DNA of 64,000 nucleotides, taken from the IMG/VR virus record IMGVR_UViG_3300037010_001838; one strand, 5' to 3'. The notes below the pieces were generated by a model. The model was not told the origin of the DNA. It saw only the letters and a list, made by a program, of their open reading frames with translations, and ran no database searches. A program made the position numbers and the translations under genes. Below, in pieces: positions 1 to 64,000 of the stretch. The stretch's first letter is position 1; the number at the start of each line of letters is the position of its first letter. Source of the DNA: a virus. Lineage: Duplodnaviria > Caudoviricetes.

Positions 1-106
1 TTTCCATATTCCAGAATGGGTAATAATTATTTTGACCACTACCACCTTCGTTTGTATCTGCTTTTTTGAATTGTGCCCGTAGGGCCTCCATTGAGAGTTG
101 AGCCAT
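1..106 (-). CDS. 5' part of gp32-like single-stranded DNA-binding protein (runs off window start)
   Basis: Not in ORF track. ATG at 106 with AAGGAG SD reads MAQLSMEALRAQFKKADTNEGGGSGQNNYYPFWNME; the NNYYPFW motif resembles the N-terminus of large-phage gp32-like SSBs. Confidence 0.6.
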   Translation of the reverse strand, partial: MAQLSMEALRAQFKKADTNEGGSGQNNYYPFWNME

Positions 107-286
107 TGTTGTTCTCCTTTTCGCTTTTCTCGTTATATCTACATTTAAGTAGTTTTTCTTCTTTTTAGTTTTCACTTCTAATATAATACAAATTATTTTA
201 ATTCACATCAAGGGTTGTGATAAAATATATTTCAATATCTTATCACATGAGTATTTATGATGTGACCCTCAACAGACACCAATAAA

Positions 287-937
287 TTAATGTCTTTTTT
301 CCCAAACCACTTCAAAGTCTGGACATTCTAAAAACATTTGTGGGTCCAAATTTCCGTCTGCTGAAATCATTGCTTCAAAGTTTGCAAAGTTTGTTAAATA
401 ATCTGGGTCACCTTTCAAAGCATCACGAACCAACTCCACACAAGAAAGAGCGTTGTCATCTGCAAGATTGAATAAAGTATCATAAGGACGTCCTAGATAT
501 GTTTTCGATGCGTCTAAAACTGCTGTCCAGTCTGATAAAGGCATATATTTAGGTTTTAATAATGCAACTGAACTAGTCTGATTATCAAATACAGCACTAA
601 ATCCTGAATAATGAACACCAGTTCCCGTAGCTTCGATAAACCTATAACTATCATCCGATTCTACTGTATCTTCAAGGTTCATGAATACATGACCGTAATA
701 CCCTCTTTTTCCAGTTAACACACAATGAGCAATTTCTATGGCGTAAGTGGACAAATGTCCATTGTGTCTTGAAGCGATTATGTAATAGTTATCTACTAAC
801 AATTTTCGAATTTCGTCAAATTCTTCTGGAGTTAACGTTTTTTTAGTAACCCAATTAATTTTTCCAATTGTAGCCGAAATGAAATTTTTTATATTATTAC
901 ACGTCGTTGTTAACACACCTTTTGCTTTTGTCCACAT
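287..937 (-). CDS. Permuted papain-like amidase (YiiX/YebB-type NlpC/P60)
   Basis: His motif YYGHVF and FIEATGTGV precede LGRPYD and the Cys motif LSCVELV, i.e. the circularly permuted order. Confidence 0.75.
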   Translation of the reverse strand: MWTKAKGVLTTTCNNIKNFISATIGKINWVTKKTLTPEEFDEIRKLLVDNYYIIASRHNGHLSTYAIEIAHCVLTGKRGYYGHVFMNLEDTVESDDSYRFIEATGTGVHYSGFSAVFDNQTSSVALLKPKYMPLSDWTAVLDASKTYLGRPYDTLFNLADDNALSCVELVRDALKGDPDYLTNFANFEAMISADGNLDPQMFLECPDFEVVWEKRH

Positions 938-952
938 TACGTTCTCCTTATA

Positions 953-1414
953 TTATGCCATCGGAACTTCTTCTGGTTGAATTGGAGCAGTTAAAATAGT
1001 ATTTGCTCTACCCGGTCCAATTAATCCATACGTTTCAAGAGCCTGAACTCCAGCAATCGTGTCTGGACGTGCAAGATTTATATTTGACGCAGTTGATATA
1101 TCTGTAGCCATTACCCGAAGGGCTGCAGATAATTGTCTTGTTGCTGCTGGCGCTGTGGGGTTGTCTATTGACGCTAAATCAATTGTAACTTTTTCTGTTT
1201 GTGTGAAACGATTTCTAAATGCTAGCTTTGTGATTATTGTGTTATTTACTGTAACATCTGGGTTAGCACCAATCCATGCATCTAGTGTTGCTTGATCGGG
1301 AATTGGAGAACCTGCATCCCAAACGAGATCAGAATACACAGAACCATCACCAAGTGCGTGACACTGAACTGCTGGGAAACCGATTCCAATTGCTTGTATG
1401 TACGTCATTGCCAT
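953..1414 (-). CDS. Tail-fibre-associated protein (possible fibre chaperone)
   Basis: ITKLAFRNRFTQTEK...PDTIAGVQALE...GRANTIL pattern typical of small genes beside phage fibre genes; context. Confidence 0.45.
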   Translation of the reverse strand: MAMTYIQAIGIGFPAVQCHALGDGSVYSDLVWDAGSPIPDQATLDAWIGANPDVTVNNTIITKLAFRNRFTQTEKVTIDLASIDNPTAPAATRQLSAALRVMATDISTASNINLARPDTIAGVQALETYGLIGPGRANTILTAPIQPEEVPMA

Positions 1415-1470
1415 TTTTTATCTCCTAATTTTGTGTATTTATGGGTAAATGTTAATTTATTGTTTAAATT

Positions 1471-2274
1471 TTACTTAAATTCAATAATTATATAATTGCT
1501 GTCTCCACTTCCTCCTAGACTTGCAGTTGAACCTCTATTAACGTAAGATGTCCCTGAACCATTGGCTCCAAGTCTTGCGGAATAAGTAACTGTTGAAACT
1601 GAACCAGGGTTGTCTGTTCTTGATATTGTTGTATTAATTGGTCTTCCTGCAGTTCCAACGTTAGCAGAGGTAGCTCCAATTAACGTGGTATTACGAAATA
1701 CAGTAGTTGTTATTGTTCTATTGGACGTTGAATTATCCAACATTAAACTAAACAATATCATCACGGTAGAATCAGGGAGAAGTGGCGTAAATGGTTGACT
1801 CCAAATTTGAAAACCTCCAGAAGAACTTGGAGTTGTATTATCATAAGGAATTTGTGCTGTTCCTGTTTGATTAGGAATATTTCCTGTAATTAACTGGACA
1901 ACCTGACCGAAAGGAATCCATTGTGTTGTATATCGTTCATAATTTCCTAAATCTGTATTTCCTCTAATCATTCCGAATGTAGGAGATGCTGGACGTTGTG
2001 CAGTTGTTCCCACAGGAACAGTAATTGAACCTGTTCCTGAAAACACTTGATTTGGACCAACACCGCCAATTAATATCCAACTTGTGCCTGTATCTTGATA
2101 CATTGCTGCTGCATCTGTTGCAATGTAAATATTCCCTGTATTGCCAAATGAAGGACGAGCTGATAAAAGTCCAGAAGACATTTGAGGATTCCCACCACCA
2201 TTTAATAATACAAGTTTTCCGTTAACGTCTGGTGTATTTGAAAAACTATATGAACCTAAAACTGGAGTTGACAT
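1471..2274 (-). CDS. Tail fibre/appendage protein
   Basis: VPVGTTAQRP...GMIRGNT fibre module; G/S/T-rich; late promoter upstream. Confidence 0.6.
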   Translation of the reverse strand: MSTPVLGSYSFSNTPDVNGKLVLLNGGGNPQMSSGLLSARPSFGNTGNIYIATDAAAMYQDTGTSWILIGGVGPNQVFSGTGSITVPVGTTAQRPASPTFGMIRGNTDLGNYERYTTQWIPFGQVVQLITGNIPNQTGTAQIPYDNTTPSSSGGFQIWSQPFTPLLPDSTVMILFSLMLDNSTSNRTITTTVFRNTTLIGATSANVGTAGRPINTTISRTDNPGSVSTVTYSARLGANGSGTSYVNRGSTASLGGSGDSNYIIIEFK

Positions 2275-2306
2275 TTAAAATTCCTTTTAACAAATGTATT
2301 TATATT

Positions 2307-3374
2307 TTATCCAAGTAAAAATCTTGTATCACACTGAGCATAATCTTGAACATACGTTGAAGACACATATCCTGTTCCTGTAGTTGTAAGTGACATAACG
2401 TTCCCATTTCCACTATAATCAACACATGAAGTTACAATTGCGTCAACTGGATTTTCATTAAAATCGTATCTTCCAACTAATCCGTATGTTATTCCATCAC
2501 TCATTCCTTCAGTAGTATAAATTGTTTGAATTTCTTCAGAAGACAACAAACGATTAAAATAATAAACATCATCAACTTTAGTATTATTTGATTCAGCACC
2601 TGTAGAACCAGGTATTACAGGGTATCCATTTACATAAATCATCGTAGGCGATCCTGCTATCTGAATCGCATTTGAAGCAGTGTTGTTGAGAAGTCCATTG
2701 ATATAAATACTATGAATTTGAGTCCCGGCTGTTCCTACTCCATTTGATGAAACTGTGCAACTGTATGCATAATGAACCCATGTATCGATGGGAGAAATAT
2801 ATCTTCCATTTATTGTACCAGAAGCTGCAGTTTGGGCAGGTTGAACTACATATGTTCCTGTTCCTCCTGAACCAGTCAATTGTGCAACAATCTGAGTTCC
2901 ATTTTGAATATTAGTTCCGGATATCCCCTTCCCCACAACAACTGTTCCAGATGTTACACCAGTCACTGTTAAAGTATTACCAGAAATGGAACCAGTAACA
3001 ACAAAAGTAGGAGAAATTGTCCCTGTCAATCCAACACCATTTGAAGTTACTAAGTTTGCTCCTCCCCATGTCCAACATGTTAACGTTCCTGGAGCAGTTG
3101 AACCTGTGCCACCTTGATTCATGCCCATCTGCATACCAGTTGTAGTTGTTCCATTTTGTTGTTGATTGGAACCATTGTATACTCCAACCATACTTGATGC
3201 TGTACCACCACCTCCACTTGTTGCGGCAATAGAAGCCGTATTCATCCAAAACATCATGGTATATGCTCCCGTTGTATCAACAGGAATATTAGGAACTCCG
3301 GTGGTTTTTAAAGGATATGCAGATAAAAATGAAGCGTTTCCTGAGGATGTTGCTCTATAATTTTGAAGTGCCAT
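2307..3374 (-). CDS. LamG/concanavalin A-like lectin-domain virion protein
   Basis: YTMMFWMN...WVHYAYS...IYINGLLN...VDDVYYFNRLLSSEEIQTIY LamG-like motifs. Confidence 0.7.
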   Translation of the reverse strand: MALQNYRATSSGNASFLSAYPLKTTGVPNIPVDTTGAYTMMFWMNTASIAATSGGGGTASSMVGVYNGSNQQQNGTTTTGMQMGMNQGGTGSTAPGTLTCWTWGGANLVTSNGVGLTGTISPTFVVTGSISGNTLTVTGVTSGTVVVGKGISGTNIQNGTQIVAQLTGSGGTGTYVVQPAQTAASGTINGRYISPIDTWVHYAYSCTVSSNGVGTAGTQIHSIYINGLLNNTASNAIQIAGSPTMIYVNGYPVIPGSTGAESNNTKVDDVYYFNRLLSSEEIQTIYTTEGMSDGITYGLVGRYDFNENPVDAIVTSCVDYSGNGNVMSLTTTGTGYVSSTYVQDYAQCDTRFLLG

Positions 3375-3385
3375 ATTTTATCCTA

Positions 3386-4474
3386 TTAAGTAAACGCTAA
3401 ACTAATTTCAGATAATAACCAATTACTTGCAAGATTTCCTGAAACACTATTGTTTCTTGTAAACTCAAATTGATAAAGAGTTCCAGGTGTAAGCGATAAA
3501 GACGCTAGTGTTACCGTTTGCGAATAATACTGAAAATAGTTGTTTGTTGGAACAGATAACACTCCAAGCGTAGAGATTAAATTCCAGGAACTAATAGGTC
3601 CATTATTTGGAAGACTTCTAACATAAAGTTTGGGTTGTATGGATGCCGTTGTTCCTGGAGCGGTTTGTGCCCTCCCCTTATAATAAAACGTTAAATTTGT
3701 TGCGCCTAATGGAATTGATACATAACACCCAACTCCCTGTTCAACAGTATTTGAAAATTGGCGAACATTTAAACCAATATTATTCGGATCGGTTACAGTA
3801 GGAGCAAGAGCATTAACAGCCCAATCTGCATTATTTGGTGAATCTAAACTAGCTGGGAAATACGTAAATGTTCTGAGAGGTGGAATAATTGAAGTTAATC
3901 CAGTAATATCTGAAGGAACAAGAGTAACTGCACCCGTTTTCCCCGCAACAGATGTTACGGCTCCAGAACCAACGACAGTTAAACCATTTGCAACGATAAC
4001 GATTCTGATCTGTCTTGTATTTCCTGCAACCTTAACAGTTACTGTATTTGTAGAAGTCAACACAACACTATCCGCCTGAATTAAAGTGTTTGTGGAATTA
4101 TCGAACAAAGAAACAACAACGTTTTGTGTTCCAAGATTATGAGTTACATCTGCAGAATATATGTTTCCCGAAACGAGTGTCCATGATGAAATTACAGTAG
4201 AATAAGAGCTTGGAGTAGTGGCATTATTAACCCACACGCTTCCATTGTAATACAAGACCTGTCCAGTTGTGGGTGATGTTAGATTAACATCTGTTAATCC
4301 AGATAATGCTTCTGGTGGTCCAACTTGAACAACAGAATCGGTTCCATTGTTCTTTTTAATATACATCTTACCATCATACGTATTAATGGCAATTTCACCC
4401 AACTGCAAATCAGTAGTAGATGGAACCTTCGCTGCAACTGCTGATCTTTTAATTAAAATTGTATTTGTAGCCAT
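3386..4474 (-). CDS. Tail fibre/appendage protein
   Basis: N-terminal ILIKRS..KVP..L.LGEIAINTYDGKMY anchor-like module shared with 4606..7692. Confidence 0.65.
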   Translation of the reverse strand: MATNTILIKRSAVAAKVPSTTDLQLGEIAINTYDGKMYIKKNNGTDSVVQVGPPEALSGLTDVNLTSPTTGQVLYYNGSVWVNNATTPSSYSTVISSWTLVSGNIYSADVTHNLGTQNVVVSLFDNSTNTLIQADSVVLTSTNTVTVKVAGNTRQIRIVIVANGLTVVGSGAVTSVAGKTGAVTLVPSDITGLTSIIPPLRTFTYFPASLDSPNNADWAVNALAPTVTDPNNIGLNVRQFSNTVEQGVGCYVSIPLGATNLTFYYKGRAQTAPGTTASIQPKLYVRSLPNNGPISSWNLISTLGVLSVPTNNYFQYYSQTVTLASLSLTPGTLYQFEFTRNNSVSGNLASNWLLSEISLAFT

Positions 4475-4559
4475 ATGGCCCTCCTATATAGGGAAATACC
4501 TTGTATATACAAGGTTTTATTACTTAATATACCTTTTATGATCATACGGTTTATGTCTT

Positions 4560-4594
4560 CTATGAATACTTCTCCATAAAAGAAGTATTCATAG
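4560..4594. terminator. 13-bp inverted repeat, probable terminator
   Basis: CTATGAATACTTC-tccataaaa-GAAGTATTCATAG immediately after the stop of 4606..7692. Confidence 0.55.
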
Positions 4595-4605
4595 TATTAA
4601 AATGT

Positions 4606-7600
4606 CTAAAAAGTTCCTCCGTCAATAACCTGTCCAACGATCATTGCATCTGTAATTCCATAACCAACAGTAGTTGTTGGAGTTGTGGTAACTTGTGAGA
4701 ATGGAACTGTAAGATTCACTGCAGTTCCAATTGAAGTTATTAAACCTTTAGCATTAACTGTAATTGGATAGTGTTTTGAACCATCTGTGTTATACGTTCC
4801 AGCAACAACACCACTATTTGCAAGTGTTAACGGAATGCTTGTTGTTCCAGAACCAGTCGCATCACCTGTACAAGTAATTGTTTGATTTCCAGTTAAATAT
4901 GCAGTTGTGGACGCAGCAGTTACCTGACCTTGGGCGTTCACACTAAATGTATTATACCCAGAACCTGCAGTAACTGCAGTGTTTGTAATACTAAATGTGT
5001 TTCCAGTTAACGTTAAACCTGTTCCAGCAGTATATGTATTAGCTCCAGTAAACTGTGAGAACGTAAGGTTTGTTGTTCCTACTATAATTGGGCCAGAAAC
5101 TGACTCTGTCCAACCAGTACTATTTAAAGTTGTTCCTTGATCGACATAAACTGCCATACCAGCAACTTGAGCAGAAGTTGTTGCATCTGTAGCACGACCC
5201 CAAGCACCAGCAGCAACAACGTAGATACCATTTTGGGAGGCTGTTGTTTGATTCTTAACGAGAACGCGGTCTCCAGCTATAACTGCAACACCATCAATTG
5301 TTTGTGTTCCAGAAAGGGTAATATTTGCTGTAGTTGCAACCTTAACAGATTCTTTCCAAGATAAGCCGGCAACTGCATTATCAACGTATTGTTTTGTGGC
5401 AGCTCCAAGAGCAACTGTTGGATCTCCAGAAAGAACCAATAAACCAGTCATTGTGTCTCCAGCCTTGTTGACTGGAGAGAAACCCAAAGCTGTTGTTACG
5501 TCTGTTGAAGTCAATGTTACTACACCAGTTCTTGTATTAAATGAAAGCACACCAGTGTTACCAAATGTTATGTTTCCTGTTGCACTTGAAACACTAATTC
5601 CCGAACCTGCAACAGCTGACAACACACCAGTGTTTGAAATTGTTACTGTTCCAGTTGCACTAGACACTCCAATACCGGAACCTGCAACGTTTGATGTTAC
5701 ACCAGTATTTGTTATTGTTAATGTCCCTGTTCCGTTTGTTACACTAACACCGGAACCTGCTGAAACTGTTTTATATTCAAGTCCAGTAGCTCCAGAGTTA
5801 ACTCCAAGAATTTGGTAAGCAGAACCAATTGAGGATAAACCAGTTCCACCATAACCAGTAGCAACTGTTGAACCATTCCAGGTACCAGAAGTGATTGTTC
5901 CAACTGTTACGATTGAACTACTACCTGCAACAGGAGCACGAGAAGTGTCTGTTGGGTGAATGTGGTCTTGACGTGAATATAAATAAGAAGTTCCAACTGC
6001 AACTGTCCCATCCATAATTGGATTTGATGTGCCTGCTTGACCAAGGACAAATGCTGTTGTGGCAATTTGTGTTGTATTAGTATTTGAAGGCGCAGTGGGG
6101 GCAGTAGGAGTTCCCGTAAAAGACGGAGAAGCAAGTAACGCATAAGACGCTGCTGGTGTTCCACCTAAACTTGTTGCATTTGCAGCAGTCCCAGTAATGC
6201 TAATTCCCCAAGTGCCAGAAGCTCCTGTACCAGTTAATGTAGGAGCATATACAGAGTTTATGTCTGTAATACCATATCCCGCAACCGTTGTTGGTTTGCT
6301 TGTAATTGAACTAAAGGATGGAGTAATTGTGACTGCAGCACCAGTTGCTGTTACACGTCCTTTTGCATCAACCGTAAATGGTGTAACTGCTGTTGCACTA
6401 TTATTATACGTGCCTGCTGTAACTCCAGAGTTTGCAAGAGTTAACGTAATAGCAGTTGTACCTGAACCTGTGGCATCCCCTGAACACGTAATCGTTTGAT
6501 TTCCAGTTAAATATGCTGTCGTAGAAGCTAGTGTGACCTGACCCTGGGCATTAACACTGAAAGTATTGTAACCGGAACCGGCTGTTACTGTAGTGTTTGT
6601 AATACTAAAAGCGTTTCCAGTTAATGTTAAACCTGTTCCGGCAGTATATGTTCCAGCACCTGTAAATTGTGAAAACACAATATTTGTAGTTCCAACTACA
6701 ATTGCACCTGACGTTGTTTGTGTCCAACCCGTATTTGCTTGAGTTGTTCCTTGGTCAACGTATACTGTCAACCCTTGGAATTCAGCATTTGCATCTGCAT
6801 CTATTGAACGTGTCCAAGTACCTGTCCCAGCAACATAAATACCATTTTGAGTTGCATTTGTTTGATTTTTAACAAGAACGCGTTCACCATCAACTGTTGT
6901 GTGGCCATCAATAGATTGGAGACCCGAAAGGGTAATATTTGCTGTAGTTGCACACGTAACGGCTTCTTTCCAAGACAAACCAGCAATAGCATTATCAACA
7001 TATTGTTTTGTTGCAGCACCAAGAGCCACAGAAGGATCTCCAGAAAGAATCAACAAACCAGTCATTGTGTCTCCAGCCTTGTTGACTGGTGTATATCCTA
7101 ACGCTGTTGTAATATCACTAGAACCAACTGCTGTGGTTCCAGTAACTAAACCTTTGGAACTTCTTGTAAATTTTAAGAATGTTCCCGAACCACCATCAAC
7201 AATAGTTGCAAGTGTTGTTGTAATTGCTGTTGTACCCGAACCAGAGACGTCTCCAGATAATGTAATTGTTTCGTTTCCAGAAAGAGGAGTATACCCAAGA
7301 GCTGTACTAATATCAGACGATAATAATGTTATGGCACCTGTTCTCCCAAATACTGAAGTGACTGGGAATGTAATTGCAACTGAAGAGGCTGCTGTAACTA
7401 AACCTTTTCCGTTTACTGTAAATGCTCCAACATGAGTACTATCTCCAAAAGAACCTGTATTTGAATTAACTGTTGCTAACGTAAGAGTAACAGCGTCACC
7501 ACTTACTGAACCGGATACGTCACCAGAGTAAGTATATGCTCCAACCTGAATAATACTATCAACACCGTTGTTGATGTGCATATACATTTTGCCGTCATAC

Positions 7601-7692
7601 GTATTTAATCCAACTTCACCAATCGCGATATCGGATGTTGTTGGAACTTTACCTTGTGTTGCTGTTCTTTTTAAGAGAATTTGATTTGACAT
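4606..7692 (-). CDS. Long tail fibre protein with internal duplication
   Basis: 1028 aa, T/G/S-rich, VNKAGDTMTG and AATKQYVDNA fibre motifs, anchor-like N-terminus, ~228-aa block present twice. Confidence 0.75.
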   Translation of the reverse strand: MSNQILLKRTATQGKVPTTSDIAIGEVGLNTYDGKMYMHINNGVDSIIQVGAYTYSGDVSGSVSGDAVTLTLATVNSNTGSFGDSTHVGAFTVNGKGLVTAASSVAITFPVTSVFGRTGAITLLSSDISTALGYTPLSGNETITLSGDVSGSGTTAITTTLATIVDGGSGTFLKFTRSSKGLVTGTTAVGSSDITTALGYTPVNKAGDTMTGLLILSGDPSVALGAATKQYVDNAIAGLSWKEAVTCATTANITLSGLQSIDGHTTVDGERVLVKNQTNATQNGIYVAGTGTWTRSIDADANAEFQGLTVYVDQGTTQANTGWTQTTSGAIVVGTTNIVFSQFTGAGTYTAGTGLTLTGNAFSITNTTVTAGSGYNTFSVNAQGQVTLASTTAYLTGNQTITCSGDATGSGTTAITLTLANSGVTAGTYNNSATAVTPFTVDAKGRVTATGAAVTITPSFSSITSKPTTVAGYGITDINSVYAPTLTGTGASGTWGISITGTAANATSLGGTPAASYALLASPSFTGTPTAPTAPSNTNTTQIATTAFVLGQAGTSNPIMDGTVAVGTSYLYSRQDHIHPTDTSRAPVAGSSSIVTVGTITSGTWNGSTVATGYGGTGLSSIGSAYQILGVNSGATGLEYKTVSAGSGVSVTNGTGTLTITNTGVTSNVAGSGIGVSSATGTVTISNTGVLSAVAGSGISVSSATGNITFGNTGVLSFNTRTGVVTLTSTDVTTALGFSPVNKAGDTMTGLLVLSGDPTVALGAATKQYVDNAVAGLSWKESVKVATTANITLSGTQTIDGVAVIAGDRVLVKNQTTASQNGIYVVAAGAWGRATDATTSAQVAGMAVYVDQGTTLNSTGWTESVSGPIIVGTTNLTFSQFTGANTYTAGTGLTLTGNTFSITNTAVTAGSGYNTFSVNAQGQVTAASTTAYLTGNQTITCTGDATGSGTTSIPLTLANSGVVAGTYNTDGSKHYPITVNAKGLITSIGTAVNLTVPFSQVTTTPTTTVGYGITDAMIVGQVIDGGTF
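4789..7086 (-). repeat. ~684-bp intragenic duplication (about 6403-7086 and 4789-5472)
   Basis: Both copies run from VNKAGDTMTG to ANSGV.AGTYN with high amino-acid identity. Confidence 0.85.
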
Positions 7693-7713
7693 ATATTTTT
7701 CCTGTTGTTATGA

Positions 7714-8265
7714 TCAAAATGTTCCTGCATCTAATGATATTTCTAAATCTTGTGCTGATGTTACTCTTCCAGTACTGTCTACGGTAAACTGTCCAACTGA
7801 ACTTACAGTTCCATAAATTCCTGGAGTTACTCCGTTGTCCTTTAACGTTGTATTTATACTAACATTAGTAGAACCATCAAATGATGTGTTACCTATTACA
7901 TCATTAGTAAGTGAAATATTGACAGGAGTTGCAAGCTTTACAGCTTCTGCAACTGATCCAGTTGAAATTGCATTATTAATCTGTGTAGATGACCACAGAA
8001 TATTGGTTCCAGTAGATGAATCGTCTACAACTGTCTCGTTTGACGATATGTCTGTAACAACAGGGCAAACAAACGTAGATAGTAAATTTTCGAATGCTGT
8101 TTGTTGTTCTGTATCTAATGTGGTTTCAAAATAAAATTGAAGTTGTGGAGAACCATCATCCACAATCTGTTCGAGTAATATACCAATTGTTGGTGTATTA
8201 TTGATTGCATCAAGTAATGCCCCAACGCACGTTGTATAATATGTTGGACTATATATTGTTGACAT
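7714..8265 (-). CDS. Fibre-related structural protein
   Basis: C-terminal GVTPGIYG...FTVDSTGRVTSA resembles segments of the neighbouring long fibre. Confidence 0.5.
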   Translation of the reverse strand: MSTIYSPTYYTTCVGALLDAINNTPTIGILLEQIVDDGSPQLQFYFETTLDTEQQTAFENLLSTFVCPVVTDISSNETVVDDSSTGTNILWSSTQINNAISTGSVAEAVKLATPVNISLTNDVIGNTSFDGSTNVSINTTLKDNGVTPGIYGTVSSVGQFTVDSTGRVTSAQDLEISLDAGTF

Positions 8266-8270
8266 TTAAT

Positions 8271-8894
8271 TTACCTTTCCATCACAATATTTAGCCTACA
8301 CCCATTTACTTGTGTTACAAGAGAGCCACTCCCGCTAAACCGAGAACTCGCAACCTTTATCGTGTCTCCAGAAGAAGCAGGAACCATAATAGAAGAAGAA
8401 ACAGTAAAAACTCCATTAGATGAAGCTGAATGATTACTATATGATAAAGAACCAGGAACAATAACATTATTTTTGTAAATCCCTGTTTGACTTGCTGTTA
8501 CGTTGTTGGTTGTTGATGCAAATGAAACATCAAAATTGATTAAATAATTTCCTGTATTGTTAATAGTTATAACACCAGAATTATATGTATAATTGCTGTC
8601 AGTACGAACATTTGTCCCAAACAACAATGTTGTTAGTGTTGTTGAAAATGTTTGTGAAACGTTTCCATTATGTCTTGATAAAATAACAGATGTTGTTGTT
8701 AATAACATCCAATTAGTATCCAACGGGCCAGTTTTTACATATACCCCACTGTTCGTTCCTGAAGAACGAAGAAAAAGAGAACCTTCTGGGGCTTCAAACC
8801 CTACCCCAGAAGGATCAATCGTGCCTTGTGTAATTAAAGTAGCATCAGAAAGTGATAATGTACTAATTCTAAATGCTTTGTCTATATGAGCCAA
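8271..8894 (-). CDS. C1q/BclA-C-like trimeric beta-domain protein
   Basis: YNSGVITINNTGNYLINFDVSF...IYKNN...SGDTIKV pattern. Confidence 0.55.
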   Translation of the reverse strand: MAHIDKAFRISTLSLSDATLITQGTIDPSGVGFEAPEGSLFLRSSGTNSGVYVKTGPLDTNWMLLTTTSVILSRHNGNVSQTFSTTLTTLLFGTNVRTDSNYTYNSGVITINNTGNYLINFDVSFASTTNNVTASQTGIYKNNVIVPGSLSYSNHSASSNGVFTVSSSIMVPASSGDTIKVASSRFSGSGSLVTQVNGCRLNIVMER

Positions 8895-8916
8895 GACTAA
8901 CTTCTCCTTTTATATA

Positions 8917-10017
8917 TTAAATTGCTGTTAAACGTTTAATTTTAATCGTTGTTGCGTTTGTCGTACTAACAGAAAGAACTAAATCTGCAGTTGATAACGA
9001 AACATCAACTGTAAGTCCATCAATTGCAGCACCAAGACTTAAAATGCCGTATTGGTTAAAATCAATGTCTGTTCCATTTGTTGCTGCAAACACTTCAAAA
9101 GCAGACACATCAGCAGCTGTTGTATTATCTTGTACATAAACTAACCACTTTACCATAACAGCGGCGACGGTGTCAGTTACAGCAGATGTTCCACCTGTAC
9201 CAGAAGTTGTTTGTGTTAATGATTCAACATAAGTAGAAATTGCTTGAATGTTTGCATCAGCCGAATTTGTAGAAGTAATAATAGAATTAGTTGTAACACC
9301 AGAACCAATAGCACTATCCAACTGAGTTAATACGTTTGTTATGCTAGTTGGGCTTGTGACGTTGTGAAATGTTGCCCCTGCTACATCAAATGTACCATCA
9401 GACTTAACTAATGGACCCGCTGATGCTTCAATATTATTAACTTCTGTTTGCAAATTTCCAGTAGAAGTTTCAAGATCAGAAACACGAGTTACAAAAGCAG
9501 AGTCAATCCCAATTGTATAACCTGTATCTGTAGAACCTAAAACAGAAATTTCATTTGCAGTACCGGTAACTGTTGAATTTGTGTTGTCTATAATATCAAC
9601 ACCGCTTGCTGTGTTAAATACTAAACCATCATTGACGTTTGCATAGAATGGTGTTCCTGTTCCTACTTGAAACCATCCAGCAGTTGAGACTTTATAATAG
9701 TCACCGGCGTGTGTATTTGAAAGAGTTGTTACATCTAAAGCGTGTGTATTATCTACTCCACCTACAACTGTCCCATAATAAACAAAAGCATTACCCAAAC
9801 TAGTAATATCTGACGATTTTGCTAATTTGGACCATTTATTTGTACCAACACCAGATAAAATCTTTGTATATGAATCCCCGTTTGTATTATCTAAATAAAA
9901 CGAACCTACAGGTGCGAGACTTGGATCACCTGAAGCTCCTGGAGCTCCCGCTCCTTCTAAGATTTGAATATCGTCTAATTGAAGACCTTTTGTAATTTTA
10001 AACATTGATAATGCCAT
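8917..10017 (-). CDS. Putative virion appendage protein
   Basis: T/S/G-rich 366 aa in the fibre cluster; C-terminal domain paralogous to 10087..10449. Confidence 0.5.
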   Translation of the reverse strand: MALSMFKITKGLQLDDIQILEGAGAPGASGDPSLAPVGSFYLDNTNGDSYTKILSGVGTNKWSKLAKSSDITSLGNAFVYYGTVVGGVDNTHALDVTTLSNTHAGDYYKVSTAGWFQVGTGTPFYANVNDGLVFNTASGVDIIDNTNSTVTGTANEISVLGSTDTGYTIGIDSAFVTRVSDLETSTGNLQTEVNNIEASAGPLVKSDGTFDVAGATFHNVTSPTSITNVLTQLDSAIGSGVTTNSIITSTNSADANIQAISTYVESLTQTTSGTGGTSAVTDTVAAVMVKWLVYVQDNTTAADVSAFEVFAATNGTDIDFNQYGILSLGAAIDGLTVDVSLSTADLVLSVSTTNATTIKIKRLTAI

Positions 10018-10086
10018 GATATGTTCCTAAAATGTAGTTAAAAGTTGAAATTCTATTCATAATATTATTTATTATAATTTTATAAT

Positions 10087-10449
10087 TTATAACCCTATGT
10101 GAACAATCGTGACAAAAAAATCAAAAGTATCAAGGTTAATTACGTTCAATACAATTTCATCATTTATGATGCTTATGTCTAAATCAAATTGAATGTTATC
10201 ACCAACTTGACCATAAATTGAGTAAATTGCTTCAGTTCCTTTTTTAATTGCCATTATTTCTGTAGCCGAGACAATAGAAGAATCTGCATTACTTATCGTT
10301 ATAATCCATTTAATTGATACACCTTTTGCAGTGTCAACAAACAAATTTTGGGTAACAGGAATTGTAATGTTATTAGCAATTGTTTGTACAGTACTGCTGG
10401 TTATACTCGGATTGGTTAAAACAAGGGCCATGACATCCTTTCCAGTCAA
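10087..10449 (-). CDS. Hypothetical structural protein
   Basis: TTG start; IKWIITI..SATEIMA..IYGQVG matches the C-terminus of 8917..10017. Confidence 0.5.
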   Translation of the reverse strand: MTGKDVMALVLTNPSITSSTVQTIANNITIPVTQNLFVDTAKGVSIKWIITISNADSSIVSATEIMAIKKGTEAIYSIYGQVGDNIQFDLDISIINDEIVLNVINLDTFDFFVTIVHIGL

Positions 10450-10463
10450 CTCAAAGTTAGATT

Positions 10464-10471
10464 TATAAATA
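10464..10471 (+). promoter_or_regulatory. T4-type late promoter TATAAATA
   Basis: Exact T4 gp55 consensus upstream of 10553. Confidence 0.55.
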
Positions 10472-10552
10472 TTTAGAGGTATTTATGAAATTAAAATCTT
10501 TGAATCAAACAAAACAATAAATAAACATATAATAACAAAGGTAATTACAACA

Positions 10553-11287
10553 ATGAACGTAATCATAACTTCATTCTTTACACAAAGTGGGAACCCAGCA
10601 ACAGGATTAACCCCCACAATTCGCATTTGGAACGTTGAAGATACATCAAACACTTTAATAGTTCCATCATCTGGACCAGATCCAATAATGAGTGAAGTGG
10701 GTGATGGTTTTTATAACTTTGTATTTACTACAACTCTGGGTTTTGATCCATTAAAAACATATGTAACAAGAACAGATGGTGGTTCCTCCTTATCTATAAC
10801 CGATGGTAGATATCAAACCTCTTCGATTGATTTAACTGAAAACACAAGTAATACTACAACAATAACTACAGCTGATATTACTGCTATTGTTGATGGAGTT
10901 TGGAATGAACCAACTGCTTCTCACACATCTAGTGGAACTATGGGATTAGCTCAAGTTGTTAACATTGGTGCATATCCCACACTATCACAAATTGCATCAG
11001 CTGTATGGGATGAACCGGCTTCTACACACTTAATACCAGGGAGTGTGGGTGTTTTTCAAAATGAAACCCACGCCGACGCACAACAATTACGAATAGATGT
11101 TACAACAGCATTGAGTTTACTTGCTACATTATTGAAATATGAAACGAATAGAACTAAAATTGATAAAATAGCAATGACACTCACAGTGTATGACGATGAT
11201 GGAGTAACACCCTTGAAAGTTTTTAGTTTAAAAGATAGCACTGGTGCTTCTAGTGTTACAGAAGTTTGTGAACGACGCCCAATATAA
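10553..11287 (+). CDS. Hypothetical (probable virion) protein
   Basis: Twice-repeated (G/A)VW(N/D)EP..H...G(T/S).G motif; late promoter upstream. Confidence 0.5.
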   Translation: MNVIITSFFTQSGNPATGLTPTIRIWNVEDTSNTLIVPSSGPDPIMSEVGDGFYNFVFTTTLGFDPLKTYVTRTDGGSSLSITDGRYQTSSIDLTENTSNTTTITTADITAIVDGVWNEPTASHTSSGTMGLAQVVNIGAYPTLSQIASAVWDEPASTHLIPGSVGVFQNETHADAQQLRIDVTTALSLLATLLKYETNRTKIDKIAMTLTVYDDDGVTPLKVFSLKDSTGASSVTEVCERRPI

Positions 11288-11298
11288 AGGATTATTAA

Positions 11299-11766
11299 AT
11301 GGATTATATGGGTGGTATTTTAACAAAAGGTTTGGGTGGACCGGCTTGTTGTGGATTGATTATTGCTCAATTCAATTTAGCTAAATGTTGTCAATATACA
11401 GTAACTGTAACACCAGCACAATATGATGGTGGTTCTCTACCATTAGCTCCTGGACAAATTCAGAATTTTTATTCACCTGTTAATCCTGATGGAACATCAT
11501 CAAACAAATTAACACCATTACCTTATCTTACTCCAGTTGCAGCCCCAAGAGAAATTGAAAAAATATCAATAACGCTCAAGGTAAAAGATAGAGATGAACC
11601 ATTATTAAAAGAATATTTTGTTCCAAAATATAAATCAAAGGTGCTAATAAATATTACAAGATTCGTAGCAAGTTCATTTGGAATAGTAAGTGTTACCACA
11701 TCCAACCTGAAAACTAAAACCGAAAACAGAATTCGTGTGTTCGCCGAGAAGTTACGAAAGAGATAA
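11299..11766 (+). CDS. Hypothetical protein
   Basis: ORF with AAGGA SD in operon with neighbours. Confidence 0.55.
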   Translation: MDYMGGILTKGLGGPACCGLIIAQFNLAKCCQYTVTVTPAQYDGGSLPLAPGQIQNFYSPVNPDGTSSNKLTPLPYLTPVAAPREIEKISITLKVKDRDEPLLKEYFVPKYKSKVLINITRFVASSFGIVSVTTSNLKTKTENRIRVFAEKLRKR

Positions 11767-11788
11767 ATACACAAAAAGGCTTATTATA

Positions 11789-12361
11789 ATGGATACAATT
11801 ACAGTTAATCGCTCTAAACCAACAGAAGTGGAATTCGATATGAGAATTGATGGTGCATCAATAGATGAAGCTGATGCAAAATTTGTTATTCATTGTGACG
11901 AATTTGATATTCGTTTTGATTGTAAACACACATCTCAATATACGTTTGCAGCGCAGATTCCAGCAATTACTTTTTTACAAAAAGGTGTTCATGATTGTTC
12001 AGTAGAAGTTGTCGTTAATGGACAATTATTTAAACCATTAAAGGGAAACGCAACGATTGTGGATAATATTAAAGTGGAAGTTTCGACAGAAAAACCCAAA
12101 GATAAATCTGAAGAAGCAGAAGAAATAAAACAAGTTCCTCCTTTTGATAGAGAACCCAAATCGTCATTAAGTCCTTTTGCACTTGCAAATTATTTGCAAA
12201 ATAGAGATGTTGCTGATGAACACGAAGAAGTATCAGAAAATGTAAAAGATAAAAAGGTTCGTGAAATCCTCAAGGAAATGCAAATTGTTCCAATTAAAAA
12301 GCCTAGAACAAAACCACGCTCTCTTAAAAATATAACAGAAAGTAAAAGATTAGCGAAGTAA
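11789..12361 (+). CDS. Hypothetical protein
   Basis: ORF 11735..12361; the ATG at 11789 (MDTITV) avoids overlap with the previous gene and is the likelier start. Confidence 0.55.
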   Translation: MDTITVNRSKPTEVEFDMRIDGASIDEADAKFVIHCDEFDIRFDCKHTSQYTFAAQIPAITFLQKGVHDCSVEVVVNGQLFKPLKGNATIVDNIKVEVSTEKPKDKSEEAEEIKQVPPFDREPKSSLSPFALANYLQNRDVADEHEEVSENVKDKKVREILKEMQIVPIKKPRTKPRSLKNITESKRLAK

Positions 12362-12862
12362 TCCGACCGTCTCTAGTTGTTCTTCAAGTTTATGTAAGTG
12401 TTTACACATTCCAGGGGCATTCGTTGGATTGACAGAAGGTCTATCCGTTTTCTTTACATATGGTGGAGGTGGTTCACCATCTAATCCATCATTTTGATAA
12501 TTCGCTTGTGCAAACCTATAATAAAAATCCATACACGAACACTTAACTTTAACATCATTCACTTTTGTATTTAACGGGTGAATGTTATGTTCAACTCCAT
12601 CAACTCCCTCAAACGTCACTAATTGATTAGAAGGTGCTTGCTCGTAATATACATCTTCAAATAACATAGAACATTCGTATCTCTTTGGACCACTGACTGC
12701 TGTTGCATTAACTTTTAACAAATTTGAATCTTGATACGGAACATATTTGATATTCGATATCCCGATTGTAGTTACCGCATGTTGACGTTTTTCAGTATCA
12801 GGAAATGAACTTTGTGTAGATTGTTGCAATTTTTGAAGGGTAATCTCTAGTAATGATGCCAT
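12350..12862 (-). CDS. SWIM-type zinc-finger protein
   Basis: VKVKCSCMDF...GMCKHL (CxC...CxH). Confidence 0.6.
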   Translation of the reverse strand: MASLLEITLQKLQQSTQSSFPDTEKRQHAVTTIGISNIKYVPYQDSNLLKVNATAVSGPKRYECSMLFEDVYYEQAPSNQLVTFEGVDGVEHNIHPLNTKVNDVKVKCSCMDFYYRFAQANYQNDGLDGEPPPPYVKKTDRPSVNPTNAPGMCKHLHKLEEQLETVGLLR

Positions 12863-13019
12863 TTTTAAACTCTTTCTTTTTATTTTATTTATCCTGTTGA
12901 CAAAACATTTTTTATAGTAGATAATATTACTGTCCCCCGGCCATATAGAAACTGGTTCTAATTGTTGTGTTACTATTTTACACTATATTTTTACTATATT
13001 TTTACTATTCGTTTTAGGG

Positions 13020-14639
13020 TCATGTTCCACCAAAGGGATCAAAGCTGTTTGGGTCGTTCGGATCAGAAAATGACCCAGTTTGTTTGTATCCATATTGACT
13101 TCCTCCAAACAACGCTCCTGTAGGTTGTGCGTTTTCGTCATATTCTGAAGTTTCTCCATTATCATCAATGAATTCTTCATCTCCCAAATTATACAACATC
13201 TCAAAAGCTTTGTCTTCATATGTTGATATTTCTTCCAATAATCGAATCACAATTAATGTTGCTGATATTGAATCATCTGTGGAACCATATTGAGCTGAAT
13301 ACGAACCCAACTTCCTAACAAAACCCTTAAGCTCTGTTAACAATAGTTTCGATTTTATTTTTATTTTTCCTTTAGTCACCAACTCTTTCAAGTTCATACA
13401 CGCTTTAATCTTCGATTTGCCGGTCGTTGTCATCCCCAATCGACCCTTCCCTGTCTCTGATATGAAGTTTGATTCGGGTGGATTCTCATCGTTCTGATAG
13501 AGAGCAATAATACCTTCCCCCACCCCATTATTCTCAACAGAAAAATAAGACATTATTTTTCGTTTCTCTAAATTTTTAATTACACTTTTGAGTGTTTTGT
13601 ATAAATCCACAGAAGAAGTGGTATTTGATCTAAATTCACCAACTTGAATTAGACTTGGAAAGTCATAAATTTCTATTGAACTCATATCACTACCTGAACC
13701 TGTTGCAGGGTCAATTCCAATTAACAATGTTTGGTTTTCTTGTAATTCAGAAAACCAATGAATTCCCTGAAAGTCTGGTTCAGGTAATACAGGAACAACA
13801 ATATTGTTTAATACGATTGAGCTAATGAGTAGAGCATCAGACGATAAGAACTCACATTCGTATTCTTGTCGCCAACGAAGTTCACCAATTTTACCAATTT
13901 CTTTTTGTTTAAATTCCTCGTCTCTGCCAGGAGGTTCATCCCATTTAACCCACGTAGATGTAAAACCATTAATTTCCAACTCTGCTCCACGCCAAAGTTG
14001 TGCAAATAAGTTTGAATCACCATTTGGAGTAGATGCAATAATGCACGATCCACCAGTTGCCAATGTAGGAGATATAGATGCCCAAAACTCTTCTTGAATT
14101 CCAGGCTGAACAAATGCAAATTCGTCACAAAATAACAACGATATGGATAAACCACGGCCGGAACTTTCAGATGTTGCTTGTGATACGATTCTACTTCCGT
14201 TATCAAACCCAACATTGTGTTTATTCCATCCATCGTCTGTAATACCAGGTTTTAACCAAAGCGGAAGACTTTCATATGCGAAACGAATACGAGAGATCAT
14301 TTCCATAGCATTGTCATTCTTATTAGAAACAATCAATACTGTCTTATCTTCGTGAAATGTAGCAAACCAAAGTAAGTATGCAGCAGATGTTGTAGATTTA
14401 CCTGTCTGTCTCGCAGATAATACGATATTGAACCTATTGTTTTGAAAACTCTTAATTAATCTCTTTTGATAGGGATAGAGAACGAAATCAATTGTTCCTT
14501 TAACTGGGTGTTGGATTTTTACATATTTTTCAATGAAATACATTGGATCATGAGAACACCTTAATAGTTCTTGAACCAAATTGGGTGTATATTCGATGGG
14601 TTGATGGGCCCGTTTTATTAAAGGATTCTTTTTTGCCAT
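13020..14639 (-). CDS. terL: Terminase large subunit (T4 gp17-like)
   Basis: Walker A SARQTGKST, Walker B LLFCDEFAF, coupling motif ASTPNG, nuclease IGIDPATG. Confidence 0.95.
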   Translation of the reverse strand: MAKKNPLIKRAHQPIEYTPNLVQELLRCSHDPMYFIEKYVKIQHPVKGTIDFVLYPYQKRLIKSFQNNRFNIVLSARQTGKSTTSAAYLLWFATFHEDKTVLIVSNKNDNAMEMISRIRFAYESLPLWLKPGITDDGWNKHNVGFDNGSRIVSQATSESSGRGLSISLLFCDEFAFVQPGIQEEFWASISPTLATGGSCIIASTPNGDSNLFAQLWRGAELEINGFTSTWVKWDEPPGRDEEFKQKEIGKIGELRWRQEYECEFLSSDALLISSIVLNNIVVPVLPEPDFQGIHWFSELQENQTLLIGIDPATGSGSDMSSIEIYDFPSLIQVGEFRSNTTSSVDLYKTLKSVIKNLEKRKIMSYFSVENNGVGEGIIALYQNDENPPESNFISETGKGRLGMTTTGKSKIKACMNLKELVTKGKIKIKSKLLLTELKGFVRKLGSYSAQYGSTDDSISATLIVIRLLEEISTYEDKAFEMLYNLGDEEFIDDNGETSEYDENAQPTGALFGGSQYGYKQTGSFSDPNDPNSFDPFGGT

Positions 14640-14690
14640 TTAAACATTCCAATAGTTGAAATATTTAGTTCGTATATTTTAAGTGTTACC

Positions 14691-15581
14691 TTAAAATACT
14701 CTCAACACATTTGGATTCAATCGCTTCTCATAAGATGCAAGAACTCGTAATCCTCTATAAACTCCAGAAGTTCGTGTTTTGTCATTACGGATTAAGAACC
14801 ACACTTGTTTATCCTCGGGAATATTATCAGGTGATGTTATAATCGATGAACATGAAATTGTTAACTGATTATCGAGAAAAAGAAAATCGTTTGAATTAAA
14901 TGTTCTAGTAATAACAGCACCACAATTTAAAATATCTGAACCAAAAACAACATCTTTGACTTGCTCTGGTGTAGCTTTAATTGCAATATTGGGGGTTATT
15001 GTAAAATATCCAAGTTCGTGTTGTTTGATTTCAATCTTGTTAGAATTCTTTAATTCGTTAATATGGCGTTCAGCTTGTGTTCGAAATAACGTATCAGCTG
15101 ATTCCCAATATTCAGCATTATCCTTTTTAAGAGATATGTTATATTCACCATATAAAGTATGAATTTTTACATCAGCTTTCTTTCTACCAGCAGTAGAAGT
15201 TCCAACACCAGAAGCACTAATAACGTTCGTGATAATATATTCAATGTTATTATCAAAAAAACGGATATTGATTGGATTATTGGTTGTATATTTGTTGATA
15301 TTATCAACAAGGGTTTGTTCATTTTCTATACCAGCCGAACAAACCCCTTGTTTTCCGTTTGGTTTAACTATAATAGAAATTCCTCGGACGTCTTTAATTA
15401 AACCAAGACTTGATGTTGATGTAGGAGTTCTATCATAAACAGAGTGTATCAATTTGGATGTAATATCATTTATAACATCCAATCTCTTATTATCTGTAAA
15501 AACTATTAGTGTCTTTTTAGACTTTTTTTTATAATTTGTATAACCAAATGATTCTAAATCTTTAATAACTTCATTTATCAT
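14691..15581 (-). CDS. Putative PD-(D/E)xK nuclease-like protein
   Basis: KKADVKI...NISLKK motif; no other recognisable features. Confidence 0.4.
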   Translation of the reverse strand: MINEVIKDLESFGYTNYKKKSKKTLIVFTDNKRLDVINDITSKLIHSVYDRTPTSTSSLGLIKDVRGISIIVKPNGKQGVCSAGIENEQTLVDNINKYTTNNPINIRFFDNNIEYIITNVISASGVGTSTAGRKKADVKIHTLYGEYNISLKKDNAEYWESADTLFRTQAERHINELKNSNKIEIKQHELGYFTITPNIAIKATPEQVKDVVFGSDILNCGAVITRTFNSNDFLFLDNQLTISCSSIITSPDNIPEDKQVWFLIRNDKTRTSGVYRGLRVLASYEKRLNPNVLRVF

Positions 15582-15584
15582 ATA

Positions 15585-16004
15585 TCATATATCTACGTCT
15601 TTTAACATTTTTAATAATTCATTTCTATCCATAATCAGATTGTTGTTAACTGTAGATGGAACACCTTTGAGAATTTTTTCCTTACCGAGTTTCAAAAGAG
15701 ATTTTTCTCTGGCAGCTGAAAGAGCAGTATTCAAAAATGCATTGGCAACTTCCATATTTCTTGAACGATATTTTGGGTCAGATTGAAGTAATAAACCAGC
15801 TTGGTCTGCAAAAGAAGTCATCGCAGTGTCATACACTTCTTGGAACTGGCTTTCAATTTCACGATCTTTTTCATCGTATGAATCCAATGTAACTAATTCA
15901 CCGGACACAACTTCCTCCACAACAACTTCAGTCGTTCCAGGTTCAATATTAAAAATTGCTTCCATTGGATGTTCTATAGTTTTAATTTCGGTTATAGTTT
16001 TCAT
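15585..16004 (-). CDS. Probable terminase small subunit (gp16-like)
   Basis: Helical 139 aa ending TVNNNLIMDRNELLKML, like T4-type gp16 C-termini; near terL. Confidence 0.55.
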   Translation of the reverse strand: MKTITEIKTIEHPMEAIFNIEPGTTEVVVEEVVSGELVTLDSYDEKDREIESQFQEVYDTAMTSFADQAGLLLQSDPKYRSRNMEVANAFLNTALSAAREKSLLKLGKEKILKGVPSTVNNNLIMDRNELLKMLKDVDI

Positions 16005-16429
16005 TTAAACAATTCCTTTTCAGTAATAATGCGAAAAGTTACTCCGAAACGTTCACACCATTTTTTAGCGCTTTCCCATTTAGCTATGTTGACTGCATAG
16101 GTTAGTTGTTCATATAGATTTGCACGTTTCGATAATGCTGTTTGAGTTGATGGTTTAATTTCAATAATCTCTTTGTGGATAAAACCATCAACGTCCTTAT
16201 ACATAACAAAGTAATCTGGATAATATTTATGCACTTTTTGATCAGTCGGTTTAACATAAGGGATCGCGACACATTCTGAACCCCACTTGATAACATTAGG
16301 ATTTCCATCCAAAGAAATGTTAAAATTGAGTTCCCAAGAAGACCGATAAATTATTCGATTAACATCCCCAACATACTTTTCTGGATATCTTGGTTTAAAA
16401 AATCCTTGAGAGAAATTACTTTTAGCCAT
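16001..16429 (-). CDS. gp4: Head completion nuclease (T4 gp4-like, TnsA-N fold)
   Basis: QGFFKPRYPEKYVGD..IIYRSSWE..WGSE..YYPDY..EIKP. Confidence 0.88.
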   Translation of the reverse strand: MAKSNFSQGFFKPRYPEKYVGDVNRIIYRSSWELNFNISLDGNPNVIKWGSECVAIPYVKPTDQKVHKYYPDYFVMYKDVDGFIHKEIIEIKPSTQTALSKRANLYEQLTYAVNIAKWESAKKWCERFGVTFRIITEKELFK

Positions 16430-17874
16430 TATTTAAATGGAGTAAGGGAATTTTTCAAACCTGTTACAACAACTGAGGAAGGTTGTGAATTTAATGTGGA
16501 AACTGATGTGGGGATATATGTGTTTAAAGAAGTATTAACAAAAGACTCCGTTGTTGGTAATCCAGGAGGGAATAGACTTGTATATCCAGAACCATTTGGT
16601 GTAGAAGTTAGTGAGGCAATTGAATTTTGTTGAATGAATGATGTAAAGTCTACTCCTTGGGAGCTTGTTTTAGGAGCCGTTGCTATACTTAAGTTAGTCA
16701 AACCTGTTGGTTCTGAATATTTTCTACTAACAATATTGTATTGAGCGCTTGGCATAATTCCTCGACCAAAATTTGGTCCAAAAGAATTGGTTTGCTTTTG
16801 AACTTCAATATAATATCCATCAAATTCAAATTCAAAATTTACAATGTTACCTTTATTAACCTCCATATCAAATCCATCCATAGTGATACTTGTAAATTTT
16901 GGATTGTAGAAATGATACACATCAGTATAACTACCAAAATCATAAACGTGATAAACAATGATTTCTTTAAAAATCGTTTTTAAACTATCATCAGGTCCAT
17001 CTGTTTCATACAAACCGTATGCATTGCTTTGTCTTTGCTGAATTGTTCCAAAATTAGCACCATTAATTGAATCAAATTCCATACCCCCTGTTCCCTCTGC
17101 TGTATTAGTAGGAAAATTAAAGATTGGGCTAATAGTTCTTAAATAACCAACTATAACAGAAAGAGTGTCACTTTTTATATCATCATGAACTGTAAACGAG
17201 GCTGGTCCGTATTTAACATTTTTTGGAACTTGTGTTCTAAAATTATATAAATTAACTACTTCGTGTTCTATTTCAACTTTCGGACGTTCAAATTTATGAA
17301 CTACAAGATTCATTTCGTTTTGAAATAATTTGACAAATTCTCCCGAATCTGTCGCATTAGGAACAAATTGAACCATAAACATGAAACCATATTTTGGTGT
17401 ATACACATTTGCAATATCTGTTGCATACGGAGAATCATATGATGGGTCAAAATTATTTTGGCGCAATGCATTTGAAACCATGCCATTCAGAGAGCTGACA
17501 AGTCCTGATAATGTGTTTAAGTGAAATAAATCTGTAGCATGAGGATTGTTAGCAGACATACCTGCAATAACTGAATCCATTGTACTAAATTGAGCTAAAG
17601 TCCCTGAATTAAATGCCCTACTTAAAATATTATTAAACATACTTCCTGCAGCATTTACACCAGCATTAACTATTCCAGCGTTAATATTCATTACAGCAGC
17701 TCGTATTGCCTGTGGAGCACCAATAGAAGACAGAATTTGTTCACTTCCTTTGGTGATGAAGCCATTTAAATTTGTATTAACAGCAGTACTAAAAGTTTTA
17801 AGCACACTAGATACTCCGTTATTGACGGTTGAATTTACTTCACGTGTGATTAAACCCGAAAAATCGAAAGTCAT
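16429..17874 (-). CDS. Tail-tube-fold protein (tube initiator/terminator paralogue)
   Basis: Central ERPKVEIEHE..YNFR..VKYGPASFTVHDD parallels the tube protein next door; extended N- and C-termini. Confidence 0.6.
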   Translation of the reverse strand: MTFDFSGLITREVNSTVNNGVSSVLKTFSTAVNTNLNGFITKGSEQILSSIGAPQAIRAAVMNINAGIVNAGVNAAGSMFNNILSRAFNSGTLAQFSTMDSVIAGMSANNPHATDLFHLNTLSGLVSSLNGMVSNALRQNNFDPSYDSPYATDIANVYTPKYGFMFMVQFVPNATDSGEFVKLFQNEMNLVVHKFERPKVEIEHEVVNLYNFRTQVPKNVKYGPASFTVHDDIKSDTLSVIVGYLRTISPIFNFPTNTAEGTGGMEFDSINGANFGTIQQRQSNAYGLYETDGPDDSLKTIFKEIIVYHVYDFGSYTDVYHFYNPKFTSITMDGFDMEVNKGNIVNFEFEFDGYYIEVQKQTNSFGPNFGRGIMPSAQYNIVSRKYSEPTGLTNLSIATAPKTSSQGVDFTSFIQQNSIASLTSTPNGSGYTSLFPPGLPTTESFVNTSLNTYIPTSVSTLNSQPSSVVVTGLKNSLTPFK

Positions 17875-17895
17875 AATAGCTCCTTACTATGGAAC

Positions 17896-17903
17896 TATTT
17901 ATA
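17896..17903 (-). promoter_or_regulatory. T4-type late promoter TATAAATA
   Basis: Exact consensus 22 nt upstream of 17874. Confidence 0.65.
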
Positions 17904-17909
17904 AAAAGA

Positions 17910-17931
17910 AAGGGGAGAACAATCTCCCCTT
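17910..17931 (-). terminator. Rho-independent terminator after tube gene
   Basis: AAGGGGAGA-acaa-TCTCCCCTT stem followed by a U-rich run on the minus strand. Confidence 0.7.
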
Positions 17932-17953
17932 ATGTTTTGTGAAATGTTTTGAA

Positions 17954-18559
17954 TTAAATTCCACCAGCAGAACCAGCAGCACCACCAGTTGCAACACCCT
18001 GGCCATCTGGATATTGATAAATTTCTTGACGAGCATTATCAAACCGGATTGTCAGTGCAATTGTTACTTTTTCGTTTGCACCATAATCAAGTTCACCGAA
18101 ATTTGAATTCTTAATCCAAGCACCTTCAAGATACCAACGCTCTAACACGAATGATGCTCCGTCAAGCATTTCAATTTGAAGCGAGAACTTATAAGCAGAA
18201 CCTTCAGGTGCAGATTGTAACCATGGACCATCAGCACCAATTAACCACTTTTGTCTTTGAAGTTGCGTTTGAAGAATTTTTGTCGCAGAGCCTGTAACAT
18301 CATCTTCAATAGTCATCTCGCATTCAGCCCATGTGTGTTTTCCAGCAATCCATGCTCTTGAATTGTAACGATGAAGCTCAACTTCTTCAAAAGACAAGTT
18401 TGGGCGAGATACTTTTACTGCTTGAAATGATAAATTCTTGGAATCAACCCCACTACCACCTATATTATTAAAAATAACACGCCAACGGTCTTGGAGTTTA
18501 GGTTGTAAAAGACCACCTGAACCAACACCTGGAATACCAAAATCTGAAATTGTAGACAT
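17954..18559 (-). CDS. gp19: Tail tube protein (gp19-like)
   Basis: SRPNLSFEEVELHRYNS..AGKHTW..DD; follows sheath. Confidence 0.85.
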   Translation of the reverse strand: MSTISDFGIPGVGSGGLLQPKLQDRWRVIFNNIGGSGVDSKNLSFQAVKVSRPNLSFEEVELHRYNSRAWIAGKHTWAECEMTIEDDVTGSATKILQTQLQRQKWLIGADGPWLQSAPEGSAYKFSLQIEMLDGASFVLERWYLEGAWIKNSNFGELDYGANEKVTIALTIRFDNARQEIYQYPDGQGVATGGAAGSAGGI

Positions 18560-18590
18560 ACACTTACTCCTGTTTAATCATATATGGAGG

Positions 18591-18598
18591 TATTTATA
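18591..18598 (-). promoter_or_regulatory. T4-type late promoter TATAAATA
   Basis: Exact consensus upstream of tube gene. Confidence 0.65.
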
Positions 18599-18642
18599 AT
18601 ATGCTATTGAAAATACCAAAAAAATCGTTTGTTTTAGTGAAA

Positions 18643-18666
18643 GCAAGGGGTATTAATACCCCTTGC
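18643..18666. repeat. Perfect 24-bp palindrome between sheath and tube
   Basis: GCAAGGGGTATTAATACCCCTTGC. Confidence 0.8.
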
Positions 18667-18676
18667 GATCTTTTGA

Positions 18677-20440
18677 TTACATTGATGCACCAGTTGCCAA
18701 GATACGAATAGGAATGTAAATAAATTCTATTGCTTTAGTTGGTTTCAACGCGATGTCAACATACAACTCATTACGATCAATACGATCTGGAGTATTGTTG
18801 GTTGAATCACACAACACAGCAAAGTCGTATAAACCACGTTTAACGAGAATGTCTTGTAAAAAAGCATCAACAACAGCCTTCACATTGTTTTGAGTTATTG
18901 TATCATTCGGTTCAAATAAGAAAGGAACCGTGTTTTTACGAAGTTGACGTTTGATATACTTGATTAAGCGGGAAACGTTAACTCTATCCATTGCACTTGC
19001 AGCACCTTGAGACGTCTTCTGACCAAACACAAGAATTCCTCTTCCTGGGAGATTAGCAATAGGATTAATGTTTGTGAAATATTTGTACATATTGTCACGT
19101 TGACCTTGATTCAAAGCCGTAGGGACAAAAGTAGTTGCAGAACCTAAAGTTCCCACAACATAACCTATTTGACTAACACCAGACACCAAACCACGATTGG
19201 TTCCTGCAGGTGCAAACCAAAGTTGTGAAACATTATCACTGTATGCATATGTCCTTAAAGCGATTCCAGATGCTGCTACCATAACATCAGCACCATCCAA
19301 GTTGGAAGCTAAACCATGTGGGTAGTAATAAGCAACGTTGTTACTATGCTGTCTTGAACTTGTTAATGAATCTCCCCAAGCAGAAACAAGAGCATCGGGA
19401 TCCATATTCATGGGAGTTTCACCAATAACAAAAGCCTCTTCGTTGATGTCGATCGACAAAGCAATCATTTCATCCACAACTTCAGGATAACCTGGGCAGA
19501 GAATCAAGTTGAATTCATACTGATCAGAACGAATTGTTTGATTACTGTTAATTGAAGCTTGTAACGCTTGAACGATTGCAACGCGGCGGGCGGCATCGTT
19601 TGCACCCAACATCGTTGAATTCAAGAACTCAACTGTAAACTTGAATGAATTTGCTGCTTCTATTAATAATGCAGATGCTTCAGTCGCCGTCCATTCAGTC
19701 TCGTGTCCTGTTGTTGAACCTGAATTGTTTGCAACCCATTCCGCAGCTAATCCTGCAAGACCAATGTAACCTCCTGATGCTGGTAAAGCAAAACCATTCG
19801 CATATACACAAAATCCAGGAATTGTGGCAGAACACACAGCAGTTGAATGATCGTTTTGAAACAATGGCTCCAAATTTCGGAACGAATACATATCATACAC
19901 AGATTGTAACGCAGAAGTTGCATCAGAAATAAACTCTGTTTTTGTCACTGTTGTTTTATATAAAGGATTGCTTGGAATATATAGGTTTGTGTTGTTATAT
20001 TCTTGAAGACGTGCAGCAATTAATTGTTCCATAACATTACTTGCATGTTGAACAGCACTATCCCACATCGCCATAATGTTATTTGGATCATCATCCAAAT
20101 TCACATTAGCGCGAATAACATATGCTTTACTTCCAATCCCAAGGAACTGATTAAGCGCAAACACACCATACTCATTACGGCAATCGCCGTGTTGTGGATT
20201 CCCTTGGGAATTTACAATAAAGCGTGGAACACCGTACAATTGAGTGCTTTGTGTTACTGACGTAACTGTTTCAATAACGTCATGTTCGTACGTTCCAGTT
20301 GCTGGCGTAACACCATCTGGTCTAAACTTTTGATCTGCTGTTGCAATAAACAGTAATGGAACCGTTGGTGCTGATGCTGGAATGAAGAAAGATTCATCAG
20401 TAACAGTTACTGAAACTCCAGGGGAAACTAACATAGCCAT
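18677..20440 (-). CDS. gp18: Tail sheath protein (gp18-like)
   Basis: MLVSPGVSVTVTD, WFAPAGTNRG, RVNVSRL, FEPND, CDSTNNTPDRID..ELYVDIALKP. Confidence 0.95.
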   Translation of the reverse strand: MAMLVSPGVSVTVTDESFFIPASAPTVPLLFIATADQKFRPDGVTPATGTYEHDVIETVTSVTQSTQLYGVPRFIVNSQGNPQHGDCRNEYGVFALNQFLGIGSKAYVIRANVNLDDDPNNIMAMWDSAVQHASNVMEQLIAARLQEYNNTNLYIPSNPLYKTTVTKTEFISDATSALQSVYDMYSFRNLEPLFQNDHSTAVCSATIPGFCVYANGFALPASGGYIGLAGLAAEWVANNSGSTTGHETEWTATEASALLIEAANSFKFTVEFLNSTMLGANDAARRVAIVQALQASINSNQTIRSDQYEFNLILCPGYPEVVDEMIALSIDINEEAFVIGETPMNMDPDALVSAWGDSLTSSRQHSNNVAYYYPHGLASNLDGADVMVAASGIALRTYAYSDNVSQLWFAPAGTNRGLVSGVSQIGYVVGTLGSATTFVPTALNQGQRDNMYKYFTNINPIANLPGRGILVFGQKTSQGAASAMDRVNVSRLIKYIKRQLRKNTVPFLFEPNDTITQNNVKAVVDAFLQDILVKRGLYDFAVLCDSTNNTPDRIDRNELYVDIALKPTKAIEFIYIPIRILATGASM

Positions 20441-20519
20441 AATAAAATCTCCTTTTAGTGTATCATGATAAACTCACAATACTCGTCTTTTTAGATCATA
20501 TGTGAGTGTTCTATAATAG

Positions 20520-20527
20520 TATTTATA
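20520..20527 (-). promoter_or_regulatory. T4-type late promoter TATAAATA
   Basis: Exact consensus upstream of sheath. Confidence 0.6.
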
Positions 20528-20630
20528 AAAAACTCCATAAATCCCCGAAGTTAATGAAAAAGTTAGAGATGTTATTTGACGTTAAATTTTATAAACCACT
20601 AGGTTTGAGGGTCTATCTATGATATGGTGT

Positions 20631-21404
20631 TTACTTAACGATCAAATCGTCAGTGGAAACAATTAATTCATAGTCAATATTCTGTTTATCTAGTTGATCA
20701 ATGATTTCTTCATTTGAAAGATTTTGCCCTTCAACAATTCCTATTCTGGTGTATATTTGTTGAATGAGTTGATTTTTTAAATTAGCAGGAGCTGAAATAT
20801 AAATCGGAATATCAAATGTGATAGTTGTAACAATCATTCGTCTATCCGTACCAGCAGGATAATTTTCTTCATAATTTATATTTCGGAGAAACACAGTTGT
20901 CAATTTTGTCCAATCAAAAGCTGAATCAGAGATTTGAATTTGTAAAATAGGATCAAACAACATAAAAATTTGTTCCAAGATTTGATGTTGAGTATTAATA
21001 TTACTCGTAAAGATTGACAAAGACATCGTTATGTCATATGGATTTGGCATTAGTTGATGAACCACTTTTGCGTCTTCGGGTAATAATCCACCACGCGGAA
21101 CATATGGAGTAGTTCTCATTGTCCCAACCCCTTTTTTTCTGTTATCTGCGTATGTGATTCCAGAAAGAAAACAGCTCATTACAGGTAACCTTAACGGTTT
21201 GTTTTGAGTATTATCATTTAATATAGAAGATGCTACACGGTCTTTACTACCATATTGAATCGGAACAAGCAAAGATTGTTCAGTTCCATTTGCAGATTTT
21301 CCTGTCATAACTGTTAAGCCATTAAAAATATTCATAAATTGAACAATATATCTTGCAAATTGACTGTTAAAGTAATATGTGTTAATCATAATTTTGTATT
21401 CCAA
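20631..21404 (-). CDS. gp15: Tail sheath stabiliser/completion protein (gp15-like)
   Basis: YF..QF.RYIVQF..IF..L.V..VPIQYGSKDR and later PNPYDI..SLSI pattern; position. Confidence 0.8.
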   Translation of the reverse strand: MEYKIMINTYYFNSQFARYIVQFMNIFNGLTVMTGKSANGTEQSLLVPIQYGSKDRVASSILNDNTQNKPLRLPVMSCFLSGITYADNRKKGVGTMRTTPYVPRGGLLPEDAKVVHQLMPNPYDITMSLSIFTSNINTQHQILEQIFMLFDPILQIQISDSAFDWTKLTTVFLRNINYEENYPAGTDRRMIVTTITFDIPIYISAPANLKNQLIQQIYTRIGIVEGQNLSNEEIIDQLDKQNIDYELIVSTDDLIVK

Positions 21405-21503
21405 AAGAATTATTCTTAAATCTCATTACAATCTCCATATATGTACACACTATTTACTATCTCTTTGTCGTTTGTTCATTTATATGATACGTTTAACTTC
21501 TTC

Positions 21504-23057
21504 TCACGACGTGATTTCATTGTTGTTTACTTTGTTAGGATCCTGAAGTAACGATTGTAATTGTGGTTTAGGGTTAACCAATAACGAACGTCGATCCTCT
21601 TCAACGAAAATCCACCTATTCTTCAATACACTATATTTGTGCAATCTAACTGGAATATTAAATTTTGCTTCATACGTCAAACGATGATAATCTCCATCCT
21701 TCGGATGTGTAGGAAATGATACTCCTTCAGTATAAGGTTCTCCATTTGGTGGAAGCCCGTCTTCAACATAAACTCCACGTTGATTAAAATTGAACTTACC
21801 AAGATCAACACCTTGTGATGCAGCACTTTTAATTTCTTCATCTGTAAACACTCGTATGTTGGCAGTATCTTCACCACCTTCTGGAACTTGAGTGTTTGCT
21901 GCAGATGATGCTCTTATGTTTGAAACAAACGCTTCAGGATTAAATGCTGACTGTTCAATACCAAGAAAATCGTTTAGGTTAGACGGTGGATTTATGTCTC
22001 CAATAATATCCATTGTTTCTTGGCTCGCCAACATAGGCATAGCAGCAACACGAAGTAAAGTTGGTTTCCATCCTGGAGTAAATCCTTCTGTTGCCCAACC
22101 CACATCTGTTACTTCAAGATATTTCTTTATAGGTTTTAAAGTGGGAGAATATTGTGTTTCACTTGGAACTTCAAATATGTCACCTATAACAATTGGTCTT
22201 CCAATCATCTTAACAGCAGTATTAAAAGCAATTTTAAATACATACGTTTGAGTAGAACTCATATCAATTCCGAATCTTGATAAGTTTGTTAAATATTCTT
22301 GTAAATCATAATATCCTTTAATTTGGACACTATCAGCTGAATATGATCTATCACGATTTTCCAAAAACCCCAATTCATCTTGAATATTTGATAACTGCGT
22401 GGCAGTTAAATCAGTTAAGGTGAGTTGTTTTACAGCCCAATAATCTTGTGTCCCACCATTAAATGTGATTGGTCTGATTCTCCAATACCTTGAAGCAGCC
22501 GATTGTCTGAAAGAAATTAATTCAAGGTTAAAGGTATCTGGTAAGGTAACGACATCAACACCAAACCACTGAACCCCATCATTTGATCGTTCAATTCGTG
22601 CTTTAACGACCCGGTTATTACTTTCACAACCTTGTTGTATCTGTATCGATGTTATATGGTGTTTAACTTGTGTGTCGACTGAATAACGTAAGCGACCGTT
22701 ATCCAACCTAATCGGCCCAAAATCGTAACCAATATATGATGCTGTGACAACTAGTGAACCTTTTTGTGTTGACCGCCATTCATCAAAATTTTTATTAAAT
22801 GCAAATGAAGCTGGGTAATCTTTATATTCTCCACTCGAGATTGGTGTACCGGATCCCGTTAAATCGATCAATTGACCTTGTTCGTGTACTCCTAATAACT
22901 TAAACACATTAATAGGAGCAGATGCAAGATTTAACGCTTCCGCTACCAAATCTTGAATATAACAATTCGCTGGATCTGAACTTAAATCATAAGGAGAGCA
23001 CACTGATTCGGAGTTGCAATCAGTCGCTAAATTGTTAACACTTCCACACGTTGACAT
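21504..23057 (-). CDS. Neck protein (gp14-like) with discoidin/F5-8C insertion
   Basis: YDLQEYLTNLSRFGID..PIVIGDIFEV neck-like core; AFNKNFDEWRS..YIGYDFG..SNDGVQW..SRYWRI discoidin motifs; between gp13 and gp15. Confidence 0.65.
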   Translation of the reverse strand: MSTCGSVNNLATDCNSESVCSPYDLSSDPANCYIQDLVAEALNLASAPINVFKLLGVHEQGQLIDLTGSGTPISSGEYKDYPASFAFNKNFDEWRSTQKGSLVVTASYIGYDFGPIRLDNGRLRYSVDTQVKHHITSIQIQQGCESNNRVVKARIERSNDGVQWFGVDVVTLPDTFNLELISFRQSAASRYWRIRPITFNGGTQDYWAVKQLTLTDLTATQLSNIQDELGFLENRDRSYSADSVQIKGYYDLQEYLTNLSRFGIDMSSTQTYVFKIAFNTAVKMIGRPIVIGDIFEVPSETQYSPTLKPIKKYLEVTDVGWATEGFTPGWKPTLLRVAAMPMLASQETMDIIGDINPPSNLNDFLGIEQSAFNPEAFVSNIRASSAANTQVPEGGEDTANIRVFTDEEIKSAASQGVDLGKFNFNQRGVYVEDGLPPNGEPYTEGVSFPTHPKDGDYHRLTYEAKFNIPVRLHKYSVLKNRWIFVEEDRRSLLVNPKPQLQSLLQDPNKVNNNEITS

Positions 23058-23161
23058 AAGATCTCACACTAATTCTAATTATTTATCATTCTAATACTTC
23101 ATTGTATTATTTGTATTCGTTTTTAAACTTTGAAGTATTCGTTGTTCCAATATTTTATGGC

Positions 23162-26100
23162 TTAACCCATGATAATCTGTGATCCTAATCCAATGTCTTC
23201 GAAATTGCTATTCGCGATGTAGTTATCAAGCTCATCAATACACTGTTGAAATTCCTTTTCCGCTCTTGCTCTTAAATCGACAGCATTTAATGTAACACCA
23301 CCACCTGCTCCTGGTAAATTGCCGAACTTGCCACGAATTTCAGCCAATATCAAACAAGCTTCACCAGTCGCCCAGGTTTGAATCCAGTTATTTAAAAAAC
23401 GATCTGCCATAATATCTTGTTCTGTTCGTTCTATCATTACATCCATTAATACTCGTTCATCTCTAAACAAATTTTGGTGAATTGATAATAATCTTGGTTT
23501 TTCTCTCCACGTATACATGATGTTTGCAGCAAACAATTTCTCCATTAATTCTGTATATTCATTAATAATGTGATAACTCACTAAATCAAACGTTCCCATT
23601 TGATACAAATGTTGTAACACCAATTGACCATATACACCCTGTCCTTCAGCAGAACCGAGAATAGCAGCAGTCATTCTATAAATTCCCATGATGTTAACAA
23701 TTTTATGGAAACCAACTGTTTTATCTGTTAATTTGTAAGTTTGTTGTCCAGCTTTCATATCCATAAAGAAAAATGCTCGTTCATATCCTGAAGAGCCCAT
23801 TCTCCTTAATGTTTGCAAACCTTGATCGACACAGAAGTTTAAATGTTCTTTTGTTAATTCAACCTGAACGACGGGATATCCAAATTGAATTAAAATCGTC
23901 TCAATCATTTCCCTACGTTCTTCGGAAGTACCATCTGTTCCCACGCCTTGTTGAAGATAAGAAGGTGTTGGAAGAAGTCCGTCTGTTCCTCTCGTTGGTG
24001 GGTTAATCGCACCTCTTGGAATCAAATTCGCAAATAAACCATTTGGTGATATTCCATCTGTTACAATAATCGTAGATTTGGAACCAGTCGTTCCACTTGT
24101 AAATACCAAATTTCCTAATTCATTCAAGGAAACACGAGGAACACTCGCAACTACCCACGAACTACCGTTCCAACTATACAAAGATTTTTCAGTTGTATTA
24201 TACCACAACGAACCAGTAGAATAAGAAACTGGTTGTGTTTGAAATATAAGTGAAATCCAAGCAATCCCATTCCAAACATACAAGGAATTAAGTTGAGGAT
24301 TGTACCAATATTGTCCAGGTAATATAGAAGTTGGAGGTATGTTAAATTCTGCATAAGGAATTGTTACCCAACTTCCGCTTTGATGAATACTCCAGGAATT
24401 TGTTAGTGTATTATTCCACAAAATCCCGTCACTAATAGTTGCGGGATCATTTGCAAATGATATTGCCGAAATTACAACCCACTGCATTCCATCCCAACAT
24501 CTTAAGGTTGTTCCATCATTCCAGCAAACATTTTTTTCAATAACGACTTTTTCTGAAGGATCAAGTGAACTTTCCACAAAATTGTTAACTAATTTCCATT
24601 GTTGACTTACTTGGTCCCACGCAAATAAGCTATCATTCCATAATAATTCTCCTGCAGAAGGGGTAGTAGGATCTGTTGCCCACACGATCATTTCATTTGA
24701 TGAAATAACCCAATTAACTCCATCCCACTCATATAACGTATCAGTAGATGTGTTCACCCACAACGTTGAAATAACATAACTTGAAGGAGGAGTAACATCA
24801 TTAACAACAACTTGGTAAGATGGAGCACTCCAAGTATTAACATTCCTTACCTGTAATTTATTCACAGAAGTATTAAACCAATATACTCCATCTAAAATAG
24901 TTCTTGGATCTCCATTCCAATCCAAAACATTAACTTGTGTCCAGATTCCTTCTGTTAATTCCCCATTTTTACATGAACCATTTGAAGTTATCCACTGGAA
25001 CATTTGATTTGTTGTTGAGTTTAACCAGAACATCCCACATGGAAGAACTGGAGCACTTGAAGGATCTGATATTTGGTTTATTGTTGTTTGTGGTTTCCAA
25101 ATAGTTCCATCCCACTGAAAACATGTCGTTCCGTTAAACCAATATGTTCCACACTCTGGAACAGAAGGATCAGATGCAAAATTAATCGATTTTTGTAAAA
25201 CCCAGGACGTTCCATTCCATTTACTCATTGTTTGAGTAGTTGAATTTAACCAAAAATCGTTAACAGTCGGTGAAGTTGGATCACTGATACTCGTTAGAGT
25301 GTTTTGTAATACGTTGTGTGTTCCATTCCAAATATATACTTCGTTCGTTAGTTGATTTACATAAATTGTTTCAGTTCCAGGGGCGTTAGGACCCTGAAAT
25401 GGGTTATTCAATGTTGATAAATTAAAATTAATTAAATCTATTAATTGTTGATATGTCTGAGCCTGACTTCCACTAATTGAAATCAGTGGACCTTTAAAAT
25501 TTTGACTTAATAACGTACTCTGATTTAGTGTATTTAAAAATCCATCATTAAAACCATCAAATTGATCATACACACTATTCAAATCCATATTATCAAAGCC
25601 TGGGTAATCTACAGAAACATTGAAAGTATAAGTGTTTGTTGAAACGAGTCCAGTACTATCTGATGACAGAACTCCAAGTTTTATTGTTTGACATCCTGCC
25701 GTATCAGGATCATGAGGGGTTTCCTGATAATCTTGTGAATATGAATGTGCTCCTTCTAAATCATACGTCCCAACATTATCTACAGCAAAACCCGTGATAT
25801 AATATGGTGTGTTTAATTGTAAACCTGAAATATCTAAAGAAGTAGTTGTTTTATCGTCATAAAAAGCACCAATTACTAACCCTGTTCCTATTTTACTTCC
25901 AGCATGTAGATTGCGATCCACAGTTGGATCTCCAGTGTAATACTTTTGATTGGTTGGAGTTTGTTCTTGTTTTATAGGAACTGTGTCCGCGACAACCAAA
26001 ATTCCATTATATGATAAATCATCAACAGAACACCCTGGTGCACCTTTTGGAAGGGTCCAACTAACATTTGCCGTTGATGGACTTGTTTTTTGTAATTTTA

Positions 26101-26167
26101 GAGTTATTTCACGCCCTTCGCTGGAAATTTTTCCAGGAGCGTCAGTGTAAAAACCTAGTGTTGACAT
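23162..26167 (-). CDS. Neck protein (gp13-like C-terminus) with large Trp-repeat N-terminal extension
   Basis: C-terminal GYPVVQVELT..LNFCVD..WIQTWATG..RGKFGNLPG.GGGVTLNA is gp13-like; about 11 WxN..WxG..W repeats upstream. Confidence 0.75.
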   Translation of the reverse strand: MSTLGFYTDAPGKISSEGREITLKLQKTSPSTANVSWTLPKGAPGCSVDDLSYNGILVVADTVPIKQEQTPTNQKYYTGDPTVDRNLHAGSKIGTGLVIGAFYDDKTTTSLDISGLQLNTPYYITGFAVDNVGTYDLEGAHSYSQDYQETPHDPDTAGCQTIKLGVLSSDSTGLVSTNTYTFNVSVDYPGFDNMDLNSVYDQFDGFNDGFLNTLNQSTLLSQNFKGPLISISGSQAQTYQQLIDLINFNLSTLNNPFQGPNAPGTETIYVNQLTNEVYIWNGTHNVLQNTLTSISDPTSPTVNDFWLNSTTQTMSKWNGTSWVLQKSINFASDPSVPECGTYWFNGTTCFQWDGTIWKPQTTINQISDPSSAPVLPCGMFWLNSTTNQMFQWITSNGSCKNGELTEGIWTQVNVLDWNGDPRTILDGVYWFNTSVNKLQVRNVNTWSAPSYQVVVNDVTPPSSYVISTLWVNTSTDTLYEWDGVNWVISSNEMIVWATDPTTPSAGELLWNDSLFAWDQVSQQWKLVNNFVESSLDPSEKVVIEKNVCWNDGTTLRCWDGMQWVVISAISFANDPATISDGILWNNTLTNSWSIHQSGSWVTIPYAEFNIPPTSILPGQYWYNPQLNSLYVWNGIAWISLIFQTQPVSYSTGSLWYNTTEKSLYSWNGSSWVVASVPRVSLNELGNLVFTSGTTGSKSTIIVTDGISPNGLFANLIPRGAINPPTRGTDGLLPTPSYLQQGVGTDGTSEERREMIETILIQFGYPVVQVELTKEHLNFCVDQGLQTLRRMGSSGYERAFFFMDMKAGQQTYKLTDKTVGFHKIVNIMGIYRMTAAILGSAEGQGVYGQLVLQHLYQMGTFDLVSYHIINEYTELMEKLFAANIMYTWREKPRLLSIHQNLFRDERVLMDVMIERTEQDIMADRFLNNWIQTWATGEACLILAEIRGKFGNLPGAGGGVTLNAVDLRARAEKEFQQCIDELDNYIANSNFEDIGLGSQIIMG

Positions 26168-26172
26168 TAATA

Positions 26173-26214
26173 ACCTCTTTTGTATAGTTCAACATTTATT
26201 TATACAAAAGAGGT
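26173..26214 (-). promoter_or_regulatory. Late promoter (26197-26204) inside a 14-bp hairpin that masks the gp13 RBS
   Basis: Minus strand: ACCTCTTTTGTATA-aataaatgttgaac-TATACAAAAGAGGT-tatta-ATG. Confidence 0.7.
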
Positions 26215-26225
26215 GTTGATTTACT

Positions 26226-26561
26226 TCACGATGTTACTTCATTAGTATTTTTTGATAACCAACTCTTTAATTTAGAACCTTTCCAGTTCGTAAAATAATC
26301 GGTTTCATTTAAAGTTGGATTTTTTTCATCTTCAAACCGAATATGAACAGGTGTTGGATCGTTCACATCATCATATTTCCATTCCACAACCACTTGTTGT
26401 TTTGGTTTTAACAACAACGTAATCTTACTGTCATCTTCTCCATACACAGCAAGTTTACAATATCGAGAAATATCATAAACAGATCGTTGAACAGGCGATT
26501 TTTGTATTGCTTCTAACAGCCTATTTTTTGAATCCAAATATTCTTTGAAAGTAAGTTTCAT
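26226..26561 (-). CDS. Hypothetical late protein with capsid-targeting-like N-terminus
   Basis: Likely start MKLTFKEYL at 26561; late promoter at 26597-26604. Confidence 0.6.
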   Translation of the reverse strand: MKLTFKEYLDSKNRLLEAIQKSPVQRSVYDISRYCKLAVYGEDDSKITLLLKPKQQVVVEWKYDDVNDPTPVHIRFEDEKNPTLNETDYFTNWKGSKLKSWLSKNTNEVTS

Positions 26562-26596
26562 GTTCACCAACACAAAAAAGAAAAATTTACAATAAG

Positions 26597-26604
26597 TATT
26601 TATA
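26597..26604 (-). promoter_or_regulatory. T4-type late promoter TATAAATA
   Basis: Exact consensus, downstream of the capsid terminator. Confidence 0.65.
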
Positions 26605-26643
26605 CGTTTAAATCTTGATAGTTATAATCAGGTTAAAAACACA

Positions 26644-26675
26644 AAGAAAAACCCCCAATTGTGGGGGTTTTTCTT
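26644..26675 (-). terminator. Rho-independent terminator after major capsid gene
   Basis: AAGAAAAACCCCCA-attg-TGGGGGTTTTTCTT. Confidence 0.8.
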
Positions 26676-26691
26676 AACTTCTTTTTAAAGA

Positions 26692-28041
26692 TTAAGCTAA
26701 TGACATACCAGTAACGTTGATCTTTCCGTAGTAGTCAGCACTGTTACCAAGAGATGTTGCTTTGTTGGTAAATGTGGTCTTACCATAACGAGTCATTAAT
26801 GAAACGACTGGTTGGAAAGTAACTGGGTTAATAACAACACCAGAAGACATTAATGGGATGTATGGGCAGTAGAAGTAACCAGAATCAGTTTCACCATTTC
26901 CACCCTTGTAACCAACAAGAATACTGTCGTTACCAGTTCCACCAAAATCTGTTGAATCAACTTGGTTCCACAAATATGTGTAAACCTTGATAGTTCCATT
27001 CAATGTTCCGGCAAGCATTGTGTTGTTAGGACCCTTGAAAGAACCCTGAACAGCAGGAGCAAAAACGCTCTTTGCAGCTGATTGAAGAACTGAAACAATC
27101 ATTGGTGATACAACGATGAAGTTACCCTGTCCACGACGAGTCTTACGAGCAATCTCGTTAGCGACGTAGTTGATCATAACACCAAGGTTAGCCAAACGAT
27201 CACCAACGAATGTTGGACGATAATAACCTGGAGCTGCTGGTAATGAACCATCAAATGTTGCAACTGTTCCAGCAAGACCCAAAAGGTCAGTAATAATTTC
27301 GTTGTCGATTTCCTGAACGATTTCTGCTGAAAGAGCCTTTGTCATTTCGTTTTCAAGATCAAGACCGTGCTGTGCTTGTAAATCTTGCATAGCTTCAATT
27401 GTCCAACCTGCTTGCAACTTACGTGAACCAGCTTCAACAGCTTGTGACATAACTTGCACAGTCATACGACGACCACCAGAAGCTTCAATAGTACCACCTG
27501 AACCACCAACAGTGCAACCATCCAAAGATGAGAAACCTGCATTAGCACCCCAAGATTTTCCTTGTGCAACACCAGTAATTGATCCTGGAGCTGGAGCACC
27601 CATACCATCAGCACCTGCAACTTGGGAAGCATCTGTTGTACCAGAATAGAAACGACGCATTGCATTCAAGTTACCAAAAGCTTCAAAGTCTGTTGGGTCA
27701 CTAGCATTTGGAATATCACCTTCTGGAGTAACACTTGTAGTGATACTATCAGCATATTTGTAACGTAAAGAATACACAAGACCAACTGGACCTTGCATAG
27801 GTTGAACACCAACAATTTCCGTAGCAATAGTGCTAGGAATAATACGACGGATCATTGGGATGATGATCTTACGGAAACCAGCAATTGATGCTGCATCTGT
27901 AGATCCTGCTGCTGCGGTTTCTGTTAAAACCTGTGTCTTCTGATTTTCAAGAAGAGTTCCTGTGATCTCTTTCTTTGAACCATCAAGACCTTCTAAAAGG
28001 GCTTCCTTAATTTCGCCCCAGTTTTCTAAAAGTTCATTCAT
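26692..28041 (-). CDS. gp23: Major capsid protein (T4 gp23-like)
   Basis: RRIIP...GVQPMQGPVGLVYSLRY, SRKLQAGWTIEAMQDLQAQHGLDLENE, YCPYIPL, LMTRYG. Confidence 0.97.
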   Translation of the reverse strand: MNELLENWGEIKEALLEGLDGSKKEITGTLLENQKTQVLTETAAAGSTDAASIAGFRKIIIPMIRRIIPSTIATEIVGVQPMQGPVGLVYSLRYKYADSITTSVTPEGDIPNASDPTDFEAFGNLNAMRRFYSGTTDASQVAGADGMGAPAPGSITGVAQGKSWGANAGFSSLDGCTVGGSGGTIEASGGRRMTVQVMSQAVEAGSRKLQAGWTIEAMQDLQAQHGLDLENEMTKALSAEIVQEIDNEIITDLLGLAGTVATFDGSLPAAPGYYRPTFVGDRLANLGVMINYVANEIARKTRRGQGNFIVVSPMIVSVLQSAAKSVFAPAVQGSFKGPNNTMLAGTLNGTIKVYTYLWNQVDSTDFGGTGNDSILVGYKGGNGETDSGYFYCPYIPLMSSGVVINPVTFQPVVSLMTRYGKTTFTNKATSLGNSADYYGKINVTGMSLA

Positions 28042-28072
28042 TTTAAACTCCCTGTAAGTAAGTTGTTGTAAA

Positions 28073-29005
28073 TTATTCCAAACCAGCTAAACGTTTAAAT
28101 GATTCTGTTACCTTACGGGATTTTTCAGAAACATCCATTCCGTCTTCTTCTTTGGTGCTTTCGTAAATTGGATCACCTGTTCTTAAAAAGGCATCACTCA
28201 ATTTAGGCTTTTCAGCGTTTTTGGACTTACTTTCAGCAAGTACTGACTTTTCCTTCTCTGATCTATTGTCCCCAGACTCTTTTAACACTCGACCAATAAA
28301 GGTCTTGTATGCTTCTTCCAACCCTTCAGTTGGAACACTCTTCAAAATAGTTTCCATTATTTCACGAGTTTTACCATTCAATGGAGCAAGAATTTTGTCC
28401 ATCTTAAGTTTACGTTCTACCAAATTGATACTTTCTTCAAGAGTTTTAACTTGTTGTGCTTTTTCTTCATACTGTTCACGAACTTCACGAAGTTCAGCTT
28501 CAGTAGAATCTTCATTAACGAAGTTTTTACGATATTCAGTTACAAATGATTCGAAGACCTTACGACCAAACTGAAGTTTTTTACTTTCATTAATTTCCTC
28601 TTTTAATTCTTCAAATTCTGCATTTAAACGAATTTCCAAGAAGGAATCTAACTTTTCAACTAATTCAGCCAAATCATTTTGTAATTCTTCAGCCATTTCT
28701 GTTTTTGCTTCAACCAAATGTTCAGCATAATCAGCTTCAAGATCGCGGTAAGCCGACACGTCTTCATAAAGTTCCTTGAATTCTTCTTTTAAAAATTCCT
28801 CAACCTTATCATCAATTGCTTCAATTAAAGCATCACGTTCCGTAATCCACTGTTCTGTAAGCTCAACACGTACTTGGTTTGTTGCTTCCAATTTTGCCGC
28901 TTCTACAGCTTCTTGAATCTGTACGCTCATTGCTTCTTCAAGTTCCTTTCTGGTATCTTCAGAAAGAATGTCAGCTTCAAGTAGCTTTTTAAGAAGTTCA
29001 TTCAT
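28073..29005 (-). CDS. gp22: Prohead core scaffold protein (gp22-like)
   Basis: Acidic coiled coil, GRKVFESF motif, between protease and capsid genes. Confidence 0.85.
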   Translation of the reverse strand: MNELLKKLLEADILSEDTRKELEEAMSVQIQEAVEAAKLEATNQVRVELTEQWITERDALIEAIDDKVEEFLKEEFKELYEDVSAYRDLEADYAEHLVEAKTEMAEELQNDLAELVEKLDSFLEIRLNAEFEELKEEINESKKLQFGRKVFESFVTEYRKNFVNEDSTEAELREVREQYEEKAQQVKTLEESINLVERKLKMDKILAPLNGKTREIMETILKSVPTEGLEEAYKTFIGRVLKESGDNRSEKEKSVLAESKSKNAEKPKLSDAFLRTGDPIYESTKEEDGMDVSEKSRKVTESFKRLAGLE

Positions 29006-29035
29006 TTTGTATCTCCTTGTATTCTTTGTTGTATA

Positions 29036-29043
29036 TATTTATA
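29036..29043 (-). promoter_or_regulatory. T4-type late promoter TATAAATA
   Basis: Exact consensus upstream of scaffold/capsid. Confidence 0.65.
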
Positions 29044-29145
29044 ACCTACTGTGTTTAAAGGGATTCTACGTAGTTACGTAGTTTATTTTTCCCTGAAAAA
29101 ACAATGAGTTATAATCCAATTTTTTTCCAAAATATTTGAAAATTG

Positions 29146-29781
29146 TTACCTCTTGGCGAATAAATTTTCACCTAGAAACTTCATAATTTCCTGTTTTAAG
29201 TACTTTTGTGCAGCTGGATCGTGTTGTACTTGTTCTGCTAAAGTTAAGACGTTCCGACCACTCTTCATCATTTCCAAAGACTCATATATTGATGTAGGCA
29301 TTGCTCCTGGTGCAGATGGAGTAGCAACAATATCAACAGTAACAAATGAAAACAATTTGACTGTTCCACTATCCCCAACTTCGCCGGCACCTCTTGAACT
29401 AACTCCCAAACGAACACCACTTTCAACCAAAGTTTTTGCGATGTTTCCCATTGGAGTAGGAAGAAGTTTTGCGCGACCATATGCATTAGAACCTTCCATT
29501 CTCAAATCCGTAATAGCATGTGAAATGCGATCCAAATTAATAGACAGAGTTTGTGGATGATCAAGTTCTCCAAAAATACCATTCATCTCTTGAATTTTTA
29601 AAGATGCTTCAGTTACAGCACGAGAAATTTCATCTAATGGGTAAATCCGATTATTCCGGTTTTTGATATCAGCCTGCATAAAGATACCAGACAACCAAAC
29701 ATTTTTCCCATCAGAAGACGATTCCTGGATAATTCCACTTTGTGCAGGAGAGAGTTCCTCTATTAAGAGTTGTGTGCTCAT
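29146..29781 (-). CDS. gp21: Prohead protease (gp21-like)
   Basis: GIFMQADIKNRNNRIYP, GELDHP, GVSSRGAG, DIVATPSAPGA. Confidence 0.95.
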   Translation of the reverse strand: MSTQLLIEELSPAQSGIIQESSSDGKNVWLSGIFMQADIKNRNNRIYPLDEISRAVTEASLKIQEMNGIFGELDHPQTLSINLDRISHAITDLRMEGSNAYGRAKLLPTPMGNIAKTLVESGVRLGVSSRGAGEVGDSGTVKLFSFVTVDIVATPSAPGAMPTSIYESLEMMKSGRNVLTLAEQVQHDPAAQKYLKQEIMKFLGENLFAKR

Positions 29782-29799
29782 TTTATTTCTCCTTTACGA

Positions 29800-30114
29800 T
29801 TAATCGTCATCCTCACCTTCTTCGTCATCCTTTTTCTGGTCCTTGGCTAACCTTTCGATGTCTTTGTCGACTTTTTTGTCATATTTCTTTTTGTCGTCGT
29901 TGTCCTTCTTTTCTTTCTTTTCTTCATCCTCATCGGAGTCTTCTTTGTCTTCTAAATCACCCTCATCTTCATCATCTTCATCATCATCTTCATCACCGAC
30001 TTCAATGATGGTTTTGCTTCTTTCAACTACATAGCTACGAAAAACTTCACGAGCTGTATCCTCATCTTCGTTAATAAGAGCGTTGACGAGAGTCTTTAAT
30101 TGTTCTTTAAACAT
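29800..30114 (-). CDS. Small acidic prohead core protein (gp67/68-like)
   Basis: Start MFKEQL at 30114 has a GGAGG SD; D/E/K-rich; between portal and protease. Confidence 0.6.
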   Translation of the reverse strand: MFKEQLKTLVNALINEDEDTAREVFRSYVVERSKTIIEVGDEDDDEDDEDEGDLEDKEDSDEDEEKKEKKDNDDKKKYDKKVDKDIERLAKDQKKDDEEGEDDD

Positions 30115-30198
30115 AGTATTCCTCCTTGTTGTTATTGGTTTTTGGAAAGCTGATAATACAACACCCAGCTTTACACTGATATTTACAGAAAAACGTAT

Positions 30199-30234
30199 TA
30201 AAAACAAAGGGTAAGTAGTAACCCCTTGTTTTTA
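30199..30234 (-). terminator. Probable terminator after portal gene
   Basis: AAAAACAAAGGGT...ACCCCTTGTTTTT near-perfect inverted repeat. Confidence 0.55.
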
Positions 30235-30262
30235 TTGATTATTATTGAAATAACTTTGGAAA

Positions 30263-32005
30263 TTAAATGGCCGGCTGTTTAGTTCCACCTGGTGGCGGCT
30301 GGGTTCCAACTCCTTGGTTAGGAGGTTGTTGTCCTCCGACTGGTGGAATTCCACCCCCCAAATCTAATCCACCCTCTCCTGGAGGAAGTTGTTCTTCACC
30401 ACCCACTCCACCACCGAAATCACCATCCACTCCACCACCGAAATCACCACCCACTCCGCCTCCGAAGCCGCCTCTCATTCCACCGTCAAGACCAATCTCC
30501 TCGCTACCATAAAGAAGTGCAATGTCAGAACCATCTGGTGATTGTTTAACTTTCTTCTCTTGTCTTAATAACATTTCATTCTGAACTATCTCATCATCTG
30601 TTAATTGCAAATAACGCGAAAGAGCAAATCGTTTGGATAAGTAAGGAATACTTTCAGCTGATGCCATATTATTGATTAGATTAGAATCTAAATCAGCTCT
30701 TCTGTGTTGTTCATAATTATTTGGTGTTGGAATTCTAATTCTGTATGTAGATTCATCAATATTGATGTTACAATTACGGAGATATAATTTAAATTCTTTG
30801 TCAATAACATTTTCAATAGGAGATTGAAGTCGTTCCACATAACGAGCAAATTGCAGTTCCTCTATGTAAGCTGCCCCAACTTTACCATCATTAAATATAC
30901 CACCTTCTGCCCCTGGTTTCATCCAAGATTTTGGAACACGTAATCCACGTAATACTTTATCAACAAAATAATCCAAATCTGTTAATTCTCCCAAACCTTG
31001 TCCACCTGGAAGTGTTTCTACTTTTGACCCACGACCATCTGGATGGGAAGCAAAAAAGAAATCCTCTGTCATAGATTGAGGGTTATATACTGAATCAACA
31101 GATTCTTTTCCACCCATTTGAGATGGGATTTTCTTTTGTCTAATTTCATTCTTTACTGTTTCAAGATATTGTTTAACACGATGGGGCGGCATTTTCCCGA
31201 CATCCATATAAAACACACGACGTTCCGGGGCTCTAACGATTCGGTAAATTATAATTGCATCTTCAAGTAACTCTTTTTGTTTGTGTGAACGATACACACT
31301 ACGAAGAACAGAATCACCAAAAGGAGCAGATTCAGACATATCGTCATTCAAAGAAAATCTAACAATATCTTGCATCGTCACATATTCTGTTTCATACGGT
31401 TCACCAACGGAAACAGTGTTCATTCCGGGAGTTCCATCTCCAGGCGCACCACCCGCAGTTCTCGGTCGTTTTGTATCTGTTCTGATTACAAAACCCTTAA
31501 CTTTAGTTACATCGTCTGCGTCAACATAAGCTGCTAACACATTTGCTGCTGGTATCCATTCCCATGGAGTATGAGGAGAACGTTTTCGGAAAAAACAATC
31601 ACCATATTTGATTGTATTACGAGAAATTTTAAACAATCTTGTTTTCCAATTATGAATTCCAGACCAATGGCGTAAAGCAGCTCTTATCGTCATAACTAAA
31701 GTATCTTCAACTAATAAACCTTCTTCTGTTTCAATTTCAACATCTAACGGTAAATTAGTTGCCGCATTTTTTGTTGTCATTTCTTCAGCAATGGTATCCA
31801 ACGCTCGAGTAATTTCAATATCATTGTCCATAATATCATATTCACGATATCGTGTTAACCGTGTGGCTGAACCTTGAACGAGTCGTTGATACCATGTATA
31901 ATTTCCGTATGTAGCATATTGTCCATCCATCCCCTGGCTGTCCTGAACTACAGATGTTTCTTGGTTTGGAGATACAAACTTGAAATAATCTACAAATTTT
32001 CCCAT
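30263..32005 (-). CDS. gp20: Portal protein (gp20-like)
   Basis: LLEDAIIIYRIVRAPERRVFYMDVGKMP, EDFFF..GRGSKVETLPGGQGLGE. Confidence 0.97.
   Translation of the reverse strand: MGKFVDYFKFVSPNQETSVVQDSQGMDGQYATYGNYTWYQRLVQGSATRLTRYREYDIMDNDIEITRALDTIAEEMTTKNAATNLPLDVEIETEEGLLVEDTLVMTIRAALRHWSGIHNWKTRLFKISRNTIKYGDCFFRKRSPHTPWEWIPAANVLAAYVDADDVTKVKGFVIRTDTKRPRTAGGAPGDGTPGMNTVSVGEPYETEYVTMQDIVRFSLNDDMSESAPFGDSVLRSVYRSHKQKELLEDAIIIYRIVRAPERRVFYMDVGKMPPHRVKQYLETVKNEIRQKKIPSQMGGKESVDSVYNPQSMTEDFFFASHPDGRGSKVETLPGGQGLGELTDLDYFVDKVLRGLRVPKSWMKPGAEGGIFNDGKVGAAYIEELQFARYVERLQSPIENVIDKEFKLYLRNCNINIDESTYRIRIPTPNNYEQHRRADLDSNLINNMASAESIPYLSKRFALSRYLQLTDDEIVQNEMLLRQEKKVKQSPDGSDIALLYGSEEIGLDGGMRGGFGGGVGGDFGGGVDGDFGGGVGGEEQLPPGEGGLDLGGGIPPVGGQQPPNQGVGTQPPPGGTKQPAI
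30400..30471 (-). repeat. Three 24-bp tandem units encoding G(G/D)FGGGV(G/D)
   Basis: cacccactccaccaccgaaatcac-type units in the portal C-terminal tail. Confidence 0.8.
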
Positions 32006-32062
32006 AATTTTCTTCTTTGTTGTTAATAAGTATTTATTGTTAAATATCCAGAGGAATTCTTA

Positions 32063-34957
32063 TCATACAGCGGATGGATTATTAATTGGTAAAATCGCTG
32101 CCAATTTTCCCATCTTCGTGCGTTCTTGTATAATTTTTTCATTTTCAACTGTTTGGTATGCTTGATTCAAATTTTGGGTTGCAATACTAGTTTTTTCTGA
32201 ATGTTTCACATTTACTCCCAATGTATTTGAAATAATCTGCAACTGTGTTACCATCATATCCAATTGTGAAGAAGTTTGTTGTTGAACATCGTTCATACTT
32301 TGGAATGCTTTTGGTGCTGAACCAGTTGGAATTGTTGGGGTTGAAGTTTGGTTTTTTCCAGTTAAAGTCCCCCAGTTATCATACAATCCATAGGCACCAC
32401 CAACTATTCCACCTATCGCTCCACCTATCGCAGTTCCTGCAGGTCCAACCAAACTTCCTAACATTGCTCCTGTCCCAGCCATATTCAAGGCATCACTACC
32501 TACATCTGCAAAAGCTCCTGTTTTCGTATCTCTCCCAACATAATCCGACAAACCACCTAAAGCTGCAGATCCAATCCAACCAAGTCCACCTTTTCCCATT
32601 CCTTTTAACATAGTTTTTGTGTTTAAATATTTTCCATTGGATAACACTTTTCCAAGTCTACTACTTCCAGCCCCTGAAACGGGAGTTGGTCCACCACCTC
32701 CACCAAAAATAGAACCCAAAGATTGACCAATCCCCTTTGTAGCTAACATTTTTCCTAACCCCAACCCAGGACTTAACAATAATGACCCAGCTAATGTACC
32801 TCCAAATAATGCCATCATAGTTGCTCCAGCCCCAGTACTTCCAACTTTCTTCACTAAACCTCCTGCAGCCTCCGCCCCACCAGCAACTGTATCAGCAAAC
32901 ATTTTTACACTTTTTCCAAAATCCTCAACATACGCATACATGTTTCCTTTTGATGCAGTTGCAACTTCAACAGTCTTGGTAAATTCTTCACCCATCTTAA
33001 CAAGACCACCCATTTTTCCACCAATCCCTTCTCCACCTGCCGCAGCAATTTGTTCTTTAGTAGCCAAATTTCCAGTAGCAGCGAGACGTTGCTTCTCTTT
33101 CGTCAATCCTACCATAGTTCCAACATTTGAACCTTGACCTGACTCAAACTGTTCTCTTAAAGCTCTCGCAACAAAAGCAGATTGATTATCAGAGCCCATC
33201 ATTTGCGTTTTCAATAAACCTGCTTGATGTTTAGCTAACAACGCAACAGCTTTATCAGACATTTCTCTGCCCAACATTATCTGTTGAATTTCTTTCATAA
33301 CACCCGTTCCGGACATCCCAGCTTGAGACAATTCTACTGCAACCATTCCAGCATGTTTAGCTGAATCTGGAATAGTTTCTGCTTGTAACCCTGCAAGAGC
33401 TTTAGCATAAGCATTTGCTTGTTCTGTTGACATTCCTACAGCACCGAATTCTAACTGACGAGACCTAATACTCTTCATTAACGCATCTGCCTCTTTCCCT
33501 CGCAAACCCTGTAACTTCAACTGAATATTCGAATCACCCATCATCGCGTTAGTGCTATCCATTATTGATTGAGCACTTTCACCCGTCAACAAATTCATCC
33601 GCGAAAGATGTTTTCCCCACGTTGTTGTCCCTTGAGACATCGTTTGAGTTCCATCCGAAAACGCTTTAGTGAAATGTTGGGTTGACAACATCAATTGAGC
33701 TGCACCACCAGCACTACCTGTAAGTTCTAAAAATGCATTACTGTGCTCTTTTAAATTTTTAGTTGTTTGTTCAATTCCTTCTTTACCGAAAAATGCTGCA
33801 CTTTTGTTTAATGCCATAATTTTTTGTAATTCTGGAGCAGTCATTCTCAACTGAAGTGCAAATGCAGCCATAGGTCCAACACCAGTCTCAAAAGCTGTTT
33901 TTGCTTGGTCCATGGCTTCAATAGCAAGTTCTTTTGAAACATCAATTCCAATCTTCACAATTGCCGCCGGGAGTTGTTTTGCTAATGCACCCAACATAGA
34001 CGAACCTTGGTTTCTCATTAAAGCAGCCTCGGCAGCATTTCCTCCCATTTTCCCAATAGCTTTGTCAAACAAACTTTCTTTTAGATTGTCTTTAAAACCT
34101 TTAATACTTTTATCCGCTTTTTCAAAATCAGAAACTAAATTAATAGTTCCTTTGTTTAATGCTTTCGTTCCCTTAATTTCGTCTGCTTTCAGATCTTTGA
34201 GTGTGGTATCACTCTTGATCATATCTAATACAAGATGTCCTTCTTTCTTCTGTTGTTCAGCAGTTACACTAGTCAATGCACCATGCTTTTGCATTTCACT
34301 AACCGTTTTTTCAAGAATTTGGTCATATTGTTTTTGAAGTTTATATGTTTCAACATCCATTGGGTTAGATTTAGCAATCTCTTCTTTTAATCTATCTAAT
34401 TCAGCCACATTGGAAGCAATTGCTCTTCTCGACTGTCCGAGTTCAACACTAGCACCCCTTAAAGCTCGAAACACATTATCAAAATCTTCAACAGTTTTTA
34501 CGCTAACACCTTTCAAAGCAGCTTCAATAAATTTATTTCCCGAAGAAATTCCATCTTTTAATTTGTCAAACGCTTCTGGGAGCTCTTTATTGGCTTTTTT
34601 AAGATCACTAACTGTTTCGTAAAAATTTGCAACAACTTCCGATGCGTACTTGCTTTGAAGTCGTGCTTTTGTTATATTGTCTACTTGAACTTTATTGAAA
34701 GAATCCATCGATTTAACAAAAGTTCCGGATGATTTAATAACACCAAAAAATCTTGCTGATAATGAATCAGCAGCTTTTGTTAAATTTCGAAAATCGACGT
34801 TTGCTTCAGAATTTCTTGCTCTGTTTACACCGCCTGTAGTACCCGACGTAGTACCATAAGCTTTCGAAAAAGAAGCACTTTGTCCTGCCGCCGACTGTAA
34901 AGAACTCAACAAACTTGAAGCAATTTGTTGAACATCAGATTGGTTTAGAGTAGCCAT
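32063..34957 (-). CDS. Probable tape measure protein
   Basis: 964 aa, helical A/K/G-rich with GGAIGGIVGGAYG glycine-zipper segment; beside gp26-like gene. Confidence 0.65.
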   Translation of the reverse strand: MATLNQSDVQQIASSLLSSLQSAAGQSASFSKAYGTTSGTTGGVNRARNSEANVDFRNLTKAADSLSARFFGVIKSSGTFVKSMDSFNKVQVDNITKARLQSKYASEVVANFYETVSDLKKANKELPEAFDKLKDGISSGNKFIEAALKGVSVKTVEDFDNVFRALRGASVELGQSRRAIASNVAELDRLKEEIAKSNPMDVETYKLQKQYDQILEKTVSEMQKHGALTSVTAEQQKKEGHLVLDMIKSDTTLKDLKADEIKGTKALNKGTINLVSDFEKADKSIKGFKDNLKESLFDKAIGKMGGNAAEAALMRNQGSSMLGALAKQLPAAIVKIGIDVSKELAIEAMDQAKTAFETGVGPMAAFALQLRMTAPELQKIMALNKSAAFFGKEGIEQTTKNLKEHSNAFLELTGSAGGAAQLMLSTQHFTKAFSDGTQTMSQGTTTWGKHLSRMNLLTGESAQSIMDSTNAMMGDSNIQLKLQGLRGKEADALMKSIRSRQLEFGAVGMSTEQANAYAKALAGLQAETIPDSAKHAGMVAVELSQAGMSGTGVMKEIQQIMLGREMSDKAVALLAKHQAGLLKTQMMGSDNQSAFVARALREQFESGQGSNVGTMVGLTKEKQRLAATGNLATKEQIAAAGGEGIGGKMGGLVKMGEEFTKTVEVATASKGNMYAYVEDFGKSVKMFADTVAGGAEAAGGLVKKVGSTGAGATMMALFGGTLAGSLLLSPGLGLGKMLATKGIGQSLGSIFGGGGGPTPVSGAGSSRLGKVLSNGKYLNTKTMLKGMGKGGLGWIGSAALGGLSDYVGRDTKTGAFADVGSDALNMAGTGAMLGSLVGPAGTAIGGAIGGIVGGAYGLYDNWGTLTGKNQTSTPTIPTGSAPKAFQSMNDVQQQTSSQLDMMVTQLQIISNTLGVNVKHSEKTSIATQNLNQAYQTVENEKIIQERTKMGKLAAILPINNPSAV

Positions 34958-35044
34958 AAAAAGTCCTAATAAGTATACATATTTACAATGATATGATAGG
35001 GTCTAATAATCCATTATATATATTAAAATAAACAAGGAGATATC

Positions 35045-35839
35045 ATGGATGTACAATCACAAGAAATCAAATCCAATCCACTTTTAGAACGAATTAAAAT
35101 CCCAGGAGAAACAGTTCGGTTACCATCAAATGGGTTATTTTACAAAAATGGTGAATTGAGTGATGATGTTCGAAATGGAGAAATCCACTTATATCCTTTA
35201 ACAGCGATGAGTGAAATTCTGTTACGGAGTCCTGATAAGATGTTAAATGGAGATGCGCTTCTTGAAGTGTTTGCTCAATGTGCTCCTCAAATTAAAAACC
35301 CAATGAATATGTTATCAAAAGACATCGACTATATTATGACGGCAATTCGAAAAGTTACTTATGGTGATGTTATCGACGTAAATTACACACATAATTGCAA
35401 GGATGCTAAAAGTCATGCATATTCAATCTCCTTATCAAAAATTCTAGCTGCTTCCAAACCAATAGATCCAACACAACTCAACGTTGATTTTTCAATGACA
35501 ATGCCTAATTATCAAGTCATCAAGCTTCAACCGATGAGATTTAATAACATTATTAATATAATGCAATCTATTAACGATCAACAACAAGATGATGGTTTAG
35601 GAGATCAGTTAATACGGTCAGTAGCATTTATGATTGTTGCTGTTGATGAAATAACAGATAGTGATATGATAATCGATTGGTTAAAATCTATTCCAGTTGC
35701 ATGGTTCAACGATATATCAAAAACAATTGAAAAAGGTAGTGAATGGGGTCCAGATTTTCATTATACGGCTGAATGTGTTGACTGCGGGCAGGAGGTAGAG
35801 TTGTCAGTTACACTCAACCCGCTAACTTTTTTTATGTAA
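35045..35839 (+). CDS. Baseplate hub assembly protein (T4 gp26-like)
   Basis: VRLPSNGLFY..YPLT..CxxC near C-terminus ending LNPLTFF. Confidence 0.7.
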   Translation: MDVQSQEIKSNPLLERIKIPGETVRLPSNGLFYKNGELSDDVRNGEIHLYPLTAMSEILLRSPDKMLNGDALLEVFAQCAPQIKNPMNMLSKDIDYIMTAIRKVTYGDVIDVNYTHNCKDAKSHAYSISLSKILAASKPIDPTQLNVDFSMTMPNYQVIKLQPMRFNNIINIMQSINDQQQDDGLGDQLIRSVAFMIVAVDEITDSDMIIDWLKSIPVAWFNDISKTIEKGSEWGPDFHYTAECVDCGQEVELSVTLNPLTFFM

Positions 35840-36063
35840 TTCTTCGGTGGGGTTCTACTGAAGAAAAAATAAATCACATTAAACAACTTCAACGTGAGGC
35901 AGAGGCAATAATTGAAAATATTGTCAATATGATTTATTTCATGCGTGGGAGTGTACAATACACTGAAGCTATGTATATGACATATCCTGAACGTCGAATC
36001 ATTGATAATTTTTTAAAAAAGAGATTCGAACAAGAATCAAAGCGCCCAACACCAATCTATTAA
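35833..36063 (+). CDS. gp51-like ORF, probably reached by -1 frameshift from the gp26-like gene
   Basis: Not in ORF track. Stop-free frame YVILRWGSTEE...FMRGSVQYTEAM..YPERRII...IY*; no ATG/GTG/TTG until 35929; slippery T TTT TTT at 35827-35833. Confidence 0.6.
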   Translation, partial: YVILRWGSTEEKINHIKQLQREAEAIIENIVNMIYFMRGSVQYTEAMYMTYPERRIIDNFLKKRFEQESKRPTPIY

Positions 36064-37667
36064 TACACTTGTTGGAACGCCTCTAACCACCATTTTGGGA
36101 TCATGTACCTCGTTTTATTCATAAGATAACCAAAAGAACTATCTAAAATGTATACAGTACCCCAATCATTCTTGGATCTAACGACTCGTCCGGACCCTTG
36201 AATGATTTCAATTAGTGCCTGTCTCATATACCATTGTTGGGATAGTTCCATTTTCCGTTTAATCCACTCATCCCCCAAAAACCCAAACGGAACCTTTGCG
36301 AATATTGCAAAACGTGACAAGTCATCAAATAAATCCAATCCTTCTGTTATACTTGGTGATATTAGTAGTCCAGGTTTATCGTTTTTTTGAAAACCATCAA
36401 TTATCATTCCTCTCTCCATCCCACTGTCAGGATTGTGATGAAAGATTTTATGAGGAATTTTGTCTGTTAACTCTCCTATTATCCACTTTGAAATTGCGAA
36501 ATTTGCAGTATGAATAATACCCGATTCACTCGAATGGTGATCGTTTAACAGTTTAATAAGTGTTGAACTTAATTCTTTTCTGCCTGTTCTGTTTTGATCT
36601 TCTTTCCACGAAGCGTTCATTTTCATAACTGGCATGTAAAAGATTGGACGATGTTCTTTGGGAAATTCAGAATCCAACGAAAGAAAAGCTGTTTCTTTTT
36701 CATTTATACCTAAATCAGCACAGAATTGTTTATAATCAAGAACAGTAGATGATAGAAATAAGAATTTTTCTGCACGTGGCTCTAATATTGATTGAAAACT
36801 GTGAGCAGCAGACAATCTCTTAAATTTAATAAAATTTGGGTCTTTTATAAGAACATACAAATCTTCAATTTGTTCTACATCACTCCCAGTTATAAGAGCT
36901 TCAATGGTTCCAGCGTGTTCCGACAGTGAGTTCAATTCCCGAATTTTTTTAATATCTTCATTGGATTCAACAGAATAAGCTGAATCAAGCATGTATGAAT
37001 ATTCTTCCGTCATTTCATCAACGAGCTGTAACAATGCTTCCAGATACGTGTATTGTAACCATTTAAAGGCCAATGTTATATTCGGGAATTCTTTATATGG
37101 GAGATTGTATTTCTCGCATCGTTTTTTTGAAATTAAAACAGAATCAAATTCTGTTAATTCTTGTTCCATATTATGACACTCGTCAAATATCATCAACTTT
37201 CGTGTACTTTTAAATATTGTTGTAAAACCCAACAACAACAATGCGAGCTTATAGTTTAAAACAACATGGGGTCTTACCTTAGCTAAAGTCTTCGCGTATT
37301 CGTGTGGACAAGCAGAACATTTTGGTTTTAGAATACCTCCAATGTCACAAGTTGTATTTCTTGATGTACATTTATAGTTACCTTTTCCATATAACGTTGC
37401 GAGAATTGGAGGTGAAATGCGTTCAAATGTTTTTTCGTATTGGTGTTGTAAAACTTTTTGTGGTGTAAGAATGTAGGAACCATTAGGAAGGTTCTTTCCA
37501 TTGTTTAAGTATTCTGCGAATGTTAAGGCGATATCAGATTTACCTCCACCGACTGGAATTTCACATATGATATACTTTGCACTTTGTTTTTCTATCCACT
37601 CGAGTGCTGTAATTTGAGATTCTCTGGGTTTGTGTGTATTTGGAGTAAAGTAATTTAATATTGTCAT
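36060..37667 (-). CDS. DinG/XPD-family SF2 helicase
   Basis: PVGGGKS, Cys cluster C..C..CxxC, IFDECH, EGLDL, QGSGRVVR..DWGTVYILDS. Confidence 0.85.
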   Translation of the reverse strand: MTILNYFTPNTHKPRESQITALEWIEKQSAKYIICEIPVGGGKSDIALTFAEYLNNGKNLPNGSYILTPQKVLQHQYEKTFERISPPILATLYGKGNYKCTSRNTTCDIGGILKPKCSACPHEYAKTLAKVRPHVVLNYKLALLLLGFTTIFKSTRKLMIFDECHNMEQELTEFDSVLISKKRCEKYNLPYKEFPNITLAFKWLQYTYLEALLQLVDEMTEEYSYMLDSAYSVESNEDIKKIRELNSLSEHAGTIEALITGSDVEQIEDLYVLIKDPNFIKFKRLSAAHSFQSILEPRAEKFLFLSSTVLDYKQFCADLGINEKETAFLSLDSEFPKEHRPIFYMPVMKMNASWKEDQNRTGRKELSSTLIKLLNDHHSSESGIIHTANFAISKWIIGELTDKIPHKIFHHNPDSGMERGMIIDGFQKNDKPGLLISPSITEGLDLFDDLSRFAIFAKVPFGFLGDEWIKRKMELSQQWYMRQALIEIIQGSGRVVRSKNDWGTVYILDSSFGYLMNKTRYMIPKWWLEAFQQVY

Positions 37668-37741
37668 TGACAGTTCTTTTTATGAGGATTTCAAATAGTA
37701 TACATTATTCCTGTATACTATTCAACAATCACACAGCCCAA

Positions 37742-38242
37742 TTAGTTGTTAAACGGTGAATATTGAAGTGTGTTTTTAATAAACTCAACTCTTTCTACGT
37801 TAGTTTTTCCGTTCGTCCATTGCCACTGATTTCCTTGTTCTCTCAACTTACAAGCTATTCGGAAATTTCCTATGAACTCAATTGGTAGTAAAAATACGTC
37901 ATGCAATATTCCCAAAGTGACGGGAACAACAAAACCAATGATTGATGTTAGAAAGAATATAAACAAATTCATCAACACGTTTCCTGTTATATCGCGAGGT
38001 TTAAATGAATCACTTGTGATAACACCAATTGAGGCAGCAAGTGCAAGTGCTTTTGCGTCGAACAGCCAAATATACCAAGTCCAGATAGCTCGGTGAGTTA
38101 AGGAACCACCAGCAAACAAACCATCAATGTACCATCCAGCAAAAAATTCCGGGAACTCGTTAGTTGGTTGGTTAACTTCATTCAGCAACGCGGCGTTTAA
38201 TTCATTAACGTATATAATTTCAGGTTCTAGTTCATCAGACAT
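37742..38242 (-). CDS. Hypothetical protein with hydrophobic segment
   Basis: ORF; hydrophobic stretch LFIFFLTSIIGFVVPVTLGIL. Confidence 0.5.
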   Translation of the reverse strand: MSDELEPEIIYVNELNAALLNEVNQPTNEFPEFFAGWYIDGLFAGGSLTHRAIWTWYIWLFDAKALALAASIGVITSDSFKPRDITGNVLMNLFIFFLTSIIGFVVPVTLGILHDVFLLPIEFIGNFRIACKLREQGNQWQWTNGKTNVERVEFIKNTLQYSPFNN

Positions 38243-38291
38243 CGTAGGCCCTTAAAAGGTTGAAAACAATTTAACTATACCCCAAAACAGA

Positions 38292-38315
38292 AAAAGGTCA
38301 ACGAATTGACCTTTT
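38292..38315 (-). terminator. UUCG-loop terminator
   Basis: Minus strand AAAAGGTCAA-TTCG-TTGACCTTTT followed by a U-rich run. Confidence 0.75.
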
Positions 38316-38332
38316 CTCTTGATTGAATGTTT

Positions 38333-38722
38333 TTAATTATTGAAAATGGCTACAGGTTCTCTACTCATTGTTGGTTGACTTGGTTCCGTTGTTCCACTAC
38401 CACCACCGTTCGGTTCTGTTGTAAGTGAATCAACAACCTCTTGATAATCATCAATATCCAAAGGTGAATGTCTAAAACTTGTAAGAATTAAAGCATTTGC
38501 AAACTGATGAAGCATTACATCGTCTTTGCAGTCTTCGTGTGCCCATTCCATGATACGAATTAAAGTAGGAACATCCATAGCGATTACATCAGGATGGTCT
38601 TGTGTTTGTTTTGAAAATATATTAGCTGCTGGATTCGGTTCTTGATTATCTCCACCTTGTCTCATGGATGTATCAAATGAAAATTCCCCATCCATCATTT
38701 CCTTAAGTAATTTAAAAGACAT
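38333..38722 (-). CDS. Hypothetical late protein
   Basis: GGAGAG SD, late promoter at 38744-38751, own terminator. Confidence 0.65.
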   Translation of the reverse strand: MSFKLLKEMMDGEFSFDTSMRQGGDNQEPNPAANIFSKQTQDHPDVIAMDVPTLIRIMEWAHEDCKDDVMLHQFANALILTSFRHSPLDIDDYQEVVDSLTTEPNGGGSGTTEPSQPTMSREPVAIFNN

Positions 38723-38732
38723 TTAATCTCTC

Positions 38733-39233
38733 CTATTTTGTAGTATTTATAGTAGACGCATATTTAGACAAAAAATAAGCATCCGCTAAATCTGTAAGAC
38801 CGGTGGTTTTTTTGTATCCAGCATCGATGAACTTGTCTTTAACTTCTTGTGGTAGGGCATCTACCATTTGTGCTTTTTCAGATTTCCCACTTCCAGTTGC
38901 AAATTTTTTTAATGAAAGAGGAGTTACTACTACAGGATTAAACCCGTAATTGCGTAGCGAAGTTACTAATACAAAAAATAACCCAGCCAAATCACGGGTA
39001 GCGTCTCCTCTCATCCCAAATGCCAATCCCTCTATTGTGATATTTACTGGCCTGTGTTTTTCAACATACTGGATGATTTGTTTTGTAATGATAGTGCAGC
39101 GATCGACCTTATCACCGTCTTTATCGGTAGTTTTAATGGTTCCAAAATCAATAAGATTGCTGTCATTATCTAAAAGACAATACCCAAAAGATTTGTATGA
39201 TTGATCGAGTCCCAGAAACATAAAATACCCCAA
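38733..39233 (-). CDS. ruvC: RuvC-like Holliday junction resolvase
   Basis: FLGLDQSY, ITIEG, LKKFATGSGKSEK, DLADAY catalytic D/E/D/D. Confidence 0.85.
   Translation of the reverse strand: MGYFMFLGLDQSYKSFGYCLLDNDSNLIDFGTIKTTDKDGDKVDRCTIITKQIIQYVEKHRPVNITIEGLAFGMRGDATRDLAGLFFVLVTSLRNYGFNPVVVTPLSLKKFATGSGKSEKAQMVDALPQEVKDKFIDAGYKKTTGLTDLADAYFLSKYASTINTTK
38744..38751 (-). promoter_or_regulatory. T4-type late promoter TATAAATA
   Basis: Exact consensus overlapping the 3' end of the resolvase gene. Confidence 0.6.
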
Positions 39234-39275
39234 AAGTTGAGAATATTTACGTCAATATTTCAAATAGTTACCTGA

Positions 39276-39629
39276 GTGAACTACCACATTGAACAATGTG
39301 GTAGTTTATTGACTGTTATCAAACACTTAATTCCAGTGTTAAAAAACAAAGGTTATAGGACACAAGCCAACAGATTAGATTCCTCGGTTAATACTTATTC
39401 CAAAAAAATGTCGGCATTATTTGGTTCAAGAGAAGAAGAACCGGAAAAGAAAAAACCAAAGAATGATGATCATTCTGGGCAGATTAACCAAGCTACAAAA
39501 ATTGTAATGGATACAATTAAAGGTTTACCAGATAATATCCAACATAGTGTTAGAACAGAAGTTGCCCGAAGAGGGAACACACCAACTGCTCTCAACCAAG
39601 TATTGTCAGACAGAGGAACAAAACTTTAA
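39276..39629 (+). CDS. Hypothetical protein
   Basis: GTG-start ORF filling the gap between convergent genes. Confidence 0.45.
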   Translation: MNYHIEQCGSLLTVIKHLIPVLKNKGYRTQANRLDSSVNTYSKKMSALFGSREEEPEKKKPKNDDHSGQINQATKIVMDTIKGLPDNIQHSVRTEVARRGNTPTALNQVLSDRGTKL

Positions 39630-41404
39630 ATTTGTTCCGTTACATCTTTGATAGAACTAAATCCTTTTTGCATTTGAACCATCATTGTCCTATCAAAGAT
39701 ATTCCCAATCTCATCTCTGTGTGAAATGATAAAGATGTTCAGATTTTCATCTCGAGCTTTCTTTTTTAGCATTCTTCCAGCAGATTGAACACCAACCGCG
39801 TCTAACCCAACATCAAGAACTTCATCAAGTAAACATATGTTAATTGGAGTATGCAATTTTTGGAGAACGTCTCTAAAAGCTAACGCGAGAGCCAAATTTA
39901 CTCTCGCGCGTTGCCCATTAGACAGGTTGCCAAAACTCAACGGCCTTCCAAACAAACTAATATTGGCAGTCATTTCATGAGTGAATTCAACTTTGTGTGT
40001 TAAACCCAACTGTGTTAAATTGTGGTGAAGTCGTGTATTCAAGAATGGTAAGTTCTTATTTAACAACGCTTTACGAACAAAACTGTCTTTTTTCGTTAAG
40101 AGTTTTAGTAAGAATTGTTGATGGTCTTGAGTTTTCTTCAACTTATTCAAGTCAGAATAATCAATTGCGTCAAGAGGATAATCTTCTAATTCCTTAAGCG
40201 GTTCTAAAAATGGATTTTCAGCATTTTTTAAGTCTTGAACTTTTTGATGTATAGTTTGTTTATGTGAATGTATTTCCAATAATTGGTCTACGTCATTAAC
40301 TTGTCGCTTCTTTTTTAATACTTTTAACAACTGCTGAAGGTCATGTTCGTCCTCTTCTATAAAACCAAGTTCTTTCATGAGTTTTTCGTGTTGTGTATTT
40401 GATGTTTCAATTCTTTCTTTACACGAGTCAATTTTAGAGTCAGCATCAGCATATTGTTGTAAACAATATGGACATCGTTGATCCGTTAAGTGTTTAAGTT
40501 CATGAGTACTCTCATCAATCATCTTTTTATACTTTTCAATCATTGATTTAGTTTGTTTCTTTTCTTGTAAAATTTCCCGAGATTTTCTTTCCAATTCATC
40601 AATCTCGTGATGAAGTTTTTGCTCTTCATCAACATTAATTCCTTCAGCTTCTGTTAACTGGCGTTCGTACGTTAATATTGTTTTAGAGTTTGAACTGTCC
40701 CAATTCTCAACTCTCATTTTCGCTGATTTGATTTGTTCTACAAAACGCATGTGTTCTTTTTCAAGCTGTTCTATCCGCATTTTGTTGATATTCATAGAAT
40801 CTTCTGTATTTTTAATCAAATCTTTTAACATAACAGCTTGTTCAGATAATACAGTAAGATTAAATAGTCGTTCTATGAAATCAGTCTGATTTGCTTGGTA
40901 GTGAGAATTAACAGGCATATCAAGGAATGGAGAGTGTGTTGCAGAAATAACAACAATACGAACGAACATATCATAAGGCATTCCAATGATATCAAGAATT
41001 ACTTTATCCATAATGTGTGGACCACCTCTTGTCTTATCCTCTCCATCAATAAACAAATGAACAGTGTTATCTCTTCCACTTTTTCCTGATTTTCTTCTTC
41101 GTTCCACACGATACGGAATACCACCTTTTACAAATTCTACAATAACTTCCATATGAGTTTTATTAACATTATTAATAAGCTCATCGATTTTAATATCTGA
41201 AATTGGTCTATCGTATAAAGCATATGTTAAAGCATTCATAACAGTCGTTTTCCCAACACCGTTACTACTTTGTCCTTCGGTAGTATTATCTAAATCCTCA
41301 CCAAGGATTAAAGTTGTTCCGGTTCTCTGCAAGTCAATAACTGTTTTAACTTTTCCATAAGACATAAAATTCATTAAAGTTAATGTTTTAAATCTAATTT
41401 CCAT
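39626..41404 (-). CDS. gp46: Recombination ATPase (gp46/SbcC/Rad50-like)
   Basis: NGVGKTT, CPYC zinc hook, LSNGQ signature, LLDEVLD, IISH. Confidence 0.93.
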   Translation of the reverse strand: MEIRFKTLTLMNFMSYGKVKTVIDLQRTGTTLILGEDLDNTTEGQSSNGVGKTTVMNALTYALYDRPISDIKIDELINNVNKTHMEVIVEFVKGGIPYRVERRRKSGKSGRDNTVHLFIDGEDKTRGGPHIMDKVILDIIGMPYDMFVRIVVISATHSPFLDMPVNSHYQANQTDFIERLFNLTVLSEQAVMLKDLIKNTEDSMNINKMRIEQLEKEHMRFVEQIKSAKMRVENWDSSNSKTILTYERQLTEAEGINVDEEQKLHHEIDELERKSREILQEKKQTKSMIEKYKKMIDESTHELKHLTDQRCPYCLQQYADADSKIDSCKERIETSNTQHEKLMKELGFIEEDEHDLQQLLKVLKKKRQVNDVDQLLEIHSHKQTIHQKVQDLKNAENPFLEPLKELEDYPLDAIDYSDLNKLKKTQDHQQFLLKLLTKKDSFVRKALLNKNLPFLNTRLHHNLTQLGLTHKVEFTHEMTANISLFGRPLSFGNLSNGQRARVNLALALAFRDVLQKLHTPINICLLDEVLDVGLDAVGVQSAGRMLKKKARDENLNIFIISHRDEIGNIFDRTMMVQMQKGFSSIKDVTEQI

Positions 41405-41406
41405 TT

Positions 41407-42459
41407 TTATACCTTCAAAGATTTGTATATTTCGATTAACATTTCATTATCAATATGTTCTGTATCAATACTACTTAATAGTTGAAGCATCATATCACTT
41501 ATTGTCATTAATTCATTTGTGTCGATATCAATTTCTGTTCCACTGATAACATTTGCAATTTCATCAGAATCTTCAATAACTAATTCTCGTAGTTTATAAG
41601 ATTCGATAAACGTCTGCCTTAACACACTAACTTCTTCATACGATAAAGCAATATCAGCTACACACTTCACTCGCGATTCAGGTAATAAAATAGTTTTTCC
41701 ATCTACCAAAGACGAGAGTGATGTTTTTGTATACTTTGGACAATTACCCCAATCGATAAATTCAATTTTATCATTCACATAGTCATATGTTGTCATTCCA
41801 CGAGAAGTATCACCTGCATCACTGAAATCCATTGGAAAAGTATTTCCAATATAAACTACGTTTTTGTTTGCTTGCCTTTTATGAAAATGTCCCGAAAATA
41901 TATGCTTCGGCTCTTTAAAGTCATCACAATTGGGACCAGTTGGCATAACATTATTATATCCTGTTATCATAAATCCCTGGAATTCAAAATGACCAAACCA
42001 AATTGGAAGTTTTAAGTACTGTGATAATTCAACGTATTCATGATGAAACAAATATGGACATAATAAAATTGGTTTGTAAGTATCTTCACATACAGTCGGT
42101 TCGTCAATTATATTAAAATTAGACAGTGATGAAAAGTGAAACAAAGAATGAATATCTCTTGTGTGTCTATAATACAAATCATGATTTCCAACTATAAAAT
42201 AAACTGGTAGGCCGAGATTGTTTATTATTTTTGCACCCTTAAAGGAATACAACATCGTTGAAATATTCAAAGCACTTCTGTTTTCATGCCAATCTCCCAT
42301 GAAAATAATATGATCAATTTCAGGATCTTTTTTAACTTCTGAACAAAACCACTCCAGAAAATTGATACAATCTTGATTATGTTGATCGGAGTTAGATTTC
42401 CGACCATAGTGAAGATCAGTGAAAACTGCGGCTTTTTTCAGTTTATTTTGTTTGTTCAT
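41407..42459 (-). CDS. gp47: Recombination nuclease (gp47/SbcD/Mre11-like)
   Basis: FTDLHYG, MGDWH, VGNHD, SGHFH metallophosphoesterase motifs. Confidence 0.93.
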   Translation of the reverse strand: MNKQNKLKKAAVFTDLHYGRKSNSDQHNQDCINFLEWFCSEVKKDPEIDHIIFMGDWHENRSALNISTMLYSFKGAKIINNLGLPVYFIVGNHDLYYRHTRDIHSLFHFSSLSNFNIIDEPTVCEDTYKPILLCPYLFHHEYVELSQYLKLPIWFGHFEFQGFMITGYNNVMPTGPNCDDFKEPKHIFSGHFHKRQANKNVVYIGNTFPMDFSDAGDTSRGMTTYDYVNDKIEFIDWGNCPKYTKTSLSSLVDGKTILLPESRVKCVADIALSYEEVSVLRQTFIESYKLRELVIEDSDEIANVISGTEIDIDTNELMTISDMMLQLLSSIDTEHIDNEMLIEIYKSLKV

Positions 42460-42467
42460 AAAAGATT

Positions 42468-43037
42468 TTATTCTTCTGTAGGAGTATCTGTCTCTGTTTT
42501 AACTTCATCAGGATCACTGAATTCTGTATCTTCAACGATTGTTACGTTATTCCTCGCATATTCATCTAAATTACCGTTTATCATTGCTTCTCGCCGTTCA
42601 TGAAATTCTTCTTCATGGTCAAGAGTGTAACTCAAAGATGGATTAAACCCGTTTTCTATTAGTGATTTGTTTTTGATGTCTCGAACTCTACGTTCTTGGT
42701 TTAAGTATTGAATAAAAGAATGTTTAATACATTGGGTAAAAAAAGCAAAGGGGTTTGAACTCTTGTTTTCATCGAATGCCGACCAAGTTTTACAAAGCAT
42801 TAACATAGCATAAGCCTGCATGTCATCGTTATAAGAATAGTTCGCAAAATTGCCTTTTTTTGCGTAACGACTAGTCAAAGTTAGTAACATATTGGCTAAT
42901 TCATTTGACATGATACCCTTTTTCTTGCTTGTAACTACTTGAAAAAGTAAATCTTTGTTGTTGAGGTAATTTTTCTTTGGAGAGGTTGGTGCCACTACTT
43001 CGGTTGTTACTGGTGTTTCAGTTATTGGATTGCTCAT
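42468..43037 (-). CDS. gp55: Late-transcription sigma factor (gp55-like)
   Basis: NYLNNKDL..NFANYSY.DDM..FDENKSSNPFAFFTQ; start MSNPI at 43037 preferred. Confidence 0.85.
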   Translation of the reverse strand: MSNPITETPVTTEVVAPTSPKKNYLNNKDLLFQVVTSKKKGIMSNELANMLLTLTSRYAKKGNFANYSYNDDMQAYAMLMLCKTWSAFDENKSSNPFAFFTQCIKHSFIQYLNQERRVRDIKNKSLIENGFNPSLSYTLDHEEEFHERREAMINGNLDEYARNNVTIVEDTEFSDPDEVKTETDTPTEE

Positions 43038-43171
43038 TGGCGGTCCTTTATTATAATTATTATAGATGTATATTATACAATTTTTTGTATCACGTGACAA
43101 CAACATAAATATCAACACAGTCACATAAGTAAGAACAGACTTTACTCATATAACAACATATTTATGTTTTA

Positions 43172-43945
43172 ATGGAACCATATATGCCAATTGTTCAACC
43201 ACCAACAACAGAAGATTTTAAAGTTAAACTAATTTCAGCGATTGATCAATCAGTTTATTCTGATAAGACACAATATTCACAAAAGGTTGTGGTATTAAAC
43301 GTATCTCCTCAAATTGCAGAAAATGGTCAAGTTTTGTATGATGCTATCCAAGTTCTTCATGGCCCTACATCATTTCAAATGTATAAGGGTACACCATCAA
43401 GAACATACAATATGAACGATGTAAAATTGATATCAAGAACACCATCAGAAGCTCGAGATAACATTCAAACATTAAACATCTTACGTTCTTGGAGAATGCC
43501 TTATTATGGTCAAACTGAATTTGACCAATCACAACTCAACGCATTTTTCACTCAAATTCAATCAGGTGAAACATTGAATTTAGATCCTTATTCAAGATTG
43601 CAAGCAGAAACCAAATCATTAAAGAAACGATTGGGTGCTCCACCAGAAATTCTCTATTTTTCTGCATACACCCAAGTAAGCGGAAACCAATCCAAACAAG
43701 AATCTAAAACTTATATGGGAAACATAAACCGAGTCCCTGTTGTATTATCTAATTTATCAATAACCTATCCAAATGATGTTACGTATATTCCAACAGCAAT
43801 GAGAGGGCAAATTGACGCCTTAGGAGGTGTCCCTTTCCCTGTTATAATGTCGGTTAGTATTGATTTAACAGAATCTCATGCACCCCAAGAAGTCAATCAA
43901 TTCAACCTCGCTAAATACACAAGCGGAATATTGGACGGATTTTAA
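43172..43945 (+). CDS. Baseplate/tube-junction-like protein
   Basis: FQMYKGTPSRTY..APPEILYF..VPVVLSNLSITYP..P..MSVSIDLTE pattern; CATAAATA at 43104; precedes gp53-like. Confidence 0.55.
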   Translation: MEPYMPIVQPPTTEDFKVKLISAIDQSVYSDKTQYSQKVVVLNVSPQIAENGQVLYDAIQVLHGPTSFQMYKGTPSRTYNMNDVKLISRTPSEARDNIQTLNILRSWRMPYYGQTEFDQSQLNAFFTQIQSGETLNLDPYSRLQAETKSLKKRLGAPPEILYFSAYTQVSGNQSKQESKTYMGNINRVPVVLSNLSITYPNDVTYIPTAMRGQIDALGGVPFPVIMSVSIDLTESHAPQEVNQFNLAKYTSGILDGF

Positions 43946-44253
43946 TGTCAACAAATTCAACTAAAAATTTAAAATCAAGATATGTTAGAGGTGGAATCAC
44001 CGAACAGTTCCCAACTCGTTTGGGGTGGTGGGAACGTATTGTTTTTACACAAAGCAAAGATGATATTTTGCTCACAATAAATTCAAAATATCATCTTCGC
44101 CCTGATTTACTGGCATTTGATGCATATGGTTCCCCATCATATATGTGGGTTATTCTTCAATACAACAATATACTAGATATTAATACGGAATTTGTTGAAG
44201 GAATGAACATTGTTATTCCAACCCCAACACGAGTTAATACTGAAATAATATAA
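43945..44253 (+). CDS. Baseplate wedge protein (gp53/LysM-like)
   Basis: RPDLLAFDAYGSPSYMWVILQYNNILD. Confidence 0.7.
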   Translation: MSTNSTKNLKSRYVRGGITEQFPTRLGWWERIVFTQSKDDILLTINSKYHLRPDLLAFDAYGSPSYMWVILQYNNILDINTEFVEGMNIVIPTPTRVNTEII

Positions 44254-46868
44254 TGATTTACGACGAAACACTTAATGATCCAACACTCAACCCTAAAGCT
44301 AACCGATTAAAAGATTTTAGGTCCTATTCTTATCATCACATATTGTTGGGTGTTAATGATAGTTCAGTTATTGACGCACTGAATTCTCCTCTTGGGACTA
44401 ACGTTGACGTATACCAACACCCTGATATGTTAGGAACTGGTCAAGAGCGATACACTACACGTTCGATTGATACTGCTAATGGTTCTAAACCATATGTTGT
44501 TATTTTAAATTCAATGACAGATTCTTATCTCCAAATAGTAAACCTTGAAATGACAACATATGTTATTGGTGGAGAACCTCCAGGAAATCTTCATGACGTT
44601 GAAACCAAAACAGCTTCTCCAGGTCTTTTTGGCGCAGTCACGTCTTTGACTATCACAGAACCATTTGGGACACGCTTTATTGAATTCTTATTAGCTGCTC
44701 AAAATGCTTTAGGTGCGACTCAAACAACTATTCAGTATGTGTTAAAAACTATATTTGTGGGGCACAGATATGACGGTTCCATAGAAACAATATCTGATAT
44801 TGCTCCGTATCCTTTAAAAATAATAAACATTGATTTTGAATTCACAAATACAGGAACAACATATGTAATTCAGGCTCTTCCAATCTCTGATGGTAGTGCA
44901 AATTCCCCAATAACAGGAACTGCAGGTGGCCACCCGTTTGTTGTACAAGGATTTACCTTAAAATCGTTTGCTGATTCATACAACAAAAACTTAAATGAAC
45001 TTGGTTCCAAAACAATCCAGACACTTGTTGATAATAAAATAACCAACCAAATTGTTCCAACATATGAAATTGTTTTAGATCCAACGTACCAAGGTAGTGA
45101 ATATTCGCTGGAGAGCGGAATAAACGATTACTTAAAAACTACAAAAAATGAATGGGTTTTTTCACCCACTCTTGGCGCAACAATAGTTAGAACTTTATAC
45201 AATCTAGTTGGTTTCTGTAAACAGATTAGAGATGAAATCAAAATTCCTCAACCCACTGATGACCCTAATGTATTTTATGTGTATCGTCCCGAGGTTCATA
45301 CAACTGTTCGTCAGACAACAGATAAAAATAATAAAGTAACTTCAACGAACGTGTATAAACTTGTTCGAATTCCTGTTGCAGTTTTTAAAAGTTACACATC
45401 CAAAACAGGACAAACAGATGCAAATCAAACCTCTGTGACAAAAGCTTTAGATCCAGAACAGTTTAATTCGTTTTTACAGAAACAATTGACAGAGGGTAAA
45501 TTGTTACAATATGATTATATGTTTTCTGGAAAAAATGATGATGTTATTGATTTTGGAATTCATTTCGATCATATCGGGCAAGGATTGTTATATGCAAAAA
45601 CAGTAACCGAGCAAGCAACAGCCCAAAAAACACAAACTGGACAAACGAAAACAAATGTGTTATCTGCTGTTCCACCAAGAACAACTACGGATACCACTAC
45701 TGATTCATTACTTCCCAGTATTCCGTTTTCGAGGTCATCTCCTTTAAAAGATGCAGTTGAATACGATGCGTTCCAAGATGCACTTCGAAAATATTCAGCA
45801 ATTCAAGCAATAACAGCAGAGCTTACAATAACAGGAAACCCAAGATTGTTTGCGTCTGAAATACAAAAGTTTCAACCTTCGGGTGTTGCAGCTACCCCAT
45901 ATTACGTTAAAATCAACGTGTATATGCCTTACGTTGATTTGACTACTGGTTTCGTTGATTTTAAAAATGGTAATTATCCGGATCAAAAAGCATTTCAAAA
46001 TCCATTTTGGTTTAATGGTATATTTTTTGTAATGTCTGTGGATAATTCTTTTAATAATGGTATTTTTACACAAAAATTGCACCTTGTTCAGGTTTCTAAT
46101 GTTGATAGTTTAACCGATGAGTCACCCGTGGCAACGACGGATAGTGGAAAAACAACCGGAACAGCAGAAAACAGAACAGGACACCAAGCAAAATCGTCTG
46201 CTGCAAAAGGAACAAAACAAACAGGGGGCTGTGTTAAGAGTAGACCATTAATCAAAATCAACGATGGTGGTGATGGTCAAACTGGAAGTAAAAACGTTCA
46301 AGCGTTCCTTAAAATGTTGAGATATGCTGAAGGAACTTACCAATCAGATGGCTGGACGAGAATAGTCGACGGATTCGTTGTTATGTGGGCCGGAATTGGT
46401 GCAGCAGAATCACCAGGAACTTGGGTATTCCCAATTGACCCTAAACTTTTATTATCAAAATTAGGAGTGACAGGAACGCTAACGAGTCTTGGTTCCTTTA
46501 CAAACATGCATTTTTCAGACTTCTCAAAACACCCTCAAGTATATGTAAAATATAAAAAAGATGTGTCATTACCATCTTCAGCAGCAGGGGCATTTCAAAT
46601 AACATATTCAACGTGGAAAGGTTTACAGAAAAACTATCCTTCGTTATTTAAAACATTCACAGTTCAAGAACAGGAACGTGCCGCTACAATCCTATTTTCA
46701 GAACATAATGCGTTGACAGACATTAAAAATGGAAATATAGATTCAGCAATTCAAAAACTCAACAAAACATGGGCTTCTCTTGGTCCAGCATCTGGACAGG
46801 GATATATTTGTCTTGAACAGTTAAAGGCTGAATATCAGTTAAATGGTGGGTTATTTACACCCCAATAA
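44253..46868 (+). CDS. Baseplate hub-like protein fused to lambda-R-type lytic transglycosylase
   Basis: C-terminal NVQAFLKMLRYAEGT..FSDFSKHP..SAAGAFQ..QERAA..IQKLNKTWASL; hub-like GNPRL and FNNGIFTQKLHL motifs. Confidence 0.7.
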   Translation: MIYDETLNDPTLNPKANRLKDFRSYSYHHILLGVNDSSVIDALNSPLGTNVDVYQHPDMLGTGQERYTTRSIDTANGSKPYVVILNSMTDSYLQIVNLEMTTYVIGGEPPGNLHDVETKTASPGLFGAVTSLTITEPFGTRFIEFLLAAQNALGATQTTIQYVLKTIFVGHRYDGSIETISDIAPYPLKIINIDFEFTNTGTTYVIQALPISDGSANSPITGTAGGHPFVVQGFTLKSFADSYNKNLNELGSKTIQTLVDNKITNQIVPTYEIVLDPTYQGSEYSLESGINDYLKTTKNEWVFSPTLGATIVRTLYNLVGFCKQIRDEIKIPQPTDDPNVFYVYRPEVHTTVRQTTDKNNKVTSTNVYKLVRIPVAVFKSYTSKTGQTDANQTSVTKALDPEQFNSFLQKQLTEGKLLQYDYMFSGKNDDVIDFGIHFDHIGQGLLYAKTVTEQATAQKTQTGQTKTNVLSAVPPRTTTDTTTDSLLPSIPFSRSSPLKDAVEYDAFQDALRKYSAIQAITAELTITGNPRLFASEIQKFQPSGVAATPYYVKINVYMPYVDLTTGFVDFKNGNYPDQKAFQNPFWFNGIFFVMSVDNSFNNGIFTQKLHLVQVSNVDSLTDESPVATTDSGKTTGTAENRTGHQAKSSAAKGTKQTGGCVKSRPLIKINDGGDGQTGSKNVQAFLKMLRYAEGTYQSDGWTRIVDGFVVMWAGIGAAESPGTWVFPIDPKLLLSKLGVTGTLTSLGSFTNMHFSDFSKHPQVYVKYKKDVSLPSSAAGAFQITYSTWKGLQKNYPSLFKTFTVQEQERAATILFSEHNALTDIKNGNIDSAIQKLNKTWASLGPASGQGYICLEQLKAEYQLNGGLFTPQ

Positions 46869-46940
46869 TATTGTTGTCATACCCTTTTTAGTAATTTATA
46901 ATTATTAGATAAATTAAAACAACTAAAGGGAGATACTATT

Positions 46941-47255
46941 ATGCGTATTAAAAAAGAAAAAGAAACAGCCCCGGTAAATAATTCTGCCCCATCATCACCC
47001 GCTGATCGTGACAAGCTTCGGACAATGTTGGAAGAAATCGTTCACGCATTAAGACGAGCTGATGATGAGAAAATTTCTATCAAAGAAATTAAAGATGAGA
47101 TTAAAAAGCAGTTTGGTATCGCTCCGAAGTATTCGGGAAAAATGGCCAAGACAATGTATAAACATGCTTTTGATGAAGTTAAGGCTGAAAATAGTGAATT
47201 TGAAGAACTATACGAACAGATTGTCGGTGGAGTAGAACATTCTGATGAGGACTAA
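46941..47255 (+). CDS. T4 DsbA-like dsDNA-binding protein
   Basis: ISIKEIKDEIKKQFGIAPKYSGKMAKTMYKHAFDEVKAENSEFEELYE. Confidence 0.7.
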   Translation: MRIKKEKETAPVNNSAPSSPADRDKLRTMLEEIVHALRRADDEKISIKEIKDEIKKQFGIAPKYSGKMAKTMYKHAFDEVKAENSEFEELYEQIVGGVEHSDED

Positions 47256-47565
47256 AATGTTCCAACAATTTTTGGAATACGTCAAACAAAAATATGTTTT
47301 GTTGTGTTCATCTTGCGAAATCAGAAAAGATGTTTGTGAAAGGAAACATATAGCAAAAGCATTTAATAACAGATATACTTACAGACATGAATATGATCCA
47401 TATAAGATGTCTGGTGGTAACTATTCATTAAATGCTTGGATGTGTCCAGAGTGTAATATGATTCATCGTCCAATACAGTTTTATGGTATTGCAGGATTGC
47501 AATATCCCGCCTGTTGTTCTTCATTAAAAGGACCCAGATTAAACGTAGGTATAAAAACAAAATAG
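47245..47565 (+). CDS. Hypothetical Cys-containing protein
   Basis: CxxC motifs (CSSC, CPEC). Confidence 0.45.
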   Translation: MRTKMFQQFLEYVKQKYVLLCSSCEIRKDVCERKHIAKAFNNRYTYRHEYDPYKMSGGNYSLNAWMCPECNMIHRPIQFYGIAGLQYPACCSSLKGPRLNVGIKTK

Positions 47566-47572
47566 GGAAAGA

Positions 47573-50500
47573 ATGAGTTATATTTCAGCATTATTTAATA
47601 AAAACGAAAATGAAGTTGTAGTATGGGAAAGAAACAACGGGGTTCGGGAAGTAAAGACTTACCCAGCTCCGTTGTATTTCTATACAGAAGCCGAGAATGG
47701 GAATTATACAAGTATTTTTGGTAAAAAATTAATGAGGCATGACTTTGACACATATGCACAATTTTCAGAAACAAAAAGAAAATTAACACGTACAACACTG
47801 TATGAATCTGATATAATGCCAGATATTAAGGTGTTATCTGAGCATTATTATAATGTTACACCCCCAACTCCAAATATAACTTTATTGGATATTGAGGTTG
47901 ATTACAATCCAAAAATTGGATTCTCTTCAGCGAAAAATCCATATGCACCAATAAACGCAATAGCACTACACCATATTCACACGAATCGTTCTATTGTCGT
48001 TGCGATACCACCACCAGGATGGGACCCAACTACGTTTGATACAGCTTTGGAAGAATTATCGGAAATTGTCATAGTTCCAAACGAAAGAGAATTAATTAAT
48101 ATATTACTAGAAGAGATTGAAGATTCTGATATTTTATCCGGTTGGAACAGTGATTTCTTCGATATACCATATATTGCAAAACGAATCGAAAAAACCTTAG
48201 GAAAAAGTGCATTACGTCGTTTATCGTTTGATGGTGCTAATTTACCGAGATACCGTGAAGTTGAAGTGTTCAAACAACAGGCAATAACTTGTGACTTATC
48301 TGGGCGTGTTCATTTAGATTATATGAATTTATTCAGAAAATATGAAGTTGCTGAACGCCCATCTTATAAATTAGAGTCAATTGCAGAAGAGATTCTCCCA
48401 CATTTGCCTAAATTAGAATATGAAGGTTCTTTAGCTGAATTGTATAAAAATGATTTCAATCATTTCATTCGATATAACATTCGAGATACAGAAATTCTGA
48501 AAGGATTTGAACAGAAATTAGGATATATTGCACTTGCAAATGTGATGTGTCACACATCAACGTCTCAATTTAAAGATGTGTTTGGAACATTAAAATTATC
48601 TGATTTCGCTGTGGTAAATTACTGTCATTACGAACTTGACGTTAAAGTTCCTGATTGGACTGAAAAACCGGACGGAAGGATTCAGGGAGCATATGTTCTA
48701 TTACCACAGATTGGAATGCATGAGTGGATTGGTTCTATTGATATAAATAGTCTGTATCCAAGTTCAATACGAAGCATTAATATCAGCCCGGAAACGTTGA
48801 TTGGGCAGTTCACAGGAAATATATCTGATTGGGAAGAGATCGTTGCAAACTCTGATAATACAATAACGCTGGAATACGACAACGGAGAATTACAAGAAGG
48901 AACTGCAAGTGAGTGGAGACAATATCTAAAACAGAAGAAGTGGGTTGTTAGTGGTTTTGGAACTGTGTTTGATCAAAATAAACCAGGGATTGTTCCAACT
49001 ATTCTTGCAAAGTGGTATAAGCAGAGAAAAGAATACCAAAAGTTAAAGAATGAATATTACGAAAAAGCTCAACTCGCTTCTGACGAAACAGAAAAAGAAG
49101 AGTTGATGGAACAATCAGCATACTATGATAGATTGCAGTATGTGTTTAAGATTAAGTTAAACAGTTTTTATGGAGCATTAACAAACTACTACTTTCGATT
49201 CTTTGATTTAAGAATGGGTGAATCAACGACCGGAACTGGAAGAGCCATTCTACGTCACCAGGTTCGTAAAACAGCCGAGATTCTTGATGACGAGGAATAC
49301 GACACAAACTTTCCATTATATAGTTCTGTGAAAAGTGCTGAAAAGGACGGAAACGATCCAACATATGCACTCGATGGATCCGAATTCAAAGGAATATTTC
49401 CTGCAGAATCAATCATCTACGGTGATTCTGTGTCTGGTGATTCCGTTATCAATACAACAATGAAAGAGATTGAAATACAAACACTTTTCACGAAGGTTGA
49501 TTATGTTCGTGGAAACAAAGAATATTGTATTACAGATTTACCACAGGTGTTAACGTATAATGAAGAATTAAACAAAACCGAATATTCACAAATCAATTAC
49601 GTGATGAGACACAGGTGTAATAAAAAAATGTATCGAGTGTGGATTACAAACAGTCAATACATTAATGTTACTGAAGACCATTCTCTCATGGGATACGTAA
49701 ATTCGAAATTTAGGAAAAAATACAACAATGCTCACATATCTAAAGTTAAACCGACGGATTTGGGAACAGAAATCAAGACTCTGATATACCAAAAAACTCT
49801 CCCTCAAACAATCATTGAATCAAAAGAACTTTCAACTGAGATGTACGTGTTAATGGGATATGTGTTGGGAGATGGGTATGTAGATACAACAGACACAGGT
49901 GGAGTTCTGTTATCGTTAGGTAAACAAGATTTAGACGAAGTTGTTTCTAAACTGATAGTCCCACTAAAACAACAAGGTTGGTTGTCTTCCTACACAGTTA
50001 AACCTAACGTCCACGATATTCAAATCAGTGGAACCCAACTGAAAAAGTTTTTACGAAGAGAGTTGTATTCAACTGAAAATAAACAAATCCCTGCTTGGAT
50101 GTTCAATGAAACTCCAAGCAACATATCGTCTTTTATGAAAGGATGGTTCTCAGCAGATGGGTTTGTTAATATGAACGGAACCGTCGGATTGTGTAATATC
50201 GATGAACAGTTAATCGTTGGTGCACAAAAGTTATTATTTCGTTGCGGGATTTCATCCACTTGGTTCTCCGAACAAACCGAAAATTCGTATAAAAGTACAT
50301 TCTTCGGAACATTCACAAAACGGCTTACAGTTAAGAATGCAAATGATTTTTTTAATGTGGTTGGGTTTGTTCAAAACAGAAAACAAGATAAAATGCATTT
50401 AGTTAAAAACGGAAAAAGAAAATCTGAAATTTCAAAGTATGATTTTGAATTAGTAAATGTTTATAAGATAGAAGAAATACAATATTGTGATTATGTGTAT

Positions 50501-51367
50501 GATATCGAAGTTGACAACACTCATACATTCTTTGCAAATAATATCTTAGTTCATAACACAGATTCCGTATACTTTAATACTCACGGAAGAGATCAAGAAG
50601 AAGCTACGTTGATTGCAGACGCTGTTGCAAACCAAGTTAACAAGTCATTCCAAGGATTTATGCAAGAAGCATTCTTATGCAATCCAGGATACGACGATAT
50701 CATCAAGTGTGGTCGCGAAGTCGTTTCCGATCGTGGTATATTCGTCGATAAGAAGCGTTATGTTCTTCATTTGGTTGACTTAGATGGTCATCACGTTGAT
50801 AAGATGAAAATTATGGGTCTTGAATTGAAAAAGACTACTTTACCGAAACCAATTGCAAAAAAACTGTCTTTGTATGTTGAACGGTTATTGAAAGGTGAAA
50901 GTTGGGATGTGTTGTCGAGAGATATCGTAGATTTCAAAACAGAACTCAACGAGTCTGTTGATGTGATGTCAATTGGACTTCCTAAAGGGATAAAGGGGAT
51001 CGAGGAATATACTGCAGCCTGGAAGTTGAATGAGAAGACAAGATTACCTGGACACGTCGCAGCAGGGATATTTTGGAATAATATGTTACAGGAATACGGA
51101 GATAAAGAGAGCCTGTCGATAACATCAAATATGAAGATCAAAGTCTTTTATTTAAAACGCATGTTTGGTAGATTTAAAGCAATCGCAATCCCTACCGATT
51201 TGACTATTATACCACAATGGTTTTTGGAAGAGTTTGAACCGATTATTGACAAAAAGGTTCAAATTGAAAAATTGGTTGATGAAACACTTCGTAAAATCTT
51301 TGTTGTTATCAATTTAGAAGTACCAAGTCCCCAAAGCGTATTCATCGAAGAAGAAGTGGAATTTTAA
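47573..51367 (+). CDS. gp43: Family B DNA polymerase (gp43-like) containing an intein
   Basis: Exo motifs LLDIEVD, GWNSDFFDIPY, YNIRD; pol motifs SIDINSLYPS, KIKLNSFYG, YGD/TDS, KKRY. Confidence 0.96.
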   Translation: MSYISALFNKNENEVVVWERNNGVREVKTYPAPLYFYTEAENGNYTSIFGKKLMRHDFDTYAQFSETKRKLTRTTLYESDIMPDIKVLSEHYYNVTPPTPNITLLDIEVDYNPKIGFSSAKNPYAPINAIALHHIHTNRSIVVAIPPPGWDPTTFDTALEELSEIVIVPNERELINILLEEIEDSDILSGWNSDFFDIPYIAKRIEKTLGKSALRRLSFDGANLPRYREVEVFKQQAITCDLSGRVHLDYMNLFRKYEVAERPSYKLESIAEEILPHLPKLEYEGSLAELYKNDFNHFIRYNIRDTEILKGFEQKLGYIALANVMCHTSTSQFKDVFGTLKLSDFAVVNYCHYELDVKVPDWTEKPDGRIQGAYVLLPQIGMHEWIGSIDINSLYPSSIRSINISPETLIGQFTGNISDWEEIVANSDNTITLEYDNGELQEGTASEWRQYLKQKKWVVSGFGTVFDQNKPGIVPTILAKWYKQRKEYQKLKNEYYEKAQLASDETEKEELMEQSAYYDRLQYVFKIKLNSFYGALTNYYFRFFDLRMGESTTGTGRAILRHQVRKTAEILDDEEYDTNFPLYSSVKSAEKDGNDPTYALDGSEFKGIFPAESIIYGDSVSGDSVINTTMKEIEIQTLFTKVDYVRGNKEYCITDLPQVLTYNEELNKTEYSQINYVMRHRCNKKMYRVWITNSQYINVTEDHSLMGYVNSKFRKKYNNAHISKVKPTDLGTEIKTLIYQKTLPQTIIESKELSTEMYVLMGYVLGDGYVDTTDTGGVLLSLGKQDLDEVVSKLIVPLKQQGWLSSYTVKPNVHDIQISGTQLKKFLRRELYSTENKQIPAWMFNETPSNISSFMKGWFSADGFVNMNGTVGLCNIDEQLIVGAQKLLFRCGISSTWFSEQTENSYKSTFFGTFTKRLTVKNANDFFNVVGFVQNRKQDKMHLVKNGKRKSEISKYDFELVNVYKIEEIQYCDYVYDIEVDNTHTFFANNILVHNTDSVYFNTHGRDQEEATLIADAVANQVNKSFQGFMQEAFLCNPGYDDIIKCGREVVSDRGIFVDKKRYVLHLVDLDGHHVDKMKIMGLELKKTTLPKPIAKKLSLYVERLLKGESWDVLSRDIVDFKTELNESVDVMSIGLPKGIKGIEEYTAAWKLNEKTRLPGHVAAGIFWNNMLQEYGDKESLSITSNMKIKVFYLKRMFGRFKAIAIPTDLTIIPQWFLEEFEPIIDKKVQIEKLVDETLRKIFVVINLEVPSPQSVFIEEEVEF
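49427..50557 (+). mobile_element. 377-aa intein with LAGLIDADG-type endonuclease
   Basis: Splits YGD|TDS; begins SVSGDS, has TEDHSL, LMGYVLGDG, FMKGWFSADG, ends VYDIEVDNTHTFFANNILVHN with +1 Thr. Confidence 0.93.
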
Positions 51368-51507
51368 TTAAGGAAAGTTAAACGATTATATCAACAAGCA
51401 AATTACAACAACTTAAACAACCAATTGTTCTGAAATTTGGAAAGAAGTAGCACCACCCAAATTATATGTTGATTTCTTAAAATCTCAAATAGATTACAAA
51501 TAAAACG

Positions 51508-51903
51508 TTGATTTACACATCTAACTACACTCGTTCTGGAAAATACTCTCTTTCGTATGCAATCAGCGTTAAACCACCTGATTGGTATGAAGGGAAGTGT
51601 TTACCACAACTCGCTCCAACATGGGAACTTGTAACAGGTATAAAACGTGGAATTATTACTGAAGAAGAATATTCCACCAGATATATCAATCTTTTGATAT
51701 CTCGTAAATATGATCCTCAAAAAATTGTTGATGCATTACCGGATAACACTCGACTGCTTTGTTATGAAAGTGCAGGAGAGTTTTGTCATAGGAGAGTGCT
51801 TGCTAAATGGATAGAAGATAGTATTGGAGTGATTATCCCAGAGTGGACAAGCGAAGAAGATATTAAAAAAGAAGAAATGTTAAACGATTTAGTGGAATTT
51901 TGA
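51508..51903 (+). CDS. DUF488-like protein
   Basis: YTSNY..ISVKPPDW..QLAPTW..LLCYE..EFCHR. Confidence 0.65.
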   Translation: MIYTSNYTRSGKYSLSYAISVKPPDWYEGKCLPQLAPTWELVTGIKRGIITEEEYSTRYINLLISRKYDPQKIVDALPDNTRLLCYESAGEFCHRRVLAKWIEDSIGVIIPEWTSEEDIKKEEMLNDLVEF

Positions 51904-52292
51904 AAATAATTGTTGACCCCAACTATGTTTTGTGTTTAAGTGTATAACTTAACTGATGGGGTAACACAAATGACTACACTTACACATTCATTCAAAACTT
52001 GATGCCACGATTTACCCTCTTTACTCGAAGGGTGCAATAAAGTATCAACGTTCTGCTCACGATTGGAAAAACTTCCAAGGTGGATCAAGGTAGGTTGGGA
52101 CGAATTTGCGTTTTCTCTTGAATCAAAATTTAAATGAAATTGTCTGAAATATTTCTCGTCCCTGACCAATAATCAAAACGTTACACACTCTCTGATTTTT
52201 CAGATAAAGAACAAATTGGAACGAGCGAGGTATTCACATTTACACCACCCTTTTGATATTATCTGTAAGATTGATAACAAAACCAATCTTGT

Positions 52293-52300
52293 TATAAATA
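52293..52300 (+). promoter_or_regulatory. T4-type late promoter TATAAATA heading the 52325-62631 operon
   Basis: Exact consensus 24 nt before the 52325 ATG; no terminator seen between it and the array. Confidence 0.7.
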
Positions 52301-52324
52301 CATCTTATATTATGAGGGTTTATC

Positions 52325-53905
52325 ATGAAAAAACAACAAACTAATACCAAAACACATTCATCAATAAAAGATAAATTTGACCAAATTCGTTTGGACCATG
52401 AACAGGATCAGTTTCTATCTACTACTGACAAAAAAGAATATAAAACAAAAGAAGAAAAAGAAAAAGAAAAACTGTCTGCAAATAAATTGAAGACAGCATC
52501 ACGTGAAGCCACAGCAGCCAAAACACGATCTTTGTCTTCACACGAGGCTACTAAAAAATTAAGCAAAGCAGATTTGTCACATCAAGATGAAATATCTGAT
52601 GAACAAGCTGCAAGAAATGCAGGGGGGAGAACTTCCTCACCTAAAACAAAACCATCAACAGATCTTGTTACACCACAAAATTTACCTAAATTAATGTCGA
52701 AAGCATTATCTACGAATGACAACAAAATCATCCCAGAGTGGCACATGGTTAAACACCTACCTGGTTATTTGGCATCGGGTATTCGCTCTATCGGTCGCGC
52801 AGTTTTTAAACCTTTCACTGATACAAAAATAGAAGACATCCAAGTGTTGGCAAGTCTTGGGGGTCAAGGACCAAATACAGATAAAGAAATTAACGCAGTC
52901 GCGAATTATGTACTACATCACGGGCGTCGTGATACAGAAGCAGAGTTAATTTTTCATGACAGAATTCCAGATTACTCAGCTGATATTAAAATTTTCAAAA
53001 CTCTTGGATATACTTTTATGTTAGTGAAAGATTTTGCAGGGAAATATGTATATTCGTGGCCAACAAGTGACGAAAAAGTGTTATCACATAAAAAAGAAAA
53101 TCCACGGTTGAAAGAAAATAAAATGAAAAAAATAACGCTTTTACAATTTTTGTTAAGTGAAGGTATTGAACAAAAAATGGAATTATTAACAAAACAGTTT
53201 GGAACGAAATTACTCGATGCAGCAGACAAGGATGGTTCTGCGAAATCTTTATTAAAAGATCACGAACCGGCACAAAATGTCAAACACATCATCACGACAC
53301 TAAGTCAAGCCGACCCATCAGGAGAGCGTGGAGCTTTTATAACATTTATTTTACGAATGTATTCATTGAGACAATTTCGTGTTGAGGACGTTGAACGCAT
53401 AAAGGATACGTTGTCGGAGTTTATCAAAAAGAAAAATTCGTTGCCTCCAGAACAAAAAGACATAAACAGATTTGCAAATTTGGACCAATTGTATGATGCA
53501 GTTGAAGGAACAGAAGAGCATAAAAGTAATCGTTCCGTTAAAAAAGAAACCAAACAGACTGGTGTTGAAGTGCTAATCAAAACAGATAAGTTCCTCGCTG
53601 TGAGGTTACTGACACACGAAGCAGCATGCTATTATGCATCAGGTACAAAATGGTGTACTGTAAATAAAAGCAACTTCGATCATTATTCTAAAAATGATCC
53701 ACTCTTCGTGATTATAATAGCAGAGAAGGACGCTCAGGGTCGACAACGTAAATTTCAATTTCATTACGAATCAGGACAGCTAATGAACGAACGAGACCAA
53801 GAAATCACCAAGACAGAAATAAAACTTCTTTCATCATATCCAGAATGGAGTAAGTTCCTAGAAAAAATAATTAAAGACAAATATATGAGCATGTCACAGA
53901 AGTGA
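52325..53905 (+). CDS. Two-part hypothetical protein, C-terminal GTKWCT-motif domain
   Basis: K-rich N-half; internal MKKITLLQFLLSE at 53123; C-terminal HEAACYYASGTKWCT..KFQFHYESGQLMNERD (PcfJ-like from memory, low confidence). Confidence 0.6.
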   Translation: MKKQQTNTKTHSSIKDKFDQIRLDHEQDQFLSTTDKKEYKTKEEKEKEKLSANKLKTASREATAAKTRSLSSHEATKKLSKADLSHQDEISDEQAARNAGGRTSSPKTKPSTDLVTPQNLPKLMSKALSTNDNKIIPEWHMVKHLPGYLASGIRSIGRAVFKPFTDTKIEDIQVLASLGGQGPNTDKEINAVANYVLHHGRRDTEAELIFHDRIPDYSADIKIFKTLGYTFMLVKDFAGKYVYSWPTSDEKVLSHKKENPRLKENKMKKITLLQFLLSEGIEQKMELLTKQFGTKLLDAADKDGSAKSLLKDHEPAQNVKHIITTLSQADPSGERGAFITFILRMYSLRQFRVEDVERIKDTLSEFIKKKNSLPPEQKDINRFANLDQLYDAVEGTEEHKSNRSVKKETKQTGVEVLIKTDKFLAVRLLTHEAACYYASGTKWCTVNKSNFDHYSKNDPLFVIIIAEKDAQGRQRKFQFHYESGQLMNERDQEITKTEIKLLSSYPEWSKFLEKIIKDKYMSMSQK

Positions 53906-53911
53906 ATCAAA

Positions 53912-54532
53912 ATGAAATTGCGCGACTTATTCGAAGCAATGGATTTATACAAATATCATTCAAACCCAGAAAAATTGCATGGGTTTGATAAAAAGCACAT
54001 GGCTACGCCTGAGATGGCTTTTGGAGCATTAAAAGGTGGAAAATTAAATGCACAACAGAAAAAAGAAGCAGAGTCTGTTGTTGCAACAGATCCACAGTGG
54101 GCTTATTGGTATGCTCATTATGTCATTAAGGGAAGATGGCCTAAAGCGGAACCTGTTATTGCAAAAGATCTACTGTGGGTTCATGCGTATGCTCGTGATG
54201 TCATCAAAGGAAGATGGCCTGAAGCAGAACCTGCTATTGCAAAAAAAGCATATTGGGCTTATGCGTATGCTCGTCATGTCATCAAAGGAAGGTTTCCTAA
54301 AGGAGAACCTGCTATTGCAAAAGATCCAGAGTATGCTTGTGGGTATGCTCGTTATGTCATTAAAGGAAGATGGCCTGAAGCAGAACCTGCTATTGCAAAA
54401 AAAGCATATTGGGCTTATGCGTATGCTCGTCATGTCATCAAAGGAAGGTTTCCTAAAGGAGAACCTGCTATTGCAAAAGATCCACAGTGGGCTAACAAAT
54501 ACAACGAATTTATTAAAGGACTTTCAAAATGA
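53912..54532 (+). CDS. 26-aa-repeat protein 1 (5 repeats)
   Basis: 61-aa N-cap + 5x26 + 15-aa C-cap = 206 aa. Confidence 0.93.
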   Translation: MKLRDLFEAMDLYKYHSNPEKLHGFDKKHMATPEMAFGALKGGKLNAQQKKEAESVVATDPQWAYWYAHYVIKGRWPKAEPVIAKDLLWVHAYARDVIKGRWPEAEPAIAKKAYWAYAYARHVIKGRFPKGEPAIAKDPEYACGYARYVIKGRWPEAEPAIAKKAYWAYAYARHVIKGRFPKGEPAIAKDPQWANKYNEFIKGLSK

Positions 54533-55227
54533 AATTACGCGACTTATTTGAAGCAATGGACTTATACAAATATCACTCGAATCCAGAGACGTTACCTGGA
54601 TATGATAAAAAGCACATAATTACTCTTGAGATGGCCTATGAGGCACTAAAGAGTGGAAAATTAAACGCACAACAGAAAAAAGAAGCAGAGTCTGTTATTG
54701 CAACAGATCCACGATGGGCTTATAGGTATGCTCGTTATGTCATCAAAGGAAGATGGCCTAAAGTAGAACCTGTTATTGCAGAAGATTCAGAGTGGGCTTA
54801 TAGTTATGCTCGTTATGTCATCAAAGGAAGATGGCCTAAAGCAGAACCTGTTATTGCAAAAGATCCAGAGTGGGCTTGTTGGTATGCTCATTATGTCATT
54901 AAAGGAAGATGGACTAAAGCAGAACCTGTTATTGCAAAAGATCCAGAATGGGCTTGGTTGTATGCTCGTCATGTCATTAAAGGAAGATGGCCTGAAGGAG
55001 AACCTGCTATTGTAAAAGATCTACAGTCGGCTTCATATTATGCTTATTATGTCATTAAAGAAAGATTTCCTGAAGCAGAACCTGCTATTGCAAAAGATCC
55101 AAAGTGGGCTTATGTGTATGCTCGTCATGTCATTAAAGGAAGATGGCCTGAAGGAGAACCTGCTATTGCAAAAAATCCAGAGTGGGCTAAAAAATACAAC
55201 GAATTCATCAAAGGACTTTCAAAATGA
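54529..55227 (+). CDS. 26-aa-repeat protein 2 (6 repeats)
   Basis: 232 aa; ATGA overlap; most divergent N-cap (PETLPGYDKKHIITLE). Confidence 0.93.
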   Translation: MKLRDLFEAMDLYKYHSNPETLPGYDKKHIITLEMAYEALKSGKLNAQQKKEAESVIATDPRWAYRYARYVIKGRWPKVEPVIAEDSEWAYSYARYVIKGRWPKAEPVIAKDPEWACWYAHYVIKGRWTKAEPVIAKDPEWAWLYARHVIKGRWPEGEPAIVKDLQSASYYAYYVIKERFPEAEPAIAKDPKWAYVYARHVIKGRWPEGEPAIAKNPEWAKKYNEFIKGLSK

Positions 55228-55844
55228 AACTACGTGATCTATTCGAAGCGATGGACTTATACAAATACCACTCGAATCCAGAGAAGTTACATGGATATGA
55301 TAAAAAGCACATGGCTACACCTGAGATGGCTTTTGAAGCATTAAAAGGTGGAAAATTAAATGCACAACAGAAAAAAGAAGCAGAGTCTGTTGTTGCAACA
55401 GATCCACAGTGGGCTTTTTTGTATGCTCGCGATGTCATTAAAGAAAGATTCCCTAAAGGAGAATCTGTCATTGCAAAAAAAGCAAATTGGGCTTATGTGT
55501 ATGCTCGTTCTGTCATCCAAGGAAGATGGCCTAAAGCGGAACCTGTTATTGCAAAAAATCCACAGTGGGCTTATGAGTATGCTCATGATGTTATCAAAGG
55601 AAGATGGCCTGAAGGAGAACCTGCTATTGCAAAAGATTCAACATATGCTTATTGGTATGCTTGTTATGTCATCGAAGAAAGATTTCCTAAAGGAGAATCT
55701 GTCATTGCAAAACATCCAAAATGGGCTTATGATTATGCTCATGATGTCATCAAAGGAAGATGGCCTGAAGGAGAACCTGTTATTGCAAAAGATCCAAAGT
55801 GGGCTAAACCATACAACGAATTCATCAAAGGACTTTCGAAATGA
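55224..55844 (+). CDS. 26-aa-repeat protein 3 (5 repeats)
   Basis: 206 aa; ATGA overlap. Confidence 0.93.
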   Translation: MKLRDLFEAMDLYKYHSNPEKLHGYDKKHMATPEMAFEALKGGKLNAQQKKEAESVVATDPQWAFLYARDVIKERFPKGESVIAKKANWAYVYARSVIQGRWPKAEPVIAKNPQWAYEYAHDVIKGRWPEGEPAIAKDSTYAYWYACYVIEERFPKGESVIAKHPKWAYDYAHDVIKGRWPEGEPVIAKDPKWAKPYNEFIKGLSK

Positions 55845-56305
55845 AACTACGTGATCTATTCGAAGCAATGGATTTATACAAATATCATTCAAACCCAGAG
55901 AAATTGCATGGATATGATAAAAAACACATGGCTACTCCTGAGATGGCATATGAGGCACTAAAAAGTGGAAAGTTGAATGCACAACAAAAGAAAGAAGCAG
56001 AATCTGTTGTTGCAAAAGATCCAGAGTTTGCTTGTTGGTATGCTCGTGATGTCATCAAAGGAAGATTTCCTAAAGGAGAACCTGCTATTGCAAAAGATCC
56101 TGAATGGGCTTATTGGTATGCTTGTAATGTCATCAAAGGAAGATTTCCTAAAGGAGAATCTGCTATTGCAAAAGATCCAGAATGGGCTTGTTGGTATGCT
56201 CGTTCTGTCATCAAAGGAAGATTTCCTGAAGCAGAACCTGCTATTGCAAAACATCCAAAATGGACCAAAAAATACAAAGAATTTATTAAAGGAATTTCAA
56301 AATGA
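55841..56305 (+). CDS. 26-aa-repeat protein 4 (3 repeats)
   Basis: 154 aa; ATGA overlap. Confidence 0.93.
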   Translation: MKLRDLFEAMDLYKYHSNPEKLHGYDKKHMATPEMAYEALKSGKLNAQQKKEAESVVAKDPEFACWYARDVIKGRFPKGEPAIAKDPEWAYWYACNVIKGRFPKGESAIAKDPEWACWYARSVIKGRFPEAEPAIAKHPKWTKKYKEFIKGISK

Positions 56306-56844
56306 AATTGCGTGATCTACTCGAAGCAATGGATTTATACAAATACCACTCGAATCCAGAGAAGTTACATGGATATGATAAAAAACACATGGCTACTCCT
56401 GAGATGGCCTATGAGGCACTAGAGAGTGGAAAACTGAATGCACAACAAAAGAAAGAAGCAGAATCTGTTGTTGCAACAGATCCAAAGTTTGCTTCATATT
56501 ATGCTCGTGATGTCATCAAAGGAAGATTTCCTGAAGGAGAACCTGTTGTTGCAACAGATCCAAAGTTTGCTTCATATTATGCTCGTGATGTCATCAAAGG
56601 AAGCTTTCCTGAAGCAGAGTCTGTTATTGCAAAAGATCCACAGTGGGCTTCATATTATGCTCGTGATGTCATCAAAGGAAGATTTCCTAAAGGAGAACCT
56701 GTTATTGCAAAAGATCCAGAGTATGCTTATTGGTATGCTCATTCTGTCATCAAAGGAAGATTTCCTGAAGCAGAACCTGTTATTGCAAAAGATCCACACC
56801 TGGCTAAAAATTACAACAAATTCATCAAAGGACTTTCAAAATGA
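56302..56844 (+). CDS. 26-aa-repeat protein 5 (4 repeats)
   Basis: 180 aa; ATGA overlap. Confidence 0.93.
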   Translation: MKLRDLLEAMDLYKYHSNPEKLHGYDKKHMATPEMAYEALESGKLNAQQKKEAESVVATDPKFASYYARDVIKGRFPEGEPVVATDPKFASYYARDVIKGSFPEAESVIAKDPQWASYYARDVIKGRFPKGEPVIAKDPEYAYWYAHSVIKGRFPEAEPVIAKDPHLAKNYNKFIKGLSK

Positions 56845-57539
56845 AATTACGTGACTTATTCGAAGCGATGAACTTATACAAATACCACTCAAACCCAGAG
56901 AAATTGCATGGATATGATAAAAAACACATGGCTACGCCTGAGATGGCATATGAGGCACTAAAGAGTGGAAAATTAAATGCACAACAGAAAAAAGAAGCAG
57001 AGTCTGTTGTTGCAACAGATACAAAGTGGGCTTATTGGTATGTCAGTAATGTCATCAAAGAAAGATTTCCTAAAGGAGAACCTGCTATTGCAAAAGATCC
57101 AGAATGGGCTTTTTTGTATGCTCGTGATGTCATCAAAGGAAGATTTCCTGAAGCAGAATCTGTTATTGCAAAAGATCCACGGATGGCTTATATGTACGCT
57201 CATGATGTCATCAAAGAAAGATTTCCTAAAGGAGAACCTGCTGTTGCAAAAAAAGCAGATTGGGCTTATGAGTATGCTCGTTATATCATTAAAGAAAGAT
57301 TTCCTAAAGGAGAATCTGTCATTGCAAAAGATCCAGATTATGCTTTTTGGTATGCTCGTGATGTCATCAAAGGAAGATGGCCTGAAGGAGAACCTGCTAT
57401 TGCAAAAAATCCACGGACGGCTTATATGTACGCTCATGATGTCATCAAAGAAAGATTTCCTGAAGGAGAACCTGTTATTGCAAAACATCCAGAATGGGCT
57501 AAACCATACAAAGAATTTATTAAAGGAATTTCGAAATGA
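56841..57539 (+). CDS. 26-aa-repeat protein 6 (6 repeats)
   Basis: 232 aa; ATGA overlap. Confidence 0.93.
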   Translation: MKLRDLFEAMNLYKYHSNPEKLHGYDKKHMATPEMAYEALKSGKLNAQQKKEAESVVATDTKWAYWYVSNVIKERFPKGEPAIAKDPEWAFLYARDVIKGRFPEAESVIAKDPRMAYMYAHDVIKERFPKGEPAVAKKADWAYEYARYIIKERFPKGESVIAKDPDYAFWYARDVIKGRWPEGEPAIAKNPRTAYMYAHDVIKERFPEGEPVIAKHPEWAKPYKEFIKGISK

Positions 57540-58234
57540 AATTACGTGACTTATTCGAAGCGATGGATTTATACAAATACCACTCAAATCCAGAGAAGTT
57601 ACATGGATATGATAAAAAGCACATGGCTACTCCACAGATGGCTTTTGAAGCATTAAAAGGTGAAAAATTAAATGCACAACAGAAAAAAGAAGCAGAATCT
57701 GTTGTTGCAACAGATACAAAGTGGGCTTATTGGTATGCTCGTGATGTCATTGAAGGAAGATTTCCTAAAGGAGAATCTGTCATTGCAAAAGATCCAGAGT
57801 ATGCTTATTGGTATACTCATTATGTCATCAAAGGAAGATGGCCTAAAGCAGAACCTGTTATTACAAAAGATCCAGAGTATGCTTATTGGTATGCTCATTC
57901 TGTCATCAAAGGAAGATTTCCTGAAGCAGAACCTGTTATTGCAAAAGATCCACAGTGGGCTTATGAGTATGTTCGTAATGTCATCAAAGGAAGATGGCCT
58001 GAAGCAGAACCTGCTATTGCAAAAGATCCAAAGTTGGCTTATTGGTATGCTCGTGATGTCATCAAGGAAAGATTTCCTAAAGGAGAACCTGCTGTTGCAA
58101 AAAATCCACGGACGGCTTATTGGTATGCTCATGATGTCATCAACGGAAGATGGCCTGAAGCAGAACCTGCTATTGCAAAAGATCCAAAATGGGCTAAAAA
58201 ATACAACGAATTCATCAAAGGACTTTCAAAATGA
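57536..58234 (+). CDS. 26-aa-repeat protein 7 (6 repeats)
   Basis: 232 aa; ATGA overlap. Confidence 0.93.
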   Translation: MKLRDLFEAMDLYKYHSNPEKLHGYDKKHMATPQMAFEALKGEKLNAQQKKEAESVVATDTKWAYWYARDVIEGRFPKGESVIAKDPEYAYWYTHYVIKGRWPKAEPVITKDPEYAYWYAHSVIKGRFPEAEPVIAKDPQWAYEYVRNVIKGRWPEAEPAIAKDPKLAYWYARDVIKERFPKGEPAVAKNPRTAYWYAHDVINGRWPEAEPAIAKDPKWAKKYNEFIKGLSK

Positions 58235-58929
58235 AACTACGTGATCTATTCGAAGCAATGGATTTATACAAATATCACTCGAATCCAGAGAAATTGCATG
58301 GGTTTGATAAAAAGCACATGGCTACGCCTGAGATGGCATATGAGGCACTAAAGAGTGGAAAACTGAATGCACAACAAAAGAAAGAAGCAGAATCTGTTAT
58401 TGTAACAGATCCAGAGTTTGCTTATTGGTATGCTCGTTCTGTCATCCAAGGAAGATGGCCTAAGGCAGAACCTGTTATTGCAACAGATACACAGTGGGCT
58501 TATGAGTATGCTCGTGATGTCATCAAAGGAAGATGGCCTGAAGCAGAACCTGCTATTGCAAAAGATCCTGAATGGGCTTATTGGTATGCTTGTAATGTCA
58601 TCAAAGAAAGATTTCCTAAAGGAGAACCTGCTATTGCAAAAGATCCACGGTCGGCTTATACGTACGCTCGTGATGTCATCAAAGGAAGATGGCCTGAAGC
58701 AGAACCTGCTATTGCAAAACATCCAAAATGGGCTTATGATTATGCTCGTTCTGTCATCAAAGGAAGATGGCCTGAAGCAGAACCTGCTATTGCAACAGAT
58801 ACAAAGTGGGCTTATTGGTATGCTCGTGATGTCATCAAAGGAAGATGGCCTAAAGCAGAACCTGCTATTGCAAAAGATACAAAATGGGCTAAAAGATATA
58901 ACGAATTCATCAAAGGACTTTCAAAATGA
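58231..58929 (+). CDS. 26-aa-repeat protein 8 (6 repeats)
   Basis: 232 aa; ATGA overlap. Confidence 0.93.
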   Translation: MKLRDLFEAMDLYKYHSNPEKLHGFDKKHMATPEMAYEALKSGKLNAQQKKEAESVIVTDPEFAYWYARSVIQGRWPKAEPVIATDTQWAYEYARDVIKGRWPEAEPAIAKDPEWAYWYACNVIKERFPKGEPAIAKDPRSAYTYARDVIKGRWPEAEPAIAKHPKWAYDYARSVIKGRWPEAEPAIATDTKWAYWYARDVIKGRWPKAEPAIAKDTKWAKRYNEFIKGLSK

Positions 58930-59546
58930 AACTACGCGACTTATTCGAAGCGATGGATTTATACAAATATCATTCAAACCCAGAAAAATTGCATGGGTTT
59001 GATAAAAAGCACATGGCTACGCCTGAGATGGCTTTTGGAGCATTAAAAGGTGGAAAATTAAATGCACAACAGAAAAAAGAAGCAGAGTCTGTTGTTGCAA
59101 CAGATCCACAGTGGGCTTATAGGTATGCTGATGATATCATCAAAGGAAGATGGCCTGAAGCAGAATCTGTTATTGCAAAAGATCCAGAATGGGCTTTTTT
59201 GTATGCTCGTGATTTCATTAAAGGAAGATTTCCTGAAGCAGAATCTGTTATTGCAAAAAATCCACGGACGGCTTATATGTACGCTCATGATGTCATTAAA
59301 GGAAGATTTCCTGAAGCAGAATCTGTTATTGTAAAAGATCCAGAATGGGCTTGGTTGTATGCTCGTGATGTCATCAAAGGAAGATTTCCTGAAGCAGAAT
59401 CTGTTATTGCAAAAGATCCGCGTTGGGCTTATTGGTATGCTAGTGATGTCATCAAAGGAAGATGGATTGAAGGAGAACCTGCTATTGCAAAAGACCCAAC
59501 ATATGCTAAACGGTACAAACAAGACATCAAAGGACTTTCGAAATGA
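58926..59546 (+). CDS. 26-aa-repeat protein 9 (5 repeats)
   Basis: 206 aa; ATGA overlap. Confidence 0.93.
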   Translation: MKLRDLFEAMDLYKYHSNPEKLHGFDKKHMATPEMAFGALKGGKLNAQQKKEAESVVATDPQWAYRYADDIIKGRWPEAESVIAKDPEWAFLYARDFIKGRFPEAESVIAKNPRTAYMYAHDVIKGRFPEAESVIVKDPEWAWLYARDVIKGRFPEAESVIAKDPRWAYWYASDVIKGRWIEGEPAIAKDPTYAKRYKQDIKGLSK

Positions 59547-60241
59547 AACTACGTGATCTATTCGAAGCGATGGATTTATACAAATACCACTCAAATCCAG
59601 AGAAGTTACATGGATATGATAAAAAGCACATGGCTACGCCTGAGATGGCCTATGATGCAGCAAAAAGTGGAAAGTTGAATGTGCAACAGAAGAAAGAAGC
59701 AGAATCTGTTATTGCAACAAATCCACGGTGGGCTTATAAGTATGCTCAACAAGTCATCGAAAGAAGATTTACTGAAGCAGAACCTGTTATTGCAAAAAAA
59801 GCAGATTGGGCTTATGTGTATGCACAACAAATCATCAAAGGAAGATGGCCTGAAGCAGAACCTGTTATTGCAAAAAAAGCAGATTGGGCTTATGAATATG
59901 CTCGTTCTATCATCCAAGGAAGATGGCCTAAAGCAGAACCTGTTATTGCAAAAAACCCACAGTGGGCTTATTGGTATGCTCGTAATGTCATCAAAGGAAG
60001 ATGGCCTGAAGCAGAACCTGTTATTGCAAAAGATCCAGGTTGGGCTTATGAGTATGCTCGTGAGGTCATCAAAGGAAGATGGCCTGAAGGAGAACCTGCT
60101 ATTGCAAAAGATCCACGGTGGGCTTATGAGTATGTTCTTCATTTCATCAAAGGAAGATTTCCTGAAGCAGAACCTGCTATTGCAAAAACCCCACACCTGG
60201 CTAAAAAATACAACGAATTCATCAAAGGACTTTCGAAATGA
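59543..60241 (+). CDS. 26-aa-repeat protein 10 (6 repeats)
   Basis: 232 aa; ATGA overlap. Confidence 0.93.
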   Translation: MKLRDLFEAMDLYKYHSNPEKLHGYDKKHMATPEMAYDAAKSGKLNVQQKKEAESVIATNPRWAYKYAQQVIERRFTEAEPVIAKKADWAYVYAQQIIKGRWPEAEPVIAKKADWAYEYARSIIQGRWPKAEPVIAKNPQWAYWYARNVIKGRWPEAEPVIAKDPGWAYEYAREVIKGRWPEGEPAIAKDPRWAYEYVLHFIKGRFPEAEPAIAKTPHLAKKYNEFIKGLSK

Positions 60242-60780
60242 AACTACGTGACTTACTCGAAGCAATGGATTTATATAAATATCATTCAAATCCAGAGAAG
60301 TTACATGGATATGATAAAAAGCACATGGCTACGCCTGAGATGGCTTTTGAAGCATTAAAAGGTGGAAAATTAAACGCACAACAGAAAAAAGAAGCAGAGT
60401 CTGTTGTTGCAACAGATCCAAGGTGGGCTTGTTTGTATGCTCGTAATGTCATCAAAGAAAGATTTCCTAAAGGAGAATCTGCTATTGCAAAAGATACACG
60501 TTGGGCTTGTTTGTATGCTCGTTATGTCATTAAAGGAAGATGGCCTGAAGGAGAACCTGCTATTGCAAAAAAAGCAGATTGGGCTTATGAGTATGCTCGT
60601 AATGTCATCAAAGGAAGATTTCCTGAAGCAGAATCTGTTATTGCAAAAGATCCAGAGTGGGCTTATGGGTATGCTCGTGATGTCATCAAAGAAAGATTTC
60701 CTGAAGGAGAACCTGTTATTGCAAAACATCCAGAGTGGGCTAAACCATACAACGAATTTATTAAAGGACTTTCAAAATGA
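60238..60780 (+). CDS. 26-aa-repeat protein 11 (4 repeats)
   Basis: 180 aa; ATGA overlap. Confidence 0.93.
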   Translation: MKLRDLLEAMDLYKYHSNPEKLHGYDKKHMATPEMAFEALKGGKLNAQQKKEAESVVATDPRWACLYARNVIKERFPKGESAIAKDTRWACLYARYVIKGRWPEGEPAIAKKADWAYEYARNVIKGRFPEAESVIAKDPEWAYGYARDVIKERFPEGEPVIAKHPEWAKPYNEFIKGLSK

Positions 60781-61475
60781 AACTACGTGATCTATTCGAA
60801 GCAATGGATTTATACAAATACCACTCAAATCCAGAGAAGTTACATGGATATGATAAAAAGCACATGGCTACGCCTGAGATGGCTTTTTTTGCATTAAAAG
60901 GTGGAAAATTAAATGCACAACAGAAAAAAGAAGCAGAATCTGTTGTTGCAACAGATCCACAGTGGGCTTATAGTTATGCTCGTAATGTCATCAAAGGAAG
61001 ATGGTCTGAAGCAGAACCTGCTATTGCAAAAGACCCAGAATGGGCTTTTTTGTATGCTCGTGATATCATCAAGGGAAGATGGCCTGAAGCAGAACCTGTT
61101 ATTGCAAAAGACCCAGAATGGGCTTTTTTGTATGCTCGTGATGTCATCAAGGGAAGATGGCCTGAAGGAGAACCTGCTATTGCAAAAAACCCACAGTGGG
61201 CTTATTGGTATGCTAGTAATGTCATCAAAGAAAGATTTCCTAAAGGAGAACCTGCTATTGCAAAAGATTCAGAATGGGCTTTTTTGTATGCTCGTGATGC
61301 CGTCAAAGGAAGATGGCCTGAAGCAGAACCTGCTATTGCAAAAGATCCACGTTGGGCTTATAATTATGCTCGTTCTGTCATCAAAGGAAGATGGCCTGAA
61401 GAAGAACCTGCTATTGCAAAAGATCCAACATATGCTAAACGGTATAAACAAGACATCAAAGGACTTTCGAAATGA
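60777..61475 (+). CDS. 26-aa-repeat protein 12 (6 repeats)
   Basis: 232 aa; ATGA overlap. Confidence 0.93.
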   Translation: MKLRDLFEAMDLYKYHSNPEKLHGYDKKHMATPEMAFFALKGGKLNAQQKKEAESVVATDPQWAYSYARNVIKGRWSEAEPAIAKDPEWAFLYARDIIKGRWPEAEPVIAKDPEWAFLYARDVIKGRWPEGEPAIAKNPQWAYWYASNVIKERFPKGEPAIAKDSEWAFLYARDAVKGRWPEAEPAIAKDPRWAYNYARSVIKGRWPEEEPAIAKDPTYAKRYKQDIKGLSK

Positions 61476-62092
61476 AACTACGCGACTTATTCGAAGCAAT
61501 GGATTTATACAAATATCACTCGAATCCAGAAAAATTGCATGGGTTTGATAAAAAACACATGGCTACTCCTGAGATGGCCTATGAGGCACTAGAGAGTGGA
61601 AAACTGAATGCACAACAAAAGAAAGAAGCAGAATCTGTTGTTGCAACAGACACAAAGTGGGCTTATGAGTATGCTCATGATGTCATCAAAGGAAGATGGC
61701 CTAAAGGAGAATCTGTCATTGCAAAAGATCCACGTTTGGCTTATATTTATGCTCGTGATGTCATCAAGGAAAGATTTCCTGAAGCAGAACCTGCTGTTGC
61801 AAAAGATCCACGTTTGGCTTATTGGTATGCTCGTGAGGTCATCAAAGGAAGGTTTCCTAAAGGAGAACCTGTTATTGCAAAAGATCCAGAGTTGGCTTAT
61901 GGGTATGCTCGTGATGTCATCAAAGAAAGATTTCCTAAAGGAGAATCTGTCATTGCAAAAGATCCAAAGTGGGCTTATGGGTATGCTCGTGATGTCATCA
62001 AAGAAAGATGGCCTGAAGGAGAACCTGCTATTGCAAAAGATCCAAAGTGGTCTAAAAATTACAACGAATTCATCAAAGGACTTTCGAAATGA
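61472..62092 (+). CDS. 26-aa-repeat protein 13 (5 repeats)
   Basis: 206 aa; ATGA overlap. Confidence 0.93.
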   Translation: MKLRDLFEAMDLYKYHSNPEKLHGFDKKHMATPEMAYEALESGKLNAQQKKEAESVVATDTKWAYEYAHDVIKGRWPKGESVIAKDPRLAYIYARDVIKERFPEAEPAVAKDPRLAYWYAREVIKGRFPKGEPVIAKDPELAYGYARDVIKERFPKGESVIAKDPKWAYGYARDVIKERWPEGEPAIAKDPKWSKNYNEFIKGLSK

Positions 62093-62631
62093 AATTACGC
62101 GACTTGTTTGAAGCAATGGATTTATACAAATATCACTCGAGTCCAGAAAAATTGCATGGGTTTGATAAAAAGCACATGGCTACGCCTGAGATGGCTTTTG
62201 AAGCATTAAAAGGTGGAAAATTAAACGCACAACAAAAGAAAGAAGCAGAGTCTGTTGTTGCAACAGATCCACAGTGGGCTTTTTTGTATGCTCGTGATGT
62301 CATCAAGGGAAGGTGGCCTGAAGGAGAACCTGCTATTGCAAAAGACCCAGAATGGGCTTTTTTGTATGCTCGTGATGTCATTGAAGGACGATGGTCTGAT
62401 GCAGAACCTGCTATTGCAAAAGATCCACGGTGGGCTTATTGGTATGCTCGTGATGTCATCAAAGGAAGATTTCCTGAAGCAGAATCTGTTATTGCAAAAG
62501 ATCCACGGTGGGCTTGTTGGTATGCTCGTTATGTCATCAAGGGAAGATGGCCTGAAGGAGAACCTGTTATTGCAAAAGATCCAGAATGGGCTAAAACATA
62601 CAACGAATTTATTAAAAGACTTTCGAAATGA
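62089..62631 (+). CDS. 26-aa-repeat protein 14 (4 repeats)
   Basis: 180 aa; ATGA overlap; ends KRLSK instead of KG(L/I)SK. Confidence 0.93.
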   Translation: MKLRDLFEAMDLYKYHSSPEKLHGFDKKHMATPEMAFEALKGGKLNAQQKKEAESVVATDPQWAFLYARDVIKGRWPEGEPAIAKDPEWAFLYARDVIEGRWSDAEPAIAKDPRWAYWYARDVIKGRFPEAESVIAKDPRWACWYARYVIKGRWPEGEPVIAKDPEWAKTYNEFIKRLSK

Positions 62632-62637
62632 AACTGC

Positions 62638-62780
62638 ACACTGGAAAATGTTTCTGGTGTAGCAACAATAAGAAAGTAGTCAATTGAACATTAAAATGTT
62701 GTTTTTCTTTATCTTCTCGGTGTATAATTATTTGAATGAGATAAAATTTATCTGCTAATATATAACAAACATGTTATATA
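62638..62780 (-). ncRNA. Candidate TnpB omega/reRNA scaffold and element right end
   Basis: Non-coding, directly 3' of the TnpB-like ORF, several hairpins (62759-62780 TATATAAC/GTTATATA; 62739-62753 AGATAAA/TTTATCT; 62638-62660 imperfect palindrome). Positional inference only. Confidence 0.35.
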
Positions 62781-64000
62781 TCATATAACAAAACACATGT
62801 CTTGTTGCAAATAAATTTCTGAAAACCATCCATTGCTGGAATTGGAACTCGATATCTCATTTTCGAGTCTTTGATGAACGTGAACAATTCTTTCCATGTT
62901 TTGTAATGTGGCCACTCTACTTCTTCCTTCCATAGGTTCTTTAGAGTGCAAACATTAATCAACATCGGATAGAATTCTTTACGTTTATATCCACGTCTTG
63001 CAATTTCACAAGCAGCAGAAATTGGGTCAGGTAATTGATAAATCAAATTACCAATAAAACTACTATAGTGAGGAAATACTTTTTTAACTGTGAAGAAACG
63101 TTTGCATCGTTTTTCGATCAGTTGGGCTGTTAATTTACGATTCCATACGTTGTTGACCAGTCGGTTAAAGTTCTTTCCTTTATTGTGGTTCTGGTTTTTG
63201 AATGATAGATCTTCTATTGTTAACAAATTCACATTATATCCAACACAGATGTGTTGTATTTGTTTTGATATCTGTGATATTTCGTGTTTGCTTTTGTTTA
63301 CAAGATAAGAACTGTTATCAGAATCGTTAATTGTAAGATCAGACAATTTCCACAATCTGGAAAACAGTCGGTTATCTTCATCAAAAATTGATAGAGCAAT
63401 ATAATTAGGATTTAGGTCAATCCCTGCATGTCTGGTGGCAATTGGAGTATAATTAATATTTGTTTCTAATTTTGTATCATCAAATGAAAAGAAAATATCT
63501 GTGTTTGTTAATTTAACTTGATAAGAAACCTGAGAATTTTCAGCACTTTGTTGAAGTTTGGTTAACAATTTTTTGTAATTGTTTTTTAACTTTGGTAAAG
63601 TCAACAAAATCTTTTGGTTTCGAGAAAGTTTAAAGATAACTAATGAATTTTCGATATCAAGTTCAAATTTTCTATTTCCGTGTTTGCTCGTCTCACCTAC
63701 AATTGACAATGGCAACAGTCGCAATTGTTGAATCTGTTCTTTTGACAGTTTTTGCAATGCCCTCTGTTTAAAATTGTTCTTGCCACCAAATATTCTGTTT
63801 GATTTTTCGGTTGATATATCAGAACTAGCCATTGCTAGCCCTTCATTCACTGCGCTATTTAATAGCCAACTGTCAGTTTCAGGCCATTTGTTGACCACAT
63901 CTCTGTACATATCATTACGATAAATACCTTCCATTCCACGATTGTAACAATATCGTACGACAGACGACAGTTGTTTTTGTAACTGTTCAATCGTTTGGAT
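62774..64000 (-). mobile_element. tnpB: TnpB-like RuvC nuclease of the IS200/IS605/IS607 superfamily (5' end beyond window)
   Basis: RuvC-I HAGIDLNP, RuvC-II LTIEDLSF, RuvC-III YSSFIGN..LPDPISAACEIARRG; the frame stays open from 63934 to the window edge (IQTIEQLQKQLSSVVRYCYNRG) with the typical R.xYN N-terminal motif. Confidence 0.8.

Follow-up and report, generated by a model that had tools for sequence, protein, structure and literature searches.

A run of 14 translationally coupled paralogous genes in a T4-core myovirus raises the question of what their products do, and in particular whether they are packaged into the phage head and injected into the host in the manner of the T4 internal proteins, for which the capsid targeting sequence (CTS) and the processed protein IPI* provide the background (PMC3012670, PMC5694885). 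The phage is uncultured and known from metagenomes only. Its genome comprises ~211 kb, of which we analysed a 64-kb stretch, here called the window; a search of RNA runs did not find the array locus. Each array protein begins with an N-terminal add-on that ends in a head-protease motif; the proteins may hence be taken up into the capsid and injected into the host. This proposal had been made in a preliminary description of the same DNA, the sequence-level premises of which (promoter motif, leaders, protease, sigma factor and cleavage-motif sites) all hold. Taking the evidence together, we consider the array a plausible analogue of the T4 internal proteins, that is, a late operon whose leader-tagged products would be packaged, cleaved and injected, and we assign this reading a probability of roughly 45%.

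Organisation of the operon and its promoter motifs

The array is preceded on the same strand by a 526-aa ORF, the first gene of the operon, and neighbouring array genes overlap via ATGA (Table 1; ↓ marks the putative cleavage position). The array proteins share one layout, in which the 8-residue leader is followed by a conserved N-terminal segment, three to six repeats of 26 aa and a tail (..FIKGLSK), and they are basic and Lys-rich with a pI of 8.5-9.7.

Table 1. Coordinates of the operon, its promoter motifs and the head and sigma factor genes in the window.
Feature	Position	Strand	Remarks
Major capsid protein, gp23 type	26692-28041	-	phrog_138 at 9e-97
Scaffold protein, gp22 position	28073-29005	-	starts MNELLKKLLE↓A; 22 [LI]xE sites
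TATAAATA copy	29036-29043		upstream of scaffold gene
Prohead protease, gp21/S77 type	29146-29781	-	phrog_207 at 1e-58; 34% identity to T4 gp21
Portal	30263-32005	-	PHROG match
Late sigma factor, gp55 type	42468-43124	-	phrog_234 at 1.5e-26, phrog_12791 at 7e-24
Sigma70-like promoter candidate	52233-52262	+	TTCACA-18-TATTAT with TG extension; consensus scan 10/12; motif only
T4-type late promoter motif TATAAATA	52293-52300	+	last base 24 nt 5' of ATG at 52325
526-aa ORF, first gene of the operon	52325-53905	+	
Internal leader-like element MKKITLLQFLLSE↓G	53123-53161	+	residues 267-279 of the 526-aa ORF
14 translationally coupled paralogs	53912-62631	+	154-232 aa each
Starts of the array genes	53912, 54529, 55224, 55841, 56302, 56841, 57536, 58231, 58926, 59543, 60238, 60777, 61472, 62089	+	
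Leader example MKLRDLFE↓A, first array gene	53912-53938	+	equivalent 27 nt opens every copy

The late-promoter motif TATAAATA that the preliminary description had placed ahead of the 526-aa gene and the array is present at that position and on that strand. In the window as a whole the motif occurs 15 times, compared to 5.3 copies expected (none of 100 shuffles reached 15), and about 10 of these copies are located 22-82 nt upstream of a same-strand start codon, mainly of tail, head and neck genes. The placement of the copy at 52293 is the same as that before the tail, sheath, neck and scaffold genes of the window. Two relatives, L004 and L011, likewise carry TATAAATA or CATAAATA 25-67 nt ahead of the gene encoding their GTKWCT protein, a family to which the first operon gene belongs (see below). 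A motif ~20-40 nt upstream of the start codon and an encoded gp55 sigma factor, as expected of T4-type late genes, are thus both found, the one as a motif and the other as a homolog, and PHROG matches bear out both the gp55-like sigma factor and the gp21-like protease that had been claimed for the window. From these sequence features we infer late timing of the operon. The sigma70-like candidate, which sits 30 nt upstream of TATAAATA, would permit early transcription besides late. The T4 ip genes have early as well as late promoters, and if the array genes also have both, early expression would be no clear counter-evidence to packaging.

A conserved leader ending in the head-protease motif

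The common start MKLRDL(F/L)E↓AM reported for the array was recovered in 14 of 14 proteins, with LFE in 12 of them and LLE in the copies starting at 56302 and 60238. Among the 14 copies, codons 3, 4, 5, 6 and 9 of the leader vary only synonymously and codon 7 encodes either F or L, a pattern indicating that the leader is translated and under purifying selection. Distant homologs lack the leader and start directly at MNLYKFH, so that by sequence comparison it is a lineage-specific N-terminal add-on; it is modelled as floppy (pLDDT ~53). As the 14 leaders are paralogous, they represent one evolutionary event.

The leader's terminal motif, [LI]-x-E, recurs in the head proteins of the same phage. 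The sites previously described in the capsid protein (LLE17↓G and LTE41↓T) and in the scaffold protein (LLE10↓A) are present, and LTE41↓T aligns with LTE65↓A of T4 gp23. All five [LI]xE sites of the capsid protein are found in its first 41 residues, which would place every site in the propeptide, and the stretch from residue 42 to residue 449 is free of them. The scaffold protein was assigned by gene order, since its sole PHROG match carries no functional annotation. Judging from this distribution of sites, the gp21-type protease evidently cuts the capsid and scaffold proteins of its own phage at [LI]-x-E. Of the other 48 proteins of the window, 7 (15%) have an [LI]xE among their 12 N-terminal residues, and three of these seven are the capsid protein, the scaffold and the protease. 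Within the mature array proteins 16 sites were counted where 22.8 were expected, and that the depletion is only mild counts against the packaging reading.

Leader-like N-termini are not confined to the array. Elsewhere in the genome of this phage, ^MKL..L.E is matched by four unrelated ORFs, far above the expectation from composition. Three of them are unrelated ORFs of 78-95 aa that begin with MKLKQLFE, MKLKQLFE and MKLNQLLE, the fourth encodes a homing endonuclease (HNH/NUMOD4), and a P-loop kinase has a looser form of the leader; in the two enzymes the leader precedes the start of the Pfam domain. The endonuclease is an awkward carrier of such a leader, as an enzyme of this kind would not be expected in a capsid. 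These observations invite the explanation that MKL..L.E is a 5' gene cassette, generic or mobile, which reflects a start-region preference or a shuffled module, plays no part in targeting or cleavage and resembles the T4 CTS by coincidence. Its occurrence on an endonuclease and, more loosely, on a kinase would be accounted for in this way, as would the MKL start of 24 out of 266 crude genes. A further point in its favour comes from the L004/L028 lineage, the nearest with a short leader (MKLHE), where the start overlaps the tail of the upstream gene and a second ATG is located 1 nt past the stop codon, so that the leader may not be made there. However, the sequences 5' of the leader-bearing ORFs showed no conservation and hence no shared DNA-level cassette is seen, and the leader amino acids are kept in the array despite synonymous changes. 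Moreover, the late-promoter-like motif NATAAATA precedes all leader-bearing small ORFs, but is absent before the genes of the leader-bearing enzymes. More broadly, NATAAATA was found 15-70 nt upstream of 7/10 non-array MKL-genes, in comparison with 36/256 other genes (p=1.5e-4). We regard a cassette of this kind as quite unlikely.

The first operon gene and its relation to a virion protein

The 526-aa protein, for which no Pfam match was obtained, consists of a Lys-rich low-complexity region (residues 1-125), a further domain (residues 126-266) and a C-terminal 'GTKWCT' domain (residues 267-526), the AF2 model of which has a pLDDT of 87, with 52 for its first 10 residues. At a cut-off of E<=0.001, a profile search with this domain returned 12,455 representative proteins, and G174, W177 and C178 are invariant across our family alignment (A3). 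Significant similarity together with the invariant G-T-x-W-C assigns the C-terminal half of the first operon gene product to this family. The 526-aa protein has no leader at its own N-terminus; the only leader-like element is the internal one, which matches the N-terminus of stand-alone GTKWCT proteins. In alignment A3, [LI]xE occurs at about residues 8-13 in 20 of 22 family N-termini, the 20 being all those that reach the aligned position, and it occurs in 106 of 121 representatives with an N-terminal GTKWCT domain. One GTKWCT protein of a relative, P0125, starts with MKLNKLFE. In many phage proteins the domain is fused to array-type repeats, or the two are encoded adjacently, as in L004 and L011. 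Similarity to PcfJ-like proteins (PF14284), in which repeat domains often follow as they do after the GTKWCT domain, is weak and would be distant: PF14284 gave no match with the window protein, only one of 22 relatives matched it, at E=8e-5 and below the gathering cut-off, and the structural matches to entries named PcfJ-like are weak.

A link to the virion is provided by Pseudomonas phage PA5oct, a large T4-core myovirus of the same broad group as our phage, whose gp205 (EST35_0205) was identified as a virion protein by ESI-MS/MS (PMC7318152). Residues 282-506 of the 526-aa protein are 33% identical to gp205 (E=3e-29), which shares the GTKWCT motif and starts with MKLFEVFTLYE↓D. By homology, the first gene of the operon is thus a member of a family with a virion-detected representative. 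PA5oct differs from our phage in that it has no array and that the C-terminal half of gp205 is not a WPEAEP repeat. Mass spectrometry on PA5oct virions cannot separate inside from outside.

Since the gp205 gene sits among neck and tail-region structural genes, and since detection by mass spectrometry is blind to the side of the shell, the family might instead supply external virion, tail or baseplate parts, such as decoration proteins, adhesins or host-recognition adaptors, rather than injected internal proteins. Receptor binding would be a fitting role for hypervariable repeat surfaces, and in a further phage, L007, a 10-gene array is flanked by baseplate genes on one side and by a gene of 2,874 aa on the other. 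Against an external location, the basic, Lys-rich composition and the predicted cleavable leader agree with proteins of the core or associated with the DNA, and L004 carries its GTKWCT/repeat cassette on the same strand immediately after the capsid gene, in a head module with the scaffold and capsid genes. To our knowledge, alpha-solenoids are also unusual among phage receptor-binding proteins. Of the explanations considered here, an external role appears to us the least probable, and very unlikely.

A variable, largely viral family of repeat proteins

In the AF2 model of an array protein (pLDDT 92), an alpha-solenoid begins at residue 33, and residues 1-30 have pLDDT values of 53-66. No Pfam family reached threshold for the array proteins, which have >1,000 metagenomic homologs and whose nearest structural clusters in the ESM Atlas are 80-100% viral. 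Foldseek against the PDB gave 1lrv as a weak best match (E=0.06), and matches in AFDB and the Atlas, also weak, were to LRV, HEAT and DUF4116 entries (TM 0.5-0.66). Like the array proteins as modelled, the leucine-rich repeat variant (LRV), HEAT-like and DUF4116 families and natural or designed repeat binders are built from stacked two-helix repeats with a conserved framework and variable surface positions, but the 26-residue WPEAEP unit of the array appears to constitute a separate, largely viral family. The locus varies between strains, as two related strains (L002 and L003) have only ~85% identity to any part of the array.

The contexts in which relatives of these genes are found bear on a further explanation, namely that the array proteins, whether produced late only or both early and late, remain unpackaged and act in the producing cell, for example on late-acting host defences, on assembly or on superinfecting phages, with the leader having another role such as contacting the GTKWCT protein or making coupled translation efficient. 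The L007 array is leaderless, and in L011 and P0089 the GTKWCT/repeat pairs lie amid nucleotide-metabolism genes, so that the family is independent of such a leader or of a position in the head module. Residues 1-60 of the array proteins are conserved to the same degree as the leader, that is, well beyond it, and the sigma70-like promoter candidate fits activity in the producing cell as well. A contact between the GTKWCT and array proteins was also modelled, at an ipSAE of 0.33 compared to 0.00 for the best control, which falls in the weak range (passes <=0.60) of a mark that 58/80 solved complexes and 2/110 mismatched pairs pass; at least 15% of contacts agreed between runs and partner pLDDT was at least 81. 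What speaks against an exclusively intracellular function is that the leader ends precisely in the protease motif seen on the capsid and scaffold proteins of the phage and that it is common to unrelated small ORFs with late-promoter-like motifs. The detection of one GTKWCT family member in virions and the head-module cassette of L004 point in the same direction. We consider this explanation rather unlikely, although it is the strongest of the competing ones.

Comparison with T4 internal proteins and giant-phage head proteins

The T4 proteins IPII and IPIII start with MKTYQEFIAE↓A, as read from the T4 record. The array leader is also short, starts with MK and has an [LI]-x-E↓A end (LFE↓A compared to IAE↓A), and in both systems small proteins that are otherwise unrelated share a single leader type within one genome. 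The likeness extends to a gp21-type protease, a gp22-type scaffold and a late-promoter motif, to the basic, Lys-rich composition of the proteins and to a locus that is variable between strains. On the other hand, the array leader has 8 residues and that of T4 has 10, and where T4 has a few unrelated genes, the array is one coupled operon in which 14 paralogs from the same alpha-solenoid family follow one another in tandem. Neither PHROG nor Pfam matched the array proteins to a family of internal proteins, and they have no sequence or fold kinship with IPI, IPII or IPIII; our claim is hence that they may work like T4 internal proteins, not that they are members of that group. A second parallel is found in SPN3US gp53 and gp54 and phiKZ gp93, processed paralogous ejection proteins in the heads of giant phages, the identical N-terminal residues of which contain a protease motif and were read as capsid-targeting-like (PMC5694885). 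As in the array, paralogs share an N-terminus with a protease motif, but the propeptides of these phages are mostly >100 residues long, the motif is A/S-x-E, and the proteins are unrelated to ours and are not repeat binders.

If the array proteins do behave like T4 internal proteins, their leader would direct them to the prohead's scaffolding core, and there the gp21-type protease would cut it off behind Glu8. In their mature form, the basic proteins would remain associated with the DNA and accompany it into the host, and their variable repeat surfaces would then bind host targets, perhaps jointly with the GTKWCT protein. Cleavage, encapsidation, injection and the existence of such targets are steps that we infer from the analysis as a whole, and delivery of 14 binders at the moment of infection is possible. 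In its widest form, the proposal is that the capsid is loaded via a shared cleavable leader with 14 hypervariable alpha-solenoid binders and their GTKWCT partner, which are injected as a pre-made, strain-variable counter-defence set, and that the leader also tags more small late proteins, possibly including the kinase-like protein, and so serves as a general 'address tag' outside the T-even phages; this extended form we hold to be doubtful.

Implications

Injected phage proteins act ahead of any phage gene expression and thus form the first line against host defences; we know of few such proteins beyond those of T4, the P22/T7-type ejection proteins and those of the phiKZ group. Should our reading be wrong, the locus would still be a well-defined, fast-diversifying late operon, encoding a phage protein family that has yet to be characterised. 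Should it be true, it would give a role to a large, mostly viral and Pfam-less family with >1,000 repeat proteins and >12,000 GTKWCT-domain representatives, and the capsid-targeting principle of T4, carried by another leader, would reach T4-core phages distant from it. Injected cargo would then be predictable from sequence via the leader, and in the array one would have a naturally occurring library of stable repeat binders, the targets of which may reveal unknown defence systems.

The array lies in an uncultured myovirus with T4 core genes

PHROG matches identified a large terminase, tail sheath, tube, portal, gp21-type protease, gp23-type capsid protein and gp55-type late sigma factor in the window, which is part of an uncultured myovirus with T4 core genes. 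The scaffold gene, which stands at the gp22 position and whose sole PHROG match is unannotated, was assigned from gene order. Among cultured phages, Xanthomonas phage XacN1 has the closest capsid protein (62.6% identity), followed by Rak2/121Q-like phages; the XacN1 paper reports virion proteomics and nothing on leaders or processing. G001, the nearest IMG/VR record (178,796 bp; window position 1 = G001 123,340), is 100% identical to the window and ends at window position 53680, just short of the array, at which its assembly broke. An array protein was found on a 211,186-bp contig, and the locus is present in four microbial-mat and sediment metagenomes, with no RNA runs among them; short-read unitigs confirmed the array copies in these four, the order of the 14 genes being beyond their reach. 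When cultured phages were searched with the array (DNA and tblastn), we found no match at E<=1e-5 and, at E<=1, a single weak match to Salicola phage SCTP-2.

The array operon is probably transcribed late

As the preliminary description had proposed, the T4-type late motif TATAAATA precedes the 526-aa gene, 24 nt from its ATG, and the 14 array genes follow on the same strand (see table). The motif occurs 15 times in the window against 5.3 expected, and about ten of these copies sit 22-82 nt 5' of same-strand start codons, mainly of structural genes. Each array gene starts within the preceding stop as ATGA, and codons of the conserved tail ..IKGLSK contain AAAGGA, the ribosome-binding site of the gene that follows. 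We consider it likely that the operon is transcribed late; a sigma70-like promoter 30 nt 5' of the late motif at 52293 weakens the case for late, packaged products. Within the N-terminal segment of the array proteins, the codons of a conserved L-Y-K-Y can themselves spell TATAAATA, which 13 of the 14 copies avoid, 12 of them through TAC for Tyr13.

Coordinates of features in the window, in G001 and in loci of relatives
Feature	Record	Position (strand)	Remark
Small post-capsid gene	window	26226-26561 (-)	directly after capsid gene; starts MKLTFKEYLDS
TATAAATA of small post-capsid gene	window	26597-26604
DNA polymerase ORF	window	47573-51367 (+)	1,264 aa; apparent intein inside YGDTDS motif (..IIYGD / insert / ..VHNTDSVYF)
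DUF488-N3a family gene	window	51508-51903 (+)	E=5e-8; between DNA polymerase gene and operon
TATAAATA ahead of 526-aa gene	window	52293-52300
526-aa gene	window	52325-53905 (+)	first operon gene
Array, 14 genes	window	53912-62631 (+)
Second-frame ORFs across array	window	54048-62662 (+)	MHNRKKKQ..LLLQKI..
Minus-strand ORFs across array	window	54170-62381 (-)
TATAAATA within L-Y-K-Y codons	window	60274-60281 (+)
Points where contigs of metagenome runs X1-X3 part from window	window	62732, 62737, 62805
386-aa ORF	window	62774-63934 (-)	convergent with array; no Pfam match; transposase-like look (GIDLN motif)
Small leader ORF, MKLNQLLE	G001	53435-53671	upstream of window
HNH/NUMOD4 homing endonuclease	G001	64762-65130	11-residue N-terminal add-on (MKLEELME..) ahead of Pfam domain
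Small leader ORF, MKLRDLLNE	G001	65909-66145	upstream of window
Small leader ORF, MKLKQLFE	G001	79681-79956	upstream of window
212-aa ORF	G001	80950-81588	starts MKLFEII; GATAAATA upstream
Small leader ORF, MKLKQLFE	G001	83325-83612	upstream of window
TATAAATA before GTKWCT gene	L004	8616-8623	supplied by remnant MNLYKYY pseudo-start
Homolog of small post-capsid gene	L004	10646-10996
Portal gene	L004		intein (Pfam Intein_splicing)
Ten-gene array	L007	8072-13366	same family, another phage

Array proteins are predicted solenoids encoded by a rapidly changing locus

No Pfam or PHROG family fits the array proteins, for which these searches returned sub-threshold noise only (HTH_35, FF, RepB); their metagenomic homologs number more than 1,000, and viral members make up 80-100% of the nearest ESM Atlas clusters. 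The array proteins have a basic pI of 8.5-9.7 and are rich in Lys. In an AlphaFold2 model (pLDDT 92) an alpha-solenoid extends from residue 33 to the C-terminus, with only generic LRV, HEAT or DUF4116-like solenoids as structural neighbours, and residues 1-30, including a short helix at 3-9, are modelled with low confidence (pLDDT 53-66). Fold model and sequence alignment are consistent with a natural library of binders. The arrays of L002 and L003, which come from other samples, share at most about 85% identity with any part of the window array, no more than the window paralogs share with one another, and the locus therefore turns over quickly. Long ORFs of up to 227 aa also run through the array in a second plus frame and on the minus strand; most copies contain them, and the codon content of the repeat probably gives rise to them incidentally. 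Because the contigs of runs X1-X3 diverge there, the 386-aa ORF beside the array seems to be a strain-variable insertion.

The leader is shared by all array proteins and by other genes of the phage

The common N-terminus MKLRDL(F/L)EAM reported earlier is indeed present in 14/14 array proteins. Distant homologs that lack the leader start directly at M(N/D)LYK(F/Y)H, corresponding to Met10 of the window proteins, and the leader reads as an N-terminal add-on. Across the 14 copies, its codons 3, 4, 5, 6 and 9 vary only synonymously, as expected of a leader that is translated and constrained; that it is translated and functional is very likely. The case for packaging is weakened by the 14 leaders representing one evolutionary event, by the occurrence of [LI]xE near the N-terminus in 15% of other window proteins, and by conservation that covers the whole N-terminal 60 residues of the array proteins, not the leader alone.

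For a leader census, 266 ORFs were called crudely on the window joined to G001. Among them, four non-array genes match the strict pattern ^MKL..L.E, namely three unrelated 78-95-aa ORFs (MKLNQLLE, MKLKQLFE and MKLKQLFE) and one HNH/NUMOD4 endonuclease, and four further genes carry near-variants. The late-promoter-like motif NATAAATA lies 15-70 nt upstream of 7/10 non-array MKL-genes vs 36/256 other genes (Fisher p=1.5e-4). Each of the four small leader ORFs has it (three with the strict pattern, plus the near-variant MKLRDLLNE); the endonuclease and a P-loop kinase lack it. These four ORFs (78-95 aa), each with (T/A/G/C)ATAAATA 25-41 nt upstream and none with a family match, could represent additional late proteins tagged by the leader. 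The leader-bearing endonuclease sits awkwardly with the idea of such a tag. The 212-aa ORF of G001 contains a DLHSGNIM motif that recalls kinase catalytic loops and may be a leader-tagged enzyme. The small post-capsid gene, which has its own TATAAATA, is conserved in L004 and without a family match; its product could be a small head protein.

Capsid and scaffold carry the gp21-type protease motif in the T4 pattern

The sites cited in the preliminary description are real: LLE17↓G and LTE41↓T in the capsid protein and LLE10↓A in the scaffold. In a pairwise alignment, LTE41↓T coincides in position with T4 gp23 LTE65↓A, the known maturation site at the end of a 65-residue propeptide (PMC5694885). 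The capsid protein has five [LI]xE motifs, each of them within residues 1-41 and none across the other 408, and the scaffold contains 22; a motif-free capsid shell and a motif-rich scaffold reproduce the T4 pattern of resistant shell and shredded core. Because the capsid site aligns with that of gp23 and the motifs are distributed in this way, the evidence, though indirect, suggests that the protease of this phage uses [LI]-x-E. Mature array proteins hold 16 such motifs vs 22.8 expected, a mild depletion, mostly owed to the VIKERFP repeat variant, that is neutral at best for the packaging reading.

The GTKWCT domain is a possible link between the operon and virions

Over residues 282-506, the 526-aa protein is similar to PA5oct gp205 (33% identity, E=3e-29), which is annotated as 'structural protein, ESI-MS/MS'; 93 virion-associated proteins of PA5oct were detected by mass spectrometry (PMC7318152). 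Only three PA5oct genes start MKLxE (gp75, gp205 and gp382), and gp205 alone was MS-detected. GTKWCT, the domain in residues 267-526, is a very large unannotated family with a weak PcfJ-like signal; a profile search at E<=0.001 collected 12,455 representative proteins. Many members (P0010, P0013, P0024, P0043, P0117, P0126) are fused to WPEAEP repeats, the 26-residue unit of the array proteins, and others to ankyrin or LRR repeats. In 106/121 family proteins the N-terminus carries [LI]xE at about residues 5-13, most often as ..LLEY(K/R)RDIT, a sequence that may be no more than a piece of the opening helix. The counterpart in the window's 526-aa protein sits inside the chain (residues 267-279, MKKITLLQFLLSE↓G), and a relative's GTKWCT protein, P0125, starts MKLNKLFE. 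Foldseek found nothing in the PDB for the GTKWCT model, and residues 100-270 of the 526-aa protein drew no usable match in an ESM Atlas feature search. GNAT acetyltransferase folds gave VIA-align Z<=6, under the tool's meaningful level, and we make no enzymatic assignment. The predicted complex of GTKWCT with an array protein was a weak pass (ipSAE 0.33 vs 0.00 for the best control; contact agreement between runs at least 15%; partner pLDDT at least 81) against a mark reached by 58/80 solved complexes and 2/110 mismatches. At ipSAE <=0.60, wrong passes outnumber correct ones except for pairs that were already likely, and we do not count this one as evidence of binding.

In relatives' loci L004 and L011 the GTKWCT gene adjoins a repeat-protein gene, preceded by TATAAATA in L004 and by CATAAATA about 27 nt upstream in L011. 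The L004 order is portal, protease, scaffold, capsid protein, a 540-aa insert, array gene, GTKWCT gene and two array genes, after which comes the homolog of the window's small post-capsid gene; the cassette is inside the head module. Packaging is made less probable by leaderless arrays, such as that of L007, which has baseplate genes on one side and a 2,874-aa gene on the other and in which all copies start MNLY.., and by GTKWCT/repeat pairs that stand among nucleotide-metabolism genes. In the L004/L028 lineage a MKLHE start overlaps the upstream gene's tail and a second ATG (MNLYK) follows one base past the stop, and this short 'leader' may not be translated.

A possible analogue of the T4 internal-protein system

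According to the T4 record, IPII and IPIII begin MKTYQEFIAE↓A, and the window leader resembles theirs in ending LFE↓A where T4 has IAE↓A. We put cleavage of the leader and encapsidation of the array proteins at slightly under even odds (about 0.45), and their injection with an anti-defence role is less likely still. Judged by sequence and fold, the array belongs to none of the T4 internal-protein families. The most economical explanation would make its operon a functional counterpart of the T4 internal-protein system: a late operon would yield products with a protease-cleavable, prohead-targeting leader, and its cargo would be a diversifying family of solenoid binders together with a virion-associated partner domain, GTKWCT.

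Follow-up and report, generated by a model that had tools for sequence, protein, structure and literature searches.

A probable late operon of 14 diversified 26-residue repeat proteins, candidate packaged binders, in a T4-like jumbo phage

We present an array of 14 consecutive phage genes that encode paralogous proteins built from a previously undescribed 26-aa repeat. The framework of the repeat is nearly identical at the DNA level in all copies, while six positions on or beside one helix face change fast and almost only by non-synonymous substitution. The array is located in a 64,000-nucleotide stretch of phage DNA, here referred to as the window. Our leading reading, to which we give slightly less than an even chance, is that the proteins form a diversified binder set with a constant handle, which would be packaged in the prohead, relieved of its leader and injected, and/or would dock through the handle on a PcfJ-like protein.

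The array and its operon

The array comprises 14 + strand open reading frames at 53912-62631 with zero frameshifts or premature stops, and ORF analysis confirms the preliminary description of this DNA, which counted 14 intact paralogues with 71 repeats of 26 aa and conserved caps. Each gene encodes a 61-aa N-cap, n repeats of 26 aa and a 15-aa C-cap. In order along the + strand, the genes are gene 1 at 53912..54532 (206 aa, n = 5), gene 2 at 54529..55227 (232 aa, n = 6), gene 3 at 55224..55844 (206 aa, n = 5), gene 4 at 55841..56305 (154 aa, n = 3), gene 5 at 56302..56844 (180 aa, n = 4), gene 6 at 56841..57539 (232 aa, n = 6), gene 7 at 57536..58234 (232 aa, n = 6), gene 8 at 58231..58929 (232 aa, n = 6), gene 9 at 58926..59546 (206 aa, n = 5), gene 10 at 59543..60241 (232 aa, n = 6), gene 11 at 60238..60780 (180 aa, n = 4), gene 12 at 60777..61475 (232 aa, n = 6), gene 13 at 61472..62092 (206 aa, n = 5) and gene 14 at 62089..62631 (180 aa, n = 4). 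The proteins are small (18-27 kDa) and all 14 are basic (pI 8.5-9.6). Array genes overlap at every junction by an ATGA stop/start, with an AAGGA Shine-Dalgarno motif placed within the C-cap codons (K-G-L-S-K). This architecture is far beyond chance, and it recurs in the independent metagenome contigs L001, L002 and L004/G002 as well as in thousands of database proteins.

Upstream of the array lies a gene for a 526-aa PcfJ-like protein (52325..53905, + strand), and the T4-type late-promoter motif TATAAATA is found 25 nt upstream of its ATG (52293..52300, + strand). The motif occurs 15 times in the window compared to 5.3 expected, and about 10 of the 15 copies are correctly stranded and located 22-82 nt upstream of gene starts (sheath, scaffold and others). 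The segment 52293-62631 is best explained as a single late operon, in which the PcfJ-like gene is followed by 14 translationally coupled paralogues. That the array is phage-encoded, as had been proposed, is borne out by the portal, terminase, sheath, Peptidase_S77 prohead protease and gp23-type capsid genes in the window. The source is a T4-like jumbo myovirus with a portal protein 50% identical to that of Xanthomonas phage XacN1.

The PcfJ-like module occupies residues 267-526 of the upstream protein (53123-53902, + strand) and contains a W-C motif, the only invariant element of the domain; residues 1-266 match no known family. The assignment is based on atlas features, a Pfam match below the cut-off and fold matches in the AlphaFold DB (AFDB), the model of the protein having a pLDDT of 89. 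The module is 33% identical (E 7e-25) to the N-terminal domain of P0024, a natural fusion of a PcfJ-like module with four 26-aa repeats. A G-T-x-W-C-T core, typical of PcfJ-like proteins (PF14284), is common to the upstream gene and the N-terminal domain of many fused relatives; the likeness is that of the partner gene, not of the repeat proteins.

Predicted fold and relatives

The constant N-terminal handle of the array proteins consists of 1) a 9-aa leader, MKLRDLFEA, 2) a disordered conserved motif, (M/I)DLYKYHSNPEKLHGY, and 3) two cap helices. In the repeat, a GRWP loop connects a 12-residue helix A to a 7-residue helix B, and the C-cap is a half-repeat. In the AlphaFold model of the gene 2 protein (pLDDT 88 overall, ~98 in the repeats) the disordered leader and linear motif span residues 1-28, the cap helices residues 33-57, the repeats residues 62-217 and the C-cap residues 218-232. 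The modelled fold is a regular alpha-solenoid of helix-loop-helix units, in agreement with the helix-pair solenoid predicted earlier. The variable positions had been placed on a single helix face, and positions 1, 5, 8 and 9 indeed fall opposite the conserved A3/Y6/A7/V10/I11 face of helix A by helical-wheel reasoning on DSSP helix limits, their exposure being deduced rather than measured.

The preliminary description did not recognise the family as TALE, PPR, TPR, ankyrin or HEAT-PBS, and profile, sequence and structure searches match it to no characterised family: the array protein has no relative in Pfam or NCBIfam or among PDB sequences and folds, comparison with all solved chains giving TM ~0.15 in Foldseek and Z of at most 6.6 in VIA-align. 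The closest predicted folds in the AlphaFold DB are those of DUF4116 (TM 0.60 by query) and LRV repeats, with LRV and HEAT scoring below DUF4116; DUF4116 and LRV give no profile match and differ from the array repeat in unit length and consensus. Designed helical repeats are among the best, albeit weak, structural matches. Together with DARPins and alphaRep/HEAT-like proteins, they resemble the array proteins in being capped arrays of short helix-pair repeats where an invariant framework carries a small number of randomised positions on the surface of one helix. Such engineered and natural alpha-solenoid binders differ from the array proteins, which are natural and have a 26-aa unit of their own.

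The array proteins belong to a large, undescribed family of 4,895 clusters (counted at 50% identity, E<=1e-3), which is almost entirely phage-borne, its nearest atlas clusters being nearly all from Uroviricota. Peptidase_S77 is present in 3 of 4 other jumbo-phage records that carry the family. Among 70 IMG/VR loci, many contain tandem clusters of family genes and 25 have a PcfJ-like module fused or adjacent; an N-cap and a PcfJ fusion never occur within one protein. Covalent fusions of the PcfJ-like module with 26-aa repeats (P0024, P0013, P0007 and many loci) are found in many other phages. The window, L001, L002, L004, L015, L016, L017 and L071 have N-cap genes next to stand-alone PcfJ-like genes, and L008-L013, L044 and L057 are N-cap loci with no PcfJ-like gene within the 10-20 kb covered. 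Two relatives, P0131 (2,253 aa, 12 modules) and P0133, are polyproteins in which complete modules are joined by x-x-E-A linkers (...TTEA/IDLK... or ...VDEA/MDLK...) that HMMER aligns with LFEA/MDLY of the window proteins. Most N-cap-type relatives in other phages begin at MNLYK[YF]H without the leader, and the family can consequently do without it. The preliminary description had overlooked the late promoter and the PcfJ-like gene linked to the array, the polyprotein relatives, the leader with its possible protease cleavage, and the strain-level turnover between 14 and 27 genes.

Variability of the repeats and turnover between strains

Position 5 takes 15 different residues and position 9 takes seven (D, Y, N, S, H, Q, E) in the 71 units of the window, and R, H, N, D, S, Y and W are frequent among the residues at variable positions. 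All units have Y6 and E19; A3, I11 and R14 are each found in 70 of 71 units, and positions 7, 10, 12, 16, 22, 23 and 24 are each conserved in at least 63. The near-invariance reported earlier stands for positions 3, 6, 7, 10-12, 14, 16, 19 and 22-23, but G13 is less fixed (G 55, E 15, R 1). At the DNA level the framework undergoes concerted evolution, and four-fold degenerate sites in the repeats have pi of 0-0.1, mostly exactly 0. Variation in codons 1, 2, 4, 5, 8 and 9 is almost purely non-synonymous and is concentrated at the first and second codon positions. Codons at position 5 are all of the form xxG/T (Gly GGG, Ala GCG, Val GTG) and differ from those used in the framework (GGA, GCT/GCA, GTC/GTT), a bias that indicates recent point changes from TGG. 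Three arrays together contain 245 repeat units, of which 216 are distinct, with 95 residue combinations at positions 4/5/8/9 and a long tail.

Among paralogues, pN/pS is 0.10 in the N-cap (0.040/0.40) and 1.55 in the repeats (0.18/0.117), in keeping with the excess of non-synonymous change anticipated at the variable positions. Eight orthologous gene pairs between the window and the co-occurring strain G002 yield 0.09 for the N-cap and 0.70 for the repeats (Fisher p 1e-7). Many differences between orthologues resemble exchanged segments (linked W/F15, E/K17, A/G18, P/S20 and A/V21 haplotypes). Since the ratio between orthologues is not above 1 and is confounded by recombination, formal positive selection is not proven.

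Co-occurring strains gain, lose and shuffle whole genes and repeats. The tail of the upstream gene is 99.7% identical in G002, yet that strain has 27 array genes (2 of them broken) compared to 14 in the window, and L001 and L002 present a third arrangement. Poxvirus and giant-virus ankyrin families and variable lymphocyte receptors are likewise large paralogous sets of repeat proteins that combine a constant effector or anchoring end with a diversified recognition surface and evolve via duplication, loss and gene conversion. They differ from the array in fold, host domain and genetic mechanism, and only the array copies are all co-translated from one phage operon or polyprotein.

Three or more variants of the array coexist in one sample or in sister samples, which raises the question of whether the assembly is a chimera of strain variants, or has its repeats mis-ordered, such that gene number or composition is wrong; in-register mis-joins would leave the reading frames open. 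Logan short-read unitigs fragment to 70-200-bp pieces inside the array, and the long-range order of the 14 genes is consequently that of the original assembly only. We nevertheless consider an artefact very unlikely. Exact internal repeats reach 168 bp at most and paralogues show a difference roughly every 7 nt, so that paired reads can resolve the array; L001 and L002, from two samples, agree across their shared genes; the window and G002 have long collinear blocks of 93-95% identity at both array ends; and dozens of unrelated contigs contain the family and its tandem clusters. Even a wrong gene order would leave the overall finding intact.

Possible functions of the array proteins

A repeat-level specificity code had been suggested in the preliminary description. 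PUF, PPR and TALE proteins are likewise modular, their helical repeats each having 2-3 positions that set specificity, and the array proteins could by analogy read one nucleic acid base per repeat via positions 5 and 9 (and 8): the hypervariable positions have fixed spacing, their residue composition and the basic character of all the proteins would suit such a role, and the weak structural matches include PUF and PPR chains (Z ~5-6). However, such matches are at chance level for helical repeats, PUF, PPR and TALE profiles reveal no homology, and 3-6 repeats per protein would specify very short target sites. The 95 combinations at positions 4/5/8/9 far exceed the needs of a four-letter alphabet, which makes a code of this type improbable. 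We see little chance, too, that the proteins lack specific targets and serve as scaffold-like fillers or as bulk components of the head, structural or DNA-condensing, in which case variability would reflect weak constraint on the exposed surface and frequent unequal recombination. They are indeed basic, small, late-expressed and produced in equal amounts through coupling; T4, too, has abundant internal proteins of basic character, IPII and IPIII (PMC9026906); and the two broken copies in G002 imply that single copies are dispensable. But relaxed constraint would let synonymous sites and other surface positions drift too, whereas change is confined mainly to codon positions 1-2 of six codons with four-fold sites fixed, and homogenisation would remove neutral variety, which does not fit with so many distinct units.

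A rather unlikely, though better founded, explanation is that the proteins remain unpackaged and act late in the cell as interchangeable recognition subunits of the upstream PcfJ-like protein, a split form of the fusion proteins in which the handle attaches to the PcfJ-like module while different substrates or partners are recruited by the variable solenoid. The natural fusions, the mutual exclusion of N-cap and PcfJ fusion, the N-cap genes beside stand-alone PcfJ-like genes, and the joining of the PcfJ-like module to other repeat types in AFDB (DUF4116, LRR) all point in this direction. The complex predicted for docking on the module lends weak support, with a score of 0.34 versus 0.02 for the best control (58 of 80 solved complexes, as against 2 of 110 mismatched pairs, attain the mark applied to such scores, but only 7 of the 80 solved complexes score 0.60 or under); the runs have at least 41% of contacts in common and the partner pLDDT is at least 83. 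The explanation is weakened by a PcfJ-like domain with no known activity and little invariance and by the N-cap loci lacking a PcfJ-like gene nearby, and it leaves the polyprotein linkers and the Glu-Ala junction unexplained. It is compatible with packaging and hence not a strict alternative.

Packaging of a diversified binder set is suggested by comparison with the T-even internal proteins IPI, IPII and IPIII, although for the array packaging and cleavage are predictions. Both are small basic proteins of phages with a T4-type prohead protease, both begin with a short conserved leader whose end, L-x-E, is followed by Ala, and in both the mature parts are extremely variable between related phages at polymorphic loci. 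T4 gp21 cuts glutamyl-alanyl bonds after L/I-x-E, and the capsid-targeting leader of T4 is the first 10 aa, MKTYQEFIAE (PMC9026906), the sole common feature of the otherwise diverse anti-defence internal proteins of T-even phages (PMC3012670); IPI* is known to be injected and to inhibit a restriction enzyme of the host (PMC3012670, PMC9026906). The propeptide of the window's gp23-type capsid protein ends in L-T-E, like that of T4. The internal proteins are unrelated to the array proteins in sequence and fold, are encoded by 1-3 unrelated genes rather than 14-27 tandem coupled copies, and do not have a modular repeat scaffold as their variable part. In Pseudomonas phage PA5oct, the homologue of the PcfJ-like protein (EST35_0205) has an annotation as virion protein based on ESI-MS/MS, which favours packaging, but this concerns the PcfJ-like domain of a distant phage and not the repeats. 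Also against packaging, the window leader has no more than M1, K2, F7 and A9 in common with that of T4, the L-x-E motif is very short, the polyprotein linkers carry T or V at P3 instead of L/I, and the operon adjoins the DNA polymerase gene outside the head module.

If the array proteins are such binders, the stacked helix-A faces would form the binding surface, and a cocktail of 14 different binders (27 in the other strain) would be made at once, the constant handle giving all of them a shared fate. Most likely, they would be loaded into the prohead, where the T4-type prohead protease would remove the leader at L-F-E/A; the handle may also, or instead, dock on the PcfJ-like protein. The packaged binders would then enter the host together with the DNA, as T4 internal proteins do, and may act immediately on host factors that vary, for example defence proteins.

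Architecture and predicted fold of the array

The array occupies positions 53912–62631 on the + strand and consists of 14 ORFs of 154–232 aa, each of which can be divided into a 61-aa N-cap, three to six units of 26 aa and a 15-aa C-cap. ORF dissection yields 71 units in total and agrees exactly with the preliminary description in gene number, unit order and both caps. An ATGA stop/start overlap is found at each junction between array genes and a Shine-Dalgarno motif, AAGGA, lies inside the C-cap codons (the C-cap ends in K-G-L-S-K), so that the genes are translationally coupled. The encoded proteins are basic (pI 8.5–9.6). With the unit numbered x1-W2-A3-Y4-x5-Y6-A7-R8-x9-V10-I11-K12-G13-R14-W/F15-P16...D25-P26, position 5 takes 15 residues over the 71 units and position 9 takes seven, as had been tabulated; Y6 and E19 are invariant (71 of 71), A3, I11 and R14 have one exception each, and G13, previously listed as nearly invariant, is less fixed (G in 55 units, E in 15, R in one).

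Proteins of the N-cap type start with a 17-residue motif, MNLYK[YF]H.NPE.L.GY, which is disordered in the AlphaFold2 model; repeat-less ORFs also begin with this motif, and consequently it appears to be a portable N-terminal module. Codons 53–61 of each array gene, encoding E-S-V-V-A-T-D, contain a hairpin of 7–8 bp (TCTGTTG TTG CAACAGA; for example at 54066–54092, 56461–56483 and 60936–60958) located where the synonymous variation of the N-cap ends. The stem is disrupted in about 15 of 50 copies, and four of the 50 carry a double change (G>A and C>T), possibly compensatory, that keeps the pairing and alters two amino acids. The hairpin may act as an RNA or DNA signal or may have arisen by chance.

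An AlphaFold2 model built on an alignment of the array paralogues (pLDDT 88 for the whole protein, rising to about 98 in the repeats) confidently predicts a helix-pair solenoid. Helix A of the modelled unit comprises 12 residues, from P26 of the previous unit to I11, and is followed by a K-G-R-W/F loop, a 7-residue helix (P16–I22) and an A-K-D turn; residues 1–28 of the protein are disordered and residues 33–57 form two cap helices. On a helical wheel derived from these helix limits, the conserved A3, Y6, A7, V10 and I11 group on one side and the variable positions 1, 5, 8 and 9 lie opposite, with 2 and 4 flanking. The model is consistent with the earlier proposal that the variable positions share one helix face, position 2 standing at its edge.

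The family had been described as unrecognised, and database searches support this. A Pfam search of the array proteins (E up to 1) returned only sub-threshold matches to unrelated models in which no single stretch counted (HTH_35 at 21.9–24.4 bits against a cut-off of 25, FF and CW_7), and nine relatives likewise gave only sub-threshold matches; no profile match was found to HEAT, HEAT_PBS, TPR, Sel1, PPR, PUF, ankyrin, TAL effector, LRV or DUF4116. We rejected the matches to HTH_35, FF, DUF982 and Phage_FRD3, among others, which are below cut-off with no stretch passing alone, as single repeats grazing unrelated profiles, and the automatic atlas-cluster label 'winged helix DNA-binding' derives from the same artefact. 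NCBIfam and PADLOC contain no family for the array proteins, a PDB sequence search gave no match, and a single weak zero-stretch match in PHROGs, to a 'virion structural protein' family, was set aside. Foldseek against the PDB found no solved relative (best E 0.012, TM 0.14–0.19), and the best Z of a wide VIA-align search, 6.6, is background for helical repeats, where Z of 8–13 is expected by chance. The nearest named folds in the AlphaFold DB are DUF4116 (TM 0.60) and LRV and HEAT (0.24–0.30). The array protein had no megablast or tblastn match in cultured phage genomes, and the nearest phage record compared (G001) is without a copy. The repeat family is large all the same: an exhaustive HMMER search detected 4,895 clusters, defined at 50% identity, with E<=1e-3, of which 2,792 pass E<=1e-10; the ESM-Atlas clusters nearest to the array proteins are almost all from Uroviricota.

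Genomic context and the PcfJ-like upstream gene

Among 70 IMG/VR loci, the repeat genes are frequently found in tandem clusters of 3–6, and single proteins reach 20 repeats. A PcfJ-like module is fused N-terminally to the repeats or encoded adjacent to them in 25 of these loci, with no such fusion among the N-cap-type proteins. In the window, the module forms the C-terminal half (residues 267–526) of a 526-aa ORF directly upstream of the array (52325–53905, +), and this half is 33% identical (E 7e-25) to the N-terminal domain of a protein in which module and repeats are fused (P0024). W-C are the only invariant residues of the module. Its assignment as PcfJ-like is based on predicted and sequence features: 66 of 100 atlas neighbours of the upstream protein fall within the cluster set carrying PcfJ, the homologue P0013 scores 21.2 bits against PF14284 (cut-off 25), and AFDB fold matches to the upstream protein are named PcfJ-like with probability 0.9–0.99. 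The window protein itself had no match in the Pfam search, PF14284 included. Pseudomonas phage PA5oct encodes a homologue, EST35_0205, whose annotation lists it as a virion protein identified by ESI-MS/MS; the PA5oct paper does not discuss gp205, and a literature search on phage PcfJ-like proteins and such jumbo-phage arrays returned nothing relevant. Residues 1–266 of the upstream protein (52325–53122, +) match no family and start with a segment rich in Lys/Glu/Ser/Thr. The first residue of the module, an internal Met at position 267, aligns with the N-termini of stand-alone homologues and is preceded by R-L-K-E, an L-x-E site, so that the upstream protein might also be cut by the head protease.

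The window is part of a T4-like jumbo myovirus. Its portal ORF matches Pfam Portal_T4 (E 2e-90) and shares 50% identity with the portal of Xanthomonas phage XacN1 and 37% with the PA5oct group; the window also codes for the large terminase, tail sheath and a family-B DNA polymerase (47573–51367, +) interrupted by an intein (Pfam Intein_splicing, LAGLIDADG_3). The intein carries a LAGLIDADG homing-endonuclease domain. A Peptidase_S77 prohead protease is encoded at 29146–29781 (-; profile match, E 1.8e-22), and the Pfam domain of the gp23-type capsid protein starts at residue 53, after ...V-L-T-E|T-A-A-A. Judged by sequence, the V-L-T-E end of this N-terminal propeptide is a site of the L-x-E type, as in T4 (PMC9026906).

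The window contains 15 copies of the T4 late-promoter octamer TATAAATA against 5.3 expected, a threefold enrichment, and about ten copies lie 22–82 nt 5' of gene starts, mostly of structural genes. One copy (52293–52300) stands 25 nt ahead of the ATG start codon of the 526-aa gene, this gene ends 6 nt before the array, and there are no + strand terminator-like sites inside the array; we infer that 52293–62631 constitutes a single late operon. Another copy within array gene 11 (60274–60281, +), made by L-Y-K-Y codons where Tyr13 is TAT, is probably coincidental. The interval separating the DNA polymerase gene from the putative late operon contains a small DUF488-family gene (51508–51903, +; DUF488-N3a, E 5e-8). 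Immediately 3' of the array is a TnpB-like gene (62774–64000, -) with a TIGR01766 domain at 23 bits, under the cut-off, and a RuvC-like motif, G-I-D-L-N-P-N. Contigs from other runs diverge from the window at 62732, 62737 and 62805, and the alignment with the co-occurring strain G002 ends at 62745; the TnpB-like region looks like a mobile insertion found in some strains only.

Codon pattern, selection and strain turnover

The N-cap is old and under purifying selection (pS 0.40 and pN 0.04 among the 14 paralogues), and the 9-aa leader MKLRDLFEA, which varies synonymously at L3, R4, D5, L6, F7 and A9, is also under purifying selection. The 71 repeat units show pS 0.117 and pN 0.18. Four-fold degenerate sites of the framework show little or no variation (A3 is GCT throughout, G13 GGA, P16 and P20 CCT, A23 GCA), and first and second bases are free to vary in codons 1, 2, 4, 5, 8 and 9. 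Nearly every amino acid at position 5 is encoded by a single codon with the third base of TGG (Gly GGG, Ala GCG, Val GTG, Arg AGG), unlike framework codons for the same residues (GGA, GCT/GCA, GTC/GTT and AGA/CGT), which suggests that the variants are recent point derivatives rather than old lineages. Fixed four-fold sites next to six variable codons suggest that the scaffold is kept uniform by concerted evolution and that diversity is actively maintained or renewed. DGR mutagenesis is rejected because the variable bases are not adenine-specific (their consensus includes T, G, A and C) and A-rich framework codons are nearly unchanged (K12 AAA, K24 AAA, E19 GAA); no reverse transcriptase was found among the window ORFs scanned, a part of all ORFs. 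Alternative reading frames of the array show no constraint (pN/pS 0.63–1.36, none low), and long ORFs outside the coding frame, on either strand, are by-products of a repeat that is free of stops.

Three other assemblies from related samples contain the locus: G002, L001 and L002. The first, an IMG/VR contig of 84.9 kb, is 99.7% identical to the window in the tail of the upstream gene, and array genes at its two ends (the first two and the last) align collinearly at 93–99% identity, but its array comprises 27 genes over 18.3 kb, including some proteins with 7, 8 and 11 repeats. Two of the 27 genes (7235–7931 and 16800–17495; L004/L075) are broken, one truncated at 171 aa and the other ending out of register, so that individual copies decay although the whole array is retained. 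The other two assemblies, from two samples, agree with each other in a third arrangement. In eight equal-length orthologous gene pairs between the window and G002, pN/pS is 0.09 in the N-cap and 0.70 in the repeats (Sd 23.5, Nd 60.5), and the N:S ratios differ (Fisher p 1e-7); the non-synonymous excess in repeats relative to the N-cap is real. Many of the repeat differences are linked framework haplotypes that resemble exchanged segments. Omega is <1 in the orthologous pairs; for this reason and because of the apparent exchange, positive selection on the repeats is strongly suggested rather than formally established.

Proposed packaging, alternatives and implications

A 323-kb jumbo-phage contig (JGI Ga0620611_000075) contains two giant ORFs, P0131 (2,253 aa, 12 modules; L076 10001–16762) and P0133 (1,464 aa, 8 modules; L077 10001–14395), which are chains of complete modules of N-cap, repeats and C-cap joined by linkers such as ...GLKKKKKTTEA|IDLKNLV... 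and ...LDQKVDEA|MDLKNLV.... Many linkers hold runs of 5–8 lysines, probably poly-A tracts, which could cause ribosomal or transcriptional slippage. Since HMMER aligns T-T-E-A of a linker with L-F-E-A of the window leader, MKLRDLFEA corresponds to an inter-module linker with its conserved Glu-Ala end. The T4-type prohead protease cuts after Glu in L/I-x-E, classically at Glu-Ala bonds, and in T4 a range of internal proteins with anti-defence roles enter the prohead by way of a 10-aa leader, MKTYQEFIAE (sequence verified), that is cleaved off afterwards (PMC9026906, PMC3012670). By the T4 criterion (about 10 aa, an L/I-x-E end, targeting residues 4 and 7), MKLRDLFE|A and MKTYQEFIAE|A have M1, K2, F7 and A9 in common and the putative site is L6-F7-E8; residue 4 is R, not Y. 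A binder polyprotein would require cutting, for which a T4-type prohead protease acting at Glu-Ala is the candidate; Peptidase_S77 is present in three of four other jumbo-phage records with the repeat family.

The protease, the L-x-E capsid site, the putative late promoter, the basic proteins and the L-F-E|A leader together favour, by analogy with T4, the reading that the array encodes a cocktail of diversified binders that would be packaged and then injected. Against it, the leader match is short, the leader is absent from many relatives in other phages, P3 is T or V in the polyprotein linkers, and the evidence from virions is for another domain, the PcfJ-like homologue in the distant phage PA5oct. 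Instead of packaging or besides it, the array proteins may be exchangeable recognition subunits that dock on the PcfJ-like protein. The predicted complex of the PcfJ-like module with an array protein lends this weak support, scoring 0.34 against 0.02 for the best control with no interface reported, and is not taken by itself as evidence of binding. Of 80 solved complexes 58 attained that mark, as did 2 of 110 mismatched pairs, but only 7 of the 80 had scores of 0.60 or under; the runs share at least 41% of their contacts, with a partner pLDDT of 83 or more.

Reading of nucleic acid by a PUF/PPR/TALE-like code is disfavoured. The repeat-level specificity code suggested in the preliminary description would call for a small reused alphabet, and 245 units contain 95 combinations at positions 4/5/8/9 and 155 at all six variable positions, the commonest, FLRD, accounting for only 7%. 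The codon pattern is at odds with bulk DNA-condensing proteins evolving under relaxed constraint. The exact order of the array genes may include an assembly artefact, as the public runs comprise four DNA metagenomes and none of RNA, with contigs too fragmented to settle gene order or expression; the longest exact internal repeat is 168 bp, however, and the repeat family, the tandem habit and the collinear blocks are all reproducible.

We consider it possible, though on balance doubtful, that jumbo phages carry a capsid-delivered combinatorial library of repeat-protein binders, produced from coupled genes or released from polyproteins by the head protease, shuffled as cassettes and injected against host defences. 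Surfaces would be renewed by point changes on a scaffold homogenised by recombination, cassettes would be shuffled between strains, and an inhibitor cocktail against variable host defences would enter with the DNA; such a library would be the viral equivalent of an immune-receptor repertoire. The general kind is already known, both for capped helical-repeat proteins whose surface carries hypervariable positions and for phage gene sets that evolve fast; the 26-aa repeat, the scale, the library-like codon pattern, the PcfJ-like link and the polyprotein forms appear to be undescribed. The difference between 14 and 27 genes beside a 99.7% identical flank suggests that the locus is a front line of the phage–host arms race in microbial mats and sediments. 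If the binder reading is right, phages would have invented a binder scaffold that resembles DARPins in design and has already been tested by evolution; it is small and regular, each 26-aa unit offers six positions that can be randomised, and a single phage population would supply natural variants by the hundred. The T4 internal-protein idea, in which injected anti-defence proteins evolve fast, would then reach beyond single genes to an entire repertoire, and two large blocks of phage dark matter, the ~4,900 repeat clusters and the PcfJ-like domain, would gain their first functional handle.
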